DNA of 64,000 bases from a virus: positions 22,774-86,773 of IMG/VR virus record IMGVR_UViG_3300032053_004772. One strand, written 5' to 3'. How positions within the stretch are numbered: the first letter of the stretch is position 1; every line of letters begins with the position of its first letter. Below, piece by piece: positions 1-64,000 of the stretch. The notes under the pieces are model-generated. The model ran no database searches. It saw only the letters and a list, made by a program, of their open reading frames with translations, and was not told where the DNA came from. The position numbers were made by a program, and so were the translations under genes.

Positions 1-55
1 GGAGAGATTTATCGTAAAGTTCGCTGAGGCAATTCTGAACTCGAAGAGGTAATCG

Positions 56-535
56 ATGTCTAGTGCTACTCGTCGATGGATGGAAGATACGCTTACTACG
101 GTCAAGGATTACTTTGATCGTTATCTCGATGTGAAGATCGATGTGATCGCGAACGAGCGTCAAGCTCAAGTTCCTCACATTCAGCACACTAACATCGGCG
201 AGACAAAGACGATGGCGTTTCCTCGCATCGAGCTTCTTCCTGATCGAACAGAGCATGATTACGGTTTTCCAAATCAGCCGCTGACTTATCCGTGGCTGAG
301 TCATAACTTGGTCGTTTGGGTAGAGTACTCGTCCGGGAGTCTGGAGTCGGTGAGATCGACACTGATGCGGATCGTTGAAGCGATTAACCGAATCACAGAG
401 GACGATGATACGTATGGCGGACAGATTGTAGACGTCAGATTAGGTGTAGAGGACTACACACCGATGATGGAGGATCAAGAGAACAAGAAGATGATCCAGG
501 GAGTATCTATTCAACTCACGTGTCGTACACGTTGA
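56..535 (+). CDS. Putative tail terminator/tail completion protein
   Basis: 159 aa, directly upstream of the tail tube gene; size and position typical; no diagnostic motif. Confidence 0.55.
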   Translation: MSSATRRWMEDTLTTVKDYFDRYLDVKIDVIANERQAQVPHIQHTNIGETKTMAFPRIELLPDRTEHDYGFPNQPLTYPWLSHNLVVWVEYSSGSLESVRSTLMRIVEAINRITEDDDTYGGQIVDVRLGVEDYTPMMEDQENKKMIQGVSIQLTCRTR

Positions 536-551
536 GTAGGAGGAAAATAGG

Positions 552-1832
552 ATGCCCAGCATTAATAATATCAAGCTGACGGTTGGTGTAGAGGCAACCG
601 CTGGTCTACCTGTTTCCCGATCCAAGGTCGTTCCGATCAGTGGTGTTGTGACCGTTGATCGTAAGGCGAACACGGGAGAAGACCCTGCGATCGTTGGAAA
701 CAACATGTCCACTGGCGAGTATATCCTCTTTGCTGACGTTGGCGGAGATATCCCGCTTACCGTACGACCTGTCGGCGGGTTTGCCATGTTAGTCAAATCT
801 GCCCTCGGTTCGGAGGAAGCTGCTCCTAAGCAGATCGCGGGCTGTCTTCGGATTCGCTATACGGGCGCCTCAGCGAACTCGTATCTGAAAGCGACCGCAC
901 CGAGCTCTCTGATACACTACAAGGGTACTAGGGGTGCCGAGACAGCGGACACCAACTTCGGTACCGGAGGTACCTTGACTCTGACCGGAACCCTTGGCGC
1001 GATCGTTGCCACGATCGAAGCGTATACAGACATCGAGTGCGAGAAGGTGCTCGGTTTAGACTCTCTGGATATCGCTACTGCAGTGGTAGCGTTCGTTTCT
1101 AGGGAGTCGAAGAACACTTGGGCGTACGTGTGGTTCACAGGTACGTCTGGTGCTTATCGTCACGTCTTCACTGCCAATATGACCAGTACCGAGCGGCCGA
1201 CTCTCACGCTTCAGAAGGACGGTTACCAGGATAACTTCCTGTACGCAGGTTGCGTGGTAGATCAACTGAACATCTCAGGTGCTCTGAAGGCGATGATCGA
1301 GGGTTCTGCTTCGATTTTGGGGTTCACGGAGACAGGTAGTCAGAATCCGAGTGCGTTGAACTTGGATGACTACGAGCCGTGTATCTTCTACAACGGAGAC
1401 TTCTCTATCGGCGCTCACGAGTACAGCTACATCCGGAACTTCGAGTTGACCTTTCAGAACAACTCGAATCCGGACGGATACGGAGTCGGAACTCTGGATC
1501 GGCAGTATCATCAGAAGGGAATGACGGGTGTTACCGGAAACGTGAACGTTCGTCTGGACTCTAACTCCTTCGCTGAACGCGCGAAGATCTTCGCTAATAC
1601 GAAGGTTGCTCTCGTGTTCTATATGAAGGGTGGTATCATCAACGCTACTGCAACCGTTCCGGAGTTGATTCTGATCGAGCTGCCGTACTGCAGTTTACAG
1701 ACGTTCGACTTCGCAGAAAATGCGGGAGTGTTCGACGCTCAGATCGCGTTCCGGGCAGTGAAGCCCAAAGGTACGCTTTACAGTGAACCGATTACGATCA
1801 CGATGCTGAACTCAGACGTGAGCGTGTACTAA
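552..1832 (+). CDS. Major tail tube protein
   Basis: SD GGAGGA; beta-rich; features typical of siphovirus tubes (PTLTLQK, YAGCVVDQLNIS, FELTFQNN); followed by chaperone and tape measure genes. Confidence 0.8.
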   Translation: MPSINNIKLTVGVEATAGLPVSRSKVVPISGVVTVDRKANTGEDPAIVGNNMSTGEYILFADVGGDIPLTVRPVGGFAMLVKSALGSEEAAPKQIAGCLRIRYTGASANSYLKATAPSSLIHYKGTRGAETADTNFGTGGTLTLTGTLGAIVATIEAYTDIECEKVLGLDSLDIATAVVAFVSRESKNTWAYVWFTGTSGAYRHVFTANMTSTERPTLTLQKDGYQDNFLYAGCVVDQLNISGALKAMIEGSASILGFTETGSQNPSALNLDDYEPCIFYNGDFSIGAHEYSYIRNFELTFQNNSNPDGYGVGTLDRQYHQKGMTGVTGNVNVRLDSNSFAERAKIFANTKVALVFYMKGGIINATATVPELILIELPYCSLQTFDFAENAGVFDAQIAFRAVKPKGTLYSEPITITMLNSDVSVY

Positions 1833-1858
1833 ATCCGCGATTCTAGGAGGATAGGGTA

Positions 1859-2329
1859 ATGGCGAGTTGGGAAGAGGAAGCCAGAAGGGTACAGAGGGAG
1901 AATAAGCGAGAGCTTACGTCCCTCAAAGGACACTGGGTCATCGTTCGGAAGTTCACGATCAAAGCGCAAGAGAAGTTGAACGCGATGCGTCAACTCGTTG
2001 ACGTGGACGTAAAGGGTATTCCGAAAGTCAAGAAAGAGGGAGATCTGGCAGAGTTCATCGTGTTCGTCTTGAAGAACGGTGTTCTTGAGTCCAGTCTTAA
2101 GAAGACGGATGAAACTCCTGAGAGCTTTCAGGATGATGAGTTCTTGACTAAGCTGCTCGAGTACGCGGAAGTAGCGGATGAGATCTACATGTCCGTACTG
2201 GAGTTCAACCGCCCTTTAGAGAGGAAGAAAGACGAGTCCTCACAGACTGCGTCGAGTGGTTCTACCGAGGAACCCAATTCACCGCAGGACAAACCCTTCC
2301 CGACGGAACAGACCCAGGTAAAGAGTTAG
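1859..2329 (+). CDS. Tail assembly chaperone (gpG-like)
   Basis: Lies between tube and tape measure genes; contains slippery heptamer C CCT TTA at 2212-2218. Confidence 0.8.
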   Translation: MASWEEEARRVQRENKRELTSLKGHWVIVRKFTIKAQEKLNAMRQLVDVDVKGIPKVKKEGDLAEFIVFVLKNGVLESSLKKTDETPESFQDDEFLTKLLEYAEVADEIYMSVLEFNRPLERKKDESSQTASSGSTEEPNSPQDKPFPTEQTQVKS

Positions 2330-2574
2330 CCAGGTGGCGTCCGTTCATCGTTGAATGTTCCCGATTTCTGGATAGTGAAGGCACGTTTCGGCACTGGAAG
2401 TATCCAGGACCGTATTCAAATCAACCCGCTGTAGATATGGAAGTCTACGACGTGATTCGGCTGAAACTGATTCAGTTGAAGAATGAGGACATTAAGAAGA
2501 AAATGCCCTCAGGTCACGGATTCACTCCTGTACATCGGACGCCTCCTCGGTTCTCCAGCAGACGACGGAGGTAG
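2212..2574 (+). CDS. -1 frameshift extension of tail assembly chaperone (gpGT-like)
   Basis: The -1 frame from CCCTTTA is open to TAG at 2572-2574 (PFREEERR...YPGPYSNQPAVDMEVYDVIR...RRRR) and has no start of its own near the 5' end. Confidence 0.8.
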   Translation, partial: PFREEERRVLTDCVEWFYRGTQFTAGQTLPDGTDPGKELARWRPFIVECSRFLDSEGTFRHWKYPGPYSNQPAVDMEVYDVIRLKLIQLKNEDIKKKMPSGHGFTPVHRTPPRFSSRRRR

Positions 2575-2578
2575 CATC

Positions 2579-5356
2579 TTGGCTGTTCGGACCGGTGTTG
2601 ACATAGAGCTAAGAACTCGCGATCTTGCTACACAAGACATAGGCAAGGTTGACAAGGGTCTTGAGAATCTGGCTAAGACCGGAACCCAGAAAACCGGCGT
2701 TCAGCTTGTAGCTGCCTTCGCAAAAGTAGGAGGTGCTATCGCTGGCGCCGGTTTTGCGTTAAAGAAGGCTTTCGATGCTGCTCAGTATACTGCTCAGGTT
2801 GGACAGATACAGATGGCTTTTGATTCCATTACTACAAAGGCAGGTCAAGTATCTCGAGATGTTCTAAATTCGATGAGAGATATGTCTGCTGGGACAATCT
2901 CCTCGATGGATATGATGCTCTCAGCTAACAGAGCATCACTGCTGGGTATTCCAGTCGATAAGTTTGACGATTTAATGAAAATTGCGAGAGCATCAGCTGC
3001 TGCTACTGGAGCTTCCGTGACTGATATGTTCAACGACATCGTTGTCGGTATCGGTCGGTCTTCACCCATGATCTTGGATAACCTCGGTATCATCGTGAAG
3101 GAAGGAGAGGCCAACGAGAAGTGGGCGAAAGCGATGGGAAAGACTGTTCAGCAGATGACTGAGGTAGATAAGCGAGCGGCGTTACTGAACGCGGTTCTTG
3201 CACAGGGCGAGAGTATTATGGAACGCGTAGGTAAGGCCGGTCGTCAAGTAACGGATGCTCAGTTATTTCAGCAGATGACAGCAGCTGCAACTGATCTTAC
3301 TGTTCAGATCGGCAAGCTTCCTCTTTTCTTCATTCGAGAGTTGCTTCCCGCAGCAACGCAGATCTTACGTACTCTCGCTGGATGGGGAGAAGCACTTGAA
3401 GCTGCAGCTAAAAAGGCGAAAGAAGTTGTTGTTGCTGTTGCACTGGAAACAATTCGAAAGGAATTCGTCCTTCCGACGTTTGAGTTTTTTGCGCTAGATC
3501 AAGATATTCGCAGTTACGGTGACAAGTTGAAGACACTATACCTAGATATGATCAAGACTGGCGCTAAGATGATCGATATTGAGACTGCTCATCGTGATGT
3601 AGTCAAACAAGTAATGGATCGGATCAACAAGATTCTGAAGGATCAGCAAGAAATAGCGGCGATGGGTCCGGAGAACGTGAGACGTTTGAAGGATGAACTG
3701 AAGTATTTGGAAGGACAACTTGCGTTAAGAAACAAGGGCATCGCAGCCGCGAAAGCAGAGGCTGAAGCAACGGAGAGGACGCGGAAAGCGTTAGAGGCTC
3801 AAACTAAACTTCGAGAGCAACTTTCTAGTATCTACGGTAAGATGCTGGACTTCTATCCGGAAGAGATGCAGAAACTGCTTAAGTCGCGACAGCAGATCGA
3901 AGACAATATCTCTGATCTGAAGAACATGCTACTAAAGCCGATACCTCCTGTCATTCAGAAGGCTATTGCGGAATCTCTAGGATTTCAAGAAAACGAGCTA
4001 CGTCGAGTAATTGAGAGAATTGAGAGCATGTACCTCTCAGGTGCTGCTTCCTTTGCAGATGCAGCGAAAGAGATTGAAAAAGGTCTGGGAGATATCATCG
4101 CCGGATTTCCGCAAGTCGACATGGCACAGTTGATGGAGATGTCTGGTCTCGGGGGTGGTTTCGCTGCTATGGAACAGGCGATCATCGCCGGTATGCAGGG
4201 GAGAGAGATTAAGGTCTCTATTCCTGCTGGTGCTGTGAAGTTAGATCTGGACTTCGGCTTCCTGAAAACCCTTACGGACTCGTTGTACGACTTCGGAAAC
4301 TTCTTCGTGAATCTTGGACCTGGTATCACCGGGTTCTTTCAGTCGATGTGGACGGCTTTATCAAACCCAGTTCAGTTGCTGCTGAATATGGGTGACGCTG
4401 CGATCAACGGATTTCGAGCATTTACAGATGCGTTGAAGAAGGGAGCGGAGAGTCTCGCGAACTTCGCCATTCAAGGATTGATGAAGTTCGGTCAGTGGAT
4501 TTTGAACATGGTTATGTCTGCAGAGCCATTACAGAAGGTGTTTACTGATCTCTCTGCGCTGATGCAAACCGTGATCAACGTAGCGATCGCTCCTCTGATC
4601 GAAGCCTTGAGTCCTGTGATCGAAATTATTAAGGAGCTGTTCCTTACCCTCGGTTCGTACCTCATTCCAATCTTTCAGATCTTCGGTATGCTGATCAAGG
4701 CTTTAGAGCCGCTCTGGAAGGCGATCGCAAGCATATTAGGAGTCGTGTTTAAGATTCTCTGGCAACTTGCTCCCATCTTTGCGGTCGTTGCCCAGATTAT
4801 CGGAAACGTGATAACACCTATCCTACAAATGCTAACTCCGATCCTGGAGATGATTTCTCAGTTGTTTACAGCCCTAATGCCTGTGATTGAGATCTTGCTG
4901 AAGGCGTTAGATATTCTCTCTCGTCCAGTGGAGATTGTCGGTTTGATCATCGGGTGGTTAGCGACGAAGTTGATCGCGCTCGGTCAGTTGCTCATTTACA
5001 TCATCACTTTTCAGTGGGGGAAGATCAAGAACATCGATTGGGGGATGACTGTTGGTCAGTTATGGAACGCGATCAGTGACATCCTAACTCGTCCACTGGT
5101 AGATATTGGCGCGTATGAGACTGAGGTAACTCCAATTACTCTTCCGGAAGGTACTACTCCTGGAGGTGCAGCTCCCGGAAGTGAAACAACTGTTGAACGT
5201 GTACCTGATATTTACATCTATCAAACCTTCACTGGAAACGTGATTGGAGACGGTGGAATGGCTGCGGTTGGCAGATTTACAGCAGATGCCTTGCGAGTAC
5301 ATGCGGGTCTGGGTGGCGTGATTCATATCGAAGAAGCGATCGTACCAATTGCCTAA
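2579..5356 (+). CDS. Tape measure protein (start revised to TTG 2579)
   Basis: GGAGG SD upstream of TTG (MAVRTGVDIEL); motif GIGRSSPMILDNLGI; long helical body with amphipathic C-terminal repeats. Confidence 0.9.
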   Translation: MAVRTGVDIELRTRDLATQDIGKVDKGLENLAKTGTQKTGVQLVAAFAKVGGAIAGAGFALKKAFDAAQYTAQVGQIQMAFDSITTKAGQVSRDVLNSMRDMSAGTISSMDMMLSANRASLLGIPVDKFDDLMKIARASAAATGASVTDMFNDIVVGIGRSSPMILDNLGIIVKEGEANEKWAKAMGKTVQQMTEVDKRAALLNAVLAQGESIMERVGKAGRQVTDAQLFQQMTAAATDLTVQIGKLPLFFIRELLPAATQILRTLAGWGEALEAAAKKAKEVVVAVALETIRKEFVLPTFEFFALDQDIRSYGDKLKTLYLDMIKTGAKMIDIETAHRDVVKQVMDRINKILKDQQEIAAMGPENVRRLKDELKYLEGQLALRNKGIAAAKAEAEATERTRKALEAQTKLREQLSSIYGKMLDFYPEEMQKLLKSRQQIEDNISDLKNMLLKPIPPVIQKAIAESLGFQENELRRVIERIESMYLSGAASFADAAKEIEKGLGDIIAGFPQVDMAQLMEMSGLGGGFAAMEQAIIAGMQGREIKVSIPAGAVKLDLDFGFLKTLTDSLYDFGNFFVNLGPGITGFFQSMWTALSNPVQLLLNMGDAAINGFRAFTDALKKGAESLANFAIQGLMKFGQWILNMVMSAEPLQKVFTDLSALMQTVINVAIAPLIEALSPVIEIIKELFLTLGSYLIPIFQIFGMLIKALEPLWKAIASILGVVFKILWQLAPIFAVVAQIIGNVITPILQMLTPILEMISQLFTALMPVIEILLKALDILSRPVEIVGLIIGWLATKLIALGQLLIYIITFQWGKIKNIDWGMTVGQLWNAISDILTRPLVDIGAYETEVTPITLPEGTTPGGAAPGSETTVERVPDIYIYQTFTGNVIGDGGMAAVGRFTADALRVHAGLGGVIHIEEAIVPIA

Positions 5357-5366
5357 GGAGTAGATA

Positions 5367-8300
5367 GTGTCGTTCTTCGTTCCTACTACCATAGAGTTTG
5401 ATGCCGCGACAAGAGATCGAACCTCCGTTCGATGGCTCAAAGTCTTTGTTGATACCGACGGTGACGGCGATCTTGAAGACATTACGAGTTATCTAGACTT
5501 ATCAAAGGGTGGTGTTTCCGGAGGTGGCACAACTGACGAAGATCGAGGTATAGCGACAAAGTCTTATCAAGTACAGCTCCGAAATATCGATGAGACTCTT
5601 GTAGCAGGAGCGTGGGCTAACCGAAAGTGTGCCATCGAAGCAAAGGTCGGACTTACTGAGTACATTCGTTTTTTTACAGGGTATATTGATGAGTCCGGAC
5701 TCTCTCGAGACAAGAGAAATCTTTCCTCTGACTTTTTCTCCTTCCGAGCGTATGATCCCTCGAAGCGTTTGGGTATGCGTACTCAAACAAAGTCTGCTAT
5801 TTATCTTAACTTCAAGATATGCGATACTGTCTCTCCGTCTGCCTCACTCTTTCATGCTCTTGCTCTCGGACTAGGTCTCTCCGGTTCCGTGGATATAGAG
5901 ACTGTTTCCGTCAATCATACTAAGGACTATCTTCCTGTTAATAGAGGTGTAAATCTTTGGAAAGAACTTCAAGAACTTAACTCACAGTATATTGGTCATC
6001 TCGGGTTTCGCTATGATGGGAAGCTGAGATTTGTTTCTCGTCATCAGACTGGGTGGACTCCTCCGACATCAGAGTGGACCTTTCAAGGATACGGATCTGA
6101 CTCCGAGTATAACATTCACTCGTATTCTGAAGCTAGAGAGTCTCTCATTTGCAACAGATGTAAGACAGAGTTCGATCTCTATCAAGCGGTCACCGTTAGC
6201 GGTGTTATTTACAAGAATACCGATAACTGGGACTCGGTAAATCAGCGATGTCAAATCACGTTAGCTGCTGGAGCGTACTGGCCAGGACCTAACGCTGGTG
6301 ATGTAGCTCGCTTACGATTTAAGGATCCTACTTCTGGAGAAGGATTTCCAGTAGGAGCGAGTATCATAACTCCTACGATCGGAGCTGATGGAGCGAGTAC
6401 GGATATAGAGTCCTCAGGAGGACTTGCTACACTGATCAGTTTCAACGGTTCTCCTACTGATGCTACCCGACAGAATGCCGATAGTGCTGAGATCATTCTA
6501 AAGAATAACAACGGCGGATCTATTACGCTTCACAAACTTACGATTCGTGGAACAGCGTATCGAGTTCAGAAGAAACTGACTATCGAAGACGTGGACGCGA
6601 CCGTTACAAATGAGTGGGATTACGTTGATAAGGAGCTCCCTGGAAAGTACGCCGTCTCGGATACACAAGCGCACATGTCTACACTTCGTTGGATTGAGTT
6701 TGGGAAGATAGCTCGAGAGCGGTTCTCGATTATTACGGACTGGATTCCTCAAATTCAAGAGGGAGCGGTTGTCACTCTAAAACCGGATGTGTCAACTACT
6801 CTCTCATGTATCGTATCGAATTACTCGCATATGTGCAGTGGTCAGTACACGAGATGGCGAACGACTATTACTCTTCGTGAATTGGAGAGTTTTACTGTTA
6901 CCGGTTCTCCGAATGTAATTGTAGACACTTCAGGGAATGCTGCTCCTGAATCTCTATCGCAACTTCCTACCTTCACGGATTTGATTGAGGGCTTTGATGC
7001 TGGTGGAGGAACAACGACTCCGACAGCTCCTACGATTGCCGTTTGCAAAGGTGCATATCGCGCTATCAGCTTGAAATGGGATAAGCAGCTCAATCTCACG
7101 AACTTCGATCACTACGAGATTCAAGTGTCTGCCGATCAGGCGAGCTGGTATTCCCTCAAGTTCGACGGGACCGATTGGAAGGACACACTCGGAGCAGTGA
7201 CTGCCTGGACTGCAGAGATTTTGATTCACACCATGATTCCGAATGGTGGGACTGTCGATGTTCCAACAGCAGTTACACTTTACTACCGTGTACGACGAGC
7301 TATAAAAGTAGGAAGTCCTGGAAGTTGGAGTGCTAACGCTTCAGCGACGACGGTAGTTATTGGAACAGGCGATCTGGGTGCAGCGGCAGTCAATTTTCCG
7401 AAAATGGCAGGCGGGTATGGGTTGAACATGTTGCCCAACGGAGATTTCTCCGTCATGAACGACGCAGGAACCTGGCCGAAGGACTGGTCTCGGTATTACA
7501 GCAACGCGGGGTTCGCTGCTGATAGTTTTGGCGTTAATCTGTCCGCCGATTGGTCTTTGATGGGGAACGTGGACGCCTTCAATCGTCTGTATGCGAACAC
7601 TCTCTGGTTGTCGCAAGGTGCTCCTCTCGGACTTCCAAACGACTTTGACGAGTATTACTTCCTGATGATGCCTGTTATTCCTGGTCATAGATATTGTTTG
7701 AGTGTCTACACCGGGGCACATCGGTGCAAGGTTGGAGTTGCTATTGAGTGGTTTAATGCTGCTTTTGGTGGTCTCGGTGCATCGTCTCTTGGTGATCCAT
7801 TCAACGATGAGGCAGCTGCAGGTGGAAAGGTTCTCTCGGGATATAAGCGTATCTATACCTATGGCGATGCCCCTACTGGTGCTGCTTTCGGTCAGATTGC
7901 CATAAAAAAGTTTGACACTAAGCCTGGGCAGACCTCAAGTTACATGTTCCTCTGTCGTGCTGCCTTCGAGGAGATAGGGTCGAACGCCACCGTTCCCGGC
8001 CTCTGGATGCCTCCCCCGACTAACATCGTGACCGCAGGGATGATCTTAGCTGGTGCTGTGATCGCCGGTAAGATTGGAGCATTGGCAGTAGACACGGCTC
8101 AACTTGCAGCCTTGGCCGTGACTGCCGCCAAGATTGCAGCTAACACGATAACTGCTAACGAGATCGTTGCCGCTTTTCTCAGCGGTGCGTTCGCCAAGTT
8201 TACTGGTGAGCTTGCAGTAGGTCAGGACTACACGGGCAGCCCACCTGCGGGTGCGCAACGTATCGTGATCGACGGCAACGAACTTAGACTCGACGAGTGG

Positions 8301-10370
8301 GATGGGTCCGCCTGGCAGGTGATCTTCCGCATAGGTGGAGATGATGCGCTCAAGTGGTACCTCCAGGCTCGCGGGTTGATCAAGACCGGAACTGATATTT
8401 CGGGGCTGGAGATTGGGGATGGAGCGCCGAGTGGCTCTCAGGTTTTCGACTTCGAGAACGACTACCAAGACAAAACTGGCGCGGACCCCTGGGATACGAA
8501 ACTCGATCTGGCATTTTCTGTGTTGGAAAAGTTTGGGTCCTACGCATTGAGCGCATCGGCGGCTACAGGGCGATTGACTGATAACGTTGCGTTGGGAATC
8601 TCTGCTGTGGACTTTGGCCTTTCCTTTTGGCACTATAAGCCGGCACGAACTGAAGACCGAATATTATTCCAAGCAGTCAAAACGAGTAAGCAAATCGGTT
8701 CGGGTTTGCCCATCGCGGGGATAGGAATGGCTGCTTTAGCAAGATTAAACGCTACTGATGTAGCCTTTATTGATTCTACCATAGAAGAGCTTCGGACCTA
8801 TCATTGGAATGGTTCTGCCTGGTCGCTGCTTGGTACGGGTTTGTCAATTGCGGGGATATATCGTCCTGCTCTGACCGCACTAAACGCAACCGATGTCGCC
8901 TATATTGATAATACCTTAGATGAACTCAGAACGTATCGCTGGAACGAGTCTACATGGTCGATGCTCGGGTCCGGTTTATCGATTCCGACAGCCGGTTATC
9001 ATGCCCTCACAAAGTTGAATGCTACCGACATCGCCCTTTTCGATTCCGGCGCAGATGAGCTTCGTACTTATCGCTGGAGTGGATCATCCTGGTCGCTGAT
9101 CGGTTCAGGCTTCTCGATCGTGGGGGCTGCAACCCCTGCTCTGACCGCACTAAACGCAACCGATGTCGCTTTCATCGATGAAGCTTTAGATGAACTCAGA
9201 ACGTATCGCTGGAACGGGTCTACATGGTCATTGGAAGGTACAGGTTTGTCGATTTCTGCAACCGGAACCCCCTGTTTGGCCGGATTGAATGCGACGGATG
9301 TTGCTTATATCGATTCTTCTATAGAGCAACTTCGTACTTATCGCTGGAGTGGATCATCCTGGTCGCTGCTTGGTACGGGTTTGTCAATTGCGGGAATCGG
9401 GGTTCCCGCTCTGGCCGCTTTGAATACGACTACTGTTGCTTTTATCGATGATATTTTGGATGAGCTTCGGACGTATTCTCTCGTTGGTATGGTGCTGTAT
9501 GAAACTGCTACCGGCTACAAACTCATCGTTGATGGCACTGTCGAGCAGACGCGCAATGCCGCCGAGGCTCAGTGGCACCACGTGGGGCTCACCAGCCGGG
9601 ACGTGGCCGGGCAGAAGAAATGGGGATTGGCTGTCGATGCCTGGAGTGTCGAGACCAACATCGCTGCCTATCCGGTCGTGACCGGTTCTTGGTTGGACAT
9701 CCTTTTAGATGCGAATACGCGAATTGACGACTTGGCCGTACTTACTTCCTCTGCCTTGTTAAGCTTGGCAGAGATGTTATCTCACTATGCCATCGGGCAA
9801 CCCTGGGTCGACGCCTCTACCGGGATCGATATGCTGTTGGACCTAATCCTCATGGCCAAGAGCGGTGGGAAGATCAAGTTGCTCAGCCCGACAGATGCCT
9901 CCGGCGGATTGGCTTGGCCGCTACTCTACATCGAGGACCAGAAAGCATCGGGCACGAGCGGCGGTGATTCTGTTGCGGGTGCCTGGACTCAACGGGTTTT
10001 AAATACGGTTCTGCTAAACTCGATCAGTGGCGCGAGTCTTGCGTCAAATAGGATCACCCTGCCGGCCGGCACATACTTTGTGGAGGCATCTGCTCCTGTG
10101 CATCGGGGGGACAACCATAAATTGAAATTGTATAATTACACCGATAGCACGGACATTCCCAATTTGATGGGGAGCAGCGAACAAGCTGCTGCGGCAGATA
10201 ATTCCACGACAAGATCCTTCGTGAAGGGTGTTTTTACTTTAGCTACTCAAAAAACGGTAGAACTGCGACATCGCGTTGCGACAGCGGTTGCGACTTATGG
10301 GTTCGGTGTAGCGAGTAGTATGTCAGTGATCGAAGTGTACGCGCAAATCGAGATTAGGAAGATCGCATGA
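5367..10370 (+). CDS. Large tail tip / receptor-binding protein (tail-hub-like N-terminus, FN3-like, CBM-like, LamG-like and beta-propeller repeat domains)
   Basis: 1667 aa after the tape measure gene; FN3-like segment (ISLKW...YEIQVS...YYRVR...GSWS); NMLPNGDFS CBM-like start; 45-aa repeats. Confidence 0.8.
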   Translation: MSFFVPTTIEFDAATRDRTSVRWLKVFVDTDGDGDLEDITSYLDLSKGGVSGGGTTDEDRGIATKSYQVQLRNIDETLVAGAWANRKCAIEAKVGLTEYIRFFTGYIDESGLSRDKRNLSSDFFSFRAYDPSKRLGMRTQTKSAIYLNFKICDTVSPSASLFHALALGLGLSGSVDIETVSVNHTKDYLPVNRGVNLWKELQELNSQYIGHLGFRYDGKLRFVSRHQTGWTPPTSEWTFQGYGSDSEYNIHSYSEARESLICNRCKTEFDLYQAVTVSGVIYKNTDNWDSVNQRCQITLAAGAYWPGPNAGDVARLRFKDPTSGEGFPVGASIITPTIGADGASTDIESSGGLATLISFNGSPTDATRQNADSAEIILKNNNGGSITLHKLTIRGTAYRVQKKLTIEDVDATVTNEWDYVDKELPGKYAVSDTQAHMSTLRWIEFGKIARERFSIITDWIPQIQEGAVVTLKPDVSTTLSCIVSNYSHMCSGQYTRWRTTITLRELESFTVTGSPNVIVDTSGNAAPESLSQLPTFTDLIEGFDAGGGTTTPTAPTIAVCKGAYRAISLKWDKQLNLTNFDHYEIQVSADQASWYSLKFDGTDWKDTLGAVTAWTAEILIHTMIPNGGTVDVPTAVTLYYRVRRAIKVGSPGSWSANASATTVVIGTGDLGAAAVNFPKMAGGYGLNMLPNGDFSVMNDAGTWPKDWSRYYSNAGFAADSFGVNLSADWSLMGNVDAFNRLYANTLWLSQGAPLGLPNDFDEYYFLMMPVIPGHRYCLSVYTGAHRCKVGVAIEWFNAAFGGLGASSLGDPFNDEAAAGGKVLSGYKRIYTYGDAPTGAAFGQIAIKKFDTKPGQTSSYMFLCRAAFEEIGSNATVPGLWMPPPTNIVTAGMILAGAVIAGKIGALAVDTAQLAALAVTAAKIAANTITANEIVAAFLSGAFAKFTGELAVGQDYTGSPPAGAQRIVIDGNELRLDEWDGSAWQVIFRIGGDDALKWYLQARGLIKTGTDISGLEIGDGAPSGSQVFDFENDYQDKTGADPWDTKLDLAFSVLEKFGSYALSASAATGRLTDNVALGISAVDFGLSFWHYKPARTEDRILFQAVKTSKQIGSGLPIAGIGMAALARLNATDVAFIDSTIEELRTYHWNGSAWSLLGTGLSIAGIYRPALTALNATDVAYIDNTLDELRTYRWNESTWSMLGSGLSIPTAGYHALTKLNATDIALFDSGADELRTYRWSGSSWSLIGSGFSIVGAATPALTALNATDVAFIDEALDELRTYRWNGSTWSLEGTGLSISATGTPCLAGLNATDVAYIDSSIEQLRTYRWSGSSWSLLGTGLSIAGIGVPALAALNTTTVAFIDDILDELRTYSLVGMVLYETATGYKLIVDGTVEQTRNAAEAQWHHVGLTSRDVAGQKKWGLAVDAWSVETNIAAYPVVTGSWLDILLDANTRIDDLAVLTSSALLSLAEMLSHYAIGQPWVDASTGIDMLLDLILMAKSGGKIKLLSPTDASGGLAWPLLYIEDQKASGTSGGDSVAGAWTQRVLNTVLLNSISGASLASNRITLPAGTYFVEASAPVHRGDNHKLKLYNYTDSTDIPNLMGSSEQAAAADNSTTRSFVKGVFTLATQKTVELRHRVATAVATYGFGVASSMSVIEVYAQIEIRKIA
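8690..9480 (+). repeat. About six tandem 135-nt (45-aa) repeats encoding a probable beta-propeller
   Basis: Repeat ALTALNATDVAYID..DELRTYRW.GS.WSL.G.GLSI.G; exact DNA duplications such as cttcgtacttatcgctggagtggatcatcctggtcgctg at ~9060 and ~9330. Confidence 0.9.
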
Positions 10371-10450
10371 CGGACGCGACGCACAGAAACGGCAACATAC
10401 GGTGGCTCATCGGACTTGGCTTCGCGGTCGCTCTTGAAAAGACAGGTTAG
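10367..10450 (+). CDS. 27-aa micro-ORF or gene remnant (MTDATHRNGNIRWLIGLGFAVALEKTG)
   Basis: ATGA overlap with the tail gene stop; short hydrophobic stretch. Confidence 0.35.
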   Translation: MTDATHRNGNIRWLIGLGFAVALEKTG

Positions 10451-10458
10451 GAGTCAGC

Positions 10459-10854
10459 GTGGATGAGCTTGAAGAACGTGTGCTACGCCTCGAAATCTGG
10501 AAAGGCGAGAATGGAGCTCATGGTGCAGAAGATAGGATCTGTAGCATCGAGGGTAGACATGAAACCTGCATGATTGAACGACTGCCTGTCAGAGTGGATG
10601 AACTCGAGAAGACAGTTGGAAATCCGACTCGGATCGTTAAGATCGTGAAGGAGGCTGGGTTTATGACCGAAGCAGATGCTACGAAGATCGCAAGTGCAGC
10701 CGTAGATAGTGCGTTCGACAGAATCAAGAACGAGAAGTTGACTGGAATCGAGCGGCTCAAAGCTGCAGCTCCGATTATAGTTGCAGCGTTTGCCCTGGCT
10801 GGTACAATAGCAGCACCGTTCATAGCTCGCGCTTTGTATATGCCAAAGCCGTAA
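10459..10854 (+). CDS. Hypothetical membrane protein of the lysis region
   Basis: SD AGGAG plus GTG start; coiled N-terminus and C-terminal TM helix. Confidence 0.6.
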   Translation: MDELEERVLRLEIWKGENGAHGAEDRICSIEGRHETCMIERLPVRVDELEKTVGNPTRIVKIVKEAGFMTEADATKIASAAVDSAFDRIKNEKLTGIERLKAAAPIIVAAFALAGTIAAPFIARALYMPKP

Positions 10855-10873
10855 ACCGTAAAAAGGAGAAATT

Positions 10874-11134
10874 ATGACTATCGATTGGATGCAGGTTCTG
10901 GTGAGTGTCGTCGTGGTAGTAGGTGTCTTACAGTGGCTTAAGACGTTCGTGAAAGCACCCTGGATATTGAGTATTGCATCCTTCCTACTATCGTTCGGAG
11001 TAGCCGCAGCGATAATGTATCTTCCTTCGTGGGTGAGATTGGGAATGCTTGTACTCGCTCTCGGACAGTTGGGGTATGAAAACATCATTCAACTGGTTCG
11101 TCGCAAACTAGACTCAGTAGGAGGTCCGAAATGA
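10874..11134 (+). CDS. Putative holin
   Basis: 86 aa, three hydrophobic segments, basic C-terminus. Confidence 0.7.
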   Translation: MTIDWMQVLVSVVVVVGVLQWLKTFVKAPWILSIASFLLSFGVAAAIMYLPSWVRLGMLVLALGQLGYENIIQLVRRKLDSVGGPK

Positions 11135-11643
11135 ACAGTGGTACGCTTGCGCTTTGGCGAGTCACAAAAGACTCCAAGTGGATGGCGAAAGCTATTGCCT
11201 TCTTTACAGGAAAGCCGTACAGTCACGCGGCAGTGATTCATGATAAGGATACCTATGAAGAAGATGTTCATGGAGCACAAAAGACTCAAGGTATCAAGCA
11301 CGCTGATGAGTATTGGGAACCAGATGTTCCTCCGACACCCGAGGAGTCGATGCGCGGTCTCGTGTACTTGCAGGTGACAACGGGAATGGGAATTCGTCGA
11401 CCGTGGCCATACAACTTTCTATTAACCGGTATCAAGGCGATCGTTTACCCGACACGCTGGTTCTGGAACTGGATCAGATGGGTTCCATTCTCTTCACAGT
11501 TCTACGGTGTCAACTGCTCAGTGTACTGTGATCTGTATTGGAAGTACGCGGGTCGTGATATCAAACCAAAGTGGATGGAGTATCTAAGTGCTCCGGGTGA
11601 TCTCGCCGGGTTGCCCGGGTTCCATCTGGTACCGGGGGCATAA
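11131..11643 (+). CDS. Permuted papain-like (NlpC/P60, YiiX/YebB-type) enzyme
   Basis: His before Cys order: YSHAAV...PYNF...NCS. Confidence 0.7.
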   Translation: MNSGTLALWRVTKDSKWMAKAIAFFTGKPYSHAAVIHDKDTYEEDVHGAQKTQGIKHADEYWEPDVPPTPEESMRGLVYLQVTTGMGIRRPWPYNFLLTGIKAIVYPTRWFWNWIRWVPFSSQFYGVNCSVYCDLYWKYAGRDIKPKWMEYLSAPGDLAGLPGFHLVPGA

Positions 11644-12242
11644 TGTGCAGGTCAAAGTTCGTTGGCTTCTTCTCTCAACTTTCATCGCGCTGTTGGCTGG
11701 TATCGGTCTTGGTGCTGGCCTTGTTGTTCGGTGCGTCGTTCGTCCACTCCGAGACTCTGCTGCCGCCGACGCCCGAAGAGCCGACGCTGAATCTACAGCT
11801 CGAAGAGCTCTTGAGTTTGCCCTTGCCGACACTGCTCGACGACTCGATGCTACTCGTGATCAGGTTGCGCGAGCGGAAACTACAGGCCGAGAACTTGCTG
11901 GAAAGCTTGAGAGAAGCAGGTGGGAAGCTGCCTTACTCAGTAGAGCTATCGCAGACCTTGGAGCAGCTCTTGAACGAAGCATCACCTCTGCTACAGAGCT
12001 TACAGACGGACTTGATGGAGATCTCCTCCTCGCTGAGCGGATTGCAAGTGGACTTCAGCAAGTTGTCGACGTCTATAACCGAGTACGTCGGTTTGATGCA
12101 GGATCAGGTCCGTGACCTGAAGAGTGAGCGTGATGCAGCAAAACTGCAAGCTCGAGTTTGGCGTCTCGGAGCCCTAGTGGGTGGAGGAGTCGCAGTGATA
12201 GGTGTTATAGTACTAGTTACCGTGCTAATTGCACGAAAGTAG
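11643..12242 (+). CDS. Spanin-like protein A (signal peptide, coiled coil, C-terminal TM)
   Basis: Hydrophobic N-terminal signal, heptad-rich body, C-terminal GALVGGGVAVIGVIVLVTVLI. Confidence 0.55.
   Translation: MCRSKFVGFFSQLSSRCWLVSVLVLALLFGASFVHSETLLPPTPEEPTLNLQLEELLSLPLPTLLDDSMLLVIRLRERKLQAENLLESLREAGGKLPYSVELSQTLEQLLNEASPLLQSLQTDLMEISSSLSGLQVDFSKLSTSITEYVGLMQDQVRDLKSERDAAKLQARVWRLGALVGGGVAVIGVIVLVTVLIARK
11645..12115 (+). CDS. Spanin-like protein B nested in another frame (N-terminal TM, coiled coil)
   Basis: GTG at 11645 (MQVKVRWLLLSTFIALLAGIGLGAGLVV), Ala/Arg coiled coil, fully inside 11643..12242. Confidence 0.55.
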   Translation: MQVKVRWLLLSTFIALLAGIGLGAGLVVRCVVRPLRDSAAADARRADAESTARRALEFALADTARRLDATRDQVARAETTGRELAGKLERSRWEAALLSRAIADLGAALERSITSATELTDGLDGDLLLAERIASGLQQVVDVYNRVRRFDAGSGP

Positions 12243-12257
12243 ATTAGGAGGAAGACT

Positions 12258-12656
12258 ATGGCTTTCGTACTTGTTAACCGTGGAGAAGTTGCGGGTCTGA
12301 AGAGACTGATCAATCAGAGAACGCCAGACGATTGCAAACTTCGTCTGTACTCGAATGACTTGACCCCGGTAGAGGGAACTTTGCTCTCCGGTGTCACAGA
12401 GTTGGTGCAAGGTGGATATGCTGCGAAGACGCTCACTGGAGCGAACTGGGCAGTAACGATGGTAGGGGCTACTGCTCGTGCCACCTACGCTCAGTACACG
12501 TGGAACCTGACTGGTGCGTGCACCTCGTACGGTTACTACTTGACCTGCTCTGGTGACGCAGTTCTGCTGCTCGCGGAGAGGTTCACGTCTGCACCGTTCG
12601 TTCTGCCGTCGGGTGGTGGTTCAATCAAAGTGACACCACTGATCGATATGGACTAA
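12258..12656 (+). CDS. Putative virion/tail accessory protein
   Basis: SD AGGAGG; motif LRLYSND.TP...TE...GGYAAKTL typical of small phage structural proteins. Confidence 0.55.
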   Translation: MAFVLVNRGEVAGLKRLINQRTPDDCKLRLYSNDLTPVEGTLLSGVTELVQGGYAAKTLTGANWAVTMVGATARATYAQYTWNLTGACTSYGYYLTCSGDAVLLLAERFTSAPFVLPSGGGSIKVTPLIDMD

Positions 12657-12669
12657 TCGGAGGGTACAC

Positions 12670-12825
12670 ATGAACACCGAGAGAGATACTCTGGAGAAGA
12701 GAGAAGCCCCGGAAGGGGCTCAGGAAGACTCCTCGAAGACAGAGGTGAAGAAGAAGTCGGTCGTGATAGATCTACCTTGTCTAAGTGCCGGAGGCGTTCT
12801 TAAGCCTCTGAGAAGGCAGGAATAA
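12670..12825 (+). CDS. Small hypothetical protein (51 aa)
   Basis: SD GGAGG, ATG 12670, TAA abutting the next ATG; below the ORF-track cutoff. Confidence 0.5.
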   Translation: MNTERDTLEKREAPEGAQEDSSKTEVKKKSVVIDLPCLSAGGVLKPLRRQE

Positions 12826-13257
12826 ATGGCGAGTGGACTTTACAACATCTTCTTTTATCGACAAGCAATCGCACAAATGAACTTTCAGACTAACGATCTT
12901 TGTAAGGTTGCTCTAGTTGATGATACCTACGTTTTCGATAAGGATCACGATACCTGGGAAACAGGTTCAGATCCTTTCAATTCGGAGGTGGTTGGTGCCG
13001 GGTACGCTGCTGGCGGAGTGACTTTAGGTCAGGGTACTGTAACACAAGTAGATGCGAGCGATCTTGTAAAACTGGACGCACCGAACACCGTTTTTTCCGG
13101 TATCACAGTTACCGCGAGATTCGCAATTGTGTATATCGTATCCGGTGTGTACCTAGTGTTCTGCTTCGATTTCGGTTCGAATCAGACAGTCTCTGACGGC
13201 GATCTTACTCTCAACTACAACGCTGCAGGAATTGTTACTCTTGCACAGGTAGCGTAA
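12826..13257 (+). CDS. Putative virion/tail accessory protein
   Basis: KVALVDDTY...EV.GAGYAAGG.TL...DFG motifs typical of phage structural proteins. Confidence 0.55.
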   Translation: MASGLYNIFFYRQAIAQMNFQTNDLCKVALVDDTYVFDKDHDTWETGSDPFNSEVVGAGYAAGGVTLGQGTVTQVDASDLVKLDAPNTVFSGITVTARFAIVYIVSGVYLVFCFDFGSNQTVSDGDLTLNYNAAGIVTLAQVA

Positions 13258-13517
13258 GTAAAGAATCTTATCACAGTTGCTCAGGGAGACTTACAAACCC
13301 GGTGAAGAAGATCAAGAAACTGCTAATCGACCTGTTGCGCATCATGTTTCGTGGAGTTCTACATAAGACCGCAGGTAAGAATGAAATGGTTATACCACAT
13401 GACGCTGGCTCAGGCGTAGGGGAATCCGGTCTGATGACCGGAAAAATAAAGGGAGAATACTCGTATGAGCGAGGCAAATGCCATTGTCGATATTGCACTT
13501 GGTTGAGGAAGAAGTAG

Positions 13518-13835
13518 ATGGCTGAGATTCTAGTATTCGCTCGGGATTCTACCCATCCCGATCCAAAAAAGGATAAGAACATAATGTATAAGCGAGGTGA
13601 TCCCATTGTTGCAAAATCAGATGGACATAAATGGGGAAAAATGGAATGTCTTCCTGATTTTGTCGTATTGAAAATTCCCGATATTCATGTGAAAGATGTG
13701 GAATCCTATTGCCATACAAAATATCAAGGAATGGAGATTATCTTGCGTCGGGAATATAAAATTGATTTAGATGATCTATTATTAGATACAAAAATTAAAT
13801 CTAAAAATCTACAAAATATTTTTAGGAAAAAATAA
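13518..13835 (+). CDS. Hypothetical protein at the start of the AT-rich island
   Basis: SD GAGGA; YKRGDPI...WGKME.LP.F; coupled to the next gene. Confidence 0.55.
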   Translation: MAEILVFARDSTHPDPKKDKNIMYKRGDPIVAKSDGHKWGKMECLPDFVVLKIPDIHVKDVESYCHTKYQGMEIILRREYKIDLDDLLLDTKIKSKNLQNIFRKK

Positions 13836-14779
13836 TGGCTTCAGTTAGTATAATTGATACAGATGGCACTGGTGATTATACCACTATAAGTGCATGGATA
13901 GCAGCAAAAGCTGGTGTTTTATCTGGAGTCACCGAGGGCCAGTGTCGAGGTGCTGATCTTTTGACGGAAACTGCTCAAATAGATATAACTGGATTCTCTA
14001 GCAATAGTGCAGCTAATTATGTGAAACTTACTGTATTGACAGGTTCTCGGCACAACGGAGTTCCCGGTGCTGGATTCAGAGTAACCGTATCTTCTGGAAA
14101 CTATGTTTTGATTAACAGAGAGGCTTATACAAGAGTTGAATATTTAGAATTGTATGGAGGTTTGGAAGGAGCTTTATATCCCGATGTGGGTGGAGCTACA
14201 AATGTACAAGTTAGTTATTGTTTGGCAAAAGGTGGAAATTCAGGAGTTTATTATTCTGAGGCTGCTGGTTCGGTGACTTTCATAAATTGTATTGCTTATG
14301 ATGGTATACAAGGATTTGCTTTAATAGCTGCTGGAGCATGGACTCTTTATAATTGTACTACTGTAGATATCACCAATGTCGGTTATCGATTAAATGATGC
14401 TAGCGGCACAATGGTTGTTATGAATTGTATTGGGTATAACTCGACTAATTATGATTTTTTAGAAACCGCAGGAATGATGACGACAAGTTATTGTTTGAGC
14501 AAAGATGCTACAGCAGATGATAATGGAGCAACAGGAGCGCAAATTAATAAAACACTTACGTTCAATAATGCCGCGGCTAATGACTTCAGACTGGCATCTA
14601 CCGACACAGATGCAATAAATAATGGTGTTGATACACCGAAGACTATATTCACTGACGATATTGATGGAACAGCTCGACCAGTTGGTGCATGGGATATTGG
14701 AGCGGATGAATATGCTGCGGCAGATAGTTCTGTGGTTCCTCAAGCAATGTCTTATTATAGGAGACTGCGGAGCGTGTAA
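13835..14779 (+). CDS. Parallel beta-helix (pectin-lyase-like) virion protein
   Basis: GDYTTISAW start, NC repeats, C-terminal DIDG..RP..AWDIGADEY. Confidence 0.7.
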   Translation: MASVSIIDTDGTGDYTTISAWIAAKAGVLSGVTEGQCRGADLLTETAQIDITGFSSNSAANYVKLTVLTGSRHNGVPGAGFRVTVSSGNYVLINREAYTRVEYLELYGGLEGALYPDVGGATNVQVSYCLAKGGNSGVYYSEAAGSVTFINCIAYDGIQGFALIAAGAWTLYNCTTVDITNVGYRLNDASGTMVVMNCIGYNSTNYDFLETAGMMTTSYCLSKDATADDNGATGAQINKTLTFNNAAANDFRLASTDTDAINNGVDTPKTIFTDDIDGTARPVGAWDIGADEYAAADSSVVPQAMSYYRRLRSV

Positions 14780-16221
14780 TGGCAACATATTATGTAGACT
14801 TTGCAACCGGAGTAGATACCAATAATGGTACTTCCACCGAGACTCCGTGGGAACACTGTCCAGGAGATGTAAATGCTACAAATAATGCTGCTATAACTCT
14901 ATCTGTGGGAGACATTATTTATTTCAAAGGTGGTATTTCTTATGTGGGGAAAATAAGTACAAATGCGAATGGTACTGCTCTAGCATATATTCAATATCTA
15001 TCAGGAGACTTGGTATCTTGGGGAACTGGTCGTGGGAAAATAGATAGCGGGAATACTCTCATTCATGGATTCTTCATTAGTCATGCTTATTTAAGATTCA
15101 AAGGATTAGAAGTTTGCAATGTAGCATATACTGCCGATTCAAGTTCGGCATTTTTTCTCAATTCAGGAGGAAGTCCGTCCTATATTGAAATCCAAGAAAA
15201 CTATATTCATGACATTCCCCGCGCTCCCGGAAATTCCGATACGGGTTATGGAGTTGAAATTGATGCTGGGCATCATATTCTAGTAGAAAAAAACATTATT
15301 GAGGATTGCGGGGAGAAAGCAATTGAGGCAACGTATAATTGTACCTATGTAACTATTCGATACAATTATATCTCAGGAGGTTATTCTCACAGTATAGTAA
15401 TTAGCGGTCAACATTGTGACACATATAATAATATTATTACTCTAAATGGTTCAACGGAAACACAAGCATATGGAATAAAATTGGATTCCGGGACGAATGC
15501 CAGTGAATATAATAAAGTTTATAATAATATCATCTATGATTGCCGATGCGGTATTGGGATTCTTAATGGTCGATTGAATGAGATTTATCATAATATCGTT
15601 TTTTATACAAGTCAAGGAACTCGACATACAGCAGAAGCTGACGCCGTAGGATTATCAATGTATGATGATGGCACAAGTGCAATAGATGTAGAAAACAATA
15701 AAATATACAACAACATATTTTATTATTCTGGGAAAATGAATGGAACAGATGCTGTGGAAATGTTTTTCAAATCAAATATTGGAAATAATAATGAGGTGAA
15801 AAATAATATATTTTATTATGATGCTTCTGATACTGATACCTTATTTCGTTATAATGATGGTTCATATTCCTATCATGATTTAACATGGTTTGAGGGAACG
15901 AATGGATTTTCTGCGGTGGGAACGGGCAATATAGCAAGTGGTAATAGAGTGTCGGCTCCAGGCTTTGTTGGGGGAACTGGGGCAACATTATTTGCTGTTT
16001 GTCCGACTGGTTTCGCAATTGATTGGACTCCCAATAATGACAATTTGCAGTTATTGGTGGACTCGTCCGCAATAGATGCAGGACTTGCATTGGCGGCCGA
16101 TTTCAATATAGATATCGACGGCATCATTCGTCCCCGGGGCGCTGATTGGGATATCGGCGCGTATGAATATGATAGCGGAATAACTCCTACCTTTAAGCAA
16201 GGAACGAGATTGAGATTCTAG
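14779..16221 (+). CDS. Right-handed beta-helix protein (possible depolymerase/adhesin)
   Basis: TYYVD..G.D.N.GTS..PW start, many YNNI repeats, C-terminal RP.G..WDIGAYEY. Confidence 0.75.
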   Translation: MATYYVDFATGVDTNNGTSTETPWEHCPGDVNATNNAAITLSVGDIIYFKGGISYVGKISTNANGTALAYIQYLSGDLVSWGTGRGKIDSGNTLIHGFFISHAYLRFKGLEVCNVAYTADSSSAFFLNSGGSPSYIEIQENYIHDIPRAPGNSDTGYGVEIDAGHHILVEKNIIEDCGEKAIEATYNCTYVTIRYNYISGGYSHSIVISGQHCDTYNNIITLNGSTETQAYGIKLDSGTNASEYNKVYNNIIYDCRCGIGILNGRLNEIYHNIVFYTSQGTRHTAEADAVGLSMYDDGTSAIDVENNKIYNNIFYYSGKMNGTDAVEMFFKSNIGNNNEVKNNIFYYDASDTDTLFRYNDGSYSYHDLTWFEGTNGFSAVGTGNIASGNRVSAPGFVGGTGATLFAVCPTGFAIDWTPNNDNLQLLVDSSAIDAGLALAADFNIDIDGIIRPRGADWDIGAYEYDSGITPTFKQGTRLRF

Positions 16222-16232
16222 GAGGAACAAAA

Positions 16233-16535
16233 ATGTTAAAATTAGCTCTAAATACGGCGGCGACTTTCCGTATCGGTCCATTCCTAGATGAAACCACCGG
16301 TAAAGATGCAGAAACAGCGCTATCGATTTTACAAGCGAATATCCGTCTAAGCAAGGTCGGAGGAGACTTTGCCCAGGTAAACCATGCCCAGGGAGGGGTG
16401 GCTCTAGTACACGATGAGAATGGTTGGTACATCATGGATGTTAATACCACGGATACAAATACCGCCGGGAATCTGGAAATAGCCATCCATGTAACCGGAG
16501 CGCTTCCTGTATGGAAAAAGTATAAGGTAGAATGA
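16233..16535 (+). CDS. Hypothetical virion protein (paralog 1)
   Basis: IGPFLD...IRLSK.GGDFAQ...GWY...TDTN; near-identical to the next gene. Confidence 0.6.
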   Translation: MLKLALNTAATFRIGPFLDETTGKDAETALSILQANIRLSKVGGDFAQVNHAQGGVALVHDENGWYIMDVNTTDTNTAGNLEIAIHVTGALPVWKKYKVE

Positions 16536-16536
16536 T

Positions 16537-16878
16537 ATGCCCGATCTTGTGATAGGATCAGGATTCACCTTTCGGATAGGTCCATTCCTGGATGATGCAG
16601 ACGCTAAGACTCCCATAACAGATCTATCGATTTTGCAAGCGGATATTCGACTGAGCAAAGACGGAGGAGACTTTGCTCAGGTGAATCATGCTCAGGGTGG
16701 TGTAGCGTTGGTACATGATGAAGATGGTTGGTACATTCTTAACTTAGATAGCACAGATACAAATGTCGTGAGAAATCTAGAAATAGCTATCCATATATCT
16801 GGCGCTCTTCCGTGGTGGGAAGAAAACGAGATGTTTGACCCCTGGACTCCGCACACGCACAGGACGCTGGTGTTTTGA
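16537..16878 (+). CDS. Hypothetical virion protein (paralog 2)
   Basis: Shares GGDFAQVNHAQGGVALVHDE.GWYI with the previous gene. Confidence 0.6.
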   Translation: MPDLVIGSGFTFRIGPFLDDADAKTPITDLSILQADIRLSKDGGDFAQVNHAQGGVALVHDEDGWYILNLDSTDTNVVRNLEIAIHISGALPWWEENEMFDPWTPHTHRTLVF

Positions 16879-16928
16879 AGGTGTAAATGATGATCATCTT
16901 TATCGCTCGCGCTTCTAGAGGAGTGTAA

Positions 16929-19775
16929 ATGGCGATCACCAGACTAGCCGGCGCCTGGGCTAATGGATCTATTTCCTGCACTCCATCCTTGCCCTCAACT
17001 CCACAGGCGGGGGACCTCCACGTCATCTACATCGGCGGCAAGCCCTATAGCATCACGATTGCCGAGCTGGCCGGCTGGACTCTCATCCCTGGAACCGACG
17101 GGCAGAACGGCACGGTAGCGAGCGGTACGGATGTTGGCTCGGTTCGGTGGGCGGCATTTTACCGATATTGGCAGTCGGGCGACGATGAAACGCCGACCTT
17201 CACAGTCACCGGAGGGAACGTAGTCCTTGGGGTGGCTGTACGTTTCCGCCCGACGGCTGGCTATAGCATCGATACGCCCGTAGGCTGCAAGGGCTGGGAT
17301 AACACCAGCGGACTCGATTACTTGGCGACGATGGACGCCAACCCGGGGATCACCACCGCCGATGTCTTGAACAACTTCACTACAATCGCAGGAAACAACG
17401 CGACTTTCACCGTCCCAACGATCACAGCAACCGGGGCCACGATAGGAGCGGTCACCGAGAGTCCGGCGACGGAAGGCACTACCACCACCGGGAACGACCT
17501 GGAGGCTTCCGCGTCCACCGCCGTGGTTTCTTCGGGAAACGCATCCGCCGCGCCTGTGGTGGGCTGGACTCTTGTTTCCGCATCGCAGACCGGAGGCGGG
17601 GCATTTGTTCGAGTCCGAGAAATTCTAATTCTAATTTATGCCGGTTCTGGCAAGATTCAAACGTCAGGTAGTGCTACTGTTACTACTACTGCTGATTATA
17701 CCTTCGCTGCTTCAGGGAAGATTCAGACTTCTGGTTCAGGAGCTTCATCTCTTTCGCAAACTGTTAATCTCGCGGTATTACAGGGTGCGGGAACCTTCTA
17801 CGGTACACTTCAATCGGTTCAAGTTAGCGTTACTCTTGATCAATCAGCTCCGATTGCTGGCGGTGGTACACTTCAAACGCCAACTGTTGAGATTGAGACT
17901 GCATACGTCTACGGTGGATCCGGTCAGATCCGAGCGTCAGGTGCAGGTTCAGCAATCCTTTCGAGTATCTACGAAGTAAGTGGTCAAGGTCTGATAAGCA
18001 CTTCCGGTGCTGCTACTACTCTTTGCACGGCAATCTTTTCTGAGACAGGATCCGGTATAATTCAAACTAGCGGCGCAGGAAGTTTCACTTTTTCTTCTAT
18101 TTTCGTTCATTCGAGTGAAGGAACTATTCTCATATCTGGAAGTGCAGACTGTTCTTTCGTCGGAGAGAATAGTCAGATTGGTTCCGGATTAGTTGAAGTT
18201 AGCGGTACTGCGGCAGTTTCCGTATCTGCTATCATTAATCTAGAGACACTTCTGAGTGGCGGAACCTTCTATGGTACGCTACAATCGGTACAGATTAGTG
18301 TCACTCTTGATCAATCTAATCCTTTACCTGGCGGCGGTACACTTTACGCTCCTGCGGCTGAGATTACAGGATATACCTACGTTGGATCTGGCAAGATTCA
18401 GACGTCAGGTAGTGCCTCAGCATCTGTTGAGAGTGAGGCTACTTGTGTAGGATCCGGTAAGATTCAACTCTCTGGTTCCGCTATCGTAAACCTCTCTGCT
18501 ATCGTCAATTTAGCGGCACTGCAAGGAATCGGAACCTTCTACGGTACTGTAGTCGGAATCGATATCGATCTTTCTGCTGATGGTCCTTTGACCGGTGGTG
18601 GTACTCTACACGCATTAACCGTTGAGATTAGTAAGAGTCTGGTAGGTTCTGGTCTTGTTCGTATACAAGGAGCAGGTGTATGCTCGTTCACTTCAATCTA
18701 CGCTGTATCTGGCGGCGGTTTAATTCAGGTTCAAGGAACGAGTCCTTCGCTGTATGTTCCGGATTTTACTCAAATAGGTTCTGGTCTTGTTCAGCTTCTC
18801 GGAAGCGCTGCCACTGAGATTGGTCAGAAGTTCTTCCTCTTCTCTAGCAGCGGACTTATATCCGTTACCGGGAGTGCGGATATCTTCGTATCCGGAGATA
18901 ACTCTCAGGTTGGATCAGGCCTTGTAAGTCTGTCGGGTTCCGCTGCTAGCGAAATTGGTATCGCTCACTTTATCTACACACCTACCGGTCTAATTGTACT
19001 CTCCGGTGTCGGTGCGTCTCAGCAAGTGCACACTTTCTTAGTGAGTGGATCCGGACTCGTTCAAGCGTTGGGTCAAGCGGTATCAGAGTATACTCATACG
19101 TTCTCGCAGATCGGTTCTGGTTTAGTTCAGTTACTGGGGTCTGCTGTCACACTAATCGGTTCGAAGGACTTCGTCTACACCGGTTCCGGTTTGATCTCAT
19201 TACTCGGGGCTGCTGAGTATCAGCTCTCGGGAATAACGGTATATTCCGGAAGTGGTCTAATTCGTCTTTCCGGAACCGCTTTGACTGAGTATTCGACGAT
19301 TATGAGCTTCATCGGTAGCGGTTTAGCTCGTCTGCAAGGATCAGGGATTGGTGTACAGACGTTTGTCTATCCGTTTAGTGGATCGGGACAGATACGCACT
19401 TTCGGATCAGGACAGATTGATTACACGAAGATCTTTGAGGTCGCTGGTACCGGGTTGATACAACTTCTCGGTGGATCTTCGTCTCTTTATACCGCAATCT
19501 TCTCAGCTGACGGTAGCGGTATCTTCATAGTAACCGGAACGTTCGATGCGTATGCCGCCTTAAGAGAATACGAGTGCATTTTCCAGGGAGTTATCTCTGT
19601 AAGCGGTGCTGCGGAAGTTACGGTGTTATATCCTCCAACGGTAGAGTTGTGGTTCTATACTCCAGTAACGACCGTTGCAGAAATTCAATCTCGTGTTACA
19701 ACGCTGATGAAGCTTTTCACGAAGGTTTCTAAGCAAGTGGACGTAGATACTAAGATCGAGGTGAGGCATGGCTGA
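16929..19775 (+). CDS. Long Gly/Ser-rich repetitive fibre-like virion protein
   Basis: 948 aa; many GSG.I..SG.A repeats; three GTFYGT-containing blocks. Confidence 0.65.
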   Translation: MAITRLAGAWANGSISCTPSLPSTPQAGDLHVIYIGGKPYSITIAELAGWTLIPGTDGQNGTVASGTDVGSVRWAAFYRYWQSGDDETPTFTVTGGNVVLGVAVRFRPTAGYSIDTPVGCKGWDNTSGLDYLATMDANPGITTADVLNNFTTIAGNNATFTVPTITATGATIGAVTESPATEGTTTTGNDLEASASTAVVSSGNASAAPVVGWTLVSASQTGGGAFVRVREILILIYAGSGKIQTSGSATVTTTADYTFAASGKIQTSGSGASSLSQTVNLAVLQGAGTFYGTLQSVQVSVTLDQSAPIAGGGTLQTPTVEIETAYVYGGSGQIRASGAGSAILSSIYEVSGQGLISTSGAATTLCTAIFSETGSGIIQTSGAGSFTFSSIFVHSSEGTILISGSADCSFVGENSQIGSGLVEVSGTAAVSVSAIINLETLLSGGTFYGTLQSVQISVTLDQSNPLPGGGTLYAPAAEITGYTYVGSGKIQTSGSASASVESEATCVGSGKIQLSGSAIVNLSAIVNLAALQGIGTFYGTVVGIDIDLSADGPLTGGGTLHALTVEISKSLVGSGLVRIQGAGVCSFTSIYAVSGGGLIQVQGTSPSLYVPDFTQIGSGLVQLLGSAATEIGQKFFLFSSSGLISVTGSADIFVSGDNSQVGSGLVSLSGSAASEIGIAHFIYTPTGLIVLSGVGASQQVHTFLVSGSGLVQALGQAVSEYTHTFSQIGSGLVQLLGSAVTLIGSKDFVYTGSGLISLLGAAEYQLSGITVYSGSGLIRLSGTALTEYSTIMSFIGSGLARLQGSGIGVQTFVYPFSGSGQIRTFGSGQIDYTKIFEVAGTGLIQLLGGSSSLYTAIFSADGSGIFIVTGTFDAYAALREYECIFQGVISVSGAAEVTVLYPPTVELWFYTPVTTVAEIQSRVTTLMKLFTKVSKQVDVDTKIEVRHG

Positions 19776-20079
19776 ACTATTTCAAGATGGTCAAATCTAT
19801 AAGAATCAAACGAAACTTCGTATTCGATGTGAGTGCGGCGATATTCTTGGAGCAGCTTCGGCTCTTGTGGGTTTTAAGGATCCAGACGGCCTCTTCGGTT
19901 CGTGGACAGGTGTAATCGAGGATATGACACCGACTGGACATGTGTATAAGGATATTACCGCGACTGGGCAACTAAACGTGAGTGGGGAGTGGAGATTCTG
20001 GCCTATCGTCACGTTTAGTGATGGAGGTGTTGCGCCAGGTAAGGCGATCAGGTTAAGGATCTACGATCAGGGGGAGTAA
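19768..20079 (+). CDS. Small Ig-like/BppU-N-like structural protein
   Basis: KDPDG..G.W.G...G.LN.SG.W.F motif; coupled to the fibre gene. Confidence 0.5.
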   Translation: MAELFQDGQIYKNQTKLRIRCECGDILGAASALVGFKDPDGLFGSWTGVIEDMTPTGHVYKDITATGQLNVSGEWRFWPIVTFSDGGVAPGKAIRLRIYDQGE

Positions 20080-20080
20080 T
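20051..20080 (+). promoter_or_regulatory. Candidate phage-specific promoter (GGTTAAG-N17-AGTAAT)
   Basis: Same bipartite motif as 25725, 38434 and 52398; ATG 6 nt downstream. Confidence 0.5.
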
Positions 20081-20086
20081 ACCTCT

Positions 20087-20692
20087 ATGGGAAAGATTCT
20101 GTTCATCGGGGCTCACACAGATGACGTGGAATTCGGTTGCGGTGGTACAATCGCAAAGATGATCGAGCGCGGAGAGGAAGTATCTGTCGCTGCTCTCTCT
20201 TGGGGATCCTCTCTGTATCCTGAGATGCACCTAGATCAGGAGTTTCAGAACTCGATGCAGATTTTCGGTGTGAAGGCGACGTTTCTAGGAGACTATCAGA
20301 TTCGTCTCTTTCCACTTAGTCGACATAAGATTCTGCAGCATTTGCTGCTAACTCGAGAGCAGGTGCAGCCGGACGTTGTGTTCTTTCCATCCGTTGTCGA
20401 TATACATCAAGATCATCAGACAGTTTATCAAGAGAGTCTTCGAGCGTTTAAGAGAGTCACACACTTCAACTACGAGTTGTTCTGGAACTGTCCAGACTTT
20501 CACCCTCAGTACTACGTCGAGTTGAGCGAGGAGAACTTCACGACTAAAGTGAGAGCGCTGGAGTGTTACGTCTCACAGAAGAATCGTGACTACTTTGATC
20601 TGCACAAGATTCGGGTGTGGGCTGAGTTTCGAGGAGCACAAGTAGGTAAGCAACTTGCCGAAGCGTTTGAAGTAGGAAAGCTTCTCGGATGA
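20087..20692 (+). CDS. PIG-L/LmbE family N-acetyl-sugar deacetylase
   Basis: GAHTDDVEFGCGGTI, DIHQDH, K..AL..Y.SQ, AEAF. Confidence 0.9.
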   Translation: MGKILFIGAHTDDVEFGCGGTIAKMIERGEEVSVAALSWGSSLYPEMHLDQEFQNSMQIFGVKATFLGDYQIRLFPLSRHKILQHLLLTREQVQPDVVFFPSVVDIHQDHQTVYQESLRAFKRVTHFNYELFWNCPDFHPQYYVELSEENFTTKVRALECYVSQKNRDYFDLHKIRVWAEFRGAQVGKQLAEAFEVGKLLG

Positions 20693-21747
20693 AACTGCCT
20701 CGAGTCTTAATCACGGGGGTAGGTGCTCCCGGTACTAGGGGTACGATCTTCTGTCTTCAGAAGAACTTCGATCGGCAGAAGGTGTTTATCCTTGGTACAG
20801 ACTCCGACGTTAGCGCAGTAGGTCGACACTTTGTGGATAGGTTCTTCACGATTCCGTATGCTGAGACTGGAATGCGATATCTGAAAGCTCTGCAGGAGTT
20901 ATGTGAAGAGCATCGAGTTGACGTGATACTTCCTCAGAACACTGCGGAGTTGCTCATCCTTGCCTGTCATCGAGAGTCATTCAAAAGAACTCGCATCTGT
21001 GTTTCTAGCGGTGATGCGATCTGTAAGTCGAACCACAAGATTCGACTGTTACAGGAGTTTCAGAGGGCGAGTCTTCCTTTTCCGACGTACACAGTTGTTA
21101 CAAATGAAGCCGAGTTGATACAGGGTTTAGCCGGATTAAGCTACCCGAGAGAGCAAGTCGTAGTAAAGATTCCAGACGGTTCTGGAGGAAGAGGTGTTCG
21201 AATTATTTCGTCTCGACCTTATAACTGGCACAGTTTCGTGCATGAGAAGCCGAACGCTCTAGAGTGGAACTTAGATCAGCTACTTAAAGTTGCGCGTGAA
21301 GGTTTTCCTTCTCCTCTCTTACTAACAGAGTACCTTCCTGGGAGAGAGTACTCTGTTGACGTGTTTAGAGGACTGAGTACAGAGATTGCGATACCTCGAG
21401 TTCGACTACGAATCCGTAGTGGTATCACGTTTGACACTGAGATCGTTCGGCACGAAGAGATCGAGCGACAGTCTTTGATTGCTGCTCGTGCAATCGATCT
21501 TCGGTACGCGTTCGGCTTTCAGTTTCGAGAGAATGCTCAAGGTAAAGCGCGTGTCATAGAATGCAATCCGAGAGTGCAGGGTACGATGGTAGCCAGTTAC
21601 TTTGCAGGTGCAAACATTCCGTGGATGGCAATACGAGAGGCTCTCGGTCTTACGCAGCATCCAGAGGTTCAGATTCAGACTGCGCGTTTCACTCGATATT
21701 GGGGAGGAGTTGGACTTGTCCACAACGAACGGCCGATCAGTATCTAG
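20689..21747 (+). CDS. ATP-grasp ligase (carbamoyl-phosphate-synthase-like)
   Basis: VLITGVG, K..GSGGRG, EYLPGREYSVD, QF, IECNPR. Confidence 0.9.
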   Translation: MKLPRVLITGVGAPGTRGTIFCLQKNFDRQKVFILGTDSDVSAVGRHFVDRFFTIPYAETGMRYLKALQELCEEHRVDVILPQNTAELLILACHRESFKRTRICVSSGDAICKSNHKIRLLQEFQRASLPFPTYTVVTNEAELIQGLAGLSYPREQVVVKIPDGSGGRGVRIISSRPYNWHSFVHEKPNALEWNLDQLLKVAREGFPSPLLLTEYLPGREYSVDVFRGLSTEIAIPRVRLRIRSGITFDTEIVRHEEIERQSLIAARAIDLRYAFGFQFRENAQGKARVIECNPRVQGTMVASYFAGANIPWMAIREALGLTQHPEVQIQTARFTRYWGGVGLVHNERPISI

Positions 21748-22357
21748 CGTTTTCGGTAGGAGATACCTGTTTCATGTACACTCTCAGTTTGCAGATGGAT
21801 CGGCTTCCGTGGAGGACTACCTTCGACTCGCACAAGCGCACGATCTAGAGACCGTCACGATTTTGGAACATGCACGTCGCATACCGTCTTACAGTGTACA
21901 GCGATATGCAGACACCATTCGAGAGACCTCGAATCGGTTAGGGATCAGAGCGCTAGTAGGATTTGAGGTTAAGCTGGATTCGGATGGTTCGTTGGACATC
22001 AACGATGAGACACTGGCTCTCGCGGATGTAGTGGGATTAGCGGTTCACAAGTTTCCGAATGACTTCATGATGTTTATGAAGGCGTTCTCCTCGGTACTAC
22101 GATTGTGCAGCGACAAGATTCGAGTGTGGGTTCATCCGGGACTATGGTTCGTTCGGAGGGGAATTCTCGAGGAGAAGTTTTTGGTGTATACAGCGATGTT
22201 GAATATCGCTGTAAGTGAGGGTTGGTTTATAGAGTACAATCTGAAGTACAACTTGATCCCGAGATCGTGGCGGAAACTTGTACATCGGAGTAAGTTGGTA
22301 ACCGGCGTTGATGCTCACTCTATAGATGATGTAAGAAAGCATATTCATCTACTATAG
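21716..22357 (+). CDS. PHP-family phosphoesterase
   Basis: HVHS..ADG, EH, G.E, AVH, HP, GVDAH; start inferred from GGAGGAG plus TTG. Confidence 0.8.
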   Translation: MSTTNGRSVSSVFGRRYLFHVHSQFADGSASVEDYLRLAQAHDLETVTILEHARRIPSYSVQRYADTIRETSNRLGIRALVGFEVKLDSDGSLDINDETLALADVVGLAVHKFPNDFMMFMKAFSSVLRLCSDKIRVWVHPGLWFVRRGILEEKFLVYTAMLNIAVSEGWFIEYNLKYNLIPRSWRKLVHRSKLVTGVDAHSIDDVRKHIHLL

Positions 22358-22409
22358 CTCTTTATAACTTATCTCTCAGTGGCTTGTACTATTATTACCG
22401 GGAGAAACT

Positions 22410-22440
22410 CAGAGATGTTAACAAACATCTCTGTTTTTTT
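22410..22440 (+). terminator. Rho-independent terminator ending the late/tail transcript
   Basis: CAGAGATGTT-AACA-AACATCTCTG followed by T7. Confidence 0.9.
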
Positions 22441-22612
22441 GGTTATCGGGTGAGGGATCGTCTCGGTAATATCTTCGTGGTACAAAAAGTGAATGTGTCG
22501 GGTCGCTCTATTCACCTTGAATTGCTAAAGCCAGGGTGTTACTATGGTAAATATAAATATAGCGGTTTCGATAGAAAACTTAGAAAAAATAAAAATAATT
22601 CTTCTTTTCCTC

Positions 22613-22641
22613 TTGATTTTTCTTTCAATCTATATTATAAT
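22613..22641 (+). promoter_or_regulatory. Strong sigma70-type early promoter P1
   Basis: TTGATT-N17-TATAAT with an A/T-rich UP element. Confidence 0.85.
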
Positions 22642-22679
22642 ATAATTGTAGACTAAGAAGAAAGAGAAGAGGGAGAGCG

Positions 22680-23567
22680 ATGAAGGTAGAGTTCAACAAA
22701 GATAGGACGTTCGGAGTAGAGTTCGAAGTGATCGGAAACTACGACGCTGCGCGCTATCAAGTGTTGCAAGGGATCAAGAAACTCTATCGGGAAGGGCGCA
22801 TCACTCACGACGTTGAGGATATCGGTTGCTACGAGCACACAGGAAGCGGGAACGTTAAGTGGGTTATTAAGAACGACACCAGCTTACACGGACACGACAG
22901 GGTCGGGTTCGAGGTGGTTACGCCGGTCCTTAAGGGGTTGGAGGGACTGTACGAGCTCGAGCAAGTAGCAAAGGTGCTTAACAAGCACTCGCACATAGAG
23001 CAGTGCTGCGGTGGGCACGTACATCACGGTGTGAGCGATCTCAATAAGCAGGCGTTCAAGAACCTATACGGTCTGATGAAGAAGTACGAGAGAGTGGTGG
23101 ACTACTTCGTAGCACCCAGCCGGAGACGCAATCAGTATTGCAGCCACCTTCCAGAGGCGGACGTGTTTTTCAGAGACACCAGTGCAGAGCGGCTCTATCA
23201 TCAGTACGATGCCGAGCGGTTCTATCGAGCAGTGATTAGCAGGCTCGGGCGGAGAGCAGTGAACTTCAGCTCCTATGCGATCAGAGGAACGATAGAGTTT
23301 CGGCAGCACCAGGGGACGGTGGACTTTGTGAAGATCAAGCAGTGGATCACTCTGACGCAGGCGTTTATTGAGACGGCCAAGCGGAGGAGCAGTGTTCAGT
23401 ATCAGGTGCGCGACGCACTCTCGATCGACAATCTCTTTGCGGATCTCAATTGGGTGAAGGTCTCTGTGACGGACGAGATCAGTGAGGAGATCGTTCAGGC
23501 GCGGACGTTCCTGCGGGAGCGCTATCGGACGTTCAGGCAGGCCGGCGCGACAGAAGCGGTCGCGTAA
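22680..23567 (+). CDS. Amidoligase (COOH-NH2 ligase family)
   Basis: RTFGVEFE, W.IKND.SL, EVVTPVL, CGGHVH, GTIEFRQHQGT. Confidence 0.9.
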   Translation: MKVEFNKDRTFGVEFEVIGNYDAARYQVLQGIKKLYREGRITHDVEDIGCYEHTGSGNVKWVIKNDTSLHGHDRVGFEVVTPVLKGLEGLYELEQVAKVLNKHSHIEQCCGGHVHHGVSDLNKQAFKNLYGLMKKYERVVDYFVAPSRRRNQYCSHLPEADVFFRDTSAERLYHQYDAERFYRAVISRLGRRAVNFSSYAIRGTIEFRQHQGTVDFVKIKQWITLTQAFIETAKRRSSVQYQVRDALSIDNLFADLNWVKVSVTDEISEEIVQARTFLRERYRTFRQAGATEAVA

Positions 23568-23572
23568 GGAGG

Positions 23573-23809
23573 ATGAAGTTGAAGATTCGGTGGAAAGATC
23601 ATACGATCAAAGGTACGCCAGAGGAGATCGTGCGAACGTTGAGAACGGAGATTGCTTGGGACGCACCAAAGACGGATCAGAGGTATATGAACGAGGTTGC
23701 CGATCGGGTGCTCTATTTGTACGGAATGATGATACCGACCGACGATCCAGAGGAGTTTCTGCAGGCGCTGGCAGCGATCCAAGAGGTGAAAGTGAAGGAG
23801 GACGAGTAG
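23573..23809 (+). CDS. Hypothetical protein in the amidoligase operon
   Basis: SD AGGAGG; lies between amidoligase and GATase. Confidence 0.6.
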   Translation: MKLKIRWKDHTIKGTPEEIVRTLRTEIAWDAPKTDQRYMNEVADRVLYLYGMMIPTDDPEEFLQALAAIQEVKVKEDE

Positions 23810-24565
23810 ATGTGCGGAATCACTGGCTTTGTTAAGACCGCCGATCGAACGTACGCAACTGAGCCGGTGCTGCGCTCCGTGTTTGAGGTGATGCAGATTC
23901 GTGGAGAGCACGCTAGTGGAATCGCTGCGTTGATGGGAAGCAAGAAGAAGCGAGAGATCGGAGTTGCTAAGGGTAACGTTCCGTCGACCGAGTTCGTACA
24001 GAGAGACGAGTGGAAGGAGTTCGTTCCTCGCGCGAACGTGCTGATCGCGCATACGAGATACGCTGTCTACGGGAATCCGTCCGACAACATTAACAACCAT
24101 CCGCACAGCACCGACGACTACAAGTACTCGTTGATCCACAACGGAATAGTGCACGATCGACCTAAGAGCGTTCGAGGGTTGCTTAAGAGCAAATGTGACT
24201 CTGAGATACTCTTACGGTTGCTCGAAAAGAACGGAGTTGTGAAGGGATTCCGAAAGATCGCGCATATGAAGCGTTCCTCTGTAGCAGTGCTAGTGATCAA
24301 GGCCGACACTGGAGTACTTTATGCGTATCGGAACGAACACTCGCCGCTGGTGTACTGCGATCTGACGACCGAGATCGGAGGGTTGCTCTTTGCTAGCACG
24401 GCCGAGTTGATGGTAGAAGGTATTCGAAAGGCCGGATTCGATTTCGGAGATATCGAACGGCGCTGTGCTCCTATAATTCCAAACGTGGTGTACGCGTTCA
24501 CAACTAAGCGCAGGTATCCGAAGACGAAAGTTCTTACGGAGAGCGTTGTTCAGACAGTGACGTAG
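23810..24565 (+). CDS. Class II (Ntn) glutamine amidotransferase
   Basis: N-terminal MCGI, RG..ASG, HTRYA, NNHP, HNG, DSE. Confidence 0.9.
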   Translation: MCGITGFVKTADRTYATEPVLRSVFEVMQIRGEHASGIAALMGSKKKREIGVAKGNVPSTEFVQRDEWKEFVPRANVLIAHTRYAVYGNPSDNINNHPHSTDDYKYSLIHNGIVHDRPKSVRGLLKSKCDSEILLRLLEKNGVVKGFRKIAHMKRSSVAVLVIKADTGVLYAYRNEHSPLVYCDLTTEIGGLLFASTAELMVEGIRKAGFDFGDIERRCAPIIPNVVYAFTTKRRYPKTKVLTESVVQTVT

Positions 24566-24573
24566 GAGGTGAG

Positions 24574-24774
24574 GTGATGAGCTTTCGCTGTGAAATCTGT
24601 AAGCAACCACAACCGGATCATACGAAGCCGGTTCGGGTTGTCACAGAAGAGAGAGAGAAGATCTATCCTCCGAGATATCGGAGTGATAGAACTCTCATCG
24701 ATGAGGGTGGGGTTGGTACAGAGATCGTAAAGGAAAAGAGTCTCTGTCAACCTTGTGCGAGGAGGTTACAGTAG
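24574..24774 (+). CDS. Small Zn-finger hypothetical protein
   Basis: CxxC at both ends; SD GGAGGTG. Confidence 0.55.
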   Translation: MMSFRCEICKQPQPDHTKPVRVVTEEREKIYPPRYRSDRTLIDEGGVGTEIVKEKSLCQPCARRLQ

Positions 24775-25565
24775 TGAACGAACACGACTTCGAGGTGGTA
24801 CGAGAGCCACTGCCTCTCTCGGACGGAATCGACACTATGCACGACGCGATTGTGAGAGCTGACAATCGCACTGTAATGGGTGTTGTATCACGTGACTATC
24901 AGCTCGTGAAGCACGTTGAGGCAATCGACTTTGTGCGGTCGATGTTTCCGGCAGAGACGTACAAGACGCAGGAGAAGATCGTTAGCTACGCCGGTGGTAA
25001 GAGGCTCGATTACACTCTCACGCTACCGACGATGCGCGCTCTAGTGGTTGGAGAGGAGTTCGATCCGATGATCACGGTGAGGAACTCCTACGATCTTTCC
25101 AGCTCGTTCTCACTGTGGTTCGGAGTCAAGAAGCTCTCGTGTGAGAACGGAGCGTACGTTACAAAGAGAGCGTATGCGGTGCGTCTTAATCACGCGTATC
25201 ACAACATCGAGTTCGATCGGATCCGACAACCAGTACTGACCAAGCTTGAGACTGTGGTAAGTCGTCTCTCCGATCGGTTGTCACAGATGGGCACCAAAGA
25301 CGGTCTTGCGTATCTCGTACCTTTCATCTTTGAGAGCGTCGTTGCTACGAAGTACAAAGAAGCGGTTCTCGCAGTTGAAGAGATGCGAGGCAAGATCGAG
25401 GTCGTTCGGGACGATCAGGATCGGATCACGGAGATCAAACCGACTAGGGATCTGTTGACGGCCTACGTGGTGTGGAACGCTCTAACGTTCGTCGCGACAC
25501 ACAAGGTCGAGGCGATGCAGGTTCGGCGAGATATAGACGCGGAGATCGCGCGACTCTTCTTTTAG
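24774..25565 (+). CDS. DUF932/DUF945-like phage protein
   Basis: GVVS.DY.LV.H.EA, NSYD.S, CENG motifs. Confidence 0.75.
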   Translation: MNEHDFEVVREPLPLSDGIDTMHDAIVRADNRTVMGVVSRDYQLVKHVEAIDFVRSMFPAETYKTQEKIVSYAGGKRLDYTLTLPTMRALVVGEEFDPMITVRNSYDLSSSFSLWFGVKKLSCENGAYVTKRAYAVRLNHAYHNIEFDRIRQPVLTKLETVVSRLSDRLSQMGTKDGLAYLVPFIFESVVATKYKEAVLAVEEMRGKIEVVRDDQDRITEIKPTRDLLTAYVVWNALTFVATHKVEAMQVRRDIDAEIARLFF

Positions 25566-25581
25566 GAAGAGGGTTACCTTT

Positions 25582-25607
25582 GCCGGTCTTTGTGAGAGAC
25601 CGGCTTT
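25582..25607 (+). terminator. Stem-loop, weak terminator candidate
   Basis: GCCGGTCT/AGACCGGC stem followed by only TTT. Confidence 0.4.
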
Positions 25608-25629
25608 GGGAACTGGTGAAGGAGGAACT

Positions 25630-25716
25630 ATGAAGTGGTACGGGGTACTGCTGATAGCCTACGGTGCCTTCCTGCTGGGCTTCTTTTTCGCGGCGCTATT
25701 TCGGGCGAGTAGGTAG
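25630..25716 (+). CDS. 28-aa membrane peptide
   Basis: SD GGAGGA; MKWYGVLLIAYGAFLLGFFFAALFRASR. Confidence 0.6.
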   Translation: MKWYGVLLIAYGAFLLGFFFAALFRASR

Positions 25717-25724
25717 AGTAATAA

Positions 25725-25763
25725 GGTAAAGTTGAAAGAGTTCTTTCGGTATTATTACTGTGA
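25725..25763 (+). promoter_or_regulatory. Candidate phage-specific promoter (GGTAAAG-N16-GGTATTATTACTGTGA)
   Basis: The 16-mer matches 38458-38473 at 15 of 16 positions; intergenic. Confidence 0.6.
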
Positions 25764-25774
25764 TGGAGGTTTAG

Positions 25775-26002
25775 ATGGCTAAATTACTTCGGCAGGTGAC
25801 GTTGCGAAAGGACGCGACTGAGTACGATAGTGCGTTGACGCTTTCGATCTCAGCGAACTGGCTTACTCGGACGGGTTTGAAGAGAGGAGACTTCATCAAT
25901 ATCTATGAAGAGGATGCAAAAACGCTGCGCGTTACAGCAGAACGAAATCCCTTCGGAACGCCGGAAGAGATTCCACAACCCGGTCGTCGGAAGAGTGAGT
26001 AG
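25775..26002 (+). CDS. AbrB/MazE-like DNA-binding protein
   Basis: 75 aa; L.LSI...W....GLKRGD.I.I swapped-hairpin pattern. Confidence 0.6.
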   Translation: MAKLLRQVTLRKDATEYDSALTLSISANWLTRTGLKRGDFINIYEEDAKTLRVTAERNPFGTPEEIPQPGRRKSE

Positions 26003-26059
26003 TTTACTAACGTCACCCGGAAACCGAAACTTCGTATATCTCTCTTCTTTCTTTTGTCA

Positions 26060-26109
26060 GCGAGCCCGAGATGTTCTCCTCCCACTCTCATCCGGGCTCG
26101 CGTTTTTTT
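26060..26109 (+). terminator. Rho-independent terminator/attenuator upstream of the replication operon
   Basis: GCGAGCCCG...CGGGCTCGC stem followed by G-T7; C-rich loop. Confidence 0.7.
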
Positions 26110-26115
26110 ACGTAT

Positions 26116-26562
26116 ATGATAACGCGGATTCGTATTGAACTTAACACCGAAAGCGGACGCGTAGTACAGATAAGTGGAGCGCGACATCTTCTTCCTATGA
26201 CACCCGCTGAGCGAATTCTGGCGTACTTCAACAAGGTTACCGGGAAGAAGTTGCGCACAACAACAAAGGAGAACATGCAACTTATCGAGGCACGACTTCG
26301 GGAAGGTTATACGGAGGCGGACTTTCGGCACGTCATCGATGTTAAGCAACTGGAGTGGAGGGGAACAGAGATGTATCGCCACATGCAACCACCGACTCTG
26401 TTCATTCCCTCACACTTCGATAACTACTTGAACACACGGTTGGAGGATGTGCGACCTCAACGACAACGTGTCTTCGGAGACACGCTCACGTGTTCGAACT
26501 GTCATAATATTGTGTATCAACACGACACTGTTTGTAGAACCTGCGGAAAGGAGCTCGAGTGA
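26116..26562 (+). CDS. Replication initiator-like protein (conserved phage C-terminal domain)
   Basis: IL.YFN..TGK, I.ARL.EGY...DF..VID.K..EW...EM...P.TLF...F..YLN. Confidence 0.8.
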   Translation: MITRIRIELNTESGRVVQISGARHLLPMTPAERILAYFNKVTGKKLRTTTKENMQLIEARLREGYTEADFRHVIDVKQLEWRGTEMYRHMQPPTLFIPSHFDNYLNTRLEDVRPQRQRVFGDTLTCSNCHNIVYQHDTVCRTCGKELE

Positions 26563-27428
26563 AGATCGAGAATCCGAATCACGTGGGTGAGCATACTCTC
26601 TACCTTATTGGAGGACAACGAGTCTGTGGTAGTTGTCGCCGATCTCTTCTTAATACGGAGAAGTGTCCTTTCTGCGGTGCTACGTACGATGAAGAGGAAG
26701 AAGTCGATAGCACAACAAGAATCACCAGAGAGCTTTTCGACAGACTCTTTCCGCAGGATGCTTCTTTAGATGTAGAGAGCGACTTTCGCACTCACGCTCT
26801 TCTCGTTCATCACTCTCAGGACTCTGTGAGTCCGAGCTCTGCACAATTAGATCGGGAGCTAAAACGTCAGCAGGCTGATCTGTTAAGTACATCAGGGATT
26901 CCTCGCTGCTTTCACGCCACACCCTGGGAACAGTATGTTTTGCATCCTGAGATGATAGAACCGGTTAGGTGGCTGCGCAGTTACGCTATGAGACCAGTAC
27001 CGATGACGATTCTATTATTCGGCCCCAACAACTGTGGCAAAACGATGTTAGTGAGTATGCTGTTGCGAGACATGCTACTTCAATTCGGTCCGGTGATCGG
27101 TGGTTACTTTCTAACGCCGTCCGAGATCGTAAACGTTACGATGAATGCGTGGAAGGATACGAAGTCACAAGAACGATTGGATTACATTCGAATTGCATCC
27201 GTTGTAGCGATTGATGATATGTTCGATACTGAGAAAGCGTGGATACGACTAGAGGGACCTGCTTTGCCTCTACTCGATGACTTTCTTAGGTTGCGTATTC
27301 ACAATCAACTTTCAACGTTGATCACGACGAATAAATTGCCTCTGACGTTAGAGGAGACACCTGCGTTTAGAGGAATGATGTTTCTTTTGCGAAAGACGAA
27401 CTTTCGAATTGTTGAGGTGTACCGTTGA
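26559..27428 (+). CDS. DnaC/IstB-like helicase loader ATPase
   Basis: Walker A GPNNCGKT, Walker B AIDD, TLITTN. Confidence 0.8.
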   Translation: MKIENPNHVGEHTLYLIGGQRVCGSCRRSLLNTEKCPFCGATYDEEEEVDSTTRITRELFDRLFPQDASLDVESDFRTHALLVHHSQDSVSPSSAQLDRELKRQQADLLSTSGIPRCFHATPWEQYVLHPEMIEPVRWLRSYAMRPVPMTILLFGPNNCGKTMLVSMLLRDMLLQFGPVIGGYFLTPSEIVNVTMNAWKDTKSQERLDYIRIASVVAIDDMFDTEKAWIRLEGPALPLLDDFLRLRIHNQLSTLITTNKLPLTLEETPAFRGMMFLLRKTNFRIVEVYR

Positions 27429-28897
27429 GTGATCTCTTCGCGCTAAGTCGAGACGAAGACAATGAGCGGGTGGTGTTGAGTGGAGCTTTACGAGACGTTC
27501 TGTGCTACAAACTGTTCGTGGATTTAGAGGCGAAGGACTTCTTTGATGCTAAAAATCGTTGTGTAGCTGAAGCGCTGTTGCAAGCAGGACAACCGAGTTC
27601 TCTAGATCTTATTCTTGCGCTCTGTCGAAAGACTGTATATACGCAACCTACTCGAGAGGAACTTATCGCGTTGTACGGAACTGTACGCGCGTCTGTTGCC
27701 GAGTATAAGAAGCACATCGAGTTGATCAAGTCGGACTCTCGCAAGCGAACGATAGAAGACGAGTTGTTGCCTGAGTTGGTTGAGAGTCTAGCGACTCGTT
27801 CGATTGAGATCAGTCGAGTATCAGATGTTGCATTACGCATCAAAGATATCGCTGATGTGGGAGCGGGAAAGTCGTTGATCTCTACTGCAGCAGACGCACT
27901 TGAACAGTACGCTGCGGTAGAAGAGGCCCGACTAAACAAGCAGTACTTTCGAGGTACCGGATTCGCTAGGATCGATCAGCATCTAACGAGAGGATTCTTT
28001 CCCGGTGGTATAACCGTTCTTGCAGGTCGACCAGGAATGGGAAAGAGTGCAGCTGTAATCAACTCGATACTGCGTCTCGGAATTGGTAAAAATAGTGTTC
28101 CGGGAATCCTCTTCTCGTTAGAGATGAGTCTGGTCTCTGTACTAGATCGGGTTCTGGCGAGATTGGCTGGTATCCCGTTTGTTCGTATCGCGAAGCACTT
28201 TTCGGAACTAACTCCTACGGAACGACAGCAGTACGAGAGTGCGAAAGTGCAACTAAGAAAGAACACTCACGTTCACTTCTGTGATACTGCAGGAGTGTCA
28301 CTTCAGTTTATTCGAGAGCAGATTCGTAGATTTCAAGTACGAACAGGACAGCAGTTCTGCGTTGCGTACGTAGATTTGTTCGGAAAGATTCGAGATCTAC
28401 GAGAGGACTTTCTTGCGCAGAGTTATGAGCGAAGTCTGAATCAGATGCAGGCTATCGCTCGGGAACTCGGAGTACACTTCGTACTTGTAGCTCAGATTCG
28501 ACGCGACGCCGAGGGTGGAAGAAAAAGCATCTGGAAAAATAGGCCAAGTCTGAACGACATTAAGAACTCCGGAGCGTGGGAGGAAGTCGCAGACTTGGTT
28601 TTGTTTTTGTTTCGCGCAAAGTACTACAATCCGGAACTTGAAGATGATGTGCTAGAGATGCATGTGGCGAAGCAACGCGATGGATTGGCGAATGTTACGG
28701 AGTACTTTCGATTCTCAGCGGAGTATTCGATGATTCTTGATGAGGAGGGGTTGTTACCCTATGATAGACGGGAGTACTCGGAGCAAAATCGGTCGGCTGC
28801 TCGTACGCAGTCTTCTCAAGAGACACGAGCACAGCTCAGTAACCTTAGACGTAGAAGGTTGGCTGACGACGGAGCTTCGAGCAGAGCAAGTTCGTAA
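27425..28897 (+). CDS. dnaB: Replicative DNA helicase
   Basis: LAGRPGMGKS, FSLEM, LVAQIRR, RPSLNDIKNSG.WEE.AD, AKQRDG. Confidence 0.95.
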   Translation: MSDLFALSRDEDNERVVLSGALRDVLCYKLFVDLEAKDFFDAKNRCVAEALLQAGQPSSLDLILALCRKTVYTQPTREELIALYGTVRASVAEYKKHIELIKSDSRKRTIEDELLPELVESLATRSIEISRVSDVALRIKDIADVGAGKSLISTAADALEQYAAVEEARLNKQYFRGTGFARIDQHLTRGFFPGGITVLAGRPGMGKSAAVINSILRLGIGKNSVPGILFSLEMSLVSVLDRVLARLAGIPFVRIAKHFSELTPTERQQYESAKVQLRKNTHVHFCDTAGVSLQFIREQIRRFQVRTGQQFCVAYVDLFGKIRDLREDFLAQSYERSLNQMQAIARELGVHFVLVAQIRRDAEGGRKSIWKNRPSLNDIKNSGAWEEVADLVLFLFRAKYYNPELEDDVLEMHVAKQRDGLANVTEYFRFSAEYSMILDEEGLLPYDRREYSEQNRSAARTQSSQETRAQLSNLRRRRLADDGASSRASS

Positions 28898-29735
28898 ACT
28901 CGATGATCGCTGGTGGGAGTTGAAGTGTCTGAATCCCACCCACAGCGATAACAATCCAAGTATGGGGTACAATCAAGAGACCGGATCGTGGAACTGCTGG
29001 AGTTGTGGAGTCTTTGGATCTGGACCGATTGCGTTAACCGTTCTCGCGTTAGAGACGAGAGAGGAGGAAGCACTCGAACGCGTTCTACCGTATGTACTAG
29101 CGTACGACTCGGAGCGGAGAGAGCGAAAGGTCGTACGACGACATCTGCTACCGGAGATGGAATTATTGGGACTTGTTCCTCTTCCCGAAACCGCTCAGAA
29201 GTATCTTCGTGAACGTGGAATACCTCTCGAGTTCGCAGAACGCAAGGGAGCGAGGTGGTCGATGGAAAACAGACGACTGATCGTTCCTGTAGAAACCGAT
29301 TGGTGGGTCGGTCGTCGAATTGTCGAAGATCCTATGAGGCCGAAGTATCTCTTTCCGAAGTTCTTTCCTCGTACGACGATCCTTTACAACTATCAAGAGT
29401 ACTCACAGAGTAAGGAAGTAGCGGTTGTGGAAGGAGTGTTCGACGCGTGGAAGGTAGAGTTAGCCGGATACCCGTGCGTAGCGACTTTCGGTAGCGCGGT
29501 AACAAAACTACAGTTGGAGCTTTTGAGAGCGTTTCATAGTGTTATCGTCGTACCAGATAACGATCTAGGTGGACAGACGTTCTCGAATGCTCTTTCAAAA
29601 CTGCAGGTAGCCGAACTATGGACGGTTCTTCCGTTGAGGAAGAAGGATATCGGAGAATATGATGTGGAAGAAGTGTGCTCTATCCTTGCGACTAAGAAGC
29701 GATTTTGGGAGGTGCACGGAAGAATCTTTCGTTAA
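28761..29735 (+). CDS. DNA primase (Zn finger plus Toprim)
   Basis: C..P.H.D.NPS...CWSC, VVEG.FD, PDND..G. Confidence 0.9.
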   Translation: MIDGSTRSKIGRLLVRSLLKRHEHSSVTLDVEGWLTTELRAEQVRKLDDRWWELKCLNPTHSDNNPSMGYNQETGSWNCWSCGVFGSGPIALTVLALETREEEALERVLPYVLAYDSERRERKVVRRHLLPEMELLGLVPLPETAQKYLRERGIPLEFAERKGARWSMENRRLIVPVETDWWVGRRIVEDPMRPKYLFPKFFPRTTILYNYQEYSQSKEVAVVEGVFDAWKVELAGYPCVATFGSAVTKLQLELLRAFHSVIVVPDNDLGGQTFSNALSKLQVAELWTVLPLRKKDIGEYDVEEVCSILATKKRFWEVHGRIFR

Positions 29736-29755
29736 AAATATTTCGCTAAAGCCTC

Positions 29756-29784
29756 TTGATTTTCTTGAGTGAGTATATTATAAT
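29756..29784 (+). promoter_or_regulatory. Strong sigma70-type promoter P2
   Basis: TTGATT-N17-TATAAT; shares CCTCTTGATTTT and TATATTATAAT with P1. Confidence 0.85.
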
Positions 29785-29832
29785 TTGATTGAGGAGAGAA
29801 GAGACGGATTACAAAACAGAGTAGGAGGAGAG

Positions 29833-30354
29833 ATGAGCCCAACACAGGAGATTAAGTTCTTAGAGATCCGCAGACAGTATCTTCCGTTTCGATGTAAGAC
29901 CGCGAGAAAGAATCGATCGCTCGAATTTGAGGATGGTATACAGGAAATAGATTACGAGATGTGGAAGACGTTCTCGCACGATCCTGAAGATCCTCACGTG
30001 GTGACCTATATGATTCGACACGCTCGCTGGTACTTGCAAGATCTATCTGTAGCTGCTCAAGAGAAGTACTCTTCTAGTCTAGAGGATGTCTCAGAGATGT
30101 CCTCACCGAGATTGGTTCATGAGGATGATTTCGTAGAGCGTATCCTAATGCAGGATGTTGTCGATCGAGTGAGAGACTCCTTTCTCAAGGATCGAGCCGA
30201 CAAGATTATGATGCGCTGTGCAAAGATTATCGATCTGCTGCGAGAAGGTTACACCTCTGCAGCTATCGCTCGTGAGTGTGGCGTTTCCGCATCAGAGATC
30301 TCGATGGAGATCCGAGACTTTATTCAGCCAGCGTTTCGTGTAGCACTGTGCTGA
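29833..30354 (+). CDS. Sigma-factor-like / HTH transcription regulator
   Basis: Region-2-like FED..QE....W and C-terminal HTH EGYT...IA.E.GVS.S.IS. Confidence 0.6.
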   Translation: MSPTQEIKFLEIRRQYLPFRCKTARKNRSLEFEDGIQEIDYEMWKTFSHDPEDPHVVTYMIRHARWYLQDLSVAAQEKYSSSLEDVSEMSSPRLVHEDDFVERILMQDVVDRVRDSFLKDRADKIMMRCAKIIDLLREGYTSAAIARECGVSASEISMEIRDFIQPAFRVALC

Positions 30355-30633
30355 AACCGATGCTCTCCTGGTGCTCTTTGCGTCAGGGTGAGTATGATTG
30401 GCGAAGGTGTTGGAACTGCTTTGCGCGTGCTGAAGCTCGGATTCGCACGTTAGAGTGTAAAGTCTTGCATATGTCCCGTTACCGTCTGTTTTCTTTATAC
30501 AGAGGTAATGGAGTCCCAGAGGCGTTCGGTTATTATAATCGTCTATTAGTAGGCTATCGTCAGTTGGGTATCGTTGTGAGACGACCGAGAAAGATCGTTG
30601 CTTTCAGGCTTCCGCGTACACTGGAGACCTACG

Positions 30634-30801
30634 ATGAAGAAACCGATTCAGAGGGGATTTATCCAGATCAACAAGGATTTGAAGATTCCGGCGATTCGGA
30701 TCTGCAAGTATCGGAAGCTGGCAGATCCGACGCTGTCTCAAGAGCTGAAGAGGAAGAGTCGTAATACGCGTAGACATTTGCGTCAAAAACTAGGAGGTTG
30801 A
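30634..30801 (+). CDS. Small basic hypothetical protein
   Basis: SD GGAG; ends 1 nt before queC. Confidence 0.45.
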   Translation: MKKPIQRGFIQINKDLKIPAIRICKYRKLADPTLSQELKRKSRNTRRHLRQKLGG

Positions 30802-30802
30802 A

Positions 30803-31462
30803 ATGCGTCGGGTCGTCTTGATTCTGTCGGGTGGAATGGATTCCACGACTCTTCTTGCTGTGTTGAAGTCAGAACACGATGAGGTGCGTACGCTGACGTT
30901 CAACTACGGTTCGAAGCATAACGAACGAGAGAATTACGCCGCGGATTTGCTTTCAACTACGTACGGCGTAGCAAACAATCTGATCTCTCTGCCGTTTATC
31001 GACAAGCTGTTCAGCTCCGATCTATTGAAGAGCGGAGAAGACGTTCCGAGCGGACACTACACCGATGAGTCACAGCGTCGGACAGTAGTGCCTTTTCGAA
31101 ACGGAATCATGCTGTCGATCGCGGTTGGTTTCGCTGAGTCGATTGGTTTCGACTACGTCGCGTTTGCGAATCACGCCGGTGATCACGCGATCTATCCTGA
31201 CTGTAGAGAGAGATTCGTCTCCGCGCTGGATGCGGCCGCACAAGCGGGAACGTATCTTGGAGTGAAGGTGGTCTCTCCGTTCTTGATGAAGACGAAGACG
31301 GACATCGTTCGGATAGGACATCGTATCGGAGTTCCTTATCATCTCACGTACTCATGCTATCGCGGAGGTGTTAAACACTGTGGTACGTGTGGCACGTGTA
31401 CAGAGCGGAAGGAAGCGTTTCGAGATGCCGGCGTGAAGGATCCGACGGAGTATATAGTATGA
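30803..31462 (+). CDS. queC: 7-cyano-7-deazaguanine synthase
   Basis: SGGMDS PP-loop, TVVPFRN, YPDCR, SCY..G..HCGTCGTC Zn site. Confidence 0.97.
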   Translation: MRRVVLILSGGMDSTTLLAVLKSEHDEVRTLTFNYGSKHNERENYAADLLSTTYGVANNLISLPFIDKLFSSDLLKSGEDVPSGHYTDESQRRTVVPFRNGIMLSIAVGFAESIGFDYVAFANHAGDHAIYPDCRERFVSALDAAAQAGTYLGVKVVSPFLMKTKTDIVRIGHRIGVPYHLTYSCYRGGVKHCGTCGTCTERKEAFRDAGVKDPTEYIV

Positions 31463-32442
31463 TTCGTTTGCACAAGAACGAGTACTCTGGAGAGTATCCG
31501 GATTCATCGTTTGAAGTGTTAAGACATTACTGCGATGGAACACAACTGAAGAAGCAATTAGCGAAGTACTTCGGAGTGTTGGAGGAGTGGGTCGCTCTGG
31601 AACAAGGAGCGACTCTTGCTCTTGAAAGAATATTCTCGGAGTTTAAGGAGTCTCCGATTCAGATTCCGGCTGACGTGTGGCCGACGTATTTTACGATCTT
31701 AGAACACACTCATAGAAACAAGATCGTGCGTTTGCGTGATGTGTATCTGTCGATTGAGATTACGAGAAGGTTTGTGCAAACTCCTCCACGTCTAACGCCT
31801 CTGATGAGGGATGGATTGTTTGTGATTACCTCTCCAAGTAATCCAGATGGAAGTTTCGTTCCGCAGTCAGAGATTGAGTATCTGTGTAACGAGAAGCGAG
31901 AACTTACTGTGTTGTTGGATATTGCGTATCACGACTACGCAACGACGCCCTACGATATCTCAACGCTGCTGGCACGGCACTCGAATTTGATCCTGGTGTG
32001 GTCGTTCTCAAAGACGTTTGGTTTAGCGGGTGCGAGAGTTGGAGTAATTCTTTGCTCAGATAAAAAATTGCTAGGTAGTCTTTTTCTCTCTCCACTCGGT
32101 ATTAACTCCTATAGTGAACTGCTGTGCTTGCAGGCGTTAGAGAAGCGTGAGTTCTTTGTAGAACAGGTTCAGCGTTTGCGAGGGAGACGCGATCGGTTTA
32201 TCGACACCGTGAATCAGGAGATGACTTCATTTACAGCATACTACTCGGAGGGAAACTTCTGTCTGTTGAAACCACACTCTATGAGATCAGAAGACGCACA
32301 AAGCCGACTGCGCGCGCGAGGTGTAGCGGTCAGACACTTTCCTTCGACGATTTGGGATAAGTATTTGAGAGTAACGATCGGAACCGAAACAGAGATGGTG
32401 TATCTCGTTCATCAGCTGGAGGAGCTAGATGGAAGAGTTTAG
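31459..32442 (+). CDS. PLP-dependent class I/II aminotransferase or decarboxylase (HisC/CobD-like)
   Basis: SPSNPDG, LLDIAY, SFSKTFGLAGARVG (PLP lysine), LRVTIG; ATGA-coupled to queC. Confidence 0.9.
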   Translation: MIRLHKNEYSGEYPDSSFEVLRHYCDGTQLKKQLAKYFGVLEEWVALEQGATLALERIFSEFKESPIQIPADVWPTYFTILEHTHRNKIVRLRDVYLSIEITRRFVQTPPRLTPLMRDGLFVITSPSNPDGSFVPQSEIEYLCNEKRELTVLLDIAYHDYATTPYDISTLLARHSNLILVWSFSKTFGLAGARVGVILCSDKKLLGSLFLSPLGINSYSELLCLQALEKREFFVEQVQRLRGRRDRFIDTVNQEMTSFTAYYSEGNFCLLKPHSMRSEDAQSRLRARGVAVRHFPSTIWDKYLRVTIGTETEMVYLVHQLEELDGRV

Positions 32443-33049
32443 GTATCTCAGGGGTACGAGTCACGAGTGCGTAGACGCGTTCGAGGATCTCTGGTTGAAG
32501 ACGATGCGGAAGTTTCGTCCGATTAGTAAGATCGCGTTGTTCGTGCCGTGTTCGTGGGGAAAACCCTATAGTCAGTCGTACATTCACTTCTTTATCAATC
32601 GAGAGTTACACAAGTTGGGTTTGCTGCATCGGATCGATCGATGGCATGTGTCGAACGCCGGTATCATTCCAGCGTCCGCTGAACTAGATGGTATATCGAA
32701 CGACGTTGGATTCTTTGCATACGATTGGGATTCTCGCTTTCAAACGGAGGAAGAAGAGAAGTATCACGTGCGGAGTACTTCTGAGAGACTATTGATGTGG
32801 AAGTCCTTCGTCGGAAGCAAGTATCCGATCAAGTTTTCTTATCTGCGTCCTGGATCAAAGGGACTTCGAGCAATACAGGCAACACTTTCGGAAGTGACCA
32901 ATCTTGCTCCGAATCCAAACAGACCGAGTGATCTTCCTCCACAGTGTGTTCACGATCCTGATACCGTCTTGATTAGTGCTATCAACTTGCAGTTTTTGGG
33001 AACATCTATCGAGCGCGCTTTGAAGGGAGAAAAGAAGTGGGACGACTGA
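32429..33049 (+). CDS. DUF5591 / archaeosine synthase (ArcS)-like catalytic domain
   Basis: ALFVPCSWGKPYSQS.H resembles the ArcS PC-x3-KPY-x2-S-x2-H motif; GIIP..E..YDW. Confidence 0.75.
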   Translation: MEEFRYLRGTSHECVDAFEDLWLKTMRKFRPISKIALFVPCSWGKPYSQSYIHFFINRELHKLGLLHRIDRWHVSNAGIIPASAELDGISNDVGFFAYDWDSRFQTEEEEKYHVRSTSERLLMWKSFVGSKYPIKFSYLRPGSKGLRAIQATLSEVTNLAPNPNRPSDLPPQCVHDPDTVLISAINLQFLGTSIERALKGEKKWDD

Positions 33050-33651
33050 TTGCAGTGGAGGGCGCTGATTGCACTGGAAAGAGCATACTCGTGGAGAGAC
33101 TGCTTCAAATGCGACCGGAGTTGTGTCACACGGTTGAAGACCATCCGATCGATACGCACTTAGACGCTGTGGCAGATTGGTACGTGAATCCTGAGGATGA
33201 ACACGTGAAGTTTTATCTATATCTTGCGGAGACAGTGCATCTGAGTGTACAGCATCGGAGTTTGTTACAGAAGTATCCGGGAAAGCATGTCATTCTAGAT
33301 CGTAGTGCTTTTTCGATGCTGGCGTACTCAGAGATGTTTACATTACCGATGTCGAGAGAGTGTGCAGATAAAATCCTTCGGACGTTCATCTCTACGATTC
33401 AGATGCCAGACGTCATTCTGTATCTTTATGCTTTATCGGGTACGATCGAGCGACGATTAAGTGCTCGAGGTGATCGATCGGGAGTTTATGAGAAGAGGGC
33501 TCGGACGGATTCGTCGTTCTGGAATCGCTTACATCTCGCGTATCGAAAGTGGTTCGATCTAACGTCTGTAGCTGTAATACCGATTGATACCGACTCGTTA
33601 AGTATTCCGGACGTTTATAATCAGGTCGTTGCTATTTTGGAGGGTTTATGA
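33037..33651 (+). CDS. Thymidylate-kinase-family dNMP kinase
   Basis: AVEGADCTGKS, ILDRS, PD.ILYL. Confidence 0.9.
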   Translation: MGRLIAVEGADCTGKSILVERLLQMRPELCHTVEDHPIDTHLDAVADWYVNPEDEHVKFYLYLAETVHLSVQHRSLLQKYPGKHVILDRSAFSMLAYSEMFTLPMSRECADKILRTFISTIQMPDVILYLYALSGTIERRLSARGDRSGVYEKRARTDSSFWNRLHLAYRKWFDLTSVAVIPIDTDSLSIPDVYNQVVAILEGL

Positions 33652-34430
33652 GAGTGTGCTTCATTACTCCTCGGAAATACTTTCGTGAGTTTTGCTCCCG
33701 ATACAGTGACTACTATCTGTTACTCTCTCACTGGATTGAGTCTGAGCGAGACTTGACACCCTTTCGTGATCGTTATGTGATCCTAGATAACGGCGCGTAC
33801 GAGAACGGGAAGCCTCATGAGATCGATCGATACGTTCAACTCATCGAACGCCTTCGACCTGACGAGATTGTTACTCCTGATGTACGCTTTGATGCGCAAG
33901 CTACCATCACAGCAACGTGTCAGTTTCTGAAGGATCATCATGAGTCTCGTTACAAGTATCTAGCGCCGGTACAGGGAACTAACTGGGAGGAGTGGACTCA
34001 CTGCTACCGAACCTTTCTGGACGATCCAAAAGTAGATGTGATCGGGATCACGGATGTACCTGTAGAGAAGACTGTTCTGAGCTACGCATACGATAAACTA
34101 CCAGCAGCGTTCTCTCGCGTGTACGCGATGGAGTACTTGGATCGTTTAGGTCTGCTACAGAAACCTATTCACATTCTGGGATCGGTTGATCCGGCAGAAT
34201 TGCCGTGGCTGCGATACTTCAGACACGCACGAAGTACGGATTCGAAGATCGCGTTCTGGAACGGGGTTTCGAACGATCGATTGCATCCAACCTCCGGTCT
34301 GAGACGAGGTTCGATCAAGATTGAGAGTATGACATGGGATTGGAGTGGTCAACTAACGCTGCGTCAGCGGCGTAATATCTTATACAACATAGCGGTATTT
34401 AAGGCATTAGCCGGAGGAGGCAAAAAATGA
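33648..34430 (+). CDS. TGT-fold transglycosylase, DpdA-like
   Basis: VILDNGAYE, PDV, APVQG, IHILG, RSTDS follow the TGT/DpdA motif order; in an operon with queC. Confidence 0.75.
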   Translation: MRVCFITPRKYFREFCSRYSDYYLLLSHWIESERDLTPFRDRYVILDNGAYENGKPHEIDRYVQLIERLRPDEIVTPDVRFDAQATITATCQFLKDHHESRYKYLAPVQGTNWEEWTHCYRTFLDDPKVDVIGITDVPVEKTVLSYAYDKLPAAFSRVYAMEYLDRLGLLQKPIHILGSVDPAELPWLRYFRHARSTDSKIAFWNGVSNDRLHPTSGLRRGSIKIESMTWDWSGQLTLRQRRNILYNIAVFKALAGGGKK

Positions 34431-34951
34431 GCCGAGTGCTCAAGACGGAACCCGTACAGGTGATTCAGTGGTACTGTCCGCAGTGTGGTAACGTGGTTAC
34501 CGCGAAGGACGAGAAATGTCCTCACTGTAACGTGGTGTTCGCTCCGATAGACAATCTGTCGGAAGAGGAGCAGCGTATTCAGGAGATCAAGGACAAGATC
34601 GAGGCCGGACTGAAGGATGGAGCGAAGACTCCTTCTCCAGAAGCGGTTGTGGCAGAGGCTTCCGCTCCCGTGGAAGTACAGACTACTCGTGTGGCGGTAC
34701 CCGCGAAACCTGCTGCGGAGAAGAAAGTACCGGGTGTGTACAAACCGCAGACTGGTACGCGTGTAGCTCTGACGTACGAGAAGCTGCAGGGTGAGGGAGC
34801 TGCGTTCGGAGACATCGTTAAGGAGATGATGAGCAAGTTCTCTCTCGACGAAGCGAAAGCGACTCTTACCGTGAAAACTAACATCGACGAGCTAAAGAAG
34901 GCGCGTCAGCTTCCGATCGTGGAAGAGAACGGTAAATGGCGGATCAAGTAG
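34427..34951 (+). CDS. Zn-ribbon plus probable winged-helix protein
   Basis: CPQC...CPHC, Ala/Pro linker, basic C-terminal domain. Confidence 0.5.
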   Translation: MSRVLKTEPVQVIQWYCPQCGNVVTAKDEKCPHCNVVFAPIDNLSEEEQRIQEIKDKIEAGLKDGAKTPSPEAVVAEASAPVEVQTTRVAVPAKPAAEKKVPGVYKPQTGTRVALTYEKLQGEGAAFGDIVKEMMSKFSLDEAKATLTVKTNIDELKKARQLPIVEENGKWRIK

Positions 34952-35379
34952 TTCGATTTAAACTGCTGAGTTCGACCGCGCACGCTCCTACTCGAGCTCA
35001 CGCCGACGATGCCGGTTGGGATCTGTACGCTTCTAGTAATGTCGAGATTGCGTCCTTCTCTTACGGTGAGATACCGTTTGATATCGCTATTGAGCTTCCA
35101 AAACCGTTTGATGGTTGGATCTGGGAAGCGCACATTCGACCGCGCTCTGGTACGCGACGTAAAGGTTTGTTCGCTACCTTCGGTACTATAGATCAAGGGT
35201 ATCGAGGACCACTCAGTGCGATCGTGATTAACATGAATCCGAATCCATTTCTCATTCAAGAAGGTGATCGGATTGCACAACTAGTCGTGGTCGCGATTCC
35301 GACGGTGTTCTTTGAGGCTGCCTTAGCTTTGAGTGAGTCTTTCCGAGGGGAGAGGGGATTCGGAAGTAGTGGCGTATGA
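34936..35379 (+). CDS. dut: dUTPase (trimeric type)
   Basis: AGWDL, RPRSG, GTIDQGYRG, GDRIAQL, RGERGFGSSG. Confidence 0.95.
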   Translation: MADQVVRFKLLSSTAHAPTRAHADDAGWDLYASSNVEIASFSYGEIPFDIAIELPKPFDGWIWEAHIRPRSGTRRKGLFATFGTIDQGYRGPLSAIVINMNPNPFLIQEGDRIAQLVVVAIPTVFFEAALALSESFRGERGFGSSGV

Positions 35380-37823
35380 GAGTACTCAAGAGAGAGTGTA
35401 ACTGCGCTTTGTGCGAGGATAGCGTTTCCAACTCAGGAGTGAGACGCTGTAAGATTGAGGGTACCGGACCGAAGAACGCGAAGGTGATGATTGTCGGTCA
35501 GTGTCCTGGTTCTGATGAAGTGGAACGAGGAGAGAACTTCGTTGGAAGAGCTGGCGAGTTGTTGAACGACATGCTACGAGAGGCTAATATACCTCGAGAA
35601 GAACTGTACTTTGCGAATGTAGTCAAGTGTCGACCGAGTGTGATCTCGGAAACTCGTCGAGTTGATCGAGATCCGAAACCGCAAGAGATTAACGCGTGTC
35701 TTCCGTTGTTGATAGATGAGATACGCACAATTCGTCCTGCCGTGATTGTATCCGTGGGAAACATTCCGATGCGAGTTCTGACCGGAATCTCCGGAGTGAT
35801 GACGTGGCAGACGTGTGTAATGTTTCATCGACTGTTTCAGTGCTGGGTTGTACCGATGATTCATCCAAGTGCGTTATTGCGTTGGGGAGCGACTCAGGGA
35901 TTAGACTTTGATCTATCCGTGATAGCTCTCTCTACAGCTTGGGAGTATCGGGATCGTCGAGTACGAATCACGCGCGTGACTAGACATTTTGTACAAGATG
36001 CGAGTGAGGCTGAGGAGATTGTTGTACAGTGTGTGCAGCACGATGCCTTTGCTTTTGACTTTGAGACGTATCTGAACGGATCGCTTCGTGGATTGGGTCT
36101 ATGTTGGCGTTTCTGTGAAGCATACTATATTCCAGCGAAGTTTTTGACGAGCGCGCTGGTGAGTCGACTTGCAAGAGATGGGCGAGATTCTATGAAGATC
36201 GCTCACAACGTTGCGTTCGATCGAAGTGTTGCTCGATGGACGTGCGGTGTTGAACTGGGTCCGAAGGTCTTCGACACGATGATTGCTCATCATTTGTTAG
36301 AGGAGGAGATGCCGTACGGTCTCAAGGATCTGGAGTGGTTGTATACTGATAAGGGTGGTCGTGCTGACTTGATCAAACCACATTACGGTAAGCCAACTTG
36401 GGACCGATTACCAGAGGATGTTGTTGGTGAGTACTGTTGCGACGATGTGGAGAGCACGTTTCGGCTCTATCATCGATTCAAGAAGGAGCTTGCTCGAGAG
36501 GGGCTTGAGTATCTGTTCGAGAACGTCTCGATGCCGACTACTCGCGTTGTAGAGGAGCTTGAACATAACGGAGTTCCGATCGATGAGAGCGCTATGACTG
36601 CAGTAACAGATCGATGTCTCGAGTTGGAGGAACTCTCTGTAACACGCGTACGAAAGATTGCCGGTGACTTCAACGTTAACTCTGGTCAGCAGTTAGGTGA
36701 CATACTCTACGTGAAATTGAAACTTCCGGAACAGCATACCAAGACAAAGAGGTGGAAGACGGATGGAGAGACGTTAAAGAAGCTGAAACCTCTCGATCGT
36801 TCTGGTATTATCGACGAAATCTTGAATATCAAAAAGCAGAGAAAGATTCTGTCGACGTATATAAAAGGCACTCGAAAAAGGATGCGTAACGGACGAGCAT
36901 ACTACAGTTTCTTGCAACCTGGAACTGTAACGGGAAGACTCTCTAGCGCCTTTCATACCTTTCCGAGGAATGCGGCAATTCGTAGGATTATAGGAGCTTC
37001 TTCGGGGAGGAAACTGATCGATGCAGACTTCGATCAGATTGAGTTGCGTATAGGAGCCTCTCTCTCGGGTGATCCTGAGATGATCAGAGTTTTCCGAGAG
37101 GGCGGAGATATCCACAACGAGGTGGCATGTACTCTCTACGGACTGGAGCCTGGAAGTGAAGTAGACGTTGAGCAGCGAAATACTGCGAAGGGATTTGACT
37201 TCGGTGTTTTCTTCGGGCGAGGAGCTCAGTCGGTTGCTGATGAGATGGGAGTTTCGTTACAAAAAGCACAGGAATGGATTGATCGTTTTGCTCGTCGTTT
37301 TGCAGTGCTGTGGCAGTGGATTGATCAGCAGCATGTGTTTGTTAGGGAGCATTTATACGTGCGAAATCTCTACGGAAGAAGACGTCAGTTGAAGCATGCG
37401 ATAAATCCAGATACGAATATGCAAGCGGAGGCTGAACGACAAGCCGTGAACGCTCCTATTCAGGGTGGCGCAAACGATATAGCGTGTATCGCGTGGGAAC
37501 GAATTCGAGAACGAGCTCAACGTGAAAAGCTAGATGCGAAACTGTGCGGGATTGTACACGACGAGATCTTGGTAGAGACGGACGACGCGAGTGCAGAGTA
37601 CGTAGCTCTGTTAATGAAAGAGGAGATGGAAAAACCGTATCCGAGATTGTTAGTACCTATGACAGCGGACGTTCATATTGTGCAGAACTGGTACGAGCAT
37701 AAGGCATCTAAGACTATTGTGGATCCTACCGATGAGGAACTGCAGGATGACGAAGAGATAGATGGCGTTGATCGAGTTCTTGAATTGGTAGATTGGTCAG
37801 TTGAGCCTCCGGAGGTAATATGA
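35376..37823 (+). CDS. Family A DNA polymerase with N-terminal family-4-like uracil-DNA glycosylase domain
   Basis: UDG: GQCPG..E...FVG.AG, NVVKCRP, HPS; exonuclease: FDFET, HNVAFD, Y...D; polymerase: DFDQIELR, R..AK.F.FG, VHDE. Confidence 0.95.
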   Translation: MRVLKRECNCALCEDSVSNSGVRRCKIEGTGPKNAKVMIVGQCPGSDEVERGENFVGRAGELLNDMLREANIPREELYFANVVKCRPSVISETRRVDRDPKPQEINACLPLLIDEIRTIRPAVIVSVGNIPMRVLTGISGVMTWQTCVMFHRLFQCWVVPMIHPSALLRWGATQGLDFDLSVIALSTAWEYRDRRVRITRVTRHFVQDASEAEEIVVQCVQHDAFAFDFETYLNGSLRGLGLCWRFCEAYYIPAKFLTSALVSRLARDGRDSMKIAHNVAFDRSVARWTCGVELGPKVFDTMIAHHLLEEEMPYGLKDLEWLYTDKGGRADLIKPHYGKPTWDRLPEDVVGEYCCDDVESTFRLYHRFKKELAREGLEYLFENVSMPTTRVVEELEHNGVPIDESAMTAVTDRCLELEELSVTRVRKIAGDFNVNSGQQLGDILYVKLKLPEQHTKTKRWKTDGETLKKLKPLDRSGIIDEILNIKKQRKILSTYIKGTRKRMRNGRAYYSFLQPGTVTGRLSSAFHTFPRNAAIRRIIGASSGRKLIDADFDQIELRIGASLSGDPEMIRVFREGGDIHNEVACTLYGLEPGSEVDVEQRNTAKGFDFGVFFGRGAQSVADEMGVSLQKAQEWIDRFARRFAVLWQWIDQQHVFVREHLYVRNLYGRRRQLKHAINPDTNMQAEAERQAVNAPIQGGANDIACIAWERIRERAQREKLDAKLCGIVHDEILVETDDASAEYVALLMKEEMEKPYPRLLVPMTADVHIVQNWYEHKASKTIVDPTDEELQDDEEIDGVDRVLELVDWSVEPPEVI

Positions 37824-38452
37824 AGAAAGTGGTCTCATTCGACGGTCACGGAACTCTGTTCGAGGAAGCTCCTGATCACTATCGGAAGATTGCGCAGATG
37901 CTTAACACGGAGGAGAGTACTGTACGAGCAGCTTATTCGCGCATCGTTTCTCATCGTCTTCGAGGATATCCTGAGCTTGTTAGAGATGACATTATTCAGA
38001 CGTTCTGGTTGAGCGTGTATCAAGAGATAGCCGGTTTCGTGACAACATTTCGACAGACGAATCTCGGCAAAATGATTCTCGACTACGCGATGACTAAGGA
38101 AGCGTGGGTTCCGAAACTATTAGGAGTTCGTTTTCTGAAGTATGCGAGTAAGCTGGGTTTTCGCTGCATTCTGTGTTCCGAGTGGGATAGTTGGATCGCT
38201 GCTTTGCTAGAGCACTTCGGTTTGAACAAGTTGTTCGATGAGATGTATATCACAGGTTTGCAGGGTCACGCAAAGTGGACTCCGATGTTTTGGAGTTATG
38301 TGCTGTCTGAGGAAGCTCTCTCTCATCCGTCGCGATTGTTGCACGTCGGAAATGATCCTCTTACAGATGAGAAGATTCCGAGAGGTTTAGGAATTGAGAC
38401 ATTCTCAATACGCGCCTCCTTTATGGAGTTTCGGGTTAAGTTGGAATCGTAA
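37820..38452 (+). CDS. HAD-superfamily hydrolase
   Basis: SFDGHGTL, K, HVGND..D. Confidence 0.8.
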   Translation: MKKVVSFDGHGTLFEEAPDHYRKIAQMLNTEESTVRAAYSRIVSHRLRGYPELVRDDIIQTFWLSVYQEIAGFVTTFRQTNLGKMILDYAMTKEAWVPKLLGVRFLKYASKLGFRCILCSEWDSWIAALLEHFGLNKLFDEMYITGLQGHAKWTPMFWSYVLSEEALSHPSRLLHVGNDPLTDEKIPRGLGIETFSIRASFMEFRVKLES

Positions 38453-38473
38453 TTGCTGGTATTATTAGTGTGA
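38434..38473 (+). promoter_or_regulatory. Candidate phage-specific promoter (GGTTAAG-N17-GGTATTATTAGTGTGA)
   Basis: Matches the 25725 site; precedes the recombination operon. Confidence 0.6.
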
Positions 38474-38480
38474 GGGGTAA

Positions 38481-39005
38481 ATGGCTGAAGAGTTAATGGC
38501 GTGGTTGCTGGAGAAGCATCACGAACTCGTTGAGAAGACACGAGTTGCTCACGGAGGTGAAGTCTCCTTCGCGGAACTTAATCAACGGATGGCCGAATAC
38601 GGAGGAGATTATGCGTGGGCCATTTCCGAGGATGCTATTGCTCAAGCAGCATATCGTCGTCGGAAGCTCGCGTTCGATGAGTGGTATAATCGATTGTTCA
38701 CGATCGCTAAGAACTTGCTTCCTGCAGGTAGCTCCGTGAAAGCGATCGAGGCTCAGATCGCCTCTGATAACAGAGTGGAGTGGCAGAAGTGGCAGGATGA
38801 ACTGTTGCAACTGGAACTTCAACAGAACGTTCGGGCACAGTTCTTGAAGGTGTGGAGCAGCTTGAAGGATATCTACGTCGAGTTGGCTCGAAATATGAGA
38901 TCGGACTATCAGACTGCTGGAGGTCTATCCGTCGGACAGACTGAGAGCGGAGCGGAGCGAATAGAGAGAATTAAACGTCTGAGAAGACTGAGCGGAAAGG
39001 AGTAA
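38481..39005 (+). CDS. Helical protein, possible UvsY-like recombination mediator
   Basis: Coiled coil; upstream of SSB-like and SbcCD genes. Confidence 0.4.
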   Translation: MAEELMAWLLEKHHELVEKTRVAHGGEVSFAELNQRMAEYGGDYAWAISEDAIAQAAYRRRKLAFDEWYNRLFTIAKNLLPAGSSVKAIEAQIASDNRVEWQKWQDELLQLELQQNVRAQFLKVWSSLKDIYVELARNMRSDYQTAGGLSVGQTESGAERIERIKRLRRLSGKE

Positions 39006-39008
39006 TTG

Positions 39009-40079
39009 ATGGATCTAGAGAAGATTCGTCAGATGCGTGCTAAGATAGAGGAGAGACAGTCCGAGGGTGGCAGCTTCTCCTCTGAGCACAAGTACGTGAT
39101 CCAGAGCGCACCCGCTACGAACGTGATGCGCGTCGTAGGCGATCCTGAAGTGTGCTTGCGGTCGTGGATCAAGGTCGGTGAAGCAAAACCGATGCCGTTC
39201 GTAATCGATCCGAACGGACCGCTATTCAAGCTGATCCGACACGTTCTGGATTACACGTTGAAGCAGGTCGACAACAAGTGGATTCGAGAGTACGTTCACG
39301 CACAGAAGCATCCCGAGATCTTTAAGATGGTATTCGGAGGAGAGGGTCGAAACTCTTGGGAGCCAAGAGAGACGTACTTGCTAAACTGCATTCCGCGCGA
39401 ACCTCAGAAGAACGAAGCAGGACAGATGGTGCTGCTTGCGAAGGAGAAAAAGCACACTCTACTGCTTGCGCAATCGAACTCGGACGTCGGAGTCGGACCG
39501 ATGGCATTTAACGAGTTCGGAAAAGTCGCGGAGAACTACGGAGATGCGGAAGGGTACGACGTAGTCTTCTCTCGTACAGGTACGACGTGGCAGAACACGA
39601 AGTACTCCTGCATGCAAGCGGTACGAACGAATCCGACCTACGGAGTGAAGGTAGTCGAAGGACCTCTGACTGCAGAGGAGCTGGCGTACGAACGGTACGA
39701 TCTGAAGACGCTCATAAAGCCGACGTCCTCTCTGGGTATCGTTTCCGCTCTCGGATCTACAATCGCGCAGATAGATGCTACTTTAGGTACTTCCTATCTA
39801 GCGGAACTACAGGTTCTCGCTGAGAAGGAACCGAAGGAAGCGGAGAAGACATCCGAGGGAGGTACTCCTTTGGGGAGACCGTTACCCGCTCAAACGAGTT
39901 CGGTTGCTGCACCTCAAACGGAACAGCCTCATCGCAGAAGTCTAGCACCGGAAGCGGATCCGATCGTTGCAACCTTTCCTGTCGGAGCTACATTAGCACC
40001 TTGCGATAAGTGCAAGAAGCCGTTCCCAGACAACTGGAATACATGTCCATACTGTCAAGCAAAATATGCTGTAAGCTAA
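39009..40079 (+). CDS. Probable single-stranded DNA-binding protein
   Basis: GYDV...RTG...TKY pattern like gp32-type phage SSBs; C-terminal Zn ribbon; context. Confidence 0.55.
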   Translation: MDLEKIRQMRAKIEERQSEGGSFSSEHKYVIQSAPATNVMRVVGDPEVCLRSWIKVGEAKPMPFVIDPNGPLFKLIRHVLDYTLKQVDNKWIREYVHAQKHPEIFKMVFGGEGRNSWEPRETYLLNCIPREPQKNEAGQMVLLAKEKKHTLLLAQSNSDVGVGPMAFNEFGKVAENYGDAEGYDVVFSRTGTTWQNTKYSCMQAVRTNPTYGVKVVEGPLTAEELAYERYDLKTLIKPTSSLGIVSALGSTIAQIDATLGTSYLAELQVLAEKEPKEAEKTSEGGTPLGRPLPAQTSSVAAPQTEQPHRRSLAPEADPIVATFPVGATLAPCDKCKKPFPDNWNTCPYCQAKYAVS

Positions 40080-40083
40080 AATC

Positions 40084-40281
40084 GTGAAAACAAAGGAGCT
40101 TACGTTCGCGTACTCTTACACGGTTCAAATTCACAATAACGACTACGTGAAAGTGGCATTCGACAAACGAGTAGAGCTCGAGTCGAGTGACGACGAAGAT
40201 GAAGCTCGAGAGTTGCTTGCTGCAGATGTCATCGACTTTGTACATACAAAAATGACAGAGACACTGGAGAAGTTGAGGTGA
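40084..40281 (+). CDS. Hypothetical protein
   Basis: 65 aa, coupled to sbcD-like gene. Confidence 0.5.
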   Translation: MKTKELTFAYSYTVQIHNNDYVKVAFDKRVELESSDDEDEARELLAADVIDFVHTKMTETLEKLR

Positions 40282-41342
40282 GACTAGGTATCACAGCAGA
40301 CTGGCATCTCGGTAAAAATGTCGATGGTACTGCAAGTTTCGATCGTTCGGAAGAGGTGTTACAACAGATCGGTCATGCAGTCTCAGTCTTTCGAGAGAAG
40401 AAGGTAGATGCGATTGCAGTGTTAGGAGACGTTAGTCACTCCAATCATCCGTCGATTAGAACAAATGTACACATTCGTAACGCTCTTGAGATGCTGGACA
40501 AAACTGGTGTTCCTGTTCTAGTGATTCCAGGAAATCATGATAGCACTCACGAGGGAAATCACGCCTTACAACCGTTCATGCACGGTCACTGGCAGAATGT
40601 GGAGATTCATGACGATCTTTGTGTTTGGCAAAAGTTTGCGGTAGTTCCTCATCTTCCTCGCTCTCGATTTTTCGATCCTGAGCAATACGTAACCCTAGCT
40701 CATACTGTGTATGAGGATATGGCGAGGAACAGTGGTTGTCAAATTCTGTTGACGCACGCGCAAATCGCCGGTTGCACAGTCGGTCGAGATTACGTGATGG
40801 AGAGCGGCGCGATCGAGCTGCCTCAGTTAGATGCAGCCTACGTAAAACTGGTGTTGGCCGGGGATGTTCATAAGCGTCAATCGTATATGCTTGGAGAGGT
40901 CGCTGTTCTCTATCCAGGAAGTCTTACACAAACTGACTACGGAGAACGAGAAGAGATCAAGGGTGTCTGTATCGTTGATACAGAGAATAACTCCGTCGAG
41001 TCGATCGAGGTACCCGGATACGTTAAGTATCACGCGATTGTCGTATCGACTGAGCGAGAGCTTGACGATCTTCCCGCAGATACGTGGGACGGGATTGTGG
41101 ATATAACTGTGAGAGATAAGACGCGTCTGACTCTTGTAGAGAACTCCGCGTACGGGAAGAATCCGAAGTCGATTCGAGGAATTCGTTCGATCGATGAGGT
41201 CGCGACCGTCGGAGGAGATAAGCATTACGCGTCTCTTTCGTATGTGGATCAATTAGCTGAGTACATGAAGACGCTTTCGGTAGGATACTCCGAGGAGATG
41301 CTAGAGATAGCGAAGTCGATTATGGATGAGGTAAGAACTTGA
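40278..41342 (+). CDS. SbcD/Mre11-like nuclease
   Basis: ADWHLG, GD, PGNHD, H, GDVH, YPGS. Confidence 0.92.
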   Translation: MRLGITADWHLGKNVDGTASFDRSEEVLQQIGHAVSVFREKKVDAIAVLGDVSHSNHPSIRTNVHIRNALEMLDKTGVPVLVIPGNHDSTHEGNHALQPFMHGHWQNVEIHDDLCVWQKFAVVPHLPRSRFFDPEQYVTLAHTVYEDMARNSGCQILLTHAQIAGCTVGRDYVMESGAIELPQLDAAYVKLVLAGDVHKRQSYMLGEVAVLYPGSLTQTDYGEREEIKGVCIVDTENNSVESIEVPGYVKYHAIVVSTERELDDLPADTWDGIVDITVRDKTRLTLVENSAYGKNPKSIRGIRSIDEVATVGGDKHYASLSYVDQLAEYMKTLSVGYSEEMLEIAKSIMDEVRT

Positions 41343-43309
41343 TCATCCAAAGTGTAGAGGCCCGAAACTACGGGTCCTTTGCCGAGTTACATTACGAGCC
41401 CGCTCGTGGATTGATAGGTGTCTATGGAGAAGGAGATCCTCCCTCTAGATCAAATGGTTCCGGAAAGAGCACCGCCGTTGAGATCATCCTTGCAGCTCTT
41501 TTCGGTCAGTTTCCGCGTGGAACCGTATCAGATATACGTTCTACGGTTTCTTCCGGAGACTCCATCGTTGATGTCACGTTTCAGATTCTAAATCGTGTGT
41601 TTCGGATTCGGCGCGTTTGGGGTTCGTCGAGCGTTGTGTCTTTGTATGAGGACGGAAAACGTAGCGATGGATCTGTGCGTGAGATGCAGACAAAGATCGA
41701 TGCTTTACTTCGTGCGTCATTTTCGGTACTGGTTGCATCTTCCTTCTTTCTGCAGGGAGAAAGCGATCGATTTACGGCAGCTACTTCTGCAGAGCGACTA
41801 GACTATATGAGAGAGATTCTCTCTCTTGAGTTCTGGACGAAGTGCTATGAAGTAACGTCTCAACGATTGAAAGACGCTGTTATACGAGTTCAAGAGAGCA
41901 CGACTCGAAAGAAGGCCGCGCTAGAGAGAGCAGGAGCTCTTGAGTTCCAGATCTCGGAAGATCGTGTGCAGACCTTGGGAGAACAGTGCGCTGCTCATCA
42001 GGTGTCCTACAACTATTGGACTTCTCAATTGCAGACGCTACGAGAGAATGAGGAGTCAGTTCGGTCACTAAGTACTGTACGAGACCGACTAAAGAAAAAT
42101 CAGAGTATATTGGAGAGTGTTGAGAGAGATCTACAAGTAGCTCGAGTTGCCGCTGCTACTTCGACGCCCTCTTTAATGGTGTATCGGTGTCCTCGCTTTC
42201 TTCGAGAGCGAGTTAGCGGACTCTTTCAAGAGCTGCGTCAACAAGAGGGTCGGATTCGTGGAGCGCTACAACGAGAAGCTTCCTTCTTGCAACGAGCGTT
42301 TGACGCTACGTGTCCGACGTGTCGTCAGTCAGTCTCGGAGAAGACATATCGCACACTGCAGGCAGAGGCGATGAGTGAGCGAGTGCGGTATCAAGCGGAA
42401 TTAGATGCTGTACTGAAGCAGATTGCAGAGTGCGCTGTTATAGATCGAAAATTCGCAGCAGCAGAAATAACGAACGCGCAAGCGTTAGCCACTCTGGAAG
42501 AGTTTCTGAGACTTCAAGAGGTTGGCAACAAGATACCGATACTTGAAACGCATGCTCAGGCGTTAAGAGAGTTGGTTCAGAAAGACACGACTGCAGTTGA
42601 ACTTGCTTCTAGTATCTCACTGAGCGAGTTATTGGTCTCTATTCGGGAAGCGGAGAAGAAGCAGGATGAAGAGAAACGACTTGTTCAGGGTCTCACGACT
42701 GAAATCGATCAGATCGCAGTTTATCAGCAAATGTACGCTACCGAGATGCGAAGTGCTGAAACAGAGAATCAAAACCTTCAACAGCTTTCGCGTCAGAGTG
42801 CAATCCTCACAGAGCTGAAGAAGATCTTCTCGCGAACAGGAGTCTCCTTCTTCGTTGTTCAGCAGATAGTAGAGAGAGAGTTGCAACCTCTTAGTAATCA
42901 GGTGCTTGAGCAATTGCGAACGTCATATCATATTGAGTTTCAGCTAAAGACGTCCTCCGACAAGAATACGTTGGATATCTTAGTGAGGGAAGGAGAGGCG
43001 TTGAGAAAGTACGAGACTTTCTCCGGTGCGGAGAAGGAACTGCTGAACTTCTCAATTAGGATGGCTCTCAGTCGTCTGTTGCGACAAAGAGGTTTCGCTG
43101 CTCCGATTCAGTTTGTTGTGCTGGATGAGATCTTCGGCGAACTGGACGCATATAACAGAGAAATCATGGAGAGAGTGTTAACGATGCTGAAGCAGGAGTT
43201 TCATCAACTGTTCGTCATCTCACACGTTCCGCTGAATCTTCCTTTTGATCAGGTGATCAAAGTTAAACGAGTAGGCAAACTTAGCACGATTGTCGGAGGT
43301 AATATCTAA
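41339..43309 (+). CDS. SbcC/Rad50-like ATPase
   Basis: NGSGKST, CPTC hook, FSGAE signature, VLDE, ISH. Confidence 0.92.
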   Translation: MIIQSVEARNYGSFAELHYEPARGLIGVYGEGDPPSRSNGSGKSTAVEIILAALFGQFPRGTVSDIRSTVSSGDSIVDVTFQILNRVFRIRRVWGSSSVVSLYEDGKRSDGSVREMQTKIDALLRASFSVLVASSFFLQGESDRFTAATSAERLDYMREILSLEFWTKCYEVTSQRLKDAVIRVQESTTRKKAALERAGALEFQISEDRVQTLGEQCAAHQVSYNYWTSQLQTLRENEESVRSLSTVRDRLKKNQSILESVERDLQVARVAAATSTPSLMVYRCPRFLRERVSGLFQELRQQEGRIRGALQREASFLQRAFDATCPTCRQSVSEKTYRTLQAEAMSERVRYQAELDAVLKQIAECAVIDRKFAAAEITNAQALATLEEFLRLQEVGNKIPILETHAQALRELVQKDTTAVELASSISLSELLVSIREAEKKQDEEKRLVQGLTTEIDQIAVYQQMYATEMRSAETENQNLQQLSRQSAILTELKKIFSRTGVSFFVVQQIVERELQPLSNQVLEQLRTSYHIEFQLKTSSDKNTLDILVREGEALRKYETFSGAEKELLNFSIRMALSRLLRQRGFAAPIQFVVLDEIFGELDAYNREIMERVLTMLKQEFHQLFVISHVPLNLPFDQVIKVKRVGKLSTIVGGNI

Positions 43310-43310
43310 T

Positions 43311-43832
43311 ATGAAGGTTGATATCTTTCCGTGTGTCGTTCACGTATATGGAGGTGGTCAAGGTGGAGTCGGGATTCACTTCTGTGACGACGGCGTAGAT
43401 CATTCTCCGATGAAGATCGCGAATATCGCGATTAAGCAGTATGGAGTGAGTCGCGTGTTCCTGTTGGGAGACGTTGCGAAGCAACCGACTCACGAACTTG
43501 CCGTTCTTGTTGGAGACCTTCGTGATATCGGGAAGCGAGAAGTGATCGGAGTGATAGAAGAGGATGAGACGCTTGATGCTGTTTGGCAGTTCTTCACTCG
43601 GATCGTAGTGCTGGTGCGATCTCATAAACCAGTCGCGTCTCGTTATAACGAGATTGTGCTCTCGTTGACTGGAGAACCTAGTTCCGAGCTGATTCAGTCT
43701 CTTCCCTCGAACATTCCAGTGTCAGTGATAGCGGATACAGGAGCTAGCGTATCTGCTGGAGTAAAACTAGTCCAATCGAAGCAATCTTGGCGATTCTACG
43801 GACGAGTGCCGTTGGTACTTCGAGCAAGATAG
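43311..43832 (+). CDS. Degenerate QueE-like protein lacking the radical-SAM Cys motif
   Basis: Colinear with the QueE layout by eye (IF..., CD, V.L.G....Q, NEIVL, WR....V.L.R) but no CxxxCxxC. Confidence 0.45.
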   Translation: MKVDIFPCVVHVYGGGQGGVGIHFCDDGVDHSPMKIANIAIKQYGVSRVFLLGDVAKQPTHELAVLVGDLRDIGKREVIGVIEEDETLDAVWQFFTRIVVLVRSHKPVASRYNEIVLSLTGEPSSELIQSLPSNIPVSVIADTGASVSAGVKLVQSKQSWRFYGRVPLVLRAR

Positions 43833-43845
43833 GTGGGGTAGATTT

Positions 43846-44709
43846 GTGAGAAAAGGTAGTAAGCATAGTGTGGAAGCTCGCGCAAAAGTTAGTGTCGGAA
43901 ACCGAGGGAAGATAAGATCTCAAGAGTTTCGTGAGCAACGACTAGGCAATCTTAACCCTACGAAGCGATCTGAGGTGCGAGAGAAGATGAGCATTTCTCA
44001 AAAGAAGCGATACGAAGATCCGAGAGAGCATGAGAAACAGAGTGAAGTGGCTCGAATTGTGATGAATGCTCTGGAAGTAAAAGAAGCGATACGCGCTGCT
44101 GCAAAGAAACAGTGGAGTGATCCGACGTATCGTGTGAAACAGGTAGAAACTCAACTTGTAACTCAAAACCGTCCGGAAGTGAAAGCGCGACGGATTAAGG
44201 GGATTCTCGCTTCTATCGCAGCAGATCCAAAGAAAGCTTATGAGAGGTTGCGACGAGCAGGACAGAGCGGTTCTCATGATGGGGCTGTTGTGCGAGGACA
44301 TATAAGTGCGCGACGACAGTTGGAAAGGGGTCTTTGGCCTGGGATAGGTCCTCGGGCTACAGCTTTCTTTGATCGAGTTGCTTCTTTGCTTCCTTCAAGT
44401 ATTATAGTTCAGTGTGGACGCGTTGAAAGTGCTCACAAGAATGAGCACTGGGAACAGAGCTTATCAGGAGAGCTTTTTTGTGCCGACTTTTGGGTTGATG
44501 TGTTGCACATTTGGATTGAGTATGATGAGTTTCATCATCAAACGGATCGAACACAGCAAGCTAAAGATCGAAGGAAAGACGCTTACGTTCAAAGTCAGCA
44601 CTACTACTTTCTTCGAGTAAAAGAGGGTCGTGATAAGATACCGGATCATACTTCTGAACAAGTAGCGGAGTGGATCTTGTCTAGAGATAATACTACTCCG
44701 TTGGAGTAG
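43846..44709 (+). mobile_element. Free-standing homing endonuclease (NUMOD3-like repeats plus DUF559/Vsr-like nuclease)
   Basis: KHS.E.R.K.S repeats; ADFW....IEYDEFHH...KD..KD...LRV. Confidence 0.75.
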
Positions 44710-44736
44710 AGTAAAATTCATTTGAGGAGGATCACT

Positions 44737-44928
44737 ATGGGTGAATCCGGAAAAAAATATAGCCCAGAGGCTATAGAAAAAATGCGAAATGCGCATCTAG
44801 GAAAAAAACACAGCCCTGAATCGATCGCGAAGATGCGCGAGTCGGCCAAAAAGAGTGCTCTTGCGCGCAAAGCAAGTGCTCCCGCAACTTCCACCGCACC
44901 GGTAGAGCCGGTCGCGCAACCGAAGTAA
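44737..44928 (+). CDS. NUMOD3-only small DNA-binding protein
   Basis: SD GAGGAGG; two GKK.SPE.I.KMR motifs. Confidence 0.65.
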   Translation: MGESGKKYSPEAIEKMRNAHLGKKHSPESIAKMRESAKKSALARKASAPATSTAPVEPVAQPK

Positions 44929-44966
44929 GCGTCAGCACACGACGAAATCTTTCTCAGGAGGTGTTC

Positions 44967-45668
44967 ATGAAGGAGTACAAGCTTCTCAACCTGTATCTGG
45001 TGGCGTTTGTCGCGATTCTGATGCTGTCGAACATCATCGCTGGCAAGTTGATCCAGATCGGCCCTATCATTCTTACGGCAGCGGTGTTTTTGTTCCCGCT
45101 GAGCTACATCTTCGGTGACGTACTCACCGAGGTGTACGGATATGCTCGCTCGAGACGTATTATCTGGTACGGTTTCGGCGCGAACATTCTTATGTCGCTT
45201 ATCTTCTTGATGGCGATCGTGCTACCGTATCCGCCCTTCTGGAAGGGACAAGAAGCGTTCAAGACCGTGCTCGGTCTCGTGCCGAGATTGGTCCTTGCCT
45301 CACTGGTTGGGTACTGGGTCGGATCATTCGGGAACTCCTGGATTCTCGCTCGAATGAAGGAGTGGATGTTGAAGTGGGATCCACAGTCTAAACATCTGTG
45401 GATGAGAACCATCGCGTCCACGATCGTCGGAGAGGGGATCGACACGATCCTGTTCGGTTTCATCGCGTTCATCGGTTCTATGCCATTCGTCGCCGTTCTC
45501 ACAATGATCGGATGGCAGTGGGTTATGAAGGTCGGGGTGGAGGTCGCTTTCACTCCAGTCACGTATCTAGTGATTCACGCTACCAAGAAAGCCGAGGGAA
45601 TGGATGTGGTCGGTACTGAAACATACTCTCCGTTCCGTTGGTTGGTTCGTGATCGAAAGGAAACGTAA
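44967..45668 (+). CDS. yhhQ: Queuosine precursor transporter (YhhQ/Vut_1 family)
   Basis: SNIIAGK, FPLSYIFGDVLTEVYGY..SRR.IW.GF, R..LASL, RTIAST..G..IDT, K...E..FTP.TY. Confidence 0.93.
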   Translation: MKEYKLLNLYLVAFVAILMLSNIIAGKLIQIGPIILTAAVFLFPLSYIFGDVLTEVYGYARSRRIIWYGFGANILMSLIFLMAIVLPYPPFWKGQEAFKTVLGLVPRLVLASLVGYWVGSFGNSWILARMKEWMLKWDPQSKHLWMRTIASTIVGEGIDTILFGFIAFIGSMPFVAVLTMIGWQWVMKVGVEVAFTPVTYLVIHATKKAEGMDVVGTETYSPFRWLVRDRKET

Positions 45669-45676
45669 CTTCTAGC

Positions 45677-45703
45677 GGGGGATCTAGATTTTGTAGATCC
45701 CCC
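45677..45703 (+). other. Perfect 10-bp hairpin directly upstream of the tRNA-like element
   Basis: GGGGGATCTA-GATTTTG-TAGATCCCCC; no U-tract. Confidence 0.75.
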
Positions 45704-45708
45704 TCCTA

Positions 45709-45778
45709 GCACTCGTAGTAAGCTGCTCCCGCCGGAGACAGTGGCTAGCTTGCACAGGTTCGATTCCTGTCGGGTGCA
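45709..45778 (+). ncRNA. tRNA-like RNA with acceptor stem and T-arm but no recognisable D or anticodon arm
   Basis: GCACTCG/CGGGTGC plus discriminator A; T-arm ACAGG-TTCGATT-CCTGT; centre folds as one long stem GTAAGCT/AGCTTGC. Confidence 0.65.
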
Positions 45779-45779
45779 T

Positions 45780-46067
45780 ATGATACAAAGAAATCAATTG
45801 TCTAATCTGGAGCTGTCTCGCGCCCTGAGAGAAGTTGATCACAAGCTCGACTTTCGTCTTAGAGAGAAGGGAAGTGGAACCTACGCTGGTCCTCATGAGT
45901 GCTACGGTATTATAGCGGAGGAGTTTAATAAAGAACTGTTAGAAGCTCTTCACGAGAACGATCCGAAGAAGTTTCGCAAGGAACTGTTAGATATCGCGGT
46001 TGCGTGTGTGATCGGAATGGCGTCTATGCTTCCGACGGATACGCCTAGCGAAGGAACTCCTTCGTGA
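45780..46067 (+). CDS. MazG-like all-alpha NTP pyrophosphohydrolase
   Basis: HE.YGII.EE...EL......ELLDIA pattern. Confidence 0.55.
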   Translation: MIQRNQLSNLELSRALREVDHKLDFRLREKGSGTYAGPHECYGIIAEEFNKELLEALHENDPKKFRKELLDIAVACVIGMASMLPTDTPSEGTPS

Positions 46068-46549
46068 TTCAGTCGGCCGTTATTAGTGAAGACGGTCGTT
46101 ATCGCTACAGTCTGACTAGACGATGGTACGATCGTCCTCCTTTGGTGTTTTGTATGTTGAATCCTTCGACTGCAGATGCGGAGCGAGATGATCCGACTAT
46201 CAGACGTTGCATCAACTTCGCAAAACGAGAGAATGCCGGAGGAATCGAGATTGTAAATCTGATGGCATATCGAGCTACTAGTCCTGCTGATTGTCTTCAA
46301 CAGTTGGATCCCGTAGGACCTGAGAACTACGACTATCTGGAGCGAGCTGCTAGACTTACGTGGAGTGTGATATGCGCCTGGGGAGCGAGAGCTCCAGACT
46401 GGATTGTGAAACGAGGAGTTCTTCATCTTAGGGGTCTGGTTGCGGGTTGTCCTCAACTGTCGTGCTTTGGTACGACTAAGGATGGATGTCCTCGACATCC
46501 TCTCTATCTTCGTAGCGATCAACCTCTTGTAGAGTGGAGACCTGTATGA
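46064..46549 (+). CDS. DUF1643 family protein
   Basis: YRYSL.R.W, MLNPSTAD...DDPTIRRC, CAWG, G.PRHPLY. Confidence 0.9.
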   Translation: MIQSAVISEDGRYRYSLTRRWYDRPPLVFCMLNPSTADAERDDPTIRRCINFAKRENAGGIEIVNLMAYRATSPADCLQQLDPVGPENYDYLERAARLTWSVICAWGARAPDWIVKRGVLHLRGLVAGCPQLSCFGTTKDGCPRHPLYLRSDQPLVEWRPV

Positions 46550-47721
46550 CACGCGATCTACAAAAGGTGCTAGACAAGAAGTTCGGACCCGGACGTATAG
46601 CTATCGCTTCGGAAGCGCGAGCACTGGTATACGATAGAGTTCCTACAGGCTCACTGCAGTTGGATCTTGCTCTAGGTGGTGGGTTGCCTCTAGGTCGAAT
46701 TACAGAGTTCGCTGGTCCGGAGTCGCACGGTAAGACGACAGCAATCCTTCGCATTTTGGCGGAGAATCAGAAGCTCGGTCGAGTGTGCGCGTTTGTAGAT
46801 ACTGAGGGTTCGTTCGATTTCGATTTCGCTCGTAAGATTGGTGTCGATCTAGATGCTTTGATCTTTAACGCTCCAGCCTCTCTCGAAGACATGATTGATA
46901 TGGTAGAAGTGTTGGTGGCTTCTCGAGAGGTGTCGCTGATCGCGATTGACTCTATCACAGGACCTGTACCGACACACGTACAGGGTCGGAGTGCTGATGA
47001 ACCGACGATGGGAACGGAAGCTAAACTGAACAACCTCTTCTGTCGGAAGGTTGTTACGGCGATGGCTCCTGGAGATCTCACGAAAGAAGAGAACCGTCCG
47101 TGGTGTTCCGTGATCTATACCAATCAGTTGAGAGACTCCTTTGATATGTACGGTGGACCAGATGTCGGAGGGGGATGGGGACTGCGGTTCTTTAAGTCCA
47201 TCAGCGTTCTGTTCCGTCGAGCGAAGTGGCTTGACGCTGTTGGTGGTGAAGTTAAAGAGACGAAGGCTGAGAAGTGGGGAACGACTCTAACCTTCGTCGC
47301 AAAGAAGAATAAGACGTCGGTTCCTCACGGAACCGGAGAGGTCGACTTCTACTTTCGAGATGCTGCTTACGTGCACGCTGGACAGTACGATCTATTGAAG
47401 GATGTGCTGATTACCGCTACGCGGTTCGGTTTGATAGAACAGCGTGGAGCTTACTACTACGTAGGTGGAGCAAGCTTTCTGGGGATGGAAAAGCTGCTGC
47501 AGGGACTTCGTACCGATCTCTCTGTGAGTGAGGATCTACGCAGACTAATGCAGACTCAACACGGAGTTCGTTTCTGGTACTACTCTCCTTCAGTAGAGCG
47601 TCGAATGAGGAGGTTATCTGATGCTACCGAAGTGGTTGGAACCGACGCAGAATCACCGCAAGGACAGTCGCAAGATGGAGGAGAGAGTAGCGCGGAAGAT
47701 TCAGGGACAGGTTCAGCCTAA
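46546..47721 (+). CDS. recA: RecA-family recombinase
   Basis: TGSLQLDLALGGGLPLGRI.E..GPESHGKTT, FVDTE, IDS, NQLR, KNK. Confidence 0.93.
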   Translation: MTRDLQKVLDKKFGPGRIAIASEARALVYDRVPTGSLQLDLALGGGLPLGRITEFAGPESHGKTTAILRILAENQKLGRVCAFVDTEGSFDFDFARKIGVDLDALIFNAPASLEDMIDMVEVLVASREVSLIAIDSITGPVPTHVQGRSADEPTMGTEAKLNNLFCRKVVTAMAPGDLTKEENRPWCSVIYTNQLRDSFDMYGGPDVGGGWGLRFFKSISVLFRRAKWLDAVGGEVKETKAEKWGTTLTFVAKKNKTSVPHGTGEVDFYFRDAAYVHAGQYDLLKDVLITATRFGLIEQRGAYYYVGGASFLGMEKLLQGLRTDLSVSEDLRRLMQTQHGVRFWYYSPSVERRMRRLSDATEVVGTDAESPQGQSQDGGESSAEDSGTGSA

Positions 47722-47950
47722 CTCTGGAGCTACTCCGTTTTCATTCTTCAAAGGAGATGTGCGGTCTGAGCTGATGCTCTGTGAGTGCAAGACTACAAAG
47801 CACGCAAGCTTCACTCTCTTACTTCGTGATCTCAAAGAAATCGAAAAACTGGCAAAGGTAGCTGGAAAGTTACCGGTATTTATCATAGACTTTGAATCTC
47901 AAGAAGAGTACGTTGTGCTTCGCTTGAAGGATCTCTTTGATGGTGTTTGA
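47621..47950 (+). CDS. PD-(D/E)XK Holliday-junction resolvase-like endonuclease
   Basis: E..VA...PNSGA...KGDV....ECK. Confidence 0.75.
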   Translation: MLPKWLEPTQNHRKDSRKMEERVARKIQGQVQPNSGATPFSFFKGDVRSELMLCECKTTKHASFTLLLRDLKEIEKLAKVAGKLPVFIIDFESQEEYVVLRLKDLFDGV

Positions 47951-48758
47951 TACCTGTGTCGTTGATGCAAAGAACCTCGCGTATAGAGTCGCGTGGGTGT
48001 TTCGAGAGTTGCACGATAAATCTAGTCGAGGTACAGGTATCAGTTTCGGAACCGTTCAAAATCTGATAGGTCTTAAGCAGAGATTCGCGATTCGGCGGTT
48101 CGTGTTTCTGTGGGATAGTATTACGAACTGGCGTGTTGATAAGTATCCCTGGTATAAAGCCGGTCGTACGGAGAGACCCGCAGAAGATTTTCTGCGACAA
48201 CTGTCTGTACTTCAGAACCGACTGCTTCCAATTATCGGAGTTAATCAAGTCGCGGCTGTCAGTTACGAAGCTGATGATTTAGCAGCGTGGTGGGTTCGAC
48301 ATAGTGAGAACTCTACGTTGCTTGTTTCTAATGATCATGATTGGCAGCAGTTGCTGATTCGAGATAATGTTCAGCTTCTTCGACCTTCCGCTCAACGAGT
48401 GAGTACGCGTAGTAACATTTACGAGGAGTGGGGTCTGTGGCCAGAGGAACTACCTGCTGTCTGGAGTATTACCGGATGTGATTCCGATAGTGTTCCTGGT
48501 ATTCGTAGGTTTCCTGAGAAGGAAGCGGCTCGCATAGTTCGAGACTGTCTGCGAGGAGGACACACAGTTCGAAACTCGTGGGATGCGGTATTACGAGAGC
48601 AGTTCGATGTGTTTCTTCGGAATTGGGAATTGATCTTTTTGAGTGGTAGAGTTAGCGACATCGTAGGAACTCGTTCCTGCTTAGATCAAGCACGGTTTGC
48701 GGAGTTCTGTGAGGAGTTCAACATGAAAACTCTAACTCCGAAGTTTTCGATGTTATGA
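47937..48758 (+). CDS. 5'-3' exonuclease / flap endonuclease
   Basis: VDA.NL.YR, YKAGR, EADD, SND.D..QL, G.DSD.VPG. Confidence 0.9.
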   Translation: MMVFDTCVVDAKNLAYRVAWVFRELHDKSSRGTGISFGTVQNLIGLKQRFAIRRFVFLWDSITNWRVDKYPWYKAGRTERPAEDFLRQLSVLQNRLLPIIGVNQVAAVSYEADDLAAWWVRHSENSTLLVSNDHDWQQLLIRDNVQLLRPSAQRVSTRSNIYEEWGLWPEELPAVWSITGCDSDSVPGIRRFPEKEAARIVRDCLRGGHTVRNSWDAVLREQFDVFLRNWELIFLSGRVSDIVGTRSCLDQARFAEFCEEFNMKTLTPKFSML

Positions 48759-49360
48759 AATGGTACGTCATAACGTTGCCCTTTCACGACTTCGAGAAGC
48801 GAGTACAGCGAGGTATAGAGAAGGCGTGCTACCGAATTCACCGACACTCTAGGGACGTTGTGTTCTTCTATCCTGTGATTGCTCGCTATGATCGAGGTCA
48901 AGTAATACAGGAGCCGTTGTACGAGGGTTACGCATTCTTGGGGCTTCTGGATGATGTTGATGAGTGGTTCTTCTTTCTAGAGTTCGACGACTTTACCAGT
49001 TCTATGGTGGTATTGCGAGAGATTGTGCGTAGACGACCTAGTCCAGAAGCCGCTCTAGTAGATGTAGCGATACCGGACGCCGTTGTAGAAGAGATTATCG
49101 AGAGTGCGCGCAGACGATGTGCGACGTTGACAATTCAGCGAACAGTCCAAAGGGCTTCGCAGACAATCTTCGAGGGAGACCTCGTACATATTCGGGAGGG
49201 TGTGTTTGAAGGATACACAGGTATTGTGAGGGTTGTAGATCAGGTTAAACGAGAGGTCGCTACGCTGATCTATTTCATGGGAACCGATGTCGTGATCTAT
49301 GAGAAGATAGATCACGTTGAACGTGTACCACTGCAAAGCAGTCGGAGGATTCATGAGTAA
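48755..49360 (+). CDS. NusG paralog (NGN plus KOW), putative antiterminator
   Basis: WYVI, PLYEGY.F, GD.V.IREG.FEG..G.V..VD. Confidence 0.8.
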   Translation: MKWYVITLPFHDFEKRVQRGIEKACYRIHRHSRDVVFFYPVIARYDRGQVIQEPLYEGYAFLGLLDDVDEWFFFLEFDDFTSSMVVLREIVRRRPSPEAALVDVAIPDAVVEEIIESARRRCATLTIQRTVQRASQTIFEGDLVHIREGVFEGYTGIVRVVDQVKREVATLIYFMGTDVVIYEKIDHVERVPLQSSRRIHE

Positions 49361-51296
49361 GCGATTAAGTGAGAATGCAGAGATAGTGCTTGCTGAACGG
49401 TATTATCAACCTGGTGAAGACTGGACGACACTGACCGAGCGAGTCGCGCGTTTTCTTGATATCGATGGTAAGTACTCTCGAGAGTTCACAGAGATGATGA
49501 GGGAGTTGTGGTTTCTTCCGAACTCTCCGACTCTAATGAATGCGGGTACGAAGTTGAAGAACCTGAGCGCCTGTTTTGTACTCCCAATTCCAGACCACAT
49601 GGATGGAATCTTTAGCATCCTGAAGACTGCTGCGCTAATTCAGGCTGGCGGAGGCGGAACAGGTTTCGATCTTTCTGAGTTGCGACCTATCGGTTCTGTT
49701 GTAAGTAGTACGAATGGTACGACGTCCGGACCGATCAGTTTTCTGCATGTCTATGATGCAGCTTCCGAGGTGATTAAGCAAGGAGGGAAGCGTCGTGCAG
49801 CAAATATGGCTATAATGCGCGCTGACTGTCGAGACGTGCGTCAATTTATTCGTTGTAAGAGTGTTGAAGGAGAGATCACGAACTTTAACATCTCCATAGC
49901 CGCGTTAGATAAGTTTATGCGAGCTGTGGAGCTTGATGACGAGTGGGTCTTAGACTACAATCTTCACGGTTTGGAACCCGTGAGTCTTCGAGCAAGAGAA
50001 CTGATGAACTTGATTGTGGAAGGTGCGTGGAGAAACGGAGAACCCGGGTTGTTCTTTATCGACATCGTCAATCGTCTGTCGACTATAGACGAGTGGATCG
50101 CAGCATGCAACCCATGCGCGGAAATTGGTTTACCTCCCTATGGTAGTTGCAATTTGGGATCGATCAATCTGTCGAAGTTTGTTGCAGATGGTAAGATCGA
50201 CCGATCGGCAATAGTGCAGGTTGCCTCTCTTGCAACGAGACTACTGGATAACGTAGTCGAGCGAAATGAGTACGTTCTTTCAGAGATCGAGGTCTCTGCG
50301 AAGAAGTATCGTCCGTTGGGGTTGGGTGTTATGGGTTGGGCTGATATGCTGCTGCAACTTAAAGTTCGCTATGGATCTCAAGAGAGTTTTGAGATAGCGG
50401 AGGATGTAGCAACGATGATTCTCAACGAGGCGCATGCTGAAAGCGCTCGGTTGTGCGTTGAAAGAGGTCCGAACGGAGAGGGGAAGAATCGTCGAAATGC
50501 GATGCTAACTTCGGTTGCTCCTACTGGAACACTATCGCTGCTTGCAGGCTGCAGTTCCGGGATAGAGCCGAACTTTGAGTGGGAGTATGAGTCGCATCGA
50601 GTTGGTAGAGTTCTAAAGCACGTACATCCTTTGATAGCTTCGTACGTTGTTGCCGGAGAGGAGCTTCCTGCGTACTTCGTCACAACGTTTGATGTTACAC
50701 CAGAAGAGCATGTCTTGATGCAAGCGGCTTGGCAGCGACATGTCGATCACTCGATCTCGAAGACAATCAACCTTCCTCACTCTGCTACGCGAAAAGACAT
50801 CTATGACGCGTTTATGCTTGCGTGGAAGAGCGGTTGCAAGGGCATCACTGTGTATCGCGATGGATCAAGGCAAGAGCAAGTGCTGGTTTCGAAGACTCGT
50901 CAGGATATCGCAGGAACACAAAAGATCGCTCCAATAACTCGACCTGGTGTACTATTCGGTAAGACCTACCAGATGACGGTCTCTGAAAAACGTGCGTACA
51001 TCACAGTGAACAATATCAACGGTACGCCTATTGAGGTGTTTCTTCAACCTGACGTCGGTGGATTAGGAAGACTCGTTTCACTCGCGCTAAGAAGTAACAT
51101 CTCTGTGGACGAGGTTATCGAGCAGTTGCGAAAAAGTCAGGGTTCCGTTGAACTCGCGATTGCTTCCGCGTTAGAGTTGTCGTGCAAGCATACCGAGACC
51201 GCGGAACTGTGTCCAATGTGCCGTAATGAAATTCACAACAGTGGAGGTTGTAAGGAGTGTCCGTCGTGTGGATGGATGGCGTGCTCGGCGACATGA
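49353..51296 (+). CDS. nrdJ: Class II (B12-dependent) ribonucleotide reductase
   Basis: PNSPTLMNAG, SACFV, GGGTG, NPCAE, APTGT, SKTINL, KGITVYRDGSR; no small subunit nearby. Confidence 0.92.
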   Translation: MSKRLSENAEIVLAERYYQPGEDWTTLTERVARFLDIDGKYSREFTEMMRELWFLPNSPTLMNAGTKLKNLSACFVLPIPDHMDGIFSILKTAALIQAGGGGTGFDLSELRPIGSVVSSTNGTTSGPISFLHVYDAASEVIKQGGKRRAANMAIMRADCRDVRQFIRCKSVEGEITNFNISIAALDKFMRAVELDDEWVLDYNLHGLEPVSLRARELMNLIVEGAWRNGEPGLFFIDIVNRLSTIDEWIAACNPCAEIGLPPYGSCNLGSINLSKFVADGKIDRSAIVQVASLATRLLDNVVERNEYVLSEIEVSAKKYRPLGLGVMGWADMLLQLKVRYGSQESFEIAEDVATMILNEAHAESARLCVERGPNGEGKNRRNAMLTSVAPTGTLSLLAGCSSGIEPNFEWEYESHRVGRVLKHVHPLIASYVVAGEELPAYFVTTFDVTPEEHVLMQAAWQRHVDHSISKTINLPHSATRKDIYDAFMLAWKSGCKGITVYRDGSRQEQVLVSKTRQDIAGTQKIAPITRPGVLFGKTYQMTVSEKRAYITVNNINGTPIEVFLQPDVGGLGRLVSLALRSNISVDEVIEQLRKSQGSVELAIASALELSCKHTETAELCPMCRNEIHNSGGCKECPSCGWMACSAT

Positions 51297-51871
51297 GTCG
51301 AGTAGTGGTAGGTCTGGATCTTTCTCTTACACATACCGGTGTAGGAGTTGTCTCGGAGTCTGGTCAGAAGATATGCTTTGAGATCGTTCCCAAACGAACG
51401 GGGTTTGGTCGGACGATATGGATTCGCGATACTATCACTGATCGTCTTCAGGAGTTTGAGAGAGTAACCGCGTTTGCTATCGAGGGTTACAGTTTCGGTA
51501 GCGTTGGACGCAGCATCTACGATATCGGAGAGCTCGGCGGTCTCGTGAAGGCGAAGTTTTATGAAGAGGGTAGTGCCGTGTGGCTCGTGTCACCCTCTGT
51601 TGTTAAAAAGTTTGCTACCGGTAAAGGAAACGCTACGAAAGAGATGGTTGTTGACGCACTGAACGCGATGAGAGGTTGGTGTGAGTGGTCCGAGTTTGGT
51701 GCACCATTCGAGTATAAGAGGAACAACGAGGTTGATGCTCTGTTTCTTGCGCTTATCCTGAGTTACAAGACGTTTAAGTCGTCGCGTCCGATATCTCTCT
51801 CTCAACTGTCGAGAGAGCGGCAAGATATGATAGCGGAGCTGGAGAGTAAGTGTTCAATCCTGACGATGTAG
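51293..51871 (+). CDS. RuvC-like resolvase
   Basis: VGLDLSLT.TG, IEGY, ELGG, KKFATGKGNA.K, DA. Confidence 0.85.
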   Translation: MSRVVVGLDLSLTHTGVGVVSESGQKICFEIVPKRTGFGRTIWIRDTITDRLQEFERVTAFAIEGYSFGSVGRSIYDIGELGGLVKAKFYEEGSAVWLVSPSVVKKFATGKGNATKEMVVDALNAMRGWCEWSEFGAPFEYKRNNEVDALFLALILSYKTFKSSRPISLSQLSRERQDMIAELESKCSILTM

Positions 51872-52419
51872 AACTGCTTGCTTATCAAGAACCGATTGGC
51901 GTAGATCAGCGAATATCTCGCGATCGATATAAGCGTATGCAATTGAAGAAGTTATGCGTGATTGCTGATACGTTTCTTCGCCTTCCTGAACGCGCTGTAC
52001 TTGACGCGTATTTACATTACGGTGATGCGACTCAAGTTCTTGCTCCACTTGTACGATCGGGACAAAAGTATCTTGTTCGTCATAAGATTAAGATGGTTCT
52101 ACGTTTGGTACGTCGTTATATTGACTTCTTTTTGCGACAAGATTATAAGACTATTGATCGGATTTGTCGATCGAGACTGAAACCTGCCCAATACGAGCTG
52201 TTACGTCTGTATCTTAAACTTCGTTCTTACGGAGCGTGCGGAACAGTTTATGGCGTAACTTGGATGTGTATTAAGTATCGTCTGCAACGAATTGAAGAGC
52301 TTCTTATACTCGACGATCGCGTGAAACCTCTTCTAGATCTTCTTGCCTTTTTACGTAAGATTGCTGGTACACACCGGAGTGGATACTACTACAAGCCGGT
52401 TAAGAATGATCCGATCTAG
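51850..52419 (+). CDS. Putative regulator with two sigma-region-4-like HTH repeats
   Basis: L...ER.VL..Y and LKPAQYELLRLY...SY...G..YGVT...I.YR. Confidence 0.4.
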   Translation: MFNPDDVELLAYQEPIGVDQRISRDRYKRMQLKKLCVIADTFLRLPERAVLDAYLHYGDATQVLAPLVRSGQKYLVRHKIKMVLRLVRRYIDFFLRQDYKTIDRICRSRLKPAQYELLRLYLKLRSYGACGTVYGVTWMCIKYRLQRIEELLILDDRVKPLLDLLAFLRKIAGTHRSGYYYKPVKNDPI

Positions 52420-52427
52420 CCGGTAAT
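52398..52427 (+). promoter_or_regulatory. Candidate phage-specific promoter (GGTTAAG-N17-GGTAAT)
   Basis: Motif match; SD-less ATG 7 nt downstream. Confidence 0.55.
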
Positions 52428-52434
52428 TCTTCTG

Positions 52435-52923
52435 ATGAAAGTAGTCTTTGAGTGGCGCGTATTATTTACAGGTAGTGATAAGCGTACACGTTACGGACAA
52501 CCGCGAAGAGGAGTGAGACGTTTTTTATTGTGGCTGGCAGCGAAGCAGTGGAGCGTGCTAGTACTCATTCCTAAGGATCTAAGTCGCATATCGAGACGAT
52601 CTCTTCTGCGACACTTTCGGTTGCATAGACTTCCACTTCCTCAATTAATCAGCTCGTCTTTCGAAGTACGAGTTATTGCGTGGTTCGTTGCTACTCACTG
52701 GTTTGCTCGCTATCAGGACTTAAAAGTCTCTCGACTATTTCGTCTCGCTCGTAAGGTTACTGCACGAGTAAGGGAGAAAAAGAGATGGTCACCTTTCTCT
52801 GGGATACGCAGCATCATCACGTGGTTCAAGAGAATACCGCTCGAGAGCTTGAACGATGGAGAAGCAGTCGAGGAAACTTCTACTGGAAGAACGATGAGTT
52901 CTCGATCATCACGAGAATCGTAA
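52435..52923 (+). CDS. Hypothetical basic protein (possibly degenerate HAD-like)
   Basis: VVF...VL...P.RGVR.FL.WL pattern without catalytic Asp residues. Confidence 0.4.
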   Translation: MKVVFEWRVLFTGSDKRTRYGQPRRGVRRFLLWLAAKQWSVLVLIPKDLSRISRRSLLRHFRLHRLPLPQLISSSFEVRVIAWFVATHWFARYQDLKVSRLFRLARKVTARVREKKRWSPFSGIRSIITWFKRIPLESLNDGEAVEETSTGRTMSSRSSRES

Positions 52924-53216
52924 CAATACAAGGAAAGGTAAAACTCTCCGTGAAGATCGTGCACAAGGACTTTCAGGAATGTGATGTTTGGTGTCCTGTG
53001 TGCGGTCATGAGATGGCTCCGGAGACAGATATGTTCGAGAATCGGTATCGCGCTTACATCTGTATGCACGATGGTACACAGTTGTACGTTGTAGTGTACA
53101 GGAGGAAACCAAGTGCCAAAGGTTGGATTGGTGGGTCTGGGGAACATGGGAAAGGTACACTATCGTATCTTGCAGCAGCAACAGCGGGTGTGGAATCTCG
53201 AGTTACGAGTCTGTGA
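52785..53216 (+). CDS. Hypothetical Zn-ribbon protein
   Basis: CPVC...C..D; overlaps both neighbours. Confidence 0.4.
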   Translation: MVTFLWDTQHHHVVQENTARELERWRSSRGNFYWKNDEFSIITRIVTIQGKVKLSVKIVHKDFQECDVWCPVCGHEMAPETDMFENRYRAYICMHDGTQLYVVVYRRKPSAKGWIGGSGEHGKGTLSYLAAATAGVESRVTSL

Positions 53217-54039
53217 TCCGTGCGTCTCTGATCCGTTGATCGCGAAGTCAGATTGGATGTCGTACGAAGATCTTCTGAGTTGGGCTGAGGTGATCATCTT
53301 AGCGACTCCGACGGATACTCACGTGCAACTCGCGCAGCAAGCTGTAGATTGCGGACACTCTGTTTTTGTAGAGAAGCCACTAGCGTTCTCTCTTAAAGAG
53401 GCGAAGAAGTTGAAGTTAAAGGATTCTTCTATCGTTGTAGTGGGATATGTGGAGCGGTTCAGCGCGATCGTTCAAGAGCTGCGAAGGTTGTTGAGGCTTA
53501 CCGCTCGTACTAACGATCTTCCGCTCTTCATCACAACTTCCAGAGTCAATAACGTAGCAGTTCATAGAGCAGAGGGATTGTTGATAGATCTCGGTGTTCA
53601 TGATTTCGATCTGATCACTCATCTGTTTGGAGATCCGAGTTGGATCGACCGAGCGTTAGTTCTTACTTCGAATGGTATTGATGTGTTTGCTAGCGTTGAT
53701 CTGCGACTCGATGCGAGTCTGAGCGTGAACACGAGACTGTCGTGGATCGATGTATCGAAAGCGAGACAGATCTGTGTGTACTCGAAGGACTCTGTGATCC
53801 AGACCGATCTGCTGAATTCTGAGATCGTGTGGTTCGATCGACAGAAGCGCTGCGAGCGATATCGGTGGCAAGCTCGAGGTGGAGAACCAGTGTTAGCTGA
53901 GTTGGAGATGTTCTTTCACTTGGTTAATCGCGGTGGAGAGCGTCCACCAGATGATCAGTTAGGTTTGAAGTCTCTCGCGGTTGCAGATGCCGTACGGATA
54001 GCTCGCGACGGATACGCTACGAGGATTCAATATGAATGA
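53113..54039 (+). CDS. Gfo/Idh/MocA oxidoreductase (WbpB/WlbA-like)
   Basis: GLGNMG, ATPT..H, VEKP, G.VERF, DLGVHD.D. Confidence 0.9.
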   Translation: MPKVGLVGLGNMGKVHYRILQQQQRVWNLELRVCDPCVSDPLIAKSDWMSYEDLLSWAEVIILATPTDTHVQLAQQAVDCGHSVFVEKPLAFSLKEAKKLKLKDSSIVVVGYVERFSAIVQELRRLLRLTARTNDLPLFITTSRVNNVAVHRAEGLLIDLGVHDFDLITHLFGDPSWIDRALVLTSNGIDVFASVDLRLDASLSVNTRLSWIDVSKARQICVYSKDSVIQTDLLNSEIVWFDRQKRCERYRWQARGGEPVLAELEMFFHLVNRGGERPPDDQLGLKSLAVADAVRIARDGYATRIQYE

Positions 54040-54511
54040 GATGGAAGACGTAGGTAACGGACGTCAGATCAGCAAGTTCGCTGTCGTCGAGACTGGTGTA
54101 TTGATTGAGGAGAGCGTGCAGATTTGGCACTGGACTCACATTCGGGAGAGAGCTTCAATCGGTGAGGGAACGAGGATCGGGAAGGGTGTGTACATCGATC
54201 ATGACGTTCATATCGGTCGTCGTTGCAAGATTCAGAATAACGTCTCGATCTATTTCGGAGTGAAGATCGAGGATGAGGTGTTCGTAGGTCCTCACGTTTG
54301 TTTCACAAACGATCGCAATCCTCGAGCGGTTGGAGAGTGGTCTATCGTTCCGACGATCGTTAAGAGAGGTGCGTCTATTGGAGCTAACAGCACGATAGTG
54401 AGCGGTGTGACTATTGGAGAAGGAGCACTAATTGGAGCTGGTTCTGTTGTGACGAAGGACGTACCTCCGAGAGAGGTGTGGGTTGGGAATCCTGCAAGGA
54501 GATTACGATGA
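54032..54511 (+). CDS. Hexapeptide-repeat N-acetyltransferase (WbpD/WlbB-like)
   Basis: IWHW.HI, KIQNNVSIY.GV, FTND..PRA, GASIGAN, GNPAR. Confidence 0.9.
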   Translation: MNEMEDVGNGRQISKFAVVETGVLIEESVQIWHWTHIRERASIGEGTRIGKGVYIDHDVHIGRRCKIQNNVSIYFGVKIEDEVFVGPHVCFTNDRNPRAVGEWSIVPTIVKRGASIGANSTIVSGVTIGEGALIGAGSVVTKDVPPREVWVGNPARRLR

Positions 54512-54560
54512 ACGCTGAGAATAAGAAACGGCTGGAGAAGAAGAAAGAGGGAGGCGAGCC

Positions 54561-55342
54561 GTGAGTAAATGGCAAGGACCTTGGCGATGCGAAAAGTGCG
54601 GGGCTATTACGGGCAAGGACTGGGCGGGTATGGGCGATATGCGAATGCTGGTACAGGAGTTGCGGGACTCACTACAGGGGATGTGCGACGCCGAAGATCT
54701 CAAAGATTATCTTGTATTGGCCGGAGCCCTTGAGTGGGCTCATATCACAATCGCCCGCGCCGATGCGGCCCTCGCCGGGGAGCCGGGGGAAGGCGGGAAG
54801 CTGTGAACGGATTACGACTGACCGTGCAAATAACGAGAACTTCCGACGGGAAGCAAGATTATATCCAGATCATGAGTCAGGACATGGTATCCGTCAACGT
54901 TGTGTTTGTAGCTGATCAAATCAAATTGCGTGATGATCGGGAGCCGCCCCGGGGCCGGAAGGTGGGCCGTGGGGAATAACTGCCAATGGTGGGCCGATCT
55001 AACCGCCAGAGCAAAGCAGACGCCCGGGTATTGGCTGCAAGCTATCCTCATCGACCTACAGCTATTGCGCCGGGATGTCTGGATGCTGCTATGCACTACG
55101 CTCCGCAAGCCCCCCGTCACAAGAGCCGGGGAGAAGCCGCAGCAGGGGGAGAAGGAGGAACCGAAATGAGCGAGTGGAAATGTAGGGAATGCGGATCAAC
55201 CTTGGAAATAGTGACTGAGGATTATGGTGACTATGCCGGTCCTAACTATCCGTGTTGTGTCGTGATGGTCAAGAAAACGAGATTGAAGCATCCTTGGAAT
55301 AGTTGTCAATTCCAGCATTTTGAGGCAGAGTTGGAGGTGTAG
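54561..55342 (+). other. Cluster of about four small hypothetical ORFs with G-run-rich composition
   Basis: Short coupled ORFs (54561-54806, ~54803-54979, ~54985-55169, ~55166-55342); GGGG/CCGG-rich unlike the flanks. Confidence 0.5.
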
Positions 55343-55344
55343 GG

Positions 55345-56085
55345 ATGAAGGTATGCTGGGTTGATGTTGAGACAACTGGTACCGATCCAGCGACGCATGG
55401 TATTTGGCAAGTCGCGTTCCTAATCGAGATCGACAAGGTGATCGCGGAGAGAACGCAGTTCACGATGAATCCCGTGGATAGCGAAATTGATCCGGCGCTG
55501 ATTCAGAATCACATGCTTGATGAGAAGCTAGTTCGAGCTTTTAAACTGACAGATCGAGACACGATGCCGATGATCCGAGCGGTGCTGCAAAAGTACGTGG
55601 ATCCTTACGACCGAGCAGATAAGTTTACTCCGGCAGGTTACAACGTCAAGTTCGATCTGGACTTTCTTGAGGCTCTGTGGTTGCGATGTGGAGACAAGTA
55701 CTTCTACTCGTATTTCTCTCACTTTCCGGTAGATGTTTTGTATCTGACGACCGTTGCAGTGTGGATGGGAAAGATTCCGGTACCCGCGAATCGACAACTC
55801 GGTACGATTGTTACGGAGTGTCATATCTCAACAGAGGGTAGTCGATTACACGATGCCATGTCGGATGTGAATCTGACCTACAAACTAGCACAACATCTAA
55901 AGAGAGTGGTATCTCCACCGCGTCGAATGCTTCTTGAAAAGAGGCTCTTCTTTGCACGAGTACGCTGCGATGATCCAGATACACCGGTAGACTATCGGTT
56001 GATGACTCTGGAGGAAGCGTTGGTGGAGAATCAGTCGTTGACCGATCCGGAGGAAGCGTGGGTAGAAATGGAGATCGAACAGTGA
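55345..56085 (+). CDS. DEDDh 3'-5' exonuclease
   Basis: VDVETTG, GYN..FD..FL, HDAMSD. Confidence 0.88.
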   Translation: MKVCWVDVETTGTDPATHGIWQVAFLIEIDKVIAERTQFTMNPVDSEIDPALIQNHMLDEKLVRAFKLTDRDTMPMIRAVLQKYVDPYDRADKFTPAGYNVKFDLDFLEALWLRCGDKYFYSYFSHFPVDVLYLTTVAVWMGKIPVPANRQLGTIVTECHISTEGSRLHDAMSDVNLTYKLAQHLKRVVSPPRRMLLEKRLFFARVRCDDPDTPVDYRLMTLEEALVENQSLTDPEEAWVEMEIEQ

Positions 56086-57362
56086 GCGAGACAACTGTCG
56101 TTATCGGTCTTGGAACGGTTGGATTAGCAGTTGCTGTAGCGTTCGCTCAAGTAGGTCATGCCGTAATAGGAGTAGAACGTGTTGATGATCGTCGAAAACG
56201 CATCTTAGATAGAGATCTTTCTGATGAGCAGGAACCTCAATTAGAGAGTGCTTTGCACGCAGTTTTTCGAGATGAACGTCTTCGTATAGCAGCTACTTTT
56301 GCGCAGATACAGCAAAAAGTCGATAACGTAATTGTGTGTGTCGGAGTGACTTGGGAAGACGGGCAGTTGCAAGATGCAGAGTTTCTGTGTCTTATGAAAC
56401 AGATCGGAGAGTATGTTGATACTGAAGTACTGGTTAGTGTAGAAACGACTCTCCCTCCGGGAACGATGGAGCGAAAAGTAGCTCCCTTCTTCGCTCATAA
56501 AGGTAGACTTGTCTACGCTCCTGAAAGAGTTGCCGCGGGGCGTTTGCTGTCGAGTATTCGCGTGATGCCTCGTATTATTTCTGGGTTCGATGCAGAAAGT
56601 TTGAGGCGAGGCCTGTTGTTGTATAGTCAGGTTTGTGATCGGGTGGTATCTGTGAGTTCTATGACAACTGCGGAGATGATCAAAGTTGCGGAGAACGCGT
56701 ATCGAGACGTCAATATAGCCTTCGCGAACGAAGTGTCGGTGATATGCTACGATTTGGGTGTGGACGTATTAGAGGTACGTCGATGTGTGAACGACCTACC
56801 TTCTATCGAGATACCTGATACAGTTACCCGAATGACGAACCCCGTTCGTAATATGCATATTCCAGGAATTGGAGTAGGCGGTTATTGCATTCCGAAAGAC
56901 TCGAGGTTGCTGTTGCACGGAGGAGAGTATTCTCGTCTTTTCCTTGGGAGTGTGCCGTCTGTGGTTCGGAGTGCTCGAGAGGTTAATGATTGGATGCCGT
57001 CTCACATTACGTATCGAGTTGCTCGTCAAGTAGTGTTGCATGATGTGCAGAGGGCGTTGCGCGGTGTAAAAGGTTTGACCGTACTGATATTAGGCTCTGG
57101 GTTTGCTCCAGGAGTAAAAGATCAAAGGAATTCTCCATCGGTTGCTCTGCGCGATTTACTCCAAGACGCAGAGTATCATGTAGTTGTACATGATCCGTTG
57201 TACGATCCAACGTTGCCGCCTCGCGCGGATGTTGTTGTGTTAGCGACAGCTCACGAGTGGTATAAAGAGAGGTTGAAGGAGGATATATGGCAGGCGTTGA
57301 TCAGAAACCGCGTGTTATGGTGTCAGGACCGGGACCTGTGGAAAGACTTGTCCGGAAAGTAG
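56082..57362 (+). CDS. UDP-N-acetylhexosamine 6-dehydrogenase (WbpA/WecC-like)
   Basis: GLGTVG, ETT.PPGT, PERV..G, AE..K..EN.YRDVNIAFANE, GVGGYCIPKD, RNSP. Confidence 0.92.
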   Translation: MSETTVVIGLGTVGLAVAVAFAQVGHAVIGVERVDDRRKRILDRDLSDEQEPQLESALHAVFRDERLRIAATFAQIQQKVDNVIVCVGVTWEDGQLQDAEFLCLMKQIGEYVDTEVLVSVETTLPPGTMERKVAPFFAHKGRLVYAPERVAAGRLLSSIRVMPRIISGFDAESLRRGLLLYSQVCDRVVSVSSMTTAEMIKVAENAYRDVNIAFANEVSVICYDLGVDVLEVRRCVNDLPSIEIPDTVTRMTNPVRNMHIPGIGVGGYCIPKDSRLLLHGGEYSRLFLGSVPSVVRSAREVNDWMPSHITYRVARQVVLHDVQRALRGVKGLTVLILGSGFAPGVKDQRNSPSVALRDLLQDAEYHVVVHDPLYDPTLPPRADVVVLATAHEWYKERLKEDIWQALIRNRVLWCQDRDLWKDLSGK

Positions 57363-57373
57363 AGTCAAACGAC

Positions 57374-57988
57374 GTGAAGATCACGATTGTTCTGATTCTC
57401 GTGATCTGTGTTGCTCTGGGTTCAGCCTTCTTCGGATATCGAACGGCTTATCCGCTTCCACAGGAGCTTACTCCTGCGAACTATTCGTACATCACTCGAG
57501 AGGCTGTAAACGGGATCGTAAGTAATCTGATCATCTCCGGTCGGGTTGAGGATGTGCTTCTGTTCTATGACAGTAGAACACGAGATAGACAAGTCTCGTT
57601 CTATTTGATGAGTGCAGCTATGCAGTCACGGATTCCGGTGAATCTGCTGTTTGCTTTGGCTGAGTGGGAGAGTGGTTACGTGAACTCTCGAGAGAACTCG
57701 AACGGAAACGGAACTACGGATAGAGGCGTGATGATGCTGAACTCTGCCTCTTACTCAGGAGTTTCATCTGCACAATTTAAGGACACTGCGTGGAACGTTC
57801 GAACAGGAGCCGAGCACTTTCTTAACGCGCGCGAGAAGTACGGTAACTGGGAAGAAGCGATTATCGCGTACAACGCCGGAAATACTAACGCTGTAAAGAA
57901 TCATAGTATACGACACGTTACAAATGTGTTACGCATCGAACGATCTATTGATGCGGAGTTCGTAAAGCGGTTTGGAGGTGAGAAGTGA
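57374..57988 (+). CDS. Lytic transglycosylase (SLT) with N-terminal TM
   Basis: AL..WESG, D.GVMMLN, AYNAG; hydrophobic N-terminus. Confidence 0.85.
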   Translation: MKITIVLILVICVALGSAFFGYRTAYPLPQELTPANYSYITREAVNGIVSNLIISGRVEDVLLFYDSRTRDRQVSFYLMSAAMQSRIPVNLLFALAEWESGYVNSRENSNGNGTTDRGVMMLNSASYSGVSSAQFKDTAWNVRTGAEHFLNAREKYGNWEEAIIAYNAGNTNAVKNHSIRHVTNVLRIERSIDAEFVKRFGGEK

Positions 57989-58188
57989 GTGATGAGTTTT
58001 CTATAGGATGTTGCGTGAAGTGCAGGTTTGAGAAGGATCATCACTGCCGTCGATATCCGAAGAGTCCAGTTGTCTCTATTCCTATTAAAGGCATTATAGG
58101 AAGTCCTCAGCAGTTTTCGACTATGTGGAGTCATCCTCCCGTTCGAGAGGATGAGTATGGGTGTGGAGAGTACCGGGAGAAGAAATGA
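57985..58188 (+). CDS. Small Cys-rich phage protein
   Basis: C..C....C.R.P...P.V..D..CGE. Confidence 0.55.
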   Translation: MSDEFSIGCCVKCRFEKDHHCRRYPKSPVVSIPIKGIIGSPQQFSTMWSHPPVREDEYGCGEYREKK

Positions 58189-58526
58189 GGTTACAACTTA
58201 TCGATGTTAGGGGTCTTCTTACTGCGATGGAGGGTATGAGACTTTGCCATACTGAAGATACGATCCTATGGCAGAAAGAGTCGTATAATCTGTTAAATCC
58301 TTCGGATATCAACGCGGACTCTGTAGTTCAGGAACTATGTGCAGGGATAGATTTTTCTGTAGAAACTCAGAGGATTACAGATGCGGAGTGGGGTTCAGGT
58401 CGTAAGGAATATCCGATTGGAGAGAATAGGAGTCTCTCTGATGATGTTAAGGATTGGATTCAGCAGTTTTATATACGAGGAGTTAAGGAAGCGATTCAGG
58501 CGGTAATCGCAAAATTAAAGAGATAA
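58185..58526 (+). CDS. Hypothetical protein
   Basis: ATGA-coupled to the previous ORF. Confidence 0.5.
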   Translation: MRLQLIDVRGLLTAMEGMRLCHTEDTILWQKESYNLLNPSDINADSVVQELCAGIDFSVETQRITDAEWGSGRKEYPIGENRSLSDDVKDWIQQFYIRGVKEAIQAVIAKLKR

Positions 58527-58576
58527 CTCATATTACTTTGCTGTTTACTATTGTTGCGTTTTCCGGTATTTTTTAT

Positions 58577-59002
58577 ATGAGCGAAAAGAGAGTTAAAGTT
58601 CTAATGGCAGTTGCACTTACACCTCAGGAGATTTTAGGTACGCGGGTTCCTGTGAAGGAGTTTCGTCTGACCACTTCTACAGGAGACGCTGCCTACTCTG
58701 CAGCGATGAAGAGATGGGCAGAGTTCAAACTACCAATTCTTCTCATTCGAGCTCCCGATGCGATGCCTGAGTATCGATACATCGGAACTGTAGATGGACA
58801 AGATGTGTGTCTCTTCTTAGAGTCGTGGATCTTACCGATCTCGGAAATAGAAGTGAGCGAGGATGATTCTCGTCTCCTTGCTATTGATAAGGTAGCGAAA
58901 CCGTTCACAGATTTGCTTGGCTCTCTCAGTGCGTTTCGAGCTATAATGGAGAAGTTGATACCAGTCAAAGAAGCGGACGATCCGAAACCGAGCTTGAATT
59001 GA
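58577..59002 (+). CDS. Hypothetical protein, probably leaderless
   Basis: ATG 6 nt after TGTTTAC-N16-GGTATT; no SD. Confidence 0.5.
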   Translation: MSEKRVKVLMAVALTPQEILGTRVPVKEFRLTTSTGDAAYSAAMKRWAEFKLPILLIRAPDAMPEYRYIGTVDGQDVCLFLESWILPISEIEVSEDDSRLLAIDKVAKPFTDLLGSLSAFRAIMEKLIPVKEADDPKPSLN

Positions 59003-59008
59003 GGAGAG

Positions 59009-59494
59009 ATGAAGAGGATCTGGTTGTTGTTGCCGATTCTGTTTCTAATAAGTTGTGACCCGTGGTGGAATGTGGAAGACGACTACGACCCGATCTTCCC
59101 TGAGATTCCGGTATTGAATCTGGATTCTCCACAAGAGATTGGCTGGTGGTTGGTGCAGAATATTCGCTGGGTCGATGATGATATTCACGATATGAGTGAG
59201 TATTGGCAGTCTCCCGATCAGACCTATGTCTGGAGAGCGGGAGATTGTGAGGATTTTGCAGTGCTGATGATGTACCTAATTCGGCAGGAGCTAGGCGGCT
59301 GGCCGGAGTTGGCAAAGGGGAAGTATGATACTTCCGGTCATGGGTGGGTTGTCTACGATGGTCGGTGGTACGAGGCGCAGGGTGGACGAGATGTAACGAA
59401 TGACGCACACTATACGTTAAACGAGACGGTGAGTTACGGAGTGACGATGTGGCGTTCGATGAACACTCACAAGTCGATTGAGGAGGAGAGATGA
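59009..59494 (+). CDS. Lipoprotein with transglutaminase-like cysteine peptidase domain
   Basis: Lipobox LFLISC; YWQSP..T....GDCEDFA, H.WV. Confidence 0.8.
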   Translation: MKRIWLLLPILFLISCDPWWNVEDDYDPIFPEIPVLNLDSPQEIGWWLVQNIRWVDDDIHDMSEYWQSPDQTYVWRAGDCEDFAVLMMYLIRQELGGWPELAKGKYDTSGHGWVVYDGRWYEAQGGRDVTNDAHYTLNETVSYGVTMWRSMNTHKSIEEER

Positions 59495-59877
59495 AGAAGA
59501 AGTGGTTGTGGTTCGGTCTTGCGCTCATACTATCGAGCTGCTTAACGTTACCGAGTCCGATGATCCGCAGAGAGCGAACAGGGATCACCATTCATAACTC
59601 TGCGTTTCAGCAGGTGATTACGGAGGTCATCGTTTTCGATGCCGATCACAGACGAACTGCTGATGGCTATCTGAATCTTTCCGGAAGAGAGAGATTCGGT
59701 GGTATCGGATTCAATTTGGATGCGGGTCTGTACGACATCACGCTAACGATTTCGAAACGACCTCTTGTCGGAGTCGGATGGAGGTTCTCTCGGTATAACC
59801 TTCCGCACGTTCTGATAGCGGATGGTCAGCGAATTCGATTTCGATGGAACGGGAAGGTGCTTTTGTACGAGAGGTAA
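59491..59877 (+). CDS. Putative lipoprotein
   Basis: MKKK...LILSSC lipobox. Confidence 0.65.
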   Translation: MKKKWLWFGLALILSSCLTLPSPMIRRERTGITIHNSAFQQVITEVIVFDADHRRTADGYLNLSGRERFGGIGFNLDAGLYDITLTISKRPLVGVGWRFSRYNLPHVLIADGQRIRFRWNGKVLLYER

Positions 59878-59880
59878 GAG

Positions 59881-60739
59881 ATGAAACTGCGAGGTTACTA
59901 TCCACCACTCGTTCGATTTTTTATCGGACGAGATGAGGGTGTACCTCGCACTCTTTTGTCTCCAAGGCATCACGCAGGAAGTATCGGAGTGTCGCTTAAT
60001 GAGACACACAGTTGCGACGGTCGCTATCACGTTCAGACAATAAACACGGTACCACTTCGGTATGAGTTGCTGGCGAGAATTATTACGGATGAGAGTCCGG
60101 ATTGGTGGAAGAGAGCAGAAAAGGTGCTGAAAACTCTTTCGATGAACCGAGGAAGAGTAGGATGATGATAGAGGAAGAGATAAGGTGTAGCAATTGTGGT
60201 GAGATGAATAAAGCTCTGATCAGTTTTAGAGGGGCGTTAGTAATCTTGGAGTTGTGTGAGTGTTGTAAGAAGGCACTACAAAAAAGGAAGGAACTAGCGG
60301 GTATTCACGAATATGATTTTACTTCTGCTCTAGGTCGGCGTTAGAGTCTCTTGTAAGGAAAGTTGCGATAAAGAAAGAAGAGAATTCGGAGGAGAGATGA
60401 ACGTTGAGGGTGTCTTCGTAATGATCCTCTTTTTGATGGTAGTAGCGGAGATTCTTCTATTCACCTGGCTGAAAAGCGAGTTCGAGAAGCAGCAGCACGA
60501 TCGAGAGGAGAGAGAACGTGAAGAAGAAGGCATCACCAGAAACGGTGAGGAAGTTTCTAGAGGCGGTTTATCCTGAATACACCGAGTTAGCTATTGCGAC
60601 GAACAGTGAGGAGAGTTGTCTTCGGGATGCAACGGAACTAATCCAGGAACAGCGGAAGCTAATCGAGGCTGTAGGAAAACTGCTGCTTCTCGGAGAGGTA
60701 CAGAAGGCGATTACGGAGTTAAGGATATCGTTGAGATGA
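59881..60739 (+). other. Run of small hypothetical ORFs (59881-60165, ~60162-60344, 60397-60576, 60518-60739)
   Basis: Short coupled ORFs, mostly with purine-rich SDs; one Zn-finger and one TM peptide. Confidence 0.45.
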
Positions 60740-61680
60740 AAAGAATGTTACCGGAGTGGAGAGCTTTGTACGACAAGTTTCGCGTTGAACATCCGGAGTT
60801 TGAGGGAGTGAAGAGTTATCAAGCGTGGACTCAGACGGCTGATGGTAAAGCATATCTTCGACACAGTCATAGCAGCTCAGAAACTAAAGAGAAGATAAGA
60901 CGAGCAAACTTTGTGTATCGAATGGAGAATCCTGAGAAAGCTCACATCGAGGCCGTCGCCGGAGGTAGAAAGTCGTTAGGTCGAAGACGGGAAATACCTT
61001 TGCAAGAGCGAGAAAAGAGATCGGCTTCTGCGAAGTTGGCAGCAACGAAACTATCCTCGGAAGCTCGAGAGCGACGCCGATTAGCCGGTATGAGAGTAGG
61101 TCGAGCGCGTCTTGGCTGTAAGCGTCCGAAGTACGCAATAGAAAATCAGAAGAAAGCTTTGCGTCGATTTTATGATGAGCATCCTGAAAGACGTTTGGAT
61201 CAGAGAAAACGAGTCGTGGAGCGTTTTGAGAAAGATCCGGCTTTGCGTAAGATCTATAGTGAGCGTGCTAAAGAGCAACGACAGAGAGAAATGGTTGCGG
61301 GTGTAGACTCTCTTTCTTCTCTTCGTAGTAAAGGTGGAATGTCCTACGATCGATGGATTCAACCCAGCTTTCGGGCGTTAGCTCGTGCGTTACGAAGGTT
61401 GGGTTTTGGAGATAGCTATTACGGTAGTCACGAGCGATGTGTTGCTGGCTACTATATCGACTTCTTTAATGGGCAGGCTCGTCTCGCGATTGAAGCGGAT
61501 AGTTTTCTGCAAACTGAGAAGTATGATAAGCAGCACGTTTTACGTTCGGAGCAGATTTTACGACAGCAGATTATTGAACAGAGTCTAGGTTTTTCTATAC
61601 TTCGTTGGGTTAAAGAAACTACACGTTTAGATGAAGAGATAATTACGATTTTATCTCGGATTCACAAAAAATCTGCTTAG
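60736..61680 (+). mobile_element. Free-standing homing-endonuclease-like gene (NUMOD-like repeats plus DUF559-like nuclease)
   Basis: HS.ETKEKIR; YYIDFF....LAIEAD...RQ..IE..LGF.ILR; just upstream of terminase. Confidence 0.65.
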
Positions 61681-61776
61681 AATCAGTTGAGACATCTAGA
61701 GAACGTTAAGAGAAATCCTAGTTTTTTCTTTACTTTCTTCACGCGGAAACAGACTGAGACTGAGAAAGGAAGACGA

Positions 61777-62289
61777 ATGAAGCTGACCGAACAGCAGAAA
61801 ATTGCTGTACGACTTCTCGTTGGTGGAGTAAGTCAAGCCGAAATAGCTCGCCGGTTAGAGGTGAATGAACAGACGGTCTACTCATGGACAAGAAAGAGAA
61901 TCTTTCAAGAAGAGATAGAGTTCCAGCGATCTCGCCGAGATGCTCTTCTGGATCAGCGGATGGAGTCACTGCTGAGTCTCATAGATGATCGATTGCGCGA
62001 TATTCTGCTGGATGGTAAGGATGCAGATTCTCTCGGTGCGATCGATCGAGTTCTGCGTTACTTCGGAAAGTACGAAGACAAAGTAACAGTGACGTCTCGG
62101 AGTATTGAGACGAGAGAGGATGCGTATGAGTACGCCTCAGATATTGCACGATCCTATAACATACATATTGACCTCGGTCCATACGGAATTGTCCAACCAG
62201 ATGGTTCGATCAAACGACCGCGATCGATTATCAGCTCTGGAAGCGGATCGCGCGAAGAACGAGGAACAGCAGAAACAGTCGCTCAGTAG
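61777..62289 (+). CDS. Terminase small subunit (N-terminal HTH)
   Basis: LT.QQ..A..LL..G.SQ.EIA..L.V...TVYSW; overlaps the large subunit. Confidence 0.75.
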   Translation: MKLTEQQKIAVRLLVGGVSQAEIARRLEVNEQTVYSWTRKRIFQEEIEFQRSRRDALLDQRMESLLSLIDDRLRDILLDGKDADSLGAIDRVLRYFGKYEDKVTVTSRSIETREDAYEYASDIARSYNIHIDLGPYGIVQPDGSIKRPRSIISSGSGSREERGTAETVAQ

Positions 62290-63889
62290 AGTTTCGTTAG
62301 AGTTACAACATCAACGTTACGTCAACGATCCGGTCGCGTTCATCGAGAATGAGCTGAAGATCTTCAACCCAGACCGAGAACCCTCGACGATTCCGTTTCA
62401 GCTCTACGACTACCAGAAGAAGTTTGTTCAGGATCTCTATGCTGCCTATCGGGCTCAGAAAGACATCATAGACGAGAAGTCCAGACAGATGGGGATCAGC
62501 TGGTTATACATGGCGTTCTTCCTCTGGGGACTTCTGCACGATCCTTCCTTTTCCGGCTTCTCGATGAGCTACAAAGAGGATCTGGTAGACGATGGTGGAA
62601 TCGAATCGTCACCGAACTCGCTCTTCGGAAAACTCCGGTTCATGTACGAGCGGATCGAGAAGAAAGAGTACCATGGTCTGCTGCGAATCAAGTCTTTGCT
62701 GATTACGAACCGACAAACGGGTGCGTACTTAGTCGGCGAGTCGACTAACCCGAATGCAGGTAGAGGCGGTACGTACAAGATCGGGCTCTGGGATGAAACC
62801 GCCAGCACTCCGAAGAGTGAGACGATCTATCCCGCGTTTCAGCAAGCCGTGAAGTGTCAGTGTCTGAACTCTACCGTTCGAGGTAAAGGCAACGTCTTTG
62901 CTCGACTGCGATTTGATCCGAACGCTGGATTCCAGACTCATACGCTGCACTGGACACAACATCCAGAGAAAGCCGCTGGACTTCAGTGGATAGAGGGTGT
63001 GCCTACCTCTCCGTGGTACGAGAGGATGAAGTCTCAACTCACTCCTACCGAACTCGGACAAGAGGTTGACATAAACTACGAGACCTCTGTGGAAGGTCGC
63101 GTCTACGATAAACTGATCAAGACCGTACATCTGAAGCCTCTCGACTTCAATCCGGAGTGGAAGCATAACTCGATTATCGCTTGGGACTTGGGTGTTTCAG
63201 ATGAGACCTTCGCTGTTGTGATGCAGCAAGATAATCAAGGTAACATCGGAATCGTAGATGAGGCTGTAGGTACCGATGAGGAGATTCGCTTCTATATCTC
63301 GTTGGTGTGTGGATCCGAACCGAAGGAGCTACCCTATCTTCCTATTGAAAGAAGGAAGATGTTCTTAGGGTTTTTACAGAGGTCACGACAATACGGTTAC
63401 GCAGAGTTGATCAACGTAGGTGGTCCAGATACCACTCAACGCAGCATCACTTCGAAGGCTTCTGTGCGAGATCAGTTTCTGAGAGCTGCTGAGTTTGGTC
63501 GTGATCCTACGACAGGTAGAGTAACTGATCGTCGCTTTCGAAATATGCGATTCACTCCGTTAACAGGATATCGAGTTCTAGATCGTATTATTGCAACGAA
63601 GAAGTTGATGGATCCACAACGGAACAAGTTCATCGTTTCTGAGAGATGTGTGAATGTCTGGGAACGGTTAGTGAACTATCGCTGGACTCAGACACCAGAC
63701 GGAATGAACAGAGAACAACCCGAGCATGATTGGGCGTCTCACGCCAGTGATGCTGTAGGTTACGGTGTGTTGTGGTTCACGCATCGGAAGAGTATCATGC
63801 AAAAACCGGTGTTGGGAGAGTCTCGAGCTCGTCGCACTGGCCCTCCTGGAGGCAGAACGATGTCAACTCTTCGAGTAGGAATGCGGTAA
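62201..63889 (+). CDS. Terminase large subunit
   Basis: KSRQMGISW Walker A, WDE Walker B, AWDLG and HASDA nuclease motifs. Confidence 0.93.
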   Translation: MVRSNDRDRLSALEADRAKNEEQQKQSLSRVSLELQHQRYVNDPVAFIENELKIFNPDREPSTIPFQLYDYQKKFVQDLYAAYRAQKDIIDEKSRQMGISWLYMAFFLWGLLHDPSFSGFSMSYKEDLVDDGGIESSPNSLFGKLRFMYERIEKKEYHGLLRIKSLLITNRQTGAYLVGESTNPNAGRGGTYKIGLWDETASTPKSETIYPAFQQAVKCQCLNSTVRGKGNVFARLRFDPNAGFQTHTLHWTQHPEKAAGLQWIEGVPTSPWYERMKSQLTPTELGQEVDINYETSVEGRVYDKLIKTVHLKPLDFNPEWKHNSIIAWDLGVSDETFAVVMQQDNQGNIGIVDEAVGTDEEIRFYISLVCGSEPKELPYLPIERRKMFLGFLQRSRQYGYAELINVGGPDTTQRSITSKASVRDQFLRAAEFGRDPTTGRVTDRRFRNMRFTPLTGYRVLDRIIATKKLMDPQRNKFIVSERCVNVWERLVNYRWTQTPDGMNREQPEHDWASHASDAVGYGVLWFTHRKSIMQKPVLGESRARRTGPPGGRTMSTLRVGMR

Positions 63890-63896
63890 TTCTTTC

Positions 63897-64000
63897 ATGA
63901 ACGAAATTACCGTTACGAAAGACGACTTTGAGTACTGGAAAGAAGTAGAGAGGGGTTACATCCGAGAGATGACTCACGTGGTTATTCAGGTGAGTCACGA
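63897..64000 (+). CDS. Partial ORF running off the window end
   Basis: ATG 6 nt after TGTCAAC-N17-GGTAAT; open to the end. Confidence 0.45.
   Translation, partial: MNEITVTKDDFEYWKEVERGYIREMTHVVIQVSH

What the first reader, a model, noticed from the sequence alone, without database searches (positions are those of the whole stretch)
30803..34430. Candidate undescribed 7-deazaguanine DNA hypermodification operon: QueC, PLP enzyme, ArcS-like DUF5591, dNMP kinase, DpdA-like
Seen: five genes joined by overlapping start/stop regions, carrying QueC, HisC/CobD-type PLP, PC-x3-KPY-x2-S-x2-H, TMK and TGT-like motifs. Established: phages use QueC plus DpdA-type transglycosylases to put preQ0 derivatives in DNA. 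Archaeal ArcS adds lysine to the preQ0 nitrile and needs the radical-SAM partner RaSEA to reach archaeosine. Inference: no RaSEA or QueF is visible, and a PLP enzyme sits between queC and the ArcS-like gene. It may make an amine donor (as CobD decarboxylates Thr-phosphate), or decarboxylate or cleave the amino acid added to preQ0. Either route would give a new N-substituted amidine base or a radical-free route to dG+. I do not know this combination as a described pathway.
Basis: partly seen in the sequence, partly recalled or inferred. Interest (0 to 1): 0.9.

Follow-up and report, generated by a model that had tools for sequence, protein, structure and literature searches.

The report
Phage deazaguanine operon with aminotransferase–ArcS2 cassette
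An uncultured sediment phage that swaps guanine in its DNA for a 7-deazaguanine carries a linked pair of genes, a vitamin-B6 aminotransferase and an archaeosine-synthase core enzyme, that recurs in cyanophages and probably makes a DNA base, or a route to one, not yet described.

Summary
Five translationally coupled + strand genes encode QueC, a HisC/CobD-like PLP aminotransferase, a 206-aa ArcS2-type DUF5591 protein with a complete PC-x3-KPY-x2-S-x2-H motif, a divergent dNMP kinase, and a DpdA3-family transglycosylase with a TGT fold.

QueC + ArcS2 + DpdA is a known kind (Vibrio phage nt-1, dG+). The PLP partner is the new part.

- **Cassette:** a collinear relative (L101) has QueC-kinase-DpdA3 without the PLP and ArcS2-like genes, so these two form one indel unit.
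- **Second lineage:** two cyanophage isolates and two IMG/VR contigs carry a PLP gene directly before the ArcS2-like gene (QueC-PLP-ArcS2-like in the two contigs). There the PLP enzyme is class III and ArcS2 is fused to a HAD phosphatase.
- **Archaeal contrast:** archaeal homologues sit beside, or are fused to, a RaSEA-like radical-SAM protein. The complete phage genome has none.
- **Outside the window:** FolE, QueD and QueE lie elsewhere in the genome.

My reading: the aminotransferase makes or tailors the amine that ArcS2 adds to the preQ0 nitrile, giving an N-substituted amidine base. A radical-free route to dG+ is the main rival. No chemistry was tested.

The scan noted PLP-bearing deazaguanine clusters on other DNA before (e1-6137021, e1-5915061).

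The parts
30803..31462 (+). QueC, 7-cyano-7-deazaguanine (preQ0) synthase, 219 aa, no GATase domain
   Evidence: Pfam PF06508 6.3e-61. TIGR00364 183.3 bits, over cut-off 150.3. 55-60% identical to QueC of L101 and L007.
31459..32442 (+). HisC/CobD-like fold-type-I PLP aminotransferase, 327 aa (an upstream GTG at 31387 is also open). First gene of the two-gene cassette.
   Evidence: PF00155 7e-30. hisC 144 bits and CobD 106 bits, both under cut-off. PDB best hits are histidinol-phosphate aminotransferases, 8e-17. SFSK lysine and invariant D154, Y157, K185, R193, R292, R304 in alignment A5. Absent from collinear L101.
32429..33049 (+). ArcS2-type DUF5591 protein (archaeosine-synthase C1 core only), 206 aa. 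Second gene of the cassette.
   Evidence: Motif PCSWGKPYSQSYIH at residues 40-53. PF17884 22.9 bits, under cut-off. C41, K45, P46, S50 invariant in 22 sequences. 30% identical to the cyanophage DUF5591 protein, E 3e-22. PDB profile best hit is 2q07, E 0.064. In the phage-type clade, support 100/99.
33037..33651 (+). Divergent dNMP (thymidylate-type) kinase, 204 aa. Part of the conserved backbone with DpdA3.
   Evidence: PF02223 35.9 bits and PF01712 35.4 bits. phrog_761 1.5e-21. TIGR00041 51 bits, under cut-off 83. 39% identical to the kinase between QueC and DpdA3 in L101.
33648..34430 (+). DpdA3-family 7-deazaguanine DNA transglycosylase, 260 aa, TGT fold, no C-terminal extension
   Evidence: tblastn hits in 31 phage records, all of Campylobacter, Bacillus, Cellulophaga, Flavobacterium, Weizmannia or Chryseobacterium phages. 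phmmer 1e-12 to 3e-19 against phiST CGPG_00065 and immuto gp206 'DNA guanine transglycosylase'. AF2 pLDDT 90.7. Foldseek top hits are TGT, Cap10, ArcTGT and DpdA 7ui4.
34427..34951 (+). Zn-ribbon protein that follows DpdA3 in this phage and in L101; function unknown
   Evidence: Zn_ribbon_3 1.1e-5, under cut-off. 36% identical to the gene after DpdA3 in L101.
44961..45668 (+). YhhQ/Vut_1 family transporter (preQ0/preQ1 salvage type)
   Evidence: PF02592 6.5e-50. The same family neighbours archaeal ArcS2-like genes in 5 of 110 neighbour ORFs.

Best explanation
This is a phage operon for 7-deazaguanine modification of DNA. FolE, QueD and QueE (encoded 50 kb away in the same genome) and QueC make preQ0. 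A DpdA3-family TGT-fold enzyme exchanges guanine in DNA for the deazaguanine base. A two-gene cassette lies between queC and the kinase gene. It holds a HisC/CobD-like PLP aminotransferase and an ArcS2-type amidine synthase, and it converts the nitrile of preQ0 into an amidine. Shown here: gene identities, the cassette behaviour, its recurrence with a different PLP family in a second lineage, and the absence of RaSEA. Inferred: ArcS2-like uses its conserved Cys/Lys motif to add a primary amine to the nitrile, as archaeal ArcS adds lysine. The aminotransferase supplies that amine by transaminating a carbonyl precursor, probably a phosphorylated one, or tailors the amino-acid adduct. The final base would then be an N-substituted 7-formamidino-7-deazaguanine rather than plain dG+. 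My odds: the two genes form a functional pair acting on the preQ0 nitrile, 0.7. Within that, an N-substituted amidine product about 0.5, plain dG+ about 0.2 to 0.3, other chemistry the rest.
For: 1) Cassette: L101 is collinear with the window over seven genes (26-55% identity). Its QueC stop at 1469 is followed by the kinase start at 1476, so the PLP and ArcS2-like genes are present or absent together. 2) Conservation: L007 has QueC-PLP-ArcS2-like at 60, 37 and 54% identity. P0007, P0160 and P0169 (ArcS2-like, PLP, DpdA3-like) each list 13,375 bp as the longest contig. 3) Second lineage: Synechococcus phage Yong-L2-223 has a class III aminotransferase gene directly upstream of a HAD::DUF5591 gene. 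IMG/VR L059 and L060 have QueE-QueC-class III aminotransferase-HAD::ArcS2-like-x-FolE-DpdA with overlapping ends. The two PLP proteins are not alignable, and the two DpdA types are only remotely alike (E 0.003). 4) Careful ML tree of 46 ArcS2-like domains: the seven phage-type rows are one side of a branch, support 100/99. 5) Archaeal homologues: a RaSEA-like radical-SAM gene lies on the same strand within 800 bp in 21 of 35 metagenome loci and 11 of 12 GTDB loci. Its only or best NCBIfam hit is TIGR01210 RaSEA in 6 of 6 tested. 13 of 18 long representatives are RaSEA-like::DUF5591 fusions. 6) No RaSEA-like, QueF, ThyA or ThyX in the complete genome. 7) Published data (passages read): nt-1 ArcS2 with DpdA2 gave only 4-7 dG+ per 10^6 nt while dPreQ0 fell from 926-1607 to 0-11; the authors call phage ArcS function 'less clear'; T. 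kodakarensis ArcS adds lysine and needs RaSEA to reach G+. 8) Both PLP families include enzymes that act on amines without an alpha-carboxylate (histidinol phosphate; omega-amines). The order aminotransferase, HAD, ArcS2 in lineage B matches make, dephosphorylate, attach. This last point is inference from family knowledge.
Against: No chemistry was tested. The window protein's own DUF5591 hit is under Pfam's cut-off. The RaSEA-like proteins score 34-58 bits against a 212-bit cut-off and are shorter than the model. The cassette is rare: 0 of 59 DpdA3-like IMG/VR loci carry ArcS2-like or either PLP type within 8 kb. Two members of the phage-type clade (L009, L031) show QueC and a kinase but no PLP gene on their short contigs. 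nt-1 ArcS2 has no PLP neighbour and still yields some dG+. The window's HAD gene (37820-38452) is not of the cyanophage HAD subfamily (hhalign probability 7%), so the phosphatase theme is weak in this lineage. Several loci are duplicates (4 identical pairs), so the RaSEA counts overstate independence: 28 of 43 distinct. Long branches in the tree call for caution.
Confidence: 0.6

Rival explanations
1. The PLP enzyme is a functional replacement for RaSEA. ArcS2-like adds an amino acid to the nitrile, the PLP enzyme removes its carbon skeleton without radical chemistry, and the end product is ordinary dG+.
For: The PLP gene takes the place beside ArcS2-like that RaSEA-like genes hold in archaea, as neighbours or as fusions. 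dG+ is an established phage DNA base, and ArcS2 is linked to it (PMC10516641). No other amidine-finishing enzyme is in the genome.
Against: Inference from PLP chemistry: an aminotransferase bound at the alpha-amine cannot reach the C-epsilon to N bond that RaSEA cleaves in preQ0-Lys. A beta- or gamma-linked donor and lyase chemistry would be needed, whereas both recruited families are classical aminotransferases. Phages that want dG+ have one-protein solutions, Gat-QueC or QueF-L. The HAD fusion in lineage B has no role in this scheme.
Confidence: 0.22
2. The modification is made on mononucleotides and incorporated during replication. ArcS2-like acts on dPreQ0 5'-monophosphate, the adjacent kinase phosphorylates the modified dNMP, and the phage PolA incorporates it. 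DpdA3 would act on nucleotides or only top up.
For: T. kodakarensis ArcS accepts preQ0 nucleoside 5'-monophosphate but not the free base (PMC11298593, section read). A dNMP kinase adjoins DpdA3 here and in L101; one is annotated three genes downstream in phage immuto; one adjoins ArcS2-like in L009. DpdA3 phages show complete G replacement, and DpdA3 could not be shown active in E. coli. dUTPase and PolA follow directly.
Against: The kinase stays when the cassette is absent (L101), so it is not tied to ArcS2-like. No enzyme that would make a deazaguanine deoxynucleotide from the base is identified. TGT-fold enzymes are known only on polynucleotides (one search hits). The published view is post-replicative insertion.
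Confidence: 0.12
3. The PLP gene is unrelated to the deazaguanine pathway. It would be an auxiliary amino-acid metabolism gene, or part of another DNA modification such as thymidine hypermodification, and sits there by chance.
For: Its best models are hisC and CobD. PolA carries an N-terminal UDG domain, which a 2026 paper associates with T-modified phages (PMC13697223, passages read). PLP enzymes act in thymidine hypermodification (PMC11472151, abstract seen in the listing).
Against: It scores well under the hisC and CobD cut-offs. It is gained and lost with ArcS2-like. A different PLP family holds the same position in another lineage. The genome has no ThyA or ThyX homologue to make 5-hmdU.
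Confidence: 0.06

Closest known systems
Vibrio phage nt-1 system: FolE/QueD/QueE/QueC + DpdA2 + ArcS2 (VPFG_00169), giving dG+ in DNA (PMC10516641; PMC6884629)
   Same: A stand-alone DUF5591 (ArcS C1 core) protein in a phage preQ0/DpdA cluster. No RaSEA.
   Different: nt-1 has no PLP gene beside ArcS2 and uses DpdA2. Its ArcS2 is very distant: not found by tblastn with the window protein and a very long branch. Only traces of dG+ were measured.
Archaeal ArcS-RaSEA archaeosine synthase (PMC11298593)
   Same: The same catalytic motif, PC-x3-KPY-x2-S-x2-H. Expected chemistry: amine addition to the preQ0 nitrile.
   Different: The window protein is the C1 core only (206 aa, against a 575-position model; 18 bits against a 440-bit cut-off). 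It has no TGT-like N domain and no PUA. The partner is a PLP aminotransferase, not a radical-SAM enzyme. The target is presumably DNA.
DpdA3 phages: Cellulophaga phiST, Campylobacter CP220, Flavobacterium immuto_2-6A (PMC10516641)
   Same: Gene 5 is a member of this transglycosylase family. The genes cluster with preQ0 genes and lie just before PolA.
   Different: None of 59 DpdA3-like IMG/VR loci, and none of the four isolate loci examined, has ArcS2-like or the PLP gene nearby. Those phages carry other 7-deazaguanine derivatives (dADG, dDG, fdPreQ1 per the paper).
Synechococcus phages Yong-L2-223 and Ssp-JY38, and IMG/VR L059 and L060 (no paper found in the held library)
   Same: PLP aminotransferase directly before ArcS2-like, QueC-PLP-ArcS2-like in L059 and L060, with translational coupling. 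Same ArcS2-like clade.
   Different: The PLP enzyme is class III (PF00202). ArcS2-like carries an N-terminal HAD phosphatase domain. The DpdA is of another subfamily. There is no kinase in the block.
Gat-QueC of Enterobacteria phage 9g (dG+ synthase)
   Same: Converts preQ0 to an amidine for DNA.
   Different: The window QueC has no GATase domain (219 aa). The stand-alone class II GATase at 23810-24565 is LUZ24 gp19-like and sits beside an amidoligase, not beside QueC.

Membership tests
QueC (PF06508 / TIGR00364) | Score over the curated cut-offs across the full length | tested here: met
   206 bits against 22. 183.3 bits against 150.3.
DpdA3 (Cui et al. 2023) | Sequence homology to the founding members (phiST CGPG_00065, Campylobacter phages, immuto DpdA) | tested here: met
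   tblastn hits in 31 records. phmmer 1.7e-15 to CGPG_00065 and 1.3e-12 to immuto gp206.
DpdA3 (Cui et al. 2023) | TGT (beta/alpha)8 fold | tested here: met
   AF2 model pLDDT 90.7. The first 50 Foldseek PDB hits are TGT, ArcTGT, QTRT1, Cap10 or DpdA, best E 6.8e-7, TM 0.45-0.65. A sequence profile against PDB found nothing significant.
DpdA3 (Cui et al. 2023) | Embedded in 7-deazaguanine synthesis genes | tested here: met
   QueC lies three genes upstream. Among 59 relatives' loci, QueE is nearby in 40, FolE in 38, QueD in 33 and QueC in 17.
DpdA3 (Cui et al. 2023) | Inserts a 7-deazaguanine base into DNA | not testable with these tools
   The paper itself could not show DpdA3 activity in E. 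coli.
ArcS2 / DUF5591 (PF17884) | Pfam score over the gathering cut-off | tested here: inconclusive
   22.9 bits against 26 for the window protein. Relatives at 30-34% identity score 39.6 and 40.1 bits.
ArcS2 / DUF5591 (PF17884) | C1 motif PC-x3-KPY-x2-S-x2-H (motif as quoted in PMC10516641) | tested here: met
   PCSWGKPYSQSYIH at residues 40-53. C41, K45, P46 and S50 are invariant in 22 sequences.
Canonical ArcS (NF040592) | Full architecture (TGT-like N, C1, C2, PUA) and score over cut-off | tested here: not met
   18.4 bits against 440. Only residues 28-63 match positions 288-324 of 575. The protein is 206 aa.
ArcS-RaSEA system | A RaSEA radical-SAM partner | tested here: not met
   No match to TIGR01210 at E<=1 in the complete genome and none to a profile of archaeal RaSEA-like neighbours. 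The genome's two radical-SAM genes are QueE and a B12-binding enzyme between glycosyltransferases.
Histidinol-phosphate aminotransferase HisC (TIGR01141) / CobD (TIGR01140) | Score over the equivalog cut-off | tested here: not met
   144.3 bits against 276.55, and 106.3 bits against 290.55. It is a member of the fold and family (PF00155, 104.8 bits against 19.7) but not an equivalog.
Fold-type I PLP enzyme | Schiff-base lysine and PLP-binding residues | tested here: met
   SFSK with K185, and D154, Y157 and R193 invariant in A5. These align with the lysine region of HisC 3hdo. The roles of the residues are recalled, not tested.
dTMP kinase (TIGR00041) | Score over the equivalog cut-off | tested here: not met
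   51.3 bits against 83.25. Pfam Thymidylate_kin 35.9 against 27 is met. No PDB hit at 1e-3.

The most novel reading that the evidence does not exclude
The aminotransferase plus ArcS2 cassette makes a so far unknown DNA base: a 7-deazaguanine whose nitrile has been turned into an N-substituted amidine carrying a small amine (an amino alcohol, a diamine or an amino-acid remnant) built or trimmed by the PLP enzyme. DpdA3 would install it at most or all guanines. The same logic, with a swapped PLP family and a fused phosphatase, would operate in cultured cyanophages.
Probability: 0.4. Interest if true: 0.85.

Novelty: new variant of a known kind. Interest (0 to 1): 0.78.

Why it matters
Eight 7-deazaguanine derivatives are known in phage DNA. 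The role of phage ArcS homologues is the least understood step: the authors of the two key papers say so, and their ArcS2 assay left most preQ0 unaccounted for.

A PLP partner is gained and lost with ArcS2. It was recruited from two different aminotransferase families. It stands where archaea have RaSEA. Together these give a concrete, testable explanation: either a new hypermodified guanine, or a radical-free route to archaeosine.

Two of the carriers are cultured Synechococcus phages, so one nucleoside LC-MS/MS run on virion DNA could settle it. New bases of this kind matter for phage resistance to restriction and CRISPR, for sequencing artefacts, and as enzyme tools for DNA labelling.

Tried and rejected
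**Fold and structure**
- Single-sequence AF2 of gene 5 failed (pLDDT 34). It was repeated with an 8-row alignment.
- A PDB sequence profile of the DpdA3-like alignment found nothing significant.

**Searches that found nothing or added little**
- megablast of the operon against phages: no match.
- The search for related loci in IMG/VR with the ArcS2-like protein or with A1: no relatives.
- The A4 scan in IMG/VR gave 41 loci, but only 2 covered the DUF5591 part. The other 39 matched only the small HAD domain and were not analysed.

**Complex prediction**
- Complex prediction of the PLP enzyme with ArcS2-like: no verdict (score 0.00, controls not run). It is evidence for nothing.

**Ideas tested and set aside**
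- Thymidine hypermodification rival: no ThyA or ThyX in the genome.
- Stand-alone GATase as a trans Gat-QueC: it is LUZ24 gp19-like and sits beside an amidoligase. Rejected.
- B12 radical-SAM gene (G000:C1 19824-21062) as RaSEA: best models are HpnJ, ApyD and BchE types, and it lies between two glycosyltransferases. Rejected.
- Class V aminotransferase and phosphoserine-phosphatase-like HAD near some archaeal homologues: on the opposite strand, in related loci, alongside RaSEA-like. Judged housekeeping neighbours.
- Window HAD against the cyanophage HAD domain: not the same subfamily.

**Sequencing runs**
- 12 sediment-metagenome runs hold the stretch, all kept as contigs. No RNA holder is listed, and no raw reads, so neither expression nor a modification signal could be examined.

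**Limits**
That they share one contig is inferred from the equal 'longest contig' length.
These are less sensitive, notably for kinases and PLP enzymes.
- Supplements are closed. Supplementary Data S1 of PMC10516641 and of PMC6884629 list phage ArcS homologues and could already include the cyanophage type.

**Literature**
- No description of a PLP or aminotransferase partner of ArcS2 was found in searches of the held library. Subscription papers are not covered.

**Rows dropped**
- One search used 110 neighbour ORFs (at least 80 aa, up to three per side) from 32 of 35 metagenome loci. L009, L016 and L030 were left out by my greedy gene caller.
- The trees used only domains covering at least 150 profile positions (47 rows). 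The careful tree left out nt-1 (L058) for its 8.5-unit branch.

Full report
**Source and setting.** The window is bases 22774-86773 of a complete 86,773-bp virus record with direct terminal repeats. All long ORFs lie on the + strand. The stretch occurs in contigs of 12 sediment-metagenome runs.

**Observation.** ORFs at 30803-31462, 31387/31459-32442, 32429-33049, 33037-33651 and 33648-34430 overlap at their ends by 4, 14, 13 and 4 nt. The chain continues into a Zn-ribbon gene, a dUTPase gene and a UDG-PolA gene.
- Gene 1 is QueC, over the curated cut-offs.
- Gene 2 is a class I/II aminotransferase. Its best models are hisC (144 bits) and CobD (106 bits), both far under their equivalog cut-offs. 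Its nearest solved structures are histidinol-phosphate aminotransferases. The SFSK lysine and the usual PLP-binding residues are conserved.
- Gene 3 (206 aa) hits DUF5591 just under Pfam's cut-off. It carries the complete ArcS C1 motif as PCSWGKPYSQSYIH. Its relatives score over the cut-off.
- Gene 4 is a divergent thymidylate-type kinase.
- Gene 5 has no Pfam or NCBIfam hit.

**Gene 5 is a DpdA3.** tblastn finds it in 31 phage records, all Campylobacter, Bacillus, Cellulophaga, Flavobacterium, Weizmannia or Chryseobacterium phages. The phiST hit is CGPG_00065, the founding DpdA3. The immuto hit is annotated as DNA guanine transglycosylase (paper passages). An AF2 model from an 8-row alignment is confident (pLDDT 90.7). 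Its first 50 Foldseek hits in the PDB are all TGT-family chains, including DpdA 7ui4. Among 59 IMG/VR loci that encode relatives, QueE is nearby in 40, FolE in 38, QueD in 33 and QueC in 17.

**The preQ0 pathway is complete.** QueD, QueE and FolE lie at about 4183-5662 of the genome, outside the window. A YhhQ transporter lies at 44961-45668. This contradicts an earlier scan note that the phage depends on salvage (e1-6131311).

**What is already known.** DUF5591-only 'ArcS2' proteins of viruses are published. nt-1 DpdA2 plus ArcS2 gave dG+ in E. coli (PMC10516641, passages read). The yield was tiny: 4-7 dG+ per 10^6 nt, while dPreQ0 fell from 926-1607 to 0-11. nt-1 virion DNA holds 44 dG+ per 10^6 nt. 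The authors write that the function of phage ArcS homologues 'is less clear' (PMC6884629). In archaea, ArcS adds lysine to preQ0 in tRNA, and the radical-SAM enzyme RaSEA, bound to ArcS, converts the adduct to G+. ArcS accepts preQ0 nucleoside 5'-phosphate but not the base (PMC11298593, abstract and sections 7 and 12).

**The new element: a PLP-ArcS2 cassette.**
- IMG/VR contig L101 is collinear with the window over seven genes at 26-55% identity: HTH-like, small ORF, QueC, kinase, DpdA3, Zn-ribbon, PolA. Its kinase gene starts 7 nt after the QueC stop. The PLP and ArcS2-like genes are therefore present or absent as a unit, and the kinase belongs to the DpdA3 backbone.
- L007 keeps QueC-PLP-ArcS2-like at 60, 37 and 54% identity.
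- Database proteins P0007, P0160 and P0169 (ArcS2-like 54%, PLP 37%, DpdA3-like 48%) each list 13,375 bp as the longest contig.
- A sibling phage of about 86.1 kb has the PLP protein at 78% and ArcS2-like at 99% identity.

**A second lineage with another PLP family.** Synechococcus phage Yong-L2-223 has a class III aminotransferase gene immediately upstream of a DUF5591 gene, in a genome with QueE, QueC, QueD, FolE and a DpdA. Ssp-JY38 holds the same DUF5591 hit. IMG/VR L059 and L060 show QueE-QueC-class III aminotransferase-ArcS2-like-x-FolE-DpdA with overlapping gene ends. The two PLP proteins cannot be aligned. The two DpdAs are only remotely alike (E 0.003). In this lineage ArcS2-like carries an N-terminal capless HAD domain with a DxDGT motif, whose best PDB hit is 2obb at 9e-10.

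**Contrast with archaea.** The ArcS2-like family is small: 181 representatives at E<=1e-3 among 1.8 billion proteins. Its closest cellular members are in Thermoproteota and Helarchaeota MAGs.
- A 230-250-aa radical-SAM gene lies on the same strand within 800 bp in 21 of 35 metagenome loci and 11 of 12 GTDB loci.
- Four pairs of loci are identical, so this is 28 of 43 distinct loci.
- Of the 14 metagenome loci without it, 11 have under 400 bp of flank on one side.
- All six such radical-SAM proteins tested have RaSEA (TIGR01210) as their only or best NCBIfam hit, at 34-58 bits and under the cut-off.
- Thirteen of 18 representatives of 360 aa or more are fusions of this RaSEA-like domain with DUF5591.
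- The phage genome has no such gene. Neither do the stretches held of L001, L002 and L007.

**Tree.** In a careful ML tree of 46 domains, the seven phage-type rows (window, L007, L009, L031, L001, L059, L060) form one side of a branch with support 100/99. All RaSEA-linked rows lie on the other side (quick tree with nt-1). Long branches call for some caution.

**Mechanism.**
- Shown: the gene identities, the cassette behaviour, the double recruitment of aminotransferases, and the absence of RaSEA and QueF.
- Inferred: ArcS2-like adds a primary amine to the nitrile.
- My argument on the PLP step: the C-N bond that RaSEA cleaves lies beyond the reach of alpha-amine PLP chemistry, and both recruited families are plain aminotransferases. 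Both include members that act on amines without a carboxylate (histidinol phosphate; omega-amines). I therefore think the PLP enzyme more likely makes the amine donor, or tailors the adduct, than regenerates plain dG+.
- The order aminotransferase, HAD, ArcS2 in the cyanophage lineage fits 'make an amine phosphate, dephosphorylate it, attach it'. In the window lineage the only HAD gene lies 3.4 kb downstream and is of another subfamily, so this part is weak here.
- The nt-1 mass balance would be explained if ArcS2's main product is an adduct that targeted LC-MS did not look for.

**Rivals.**
- dG+ by a radical-free route: 0.22.
- A nucleotide-pool route using the kinase: 0.12. This concerns where the modification is made, not what the product is, so it can hold together with either product reading. 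L101 shows the kinase is independent of the cassette.
- A PLP gene unrelated to the pathway: 0.06. No ThyA or ThyX is present.

**Novelty.** No paper in the held library links a PLP enzyme to ArcS2. Supplementary tables could not be read. The scan itself noted PLP-bearing deazaguanine clusters on other DNA (e1-6137021, e1-5915061). I did not test those notes.

**Verdict.** This is a real, conserved variant of the phage 7-deazaguanine system with an undescribed enzyme partnership. The product is unknown, and the hypothesis is directly testable on cultured cyanophages.

Noticed in passing
G000:C1 about 18946-21959 (outside the window; L005:95-3108): A B12-binding radical-SAM gene (412 aa; best models HpnJ, ApyD and BchE types) is flanked by a GT1-family and a GT2-family glycosyltransferase in a phage genome. 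The substrate is unknown.
   Followed up: partly
window 35376-37823: PolA with an N-terminal UDG domain and a 3'-5' exonuclease. A 2026 NAR paper links UDG-PolA fusions to T-modified phages, yet this genome has no ThyA or ThyX homologue.
   Followed up: partly
window 22680-24565: An Amidoligase_2 gene is followed by a stand-alone class II glutamine amidotransferase. The latter resembles LUZ24 gp19 and homologues in 148 phage records. Function unknown, and not a Gat-QueC.
   Followed up: partly
proteins P0058-P0084, P0139, P0073: RaSEA-like radical-SAM::DUF5591 fusion proteins of 400-680 aa exist in metagenomes (13 of 18 long representatives). This is a single-chain 'archaeosine synthase' architecture that I did not find described.
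   Followed up: partly
L024, L033, L036, L028 (archaeal loci): Stand-alone ArcS C1 plus a small RaSEA-like pair in Thermoproteota, often with YhhQ upstream (5 of 110 neighbours). This suggests salvage of preQ0 feeding a split archaeosine synthase.
   Followed up: no
L001:9582-10025 (Synechococcus phage Yong-L2-223): An RpiB ribose-5-phosphate isomerase gene starts at the stop of the HAD::ArcS2-like gene. It is not present in L059 or L060. This hints at a sugar-phosphate link in that phage.
   Followed up: no
window 34427-34951: A Zn-ribbon protein is conserved directly after DpdA3 here and in L101 (36% identity). It may be a DNA-binding partner of the short DpdA3.
   Followed up: no
window 53113-57362: GFO/IDH/MocA oxidoreductase, hexapeptide acetyltransferase and UDP-glucose/GDP-mannose dehydrogenase family genes lie in the late part of the window. 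These are nucleotide-sugar tailoring genes without an obvious target.
   Followed up: no
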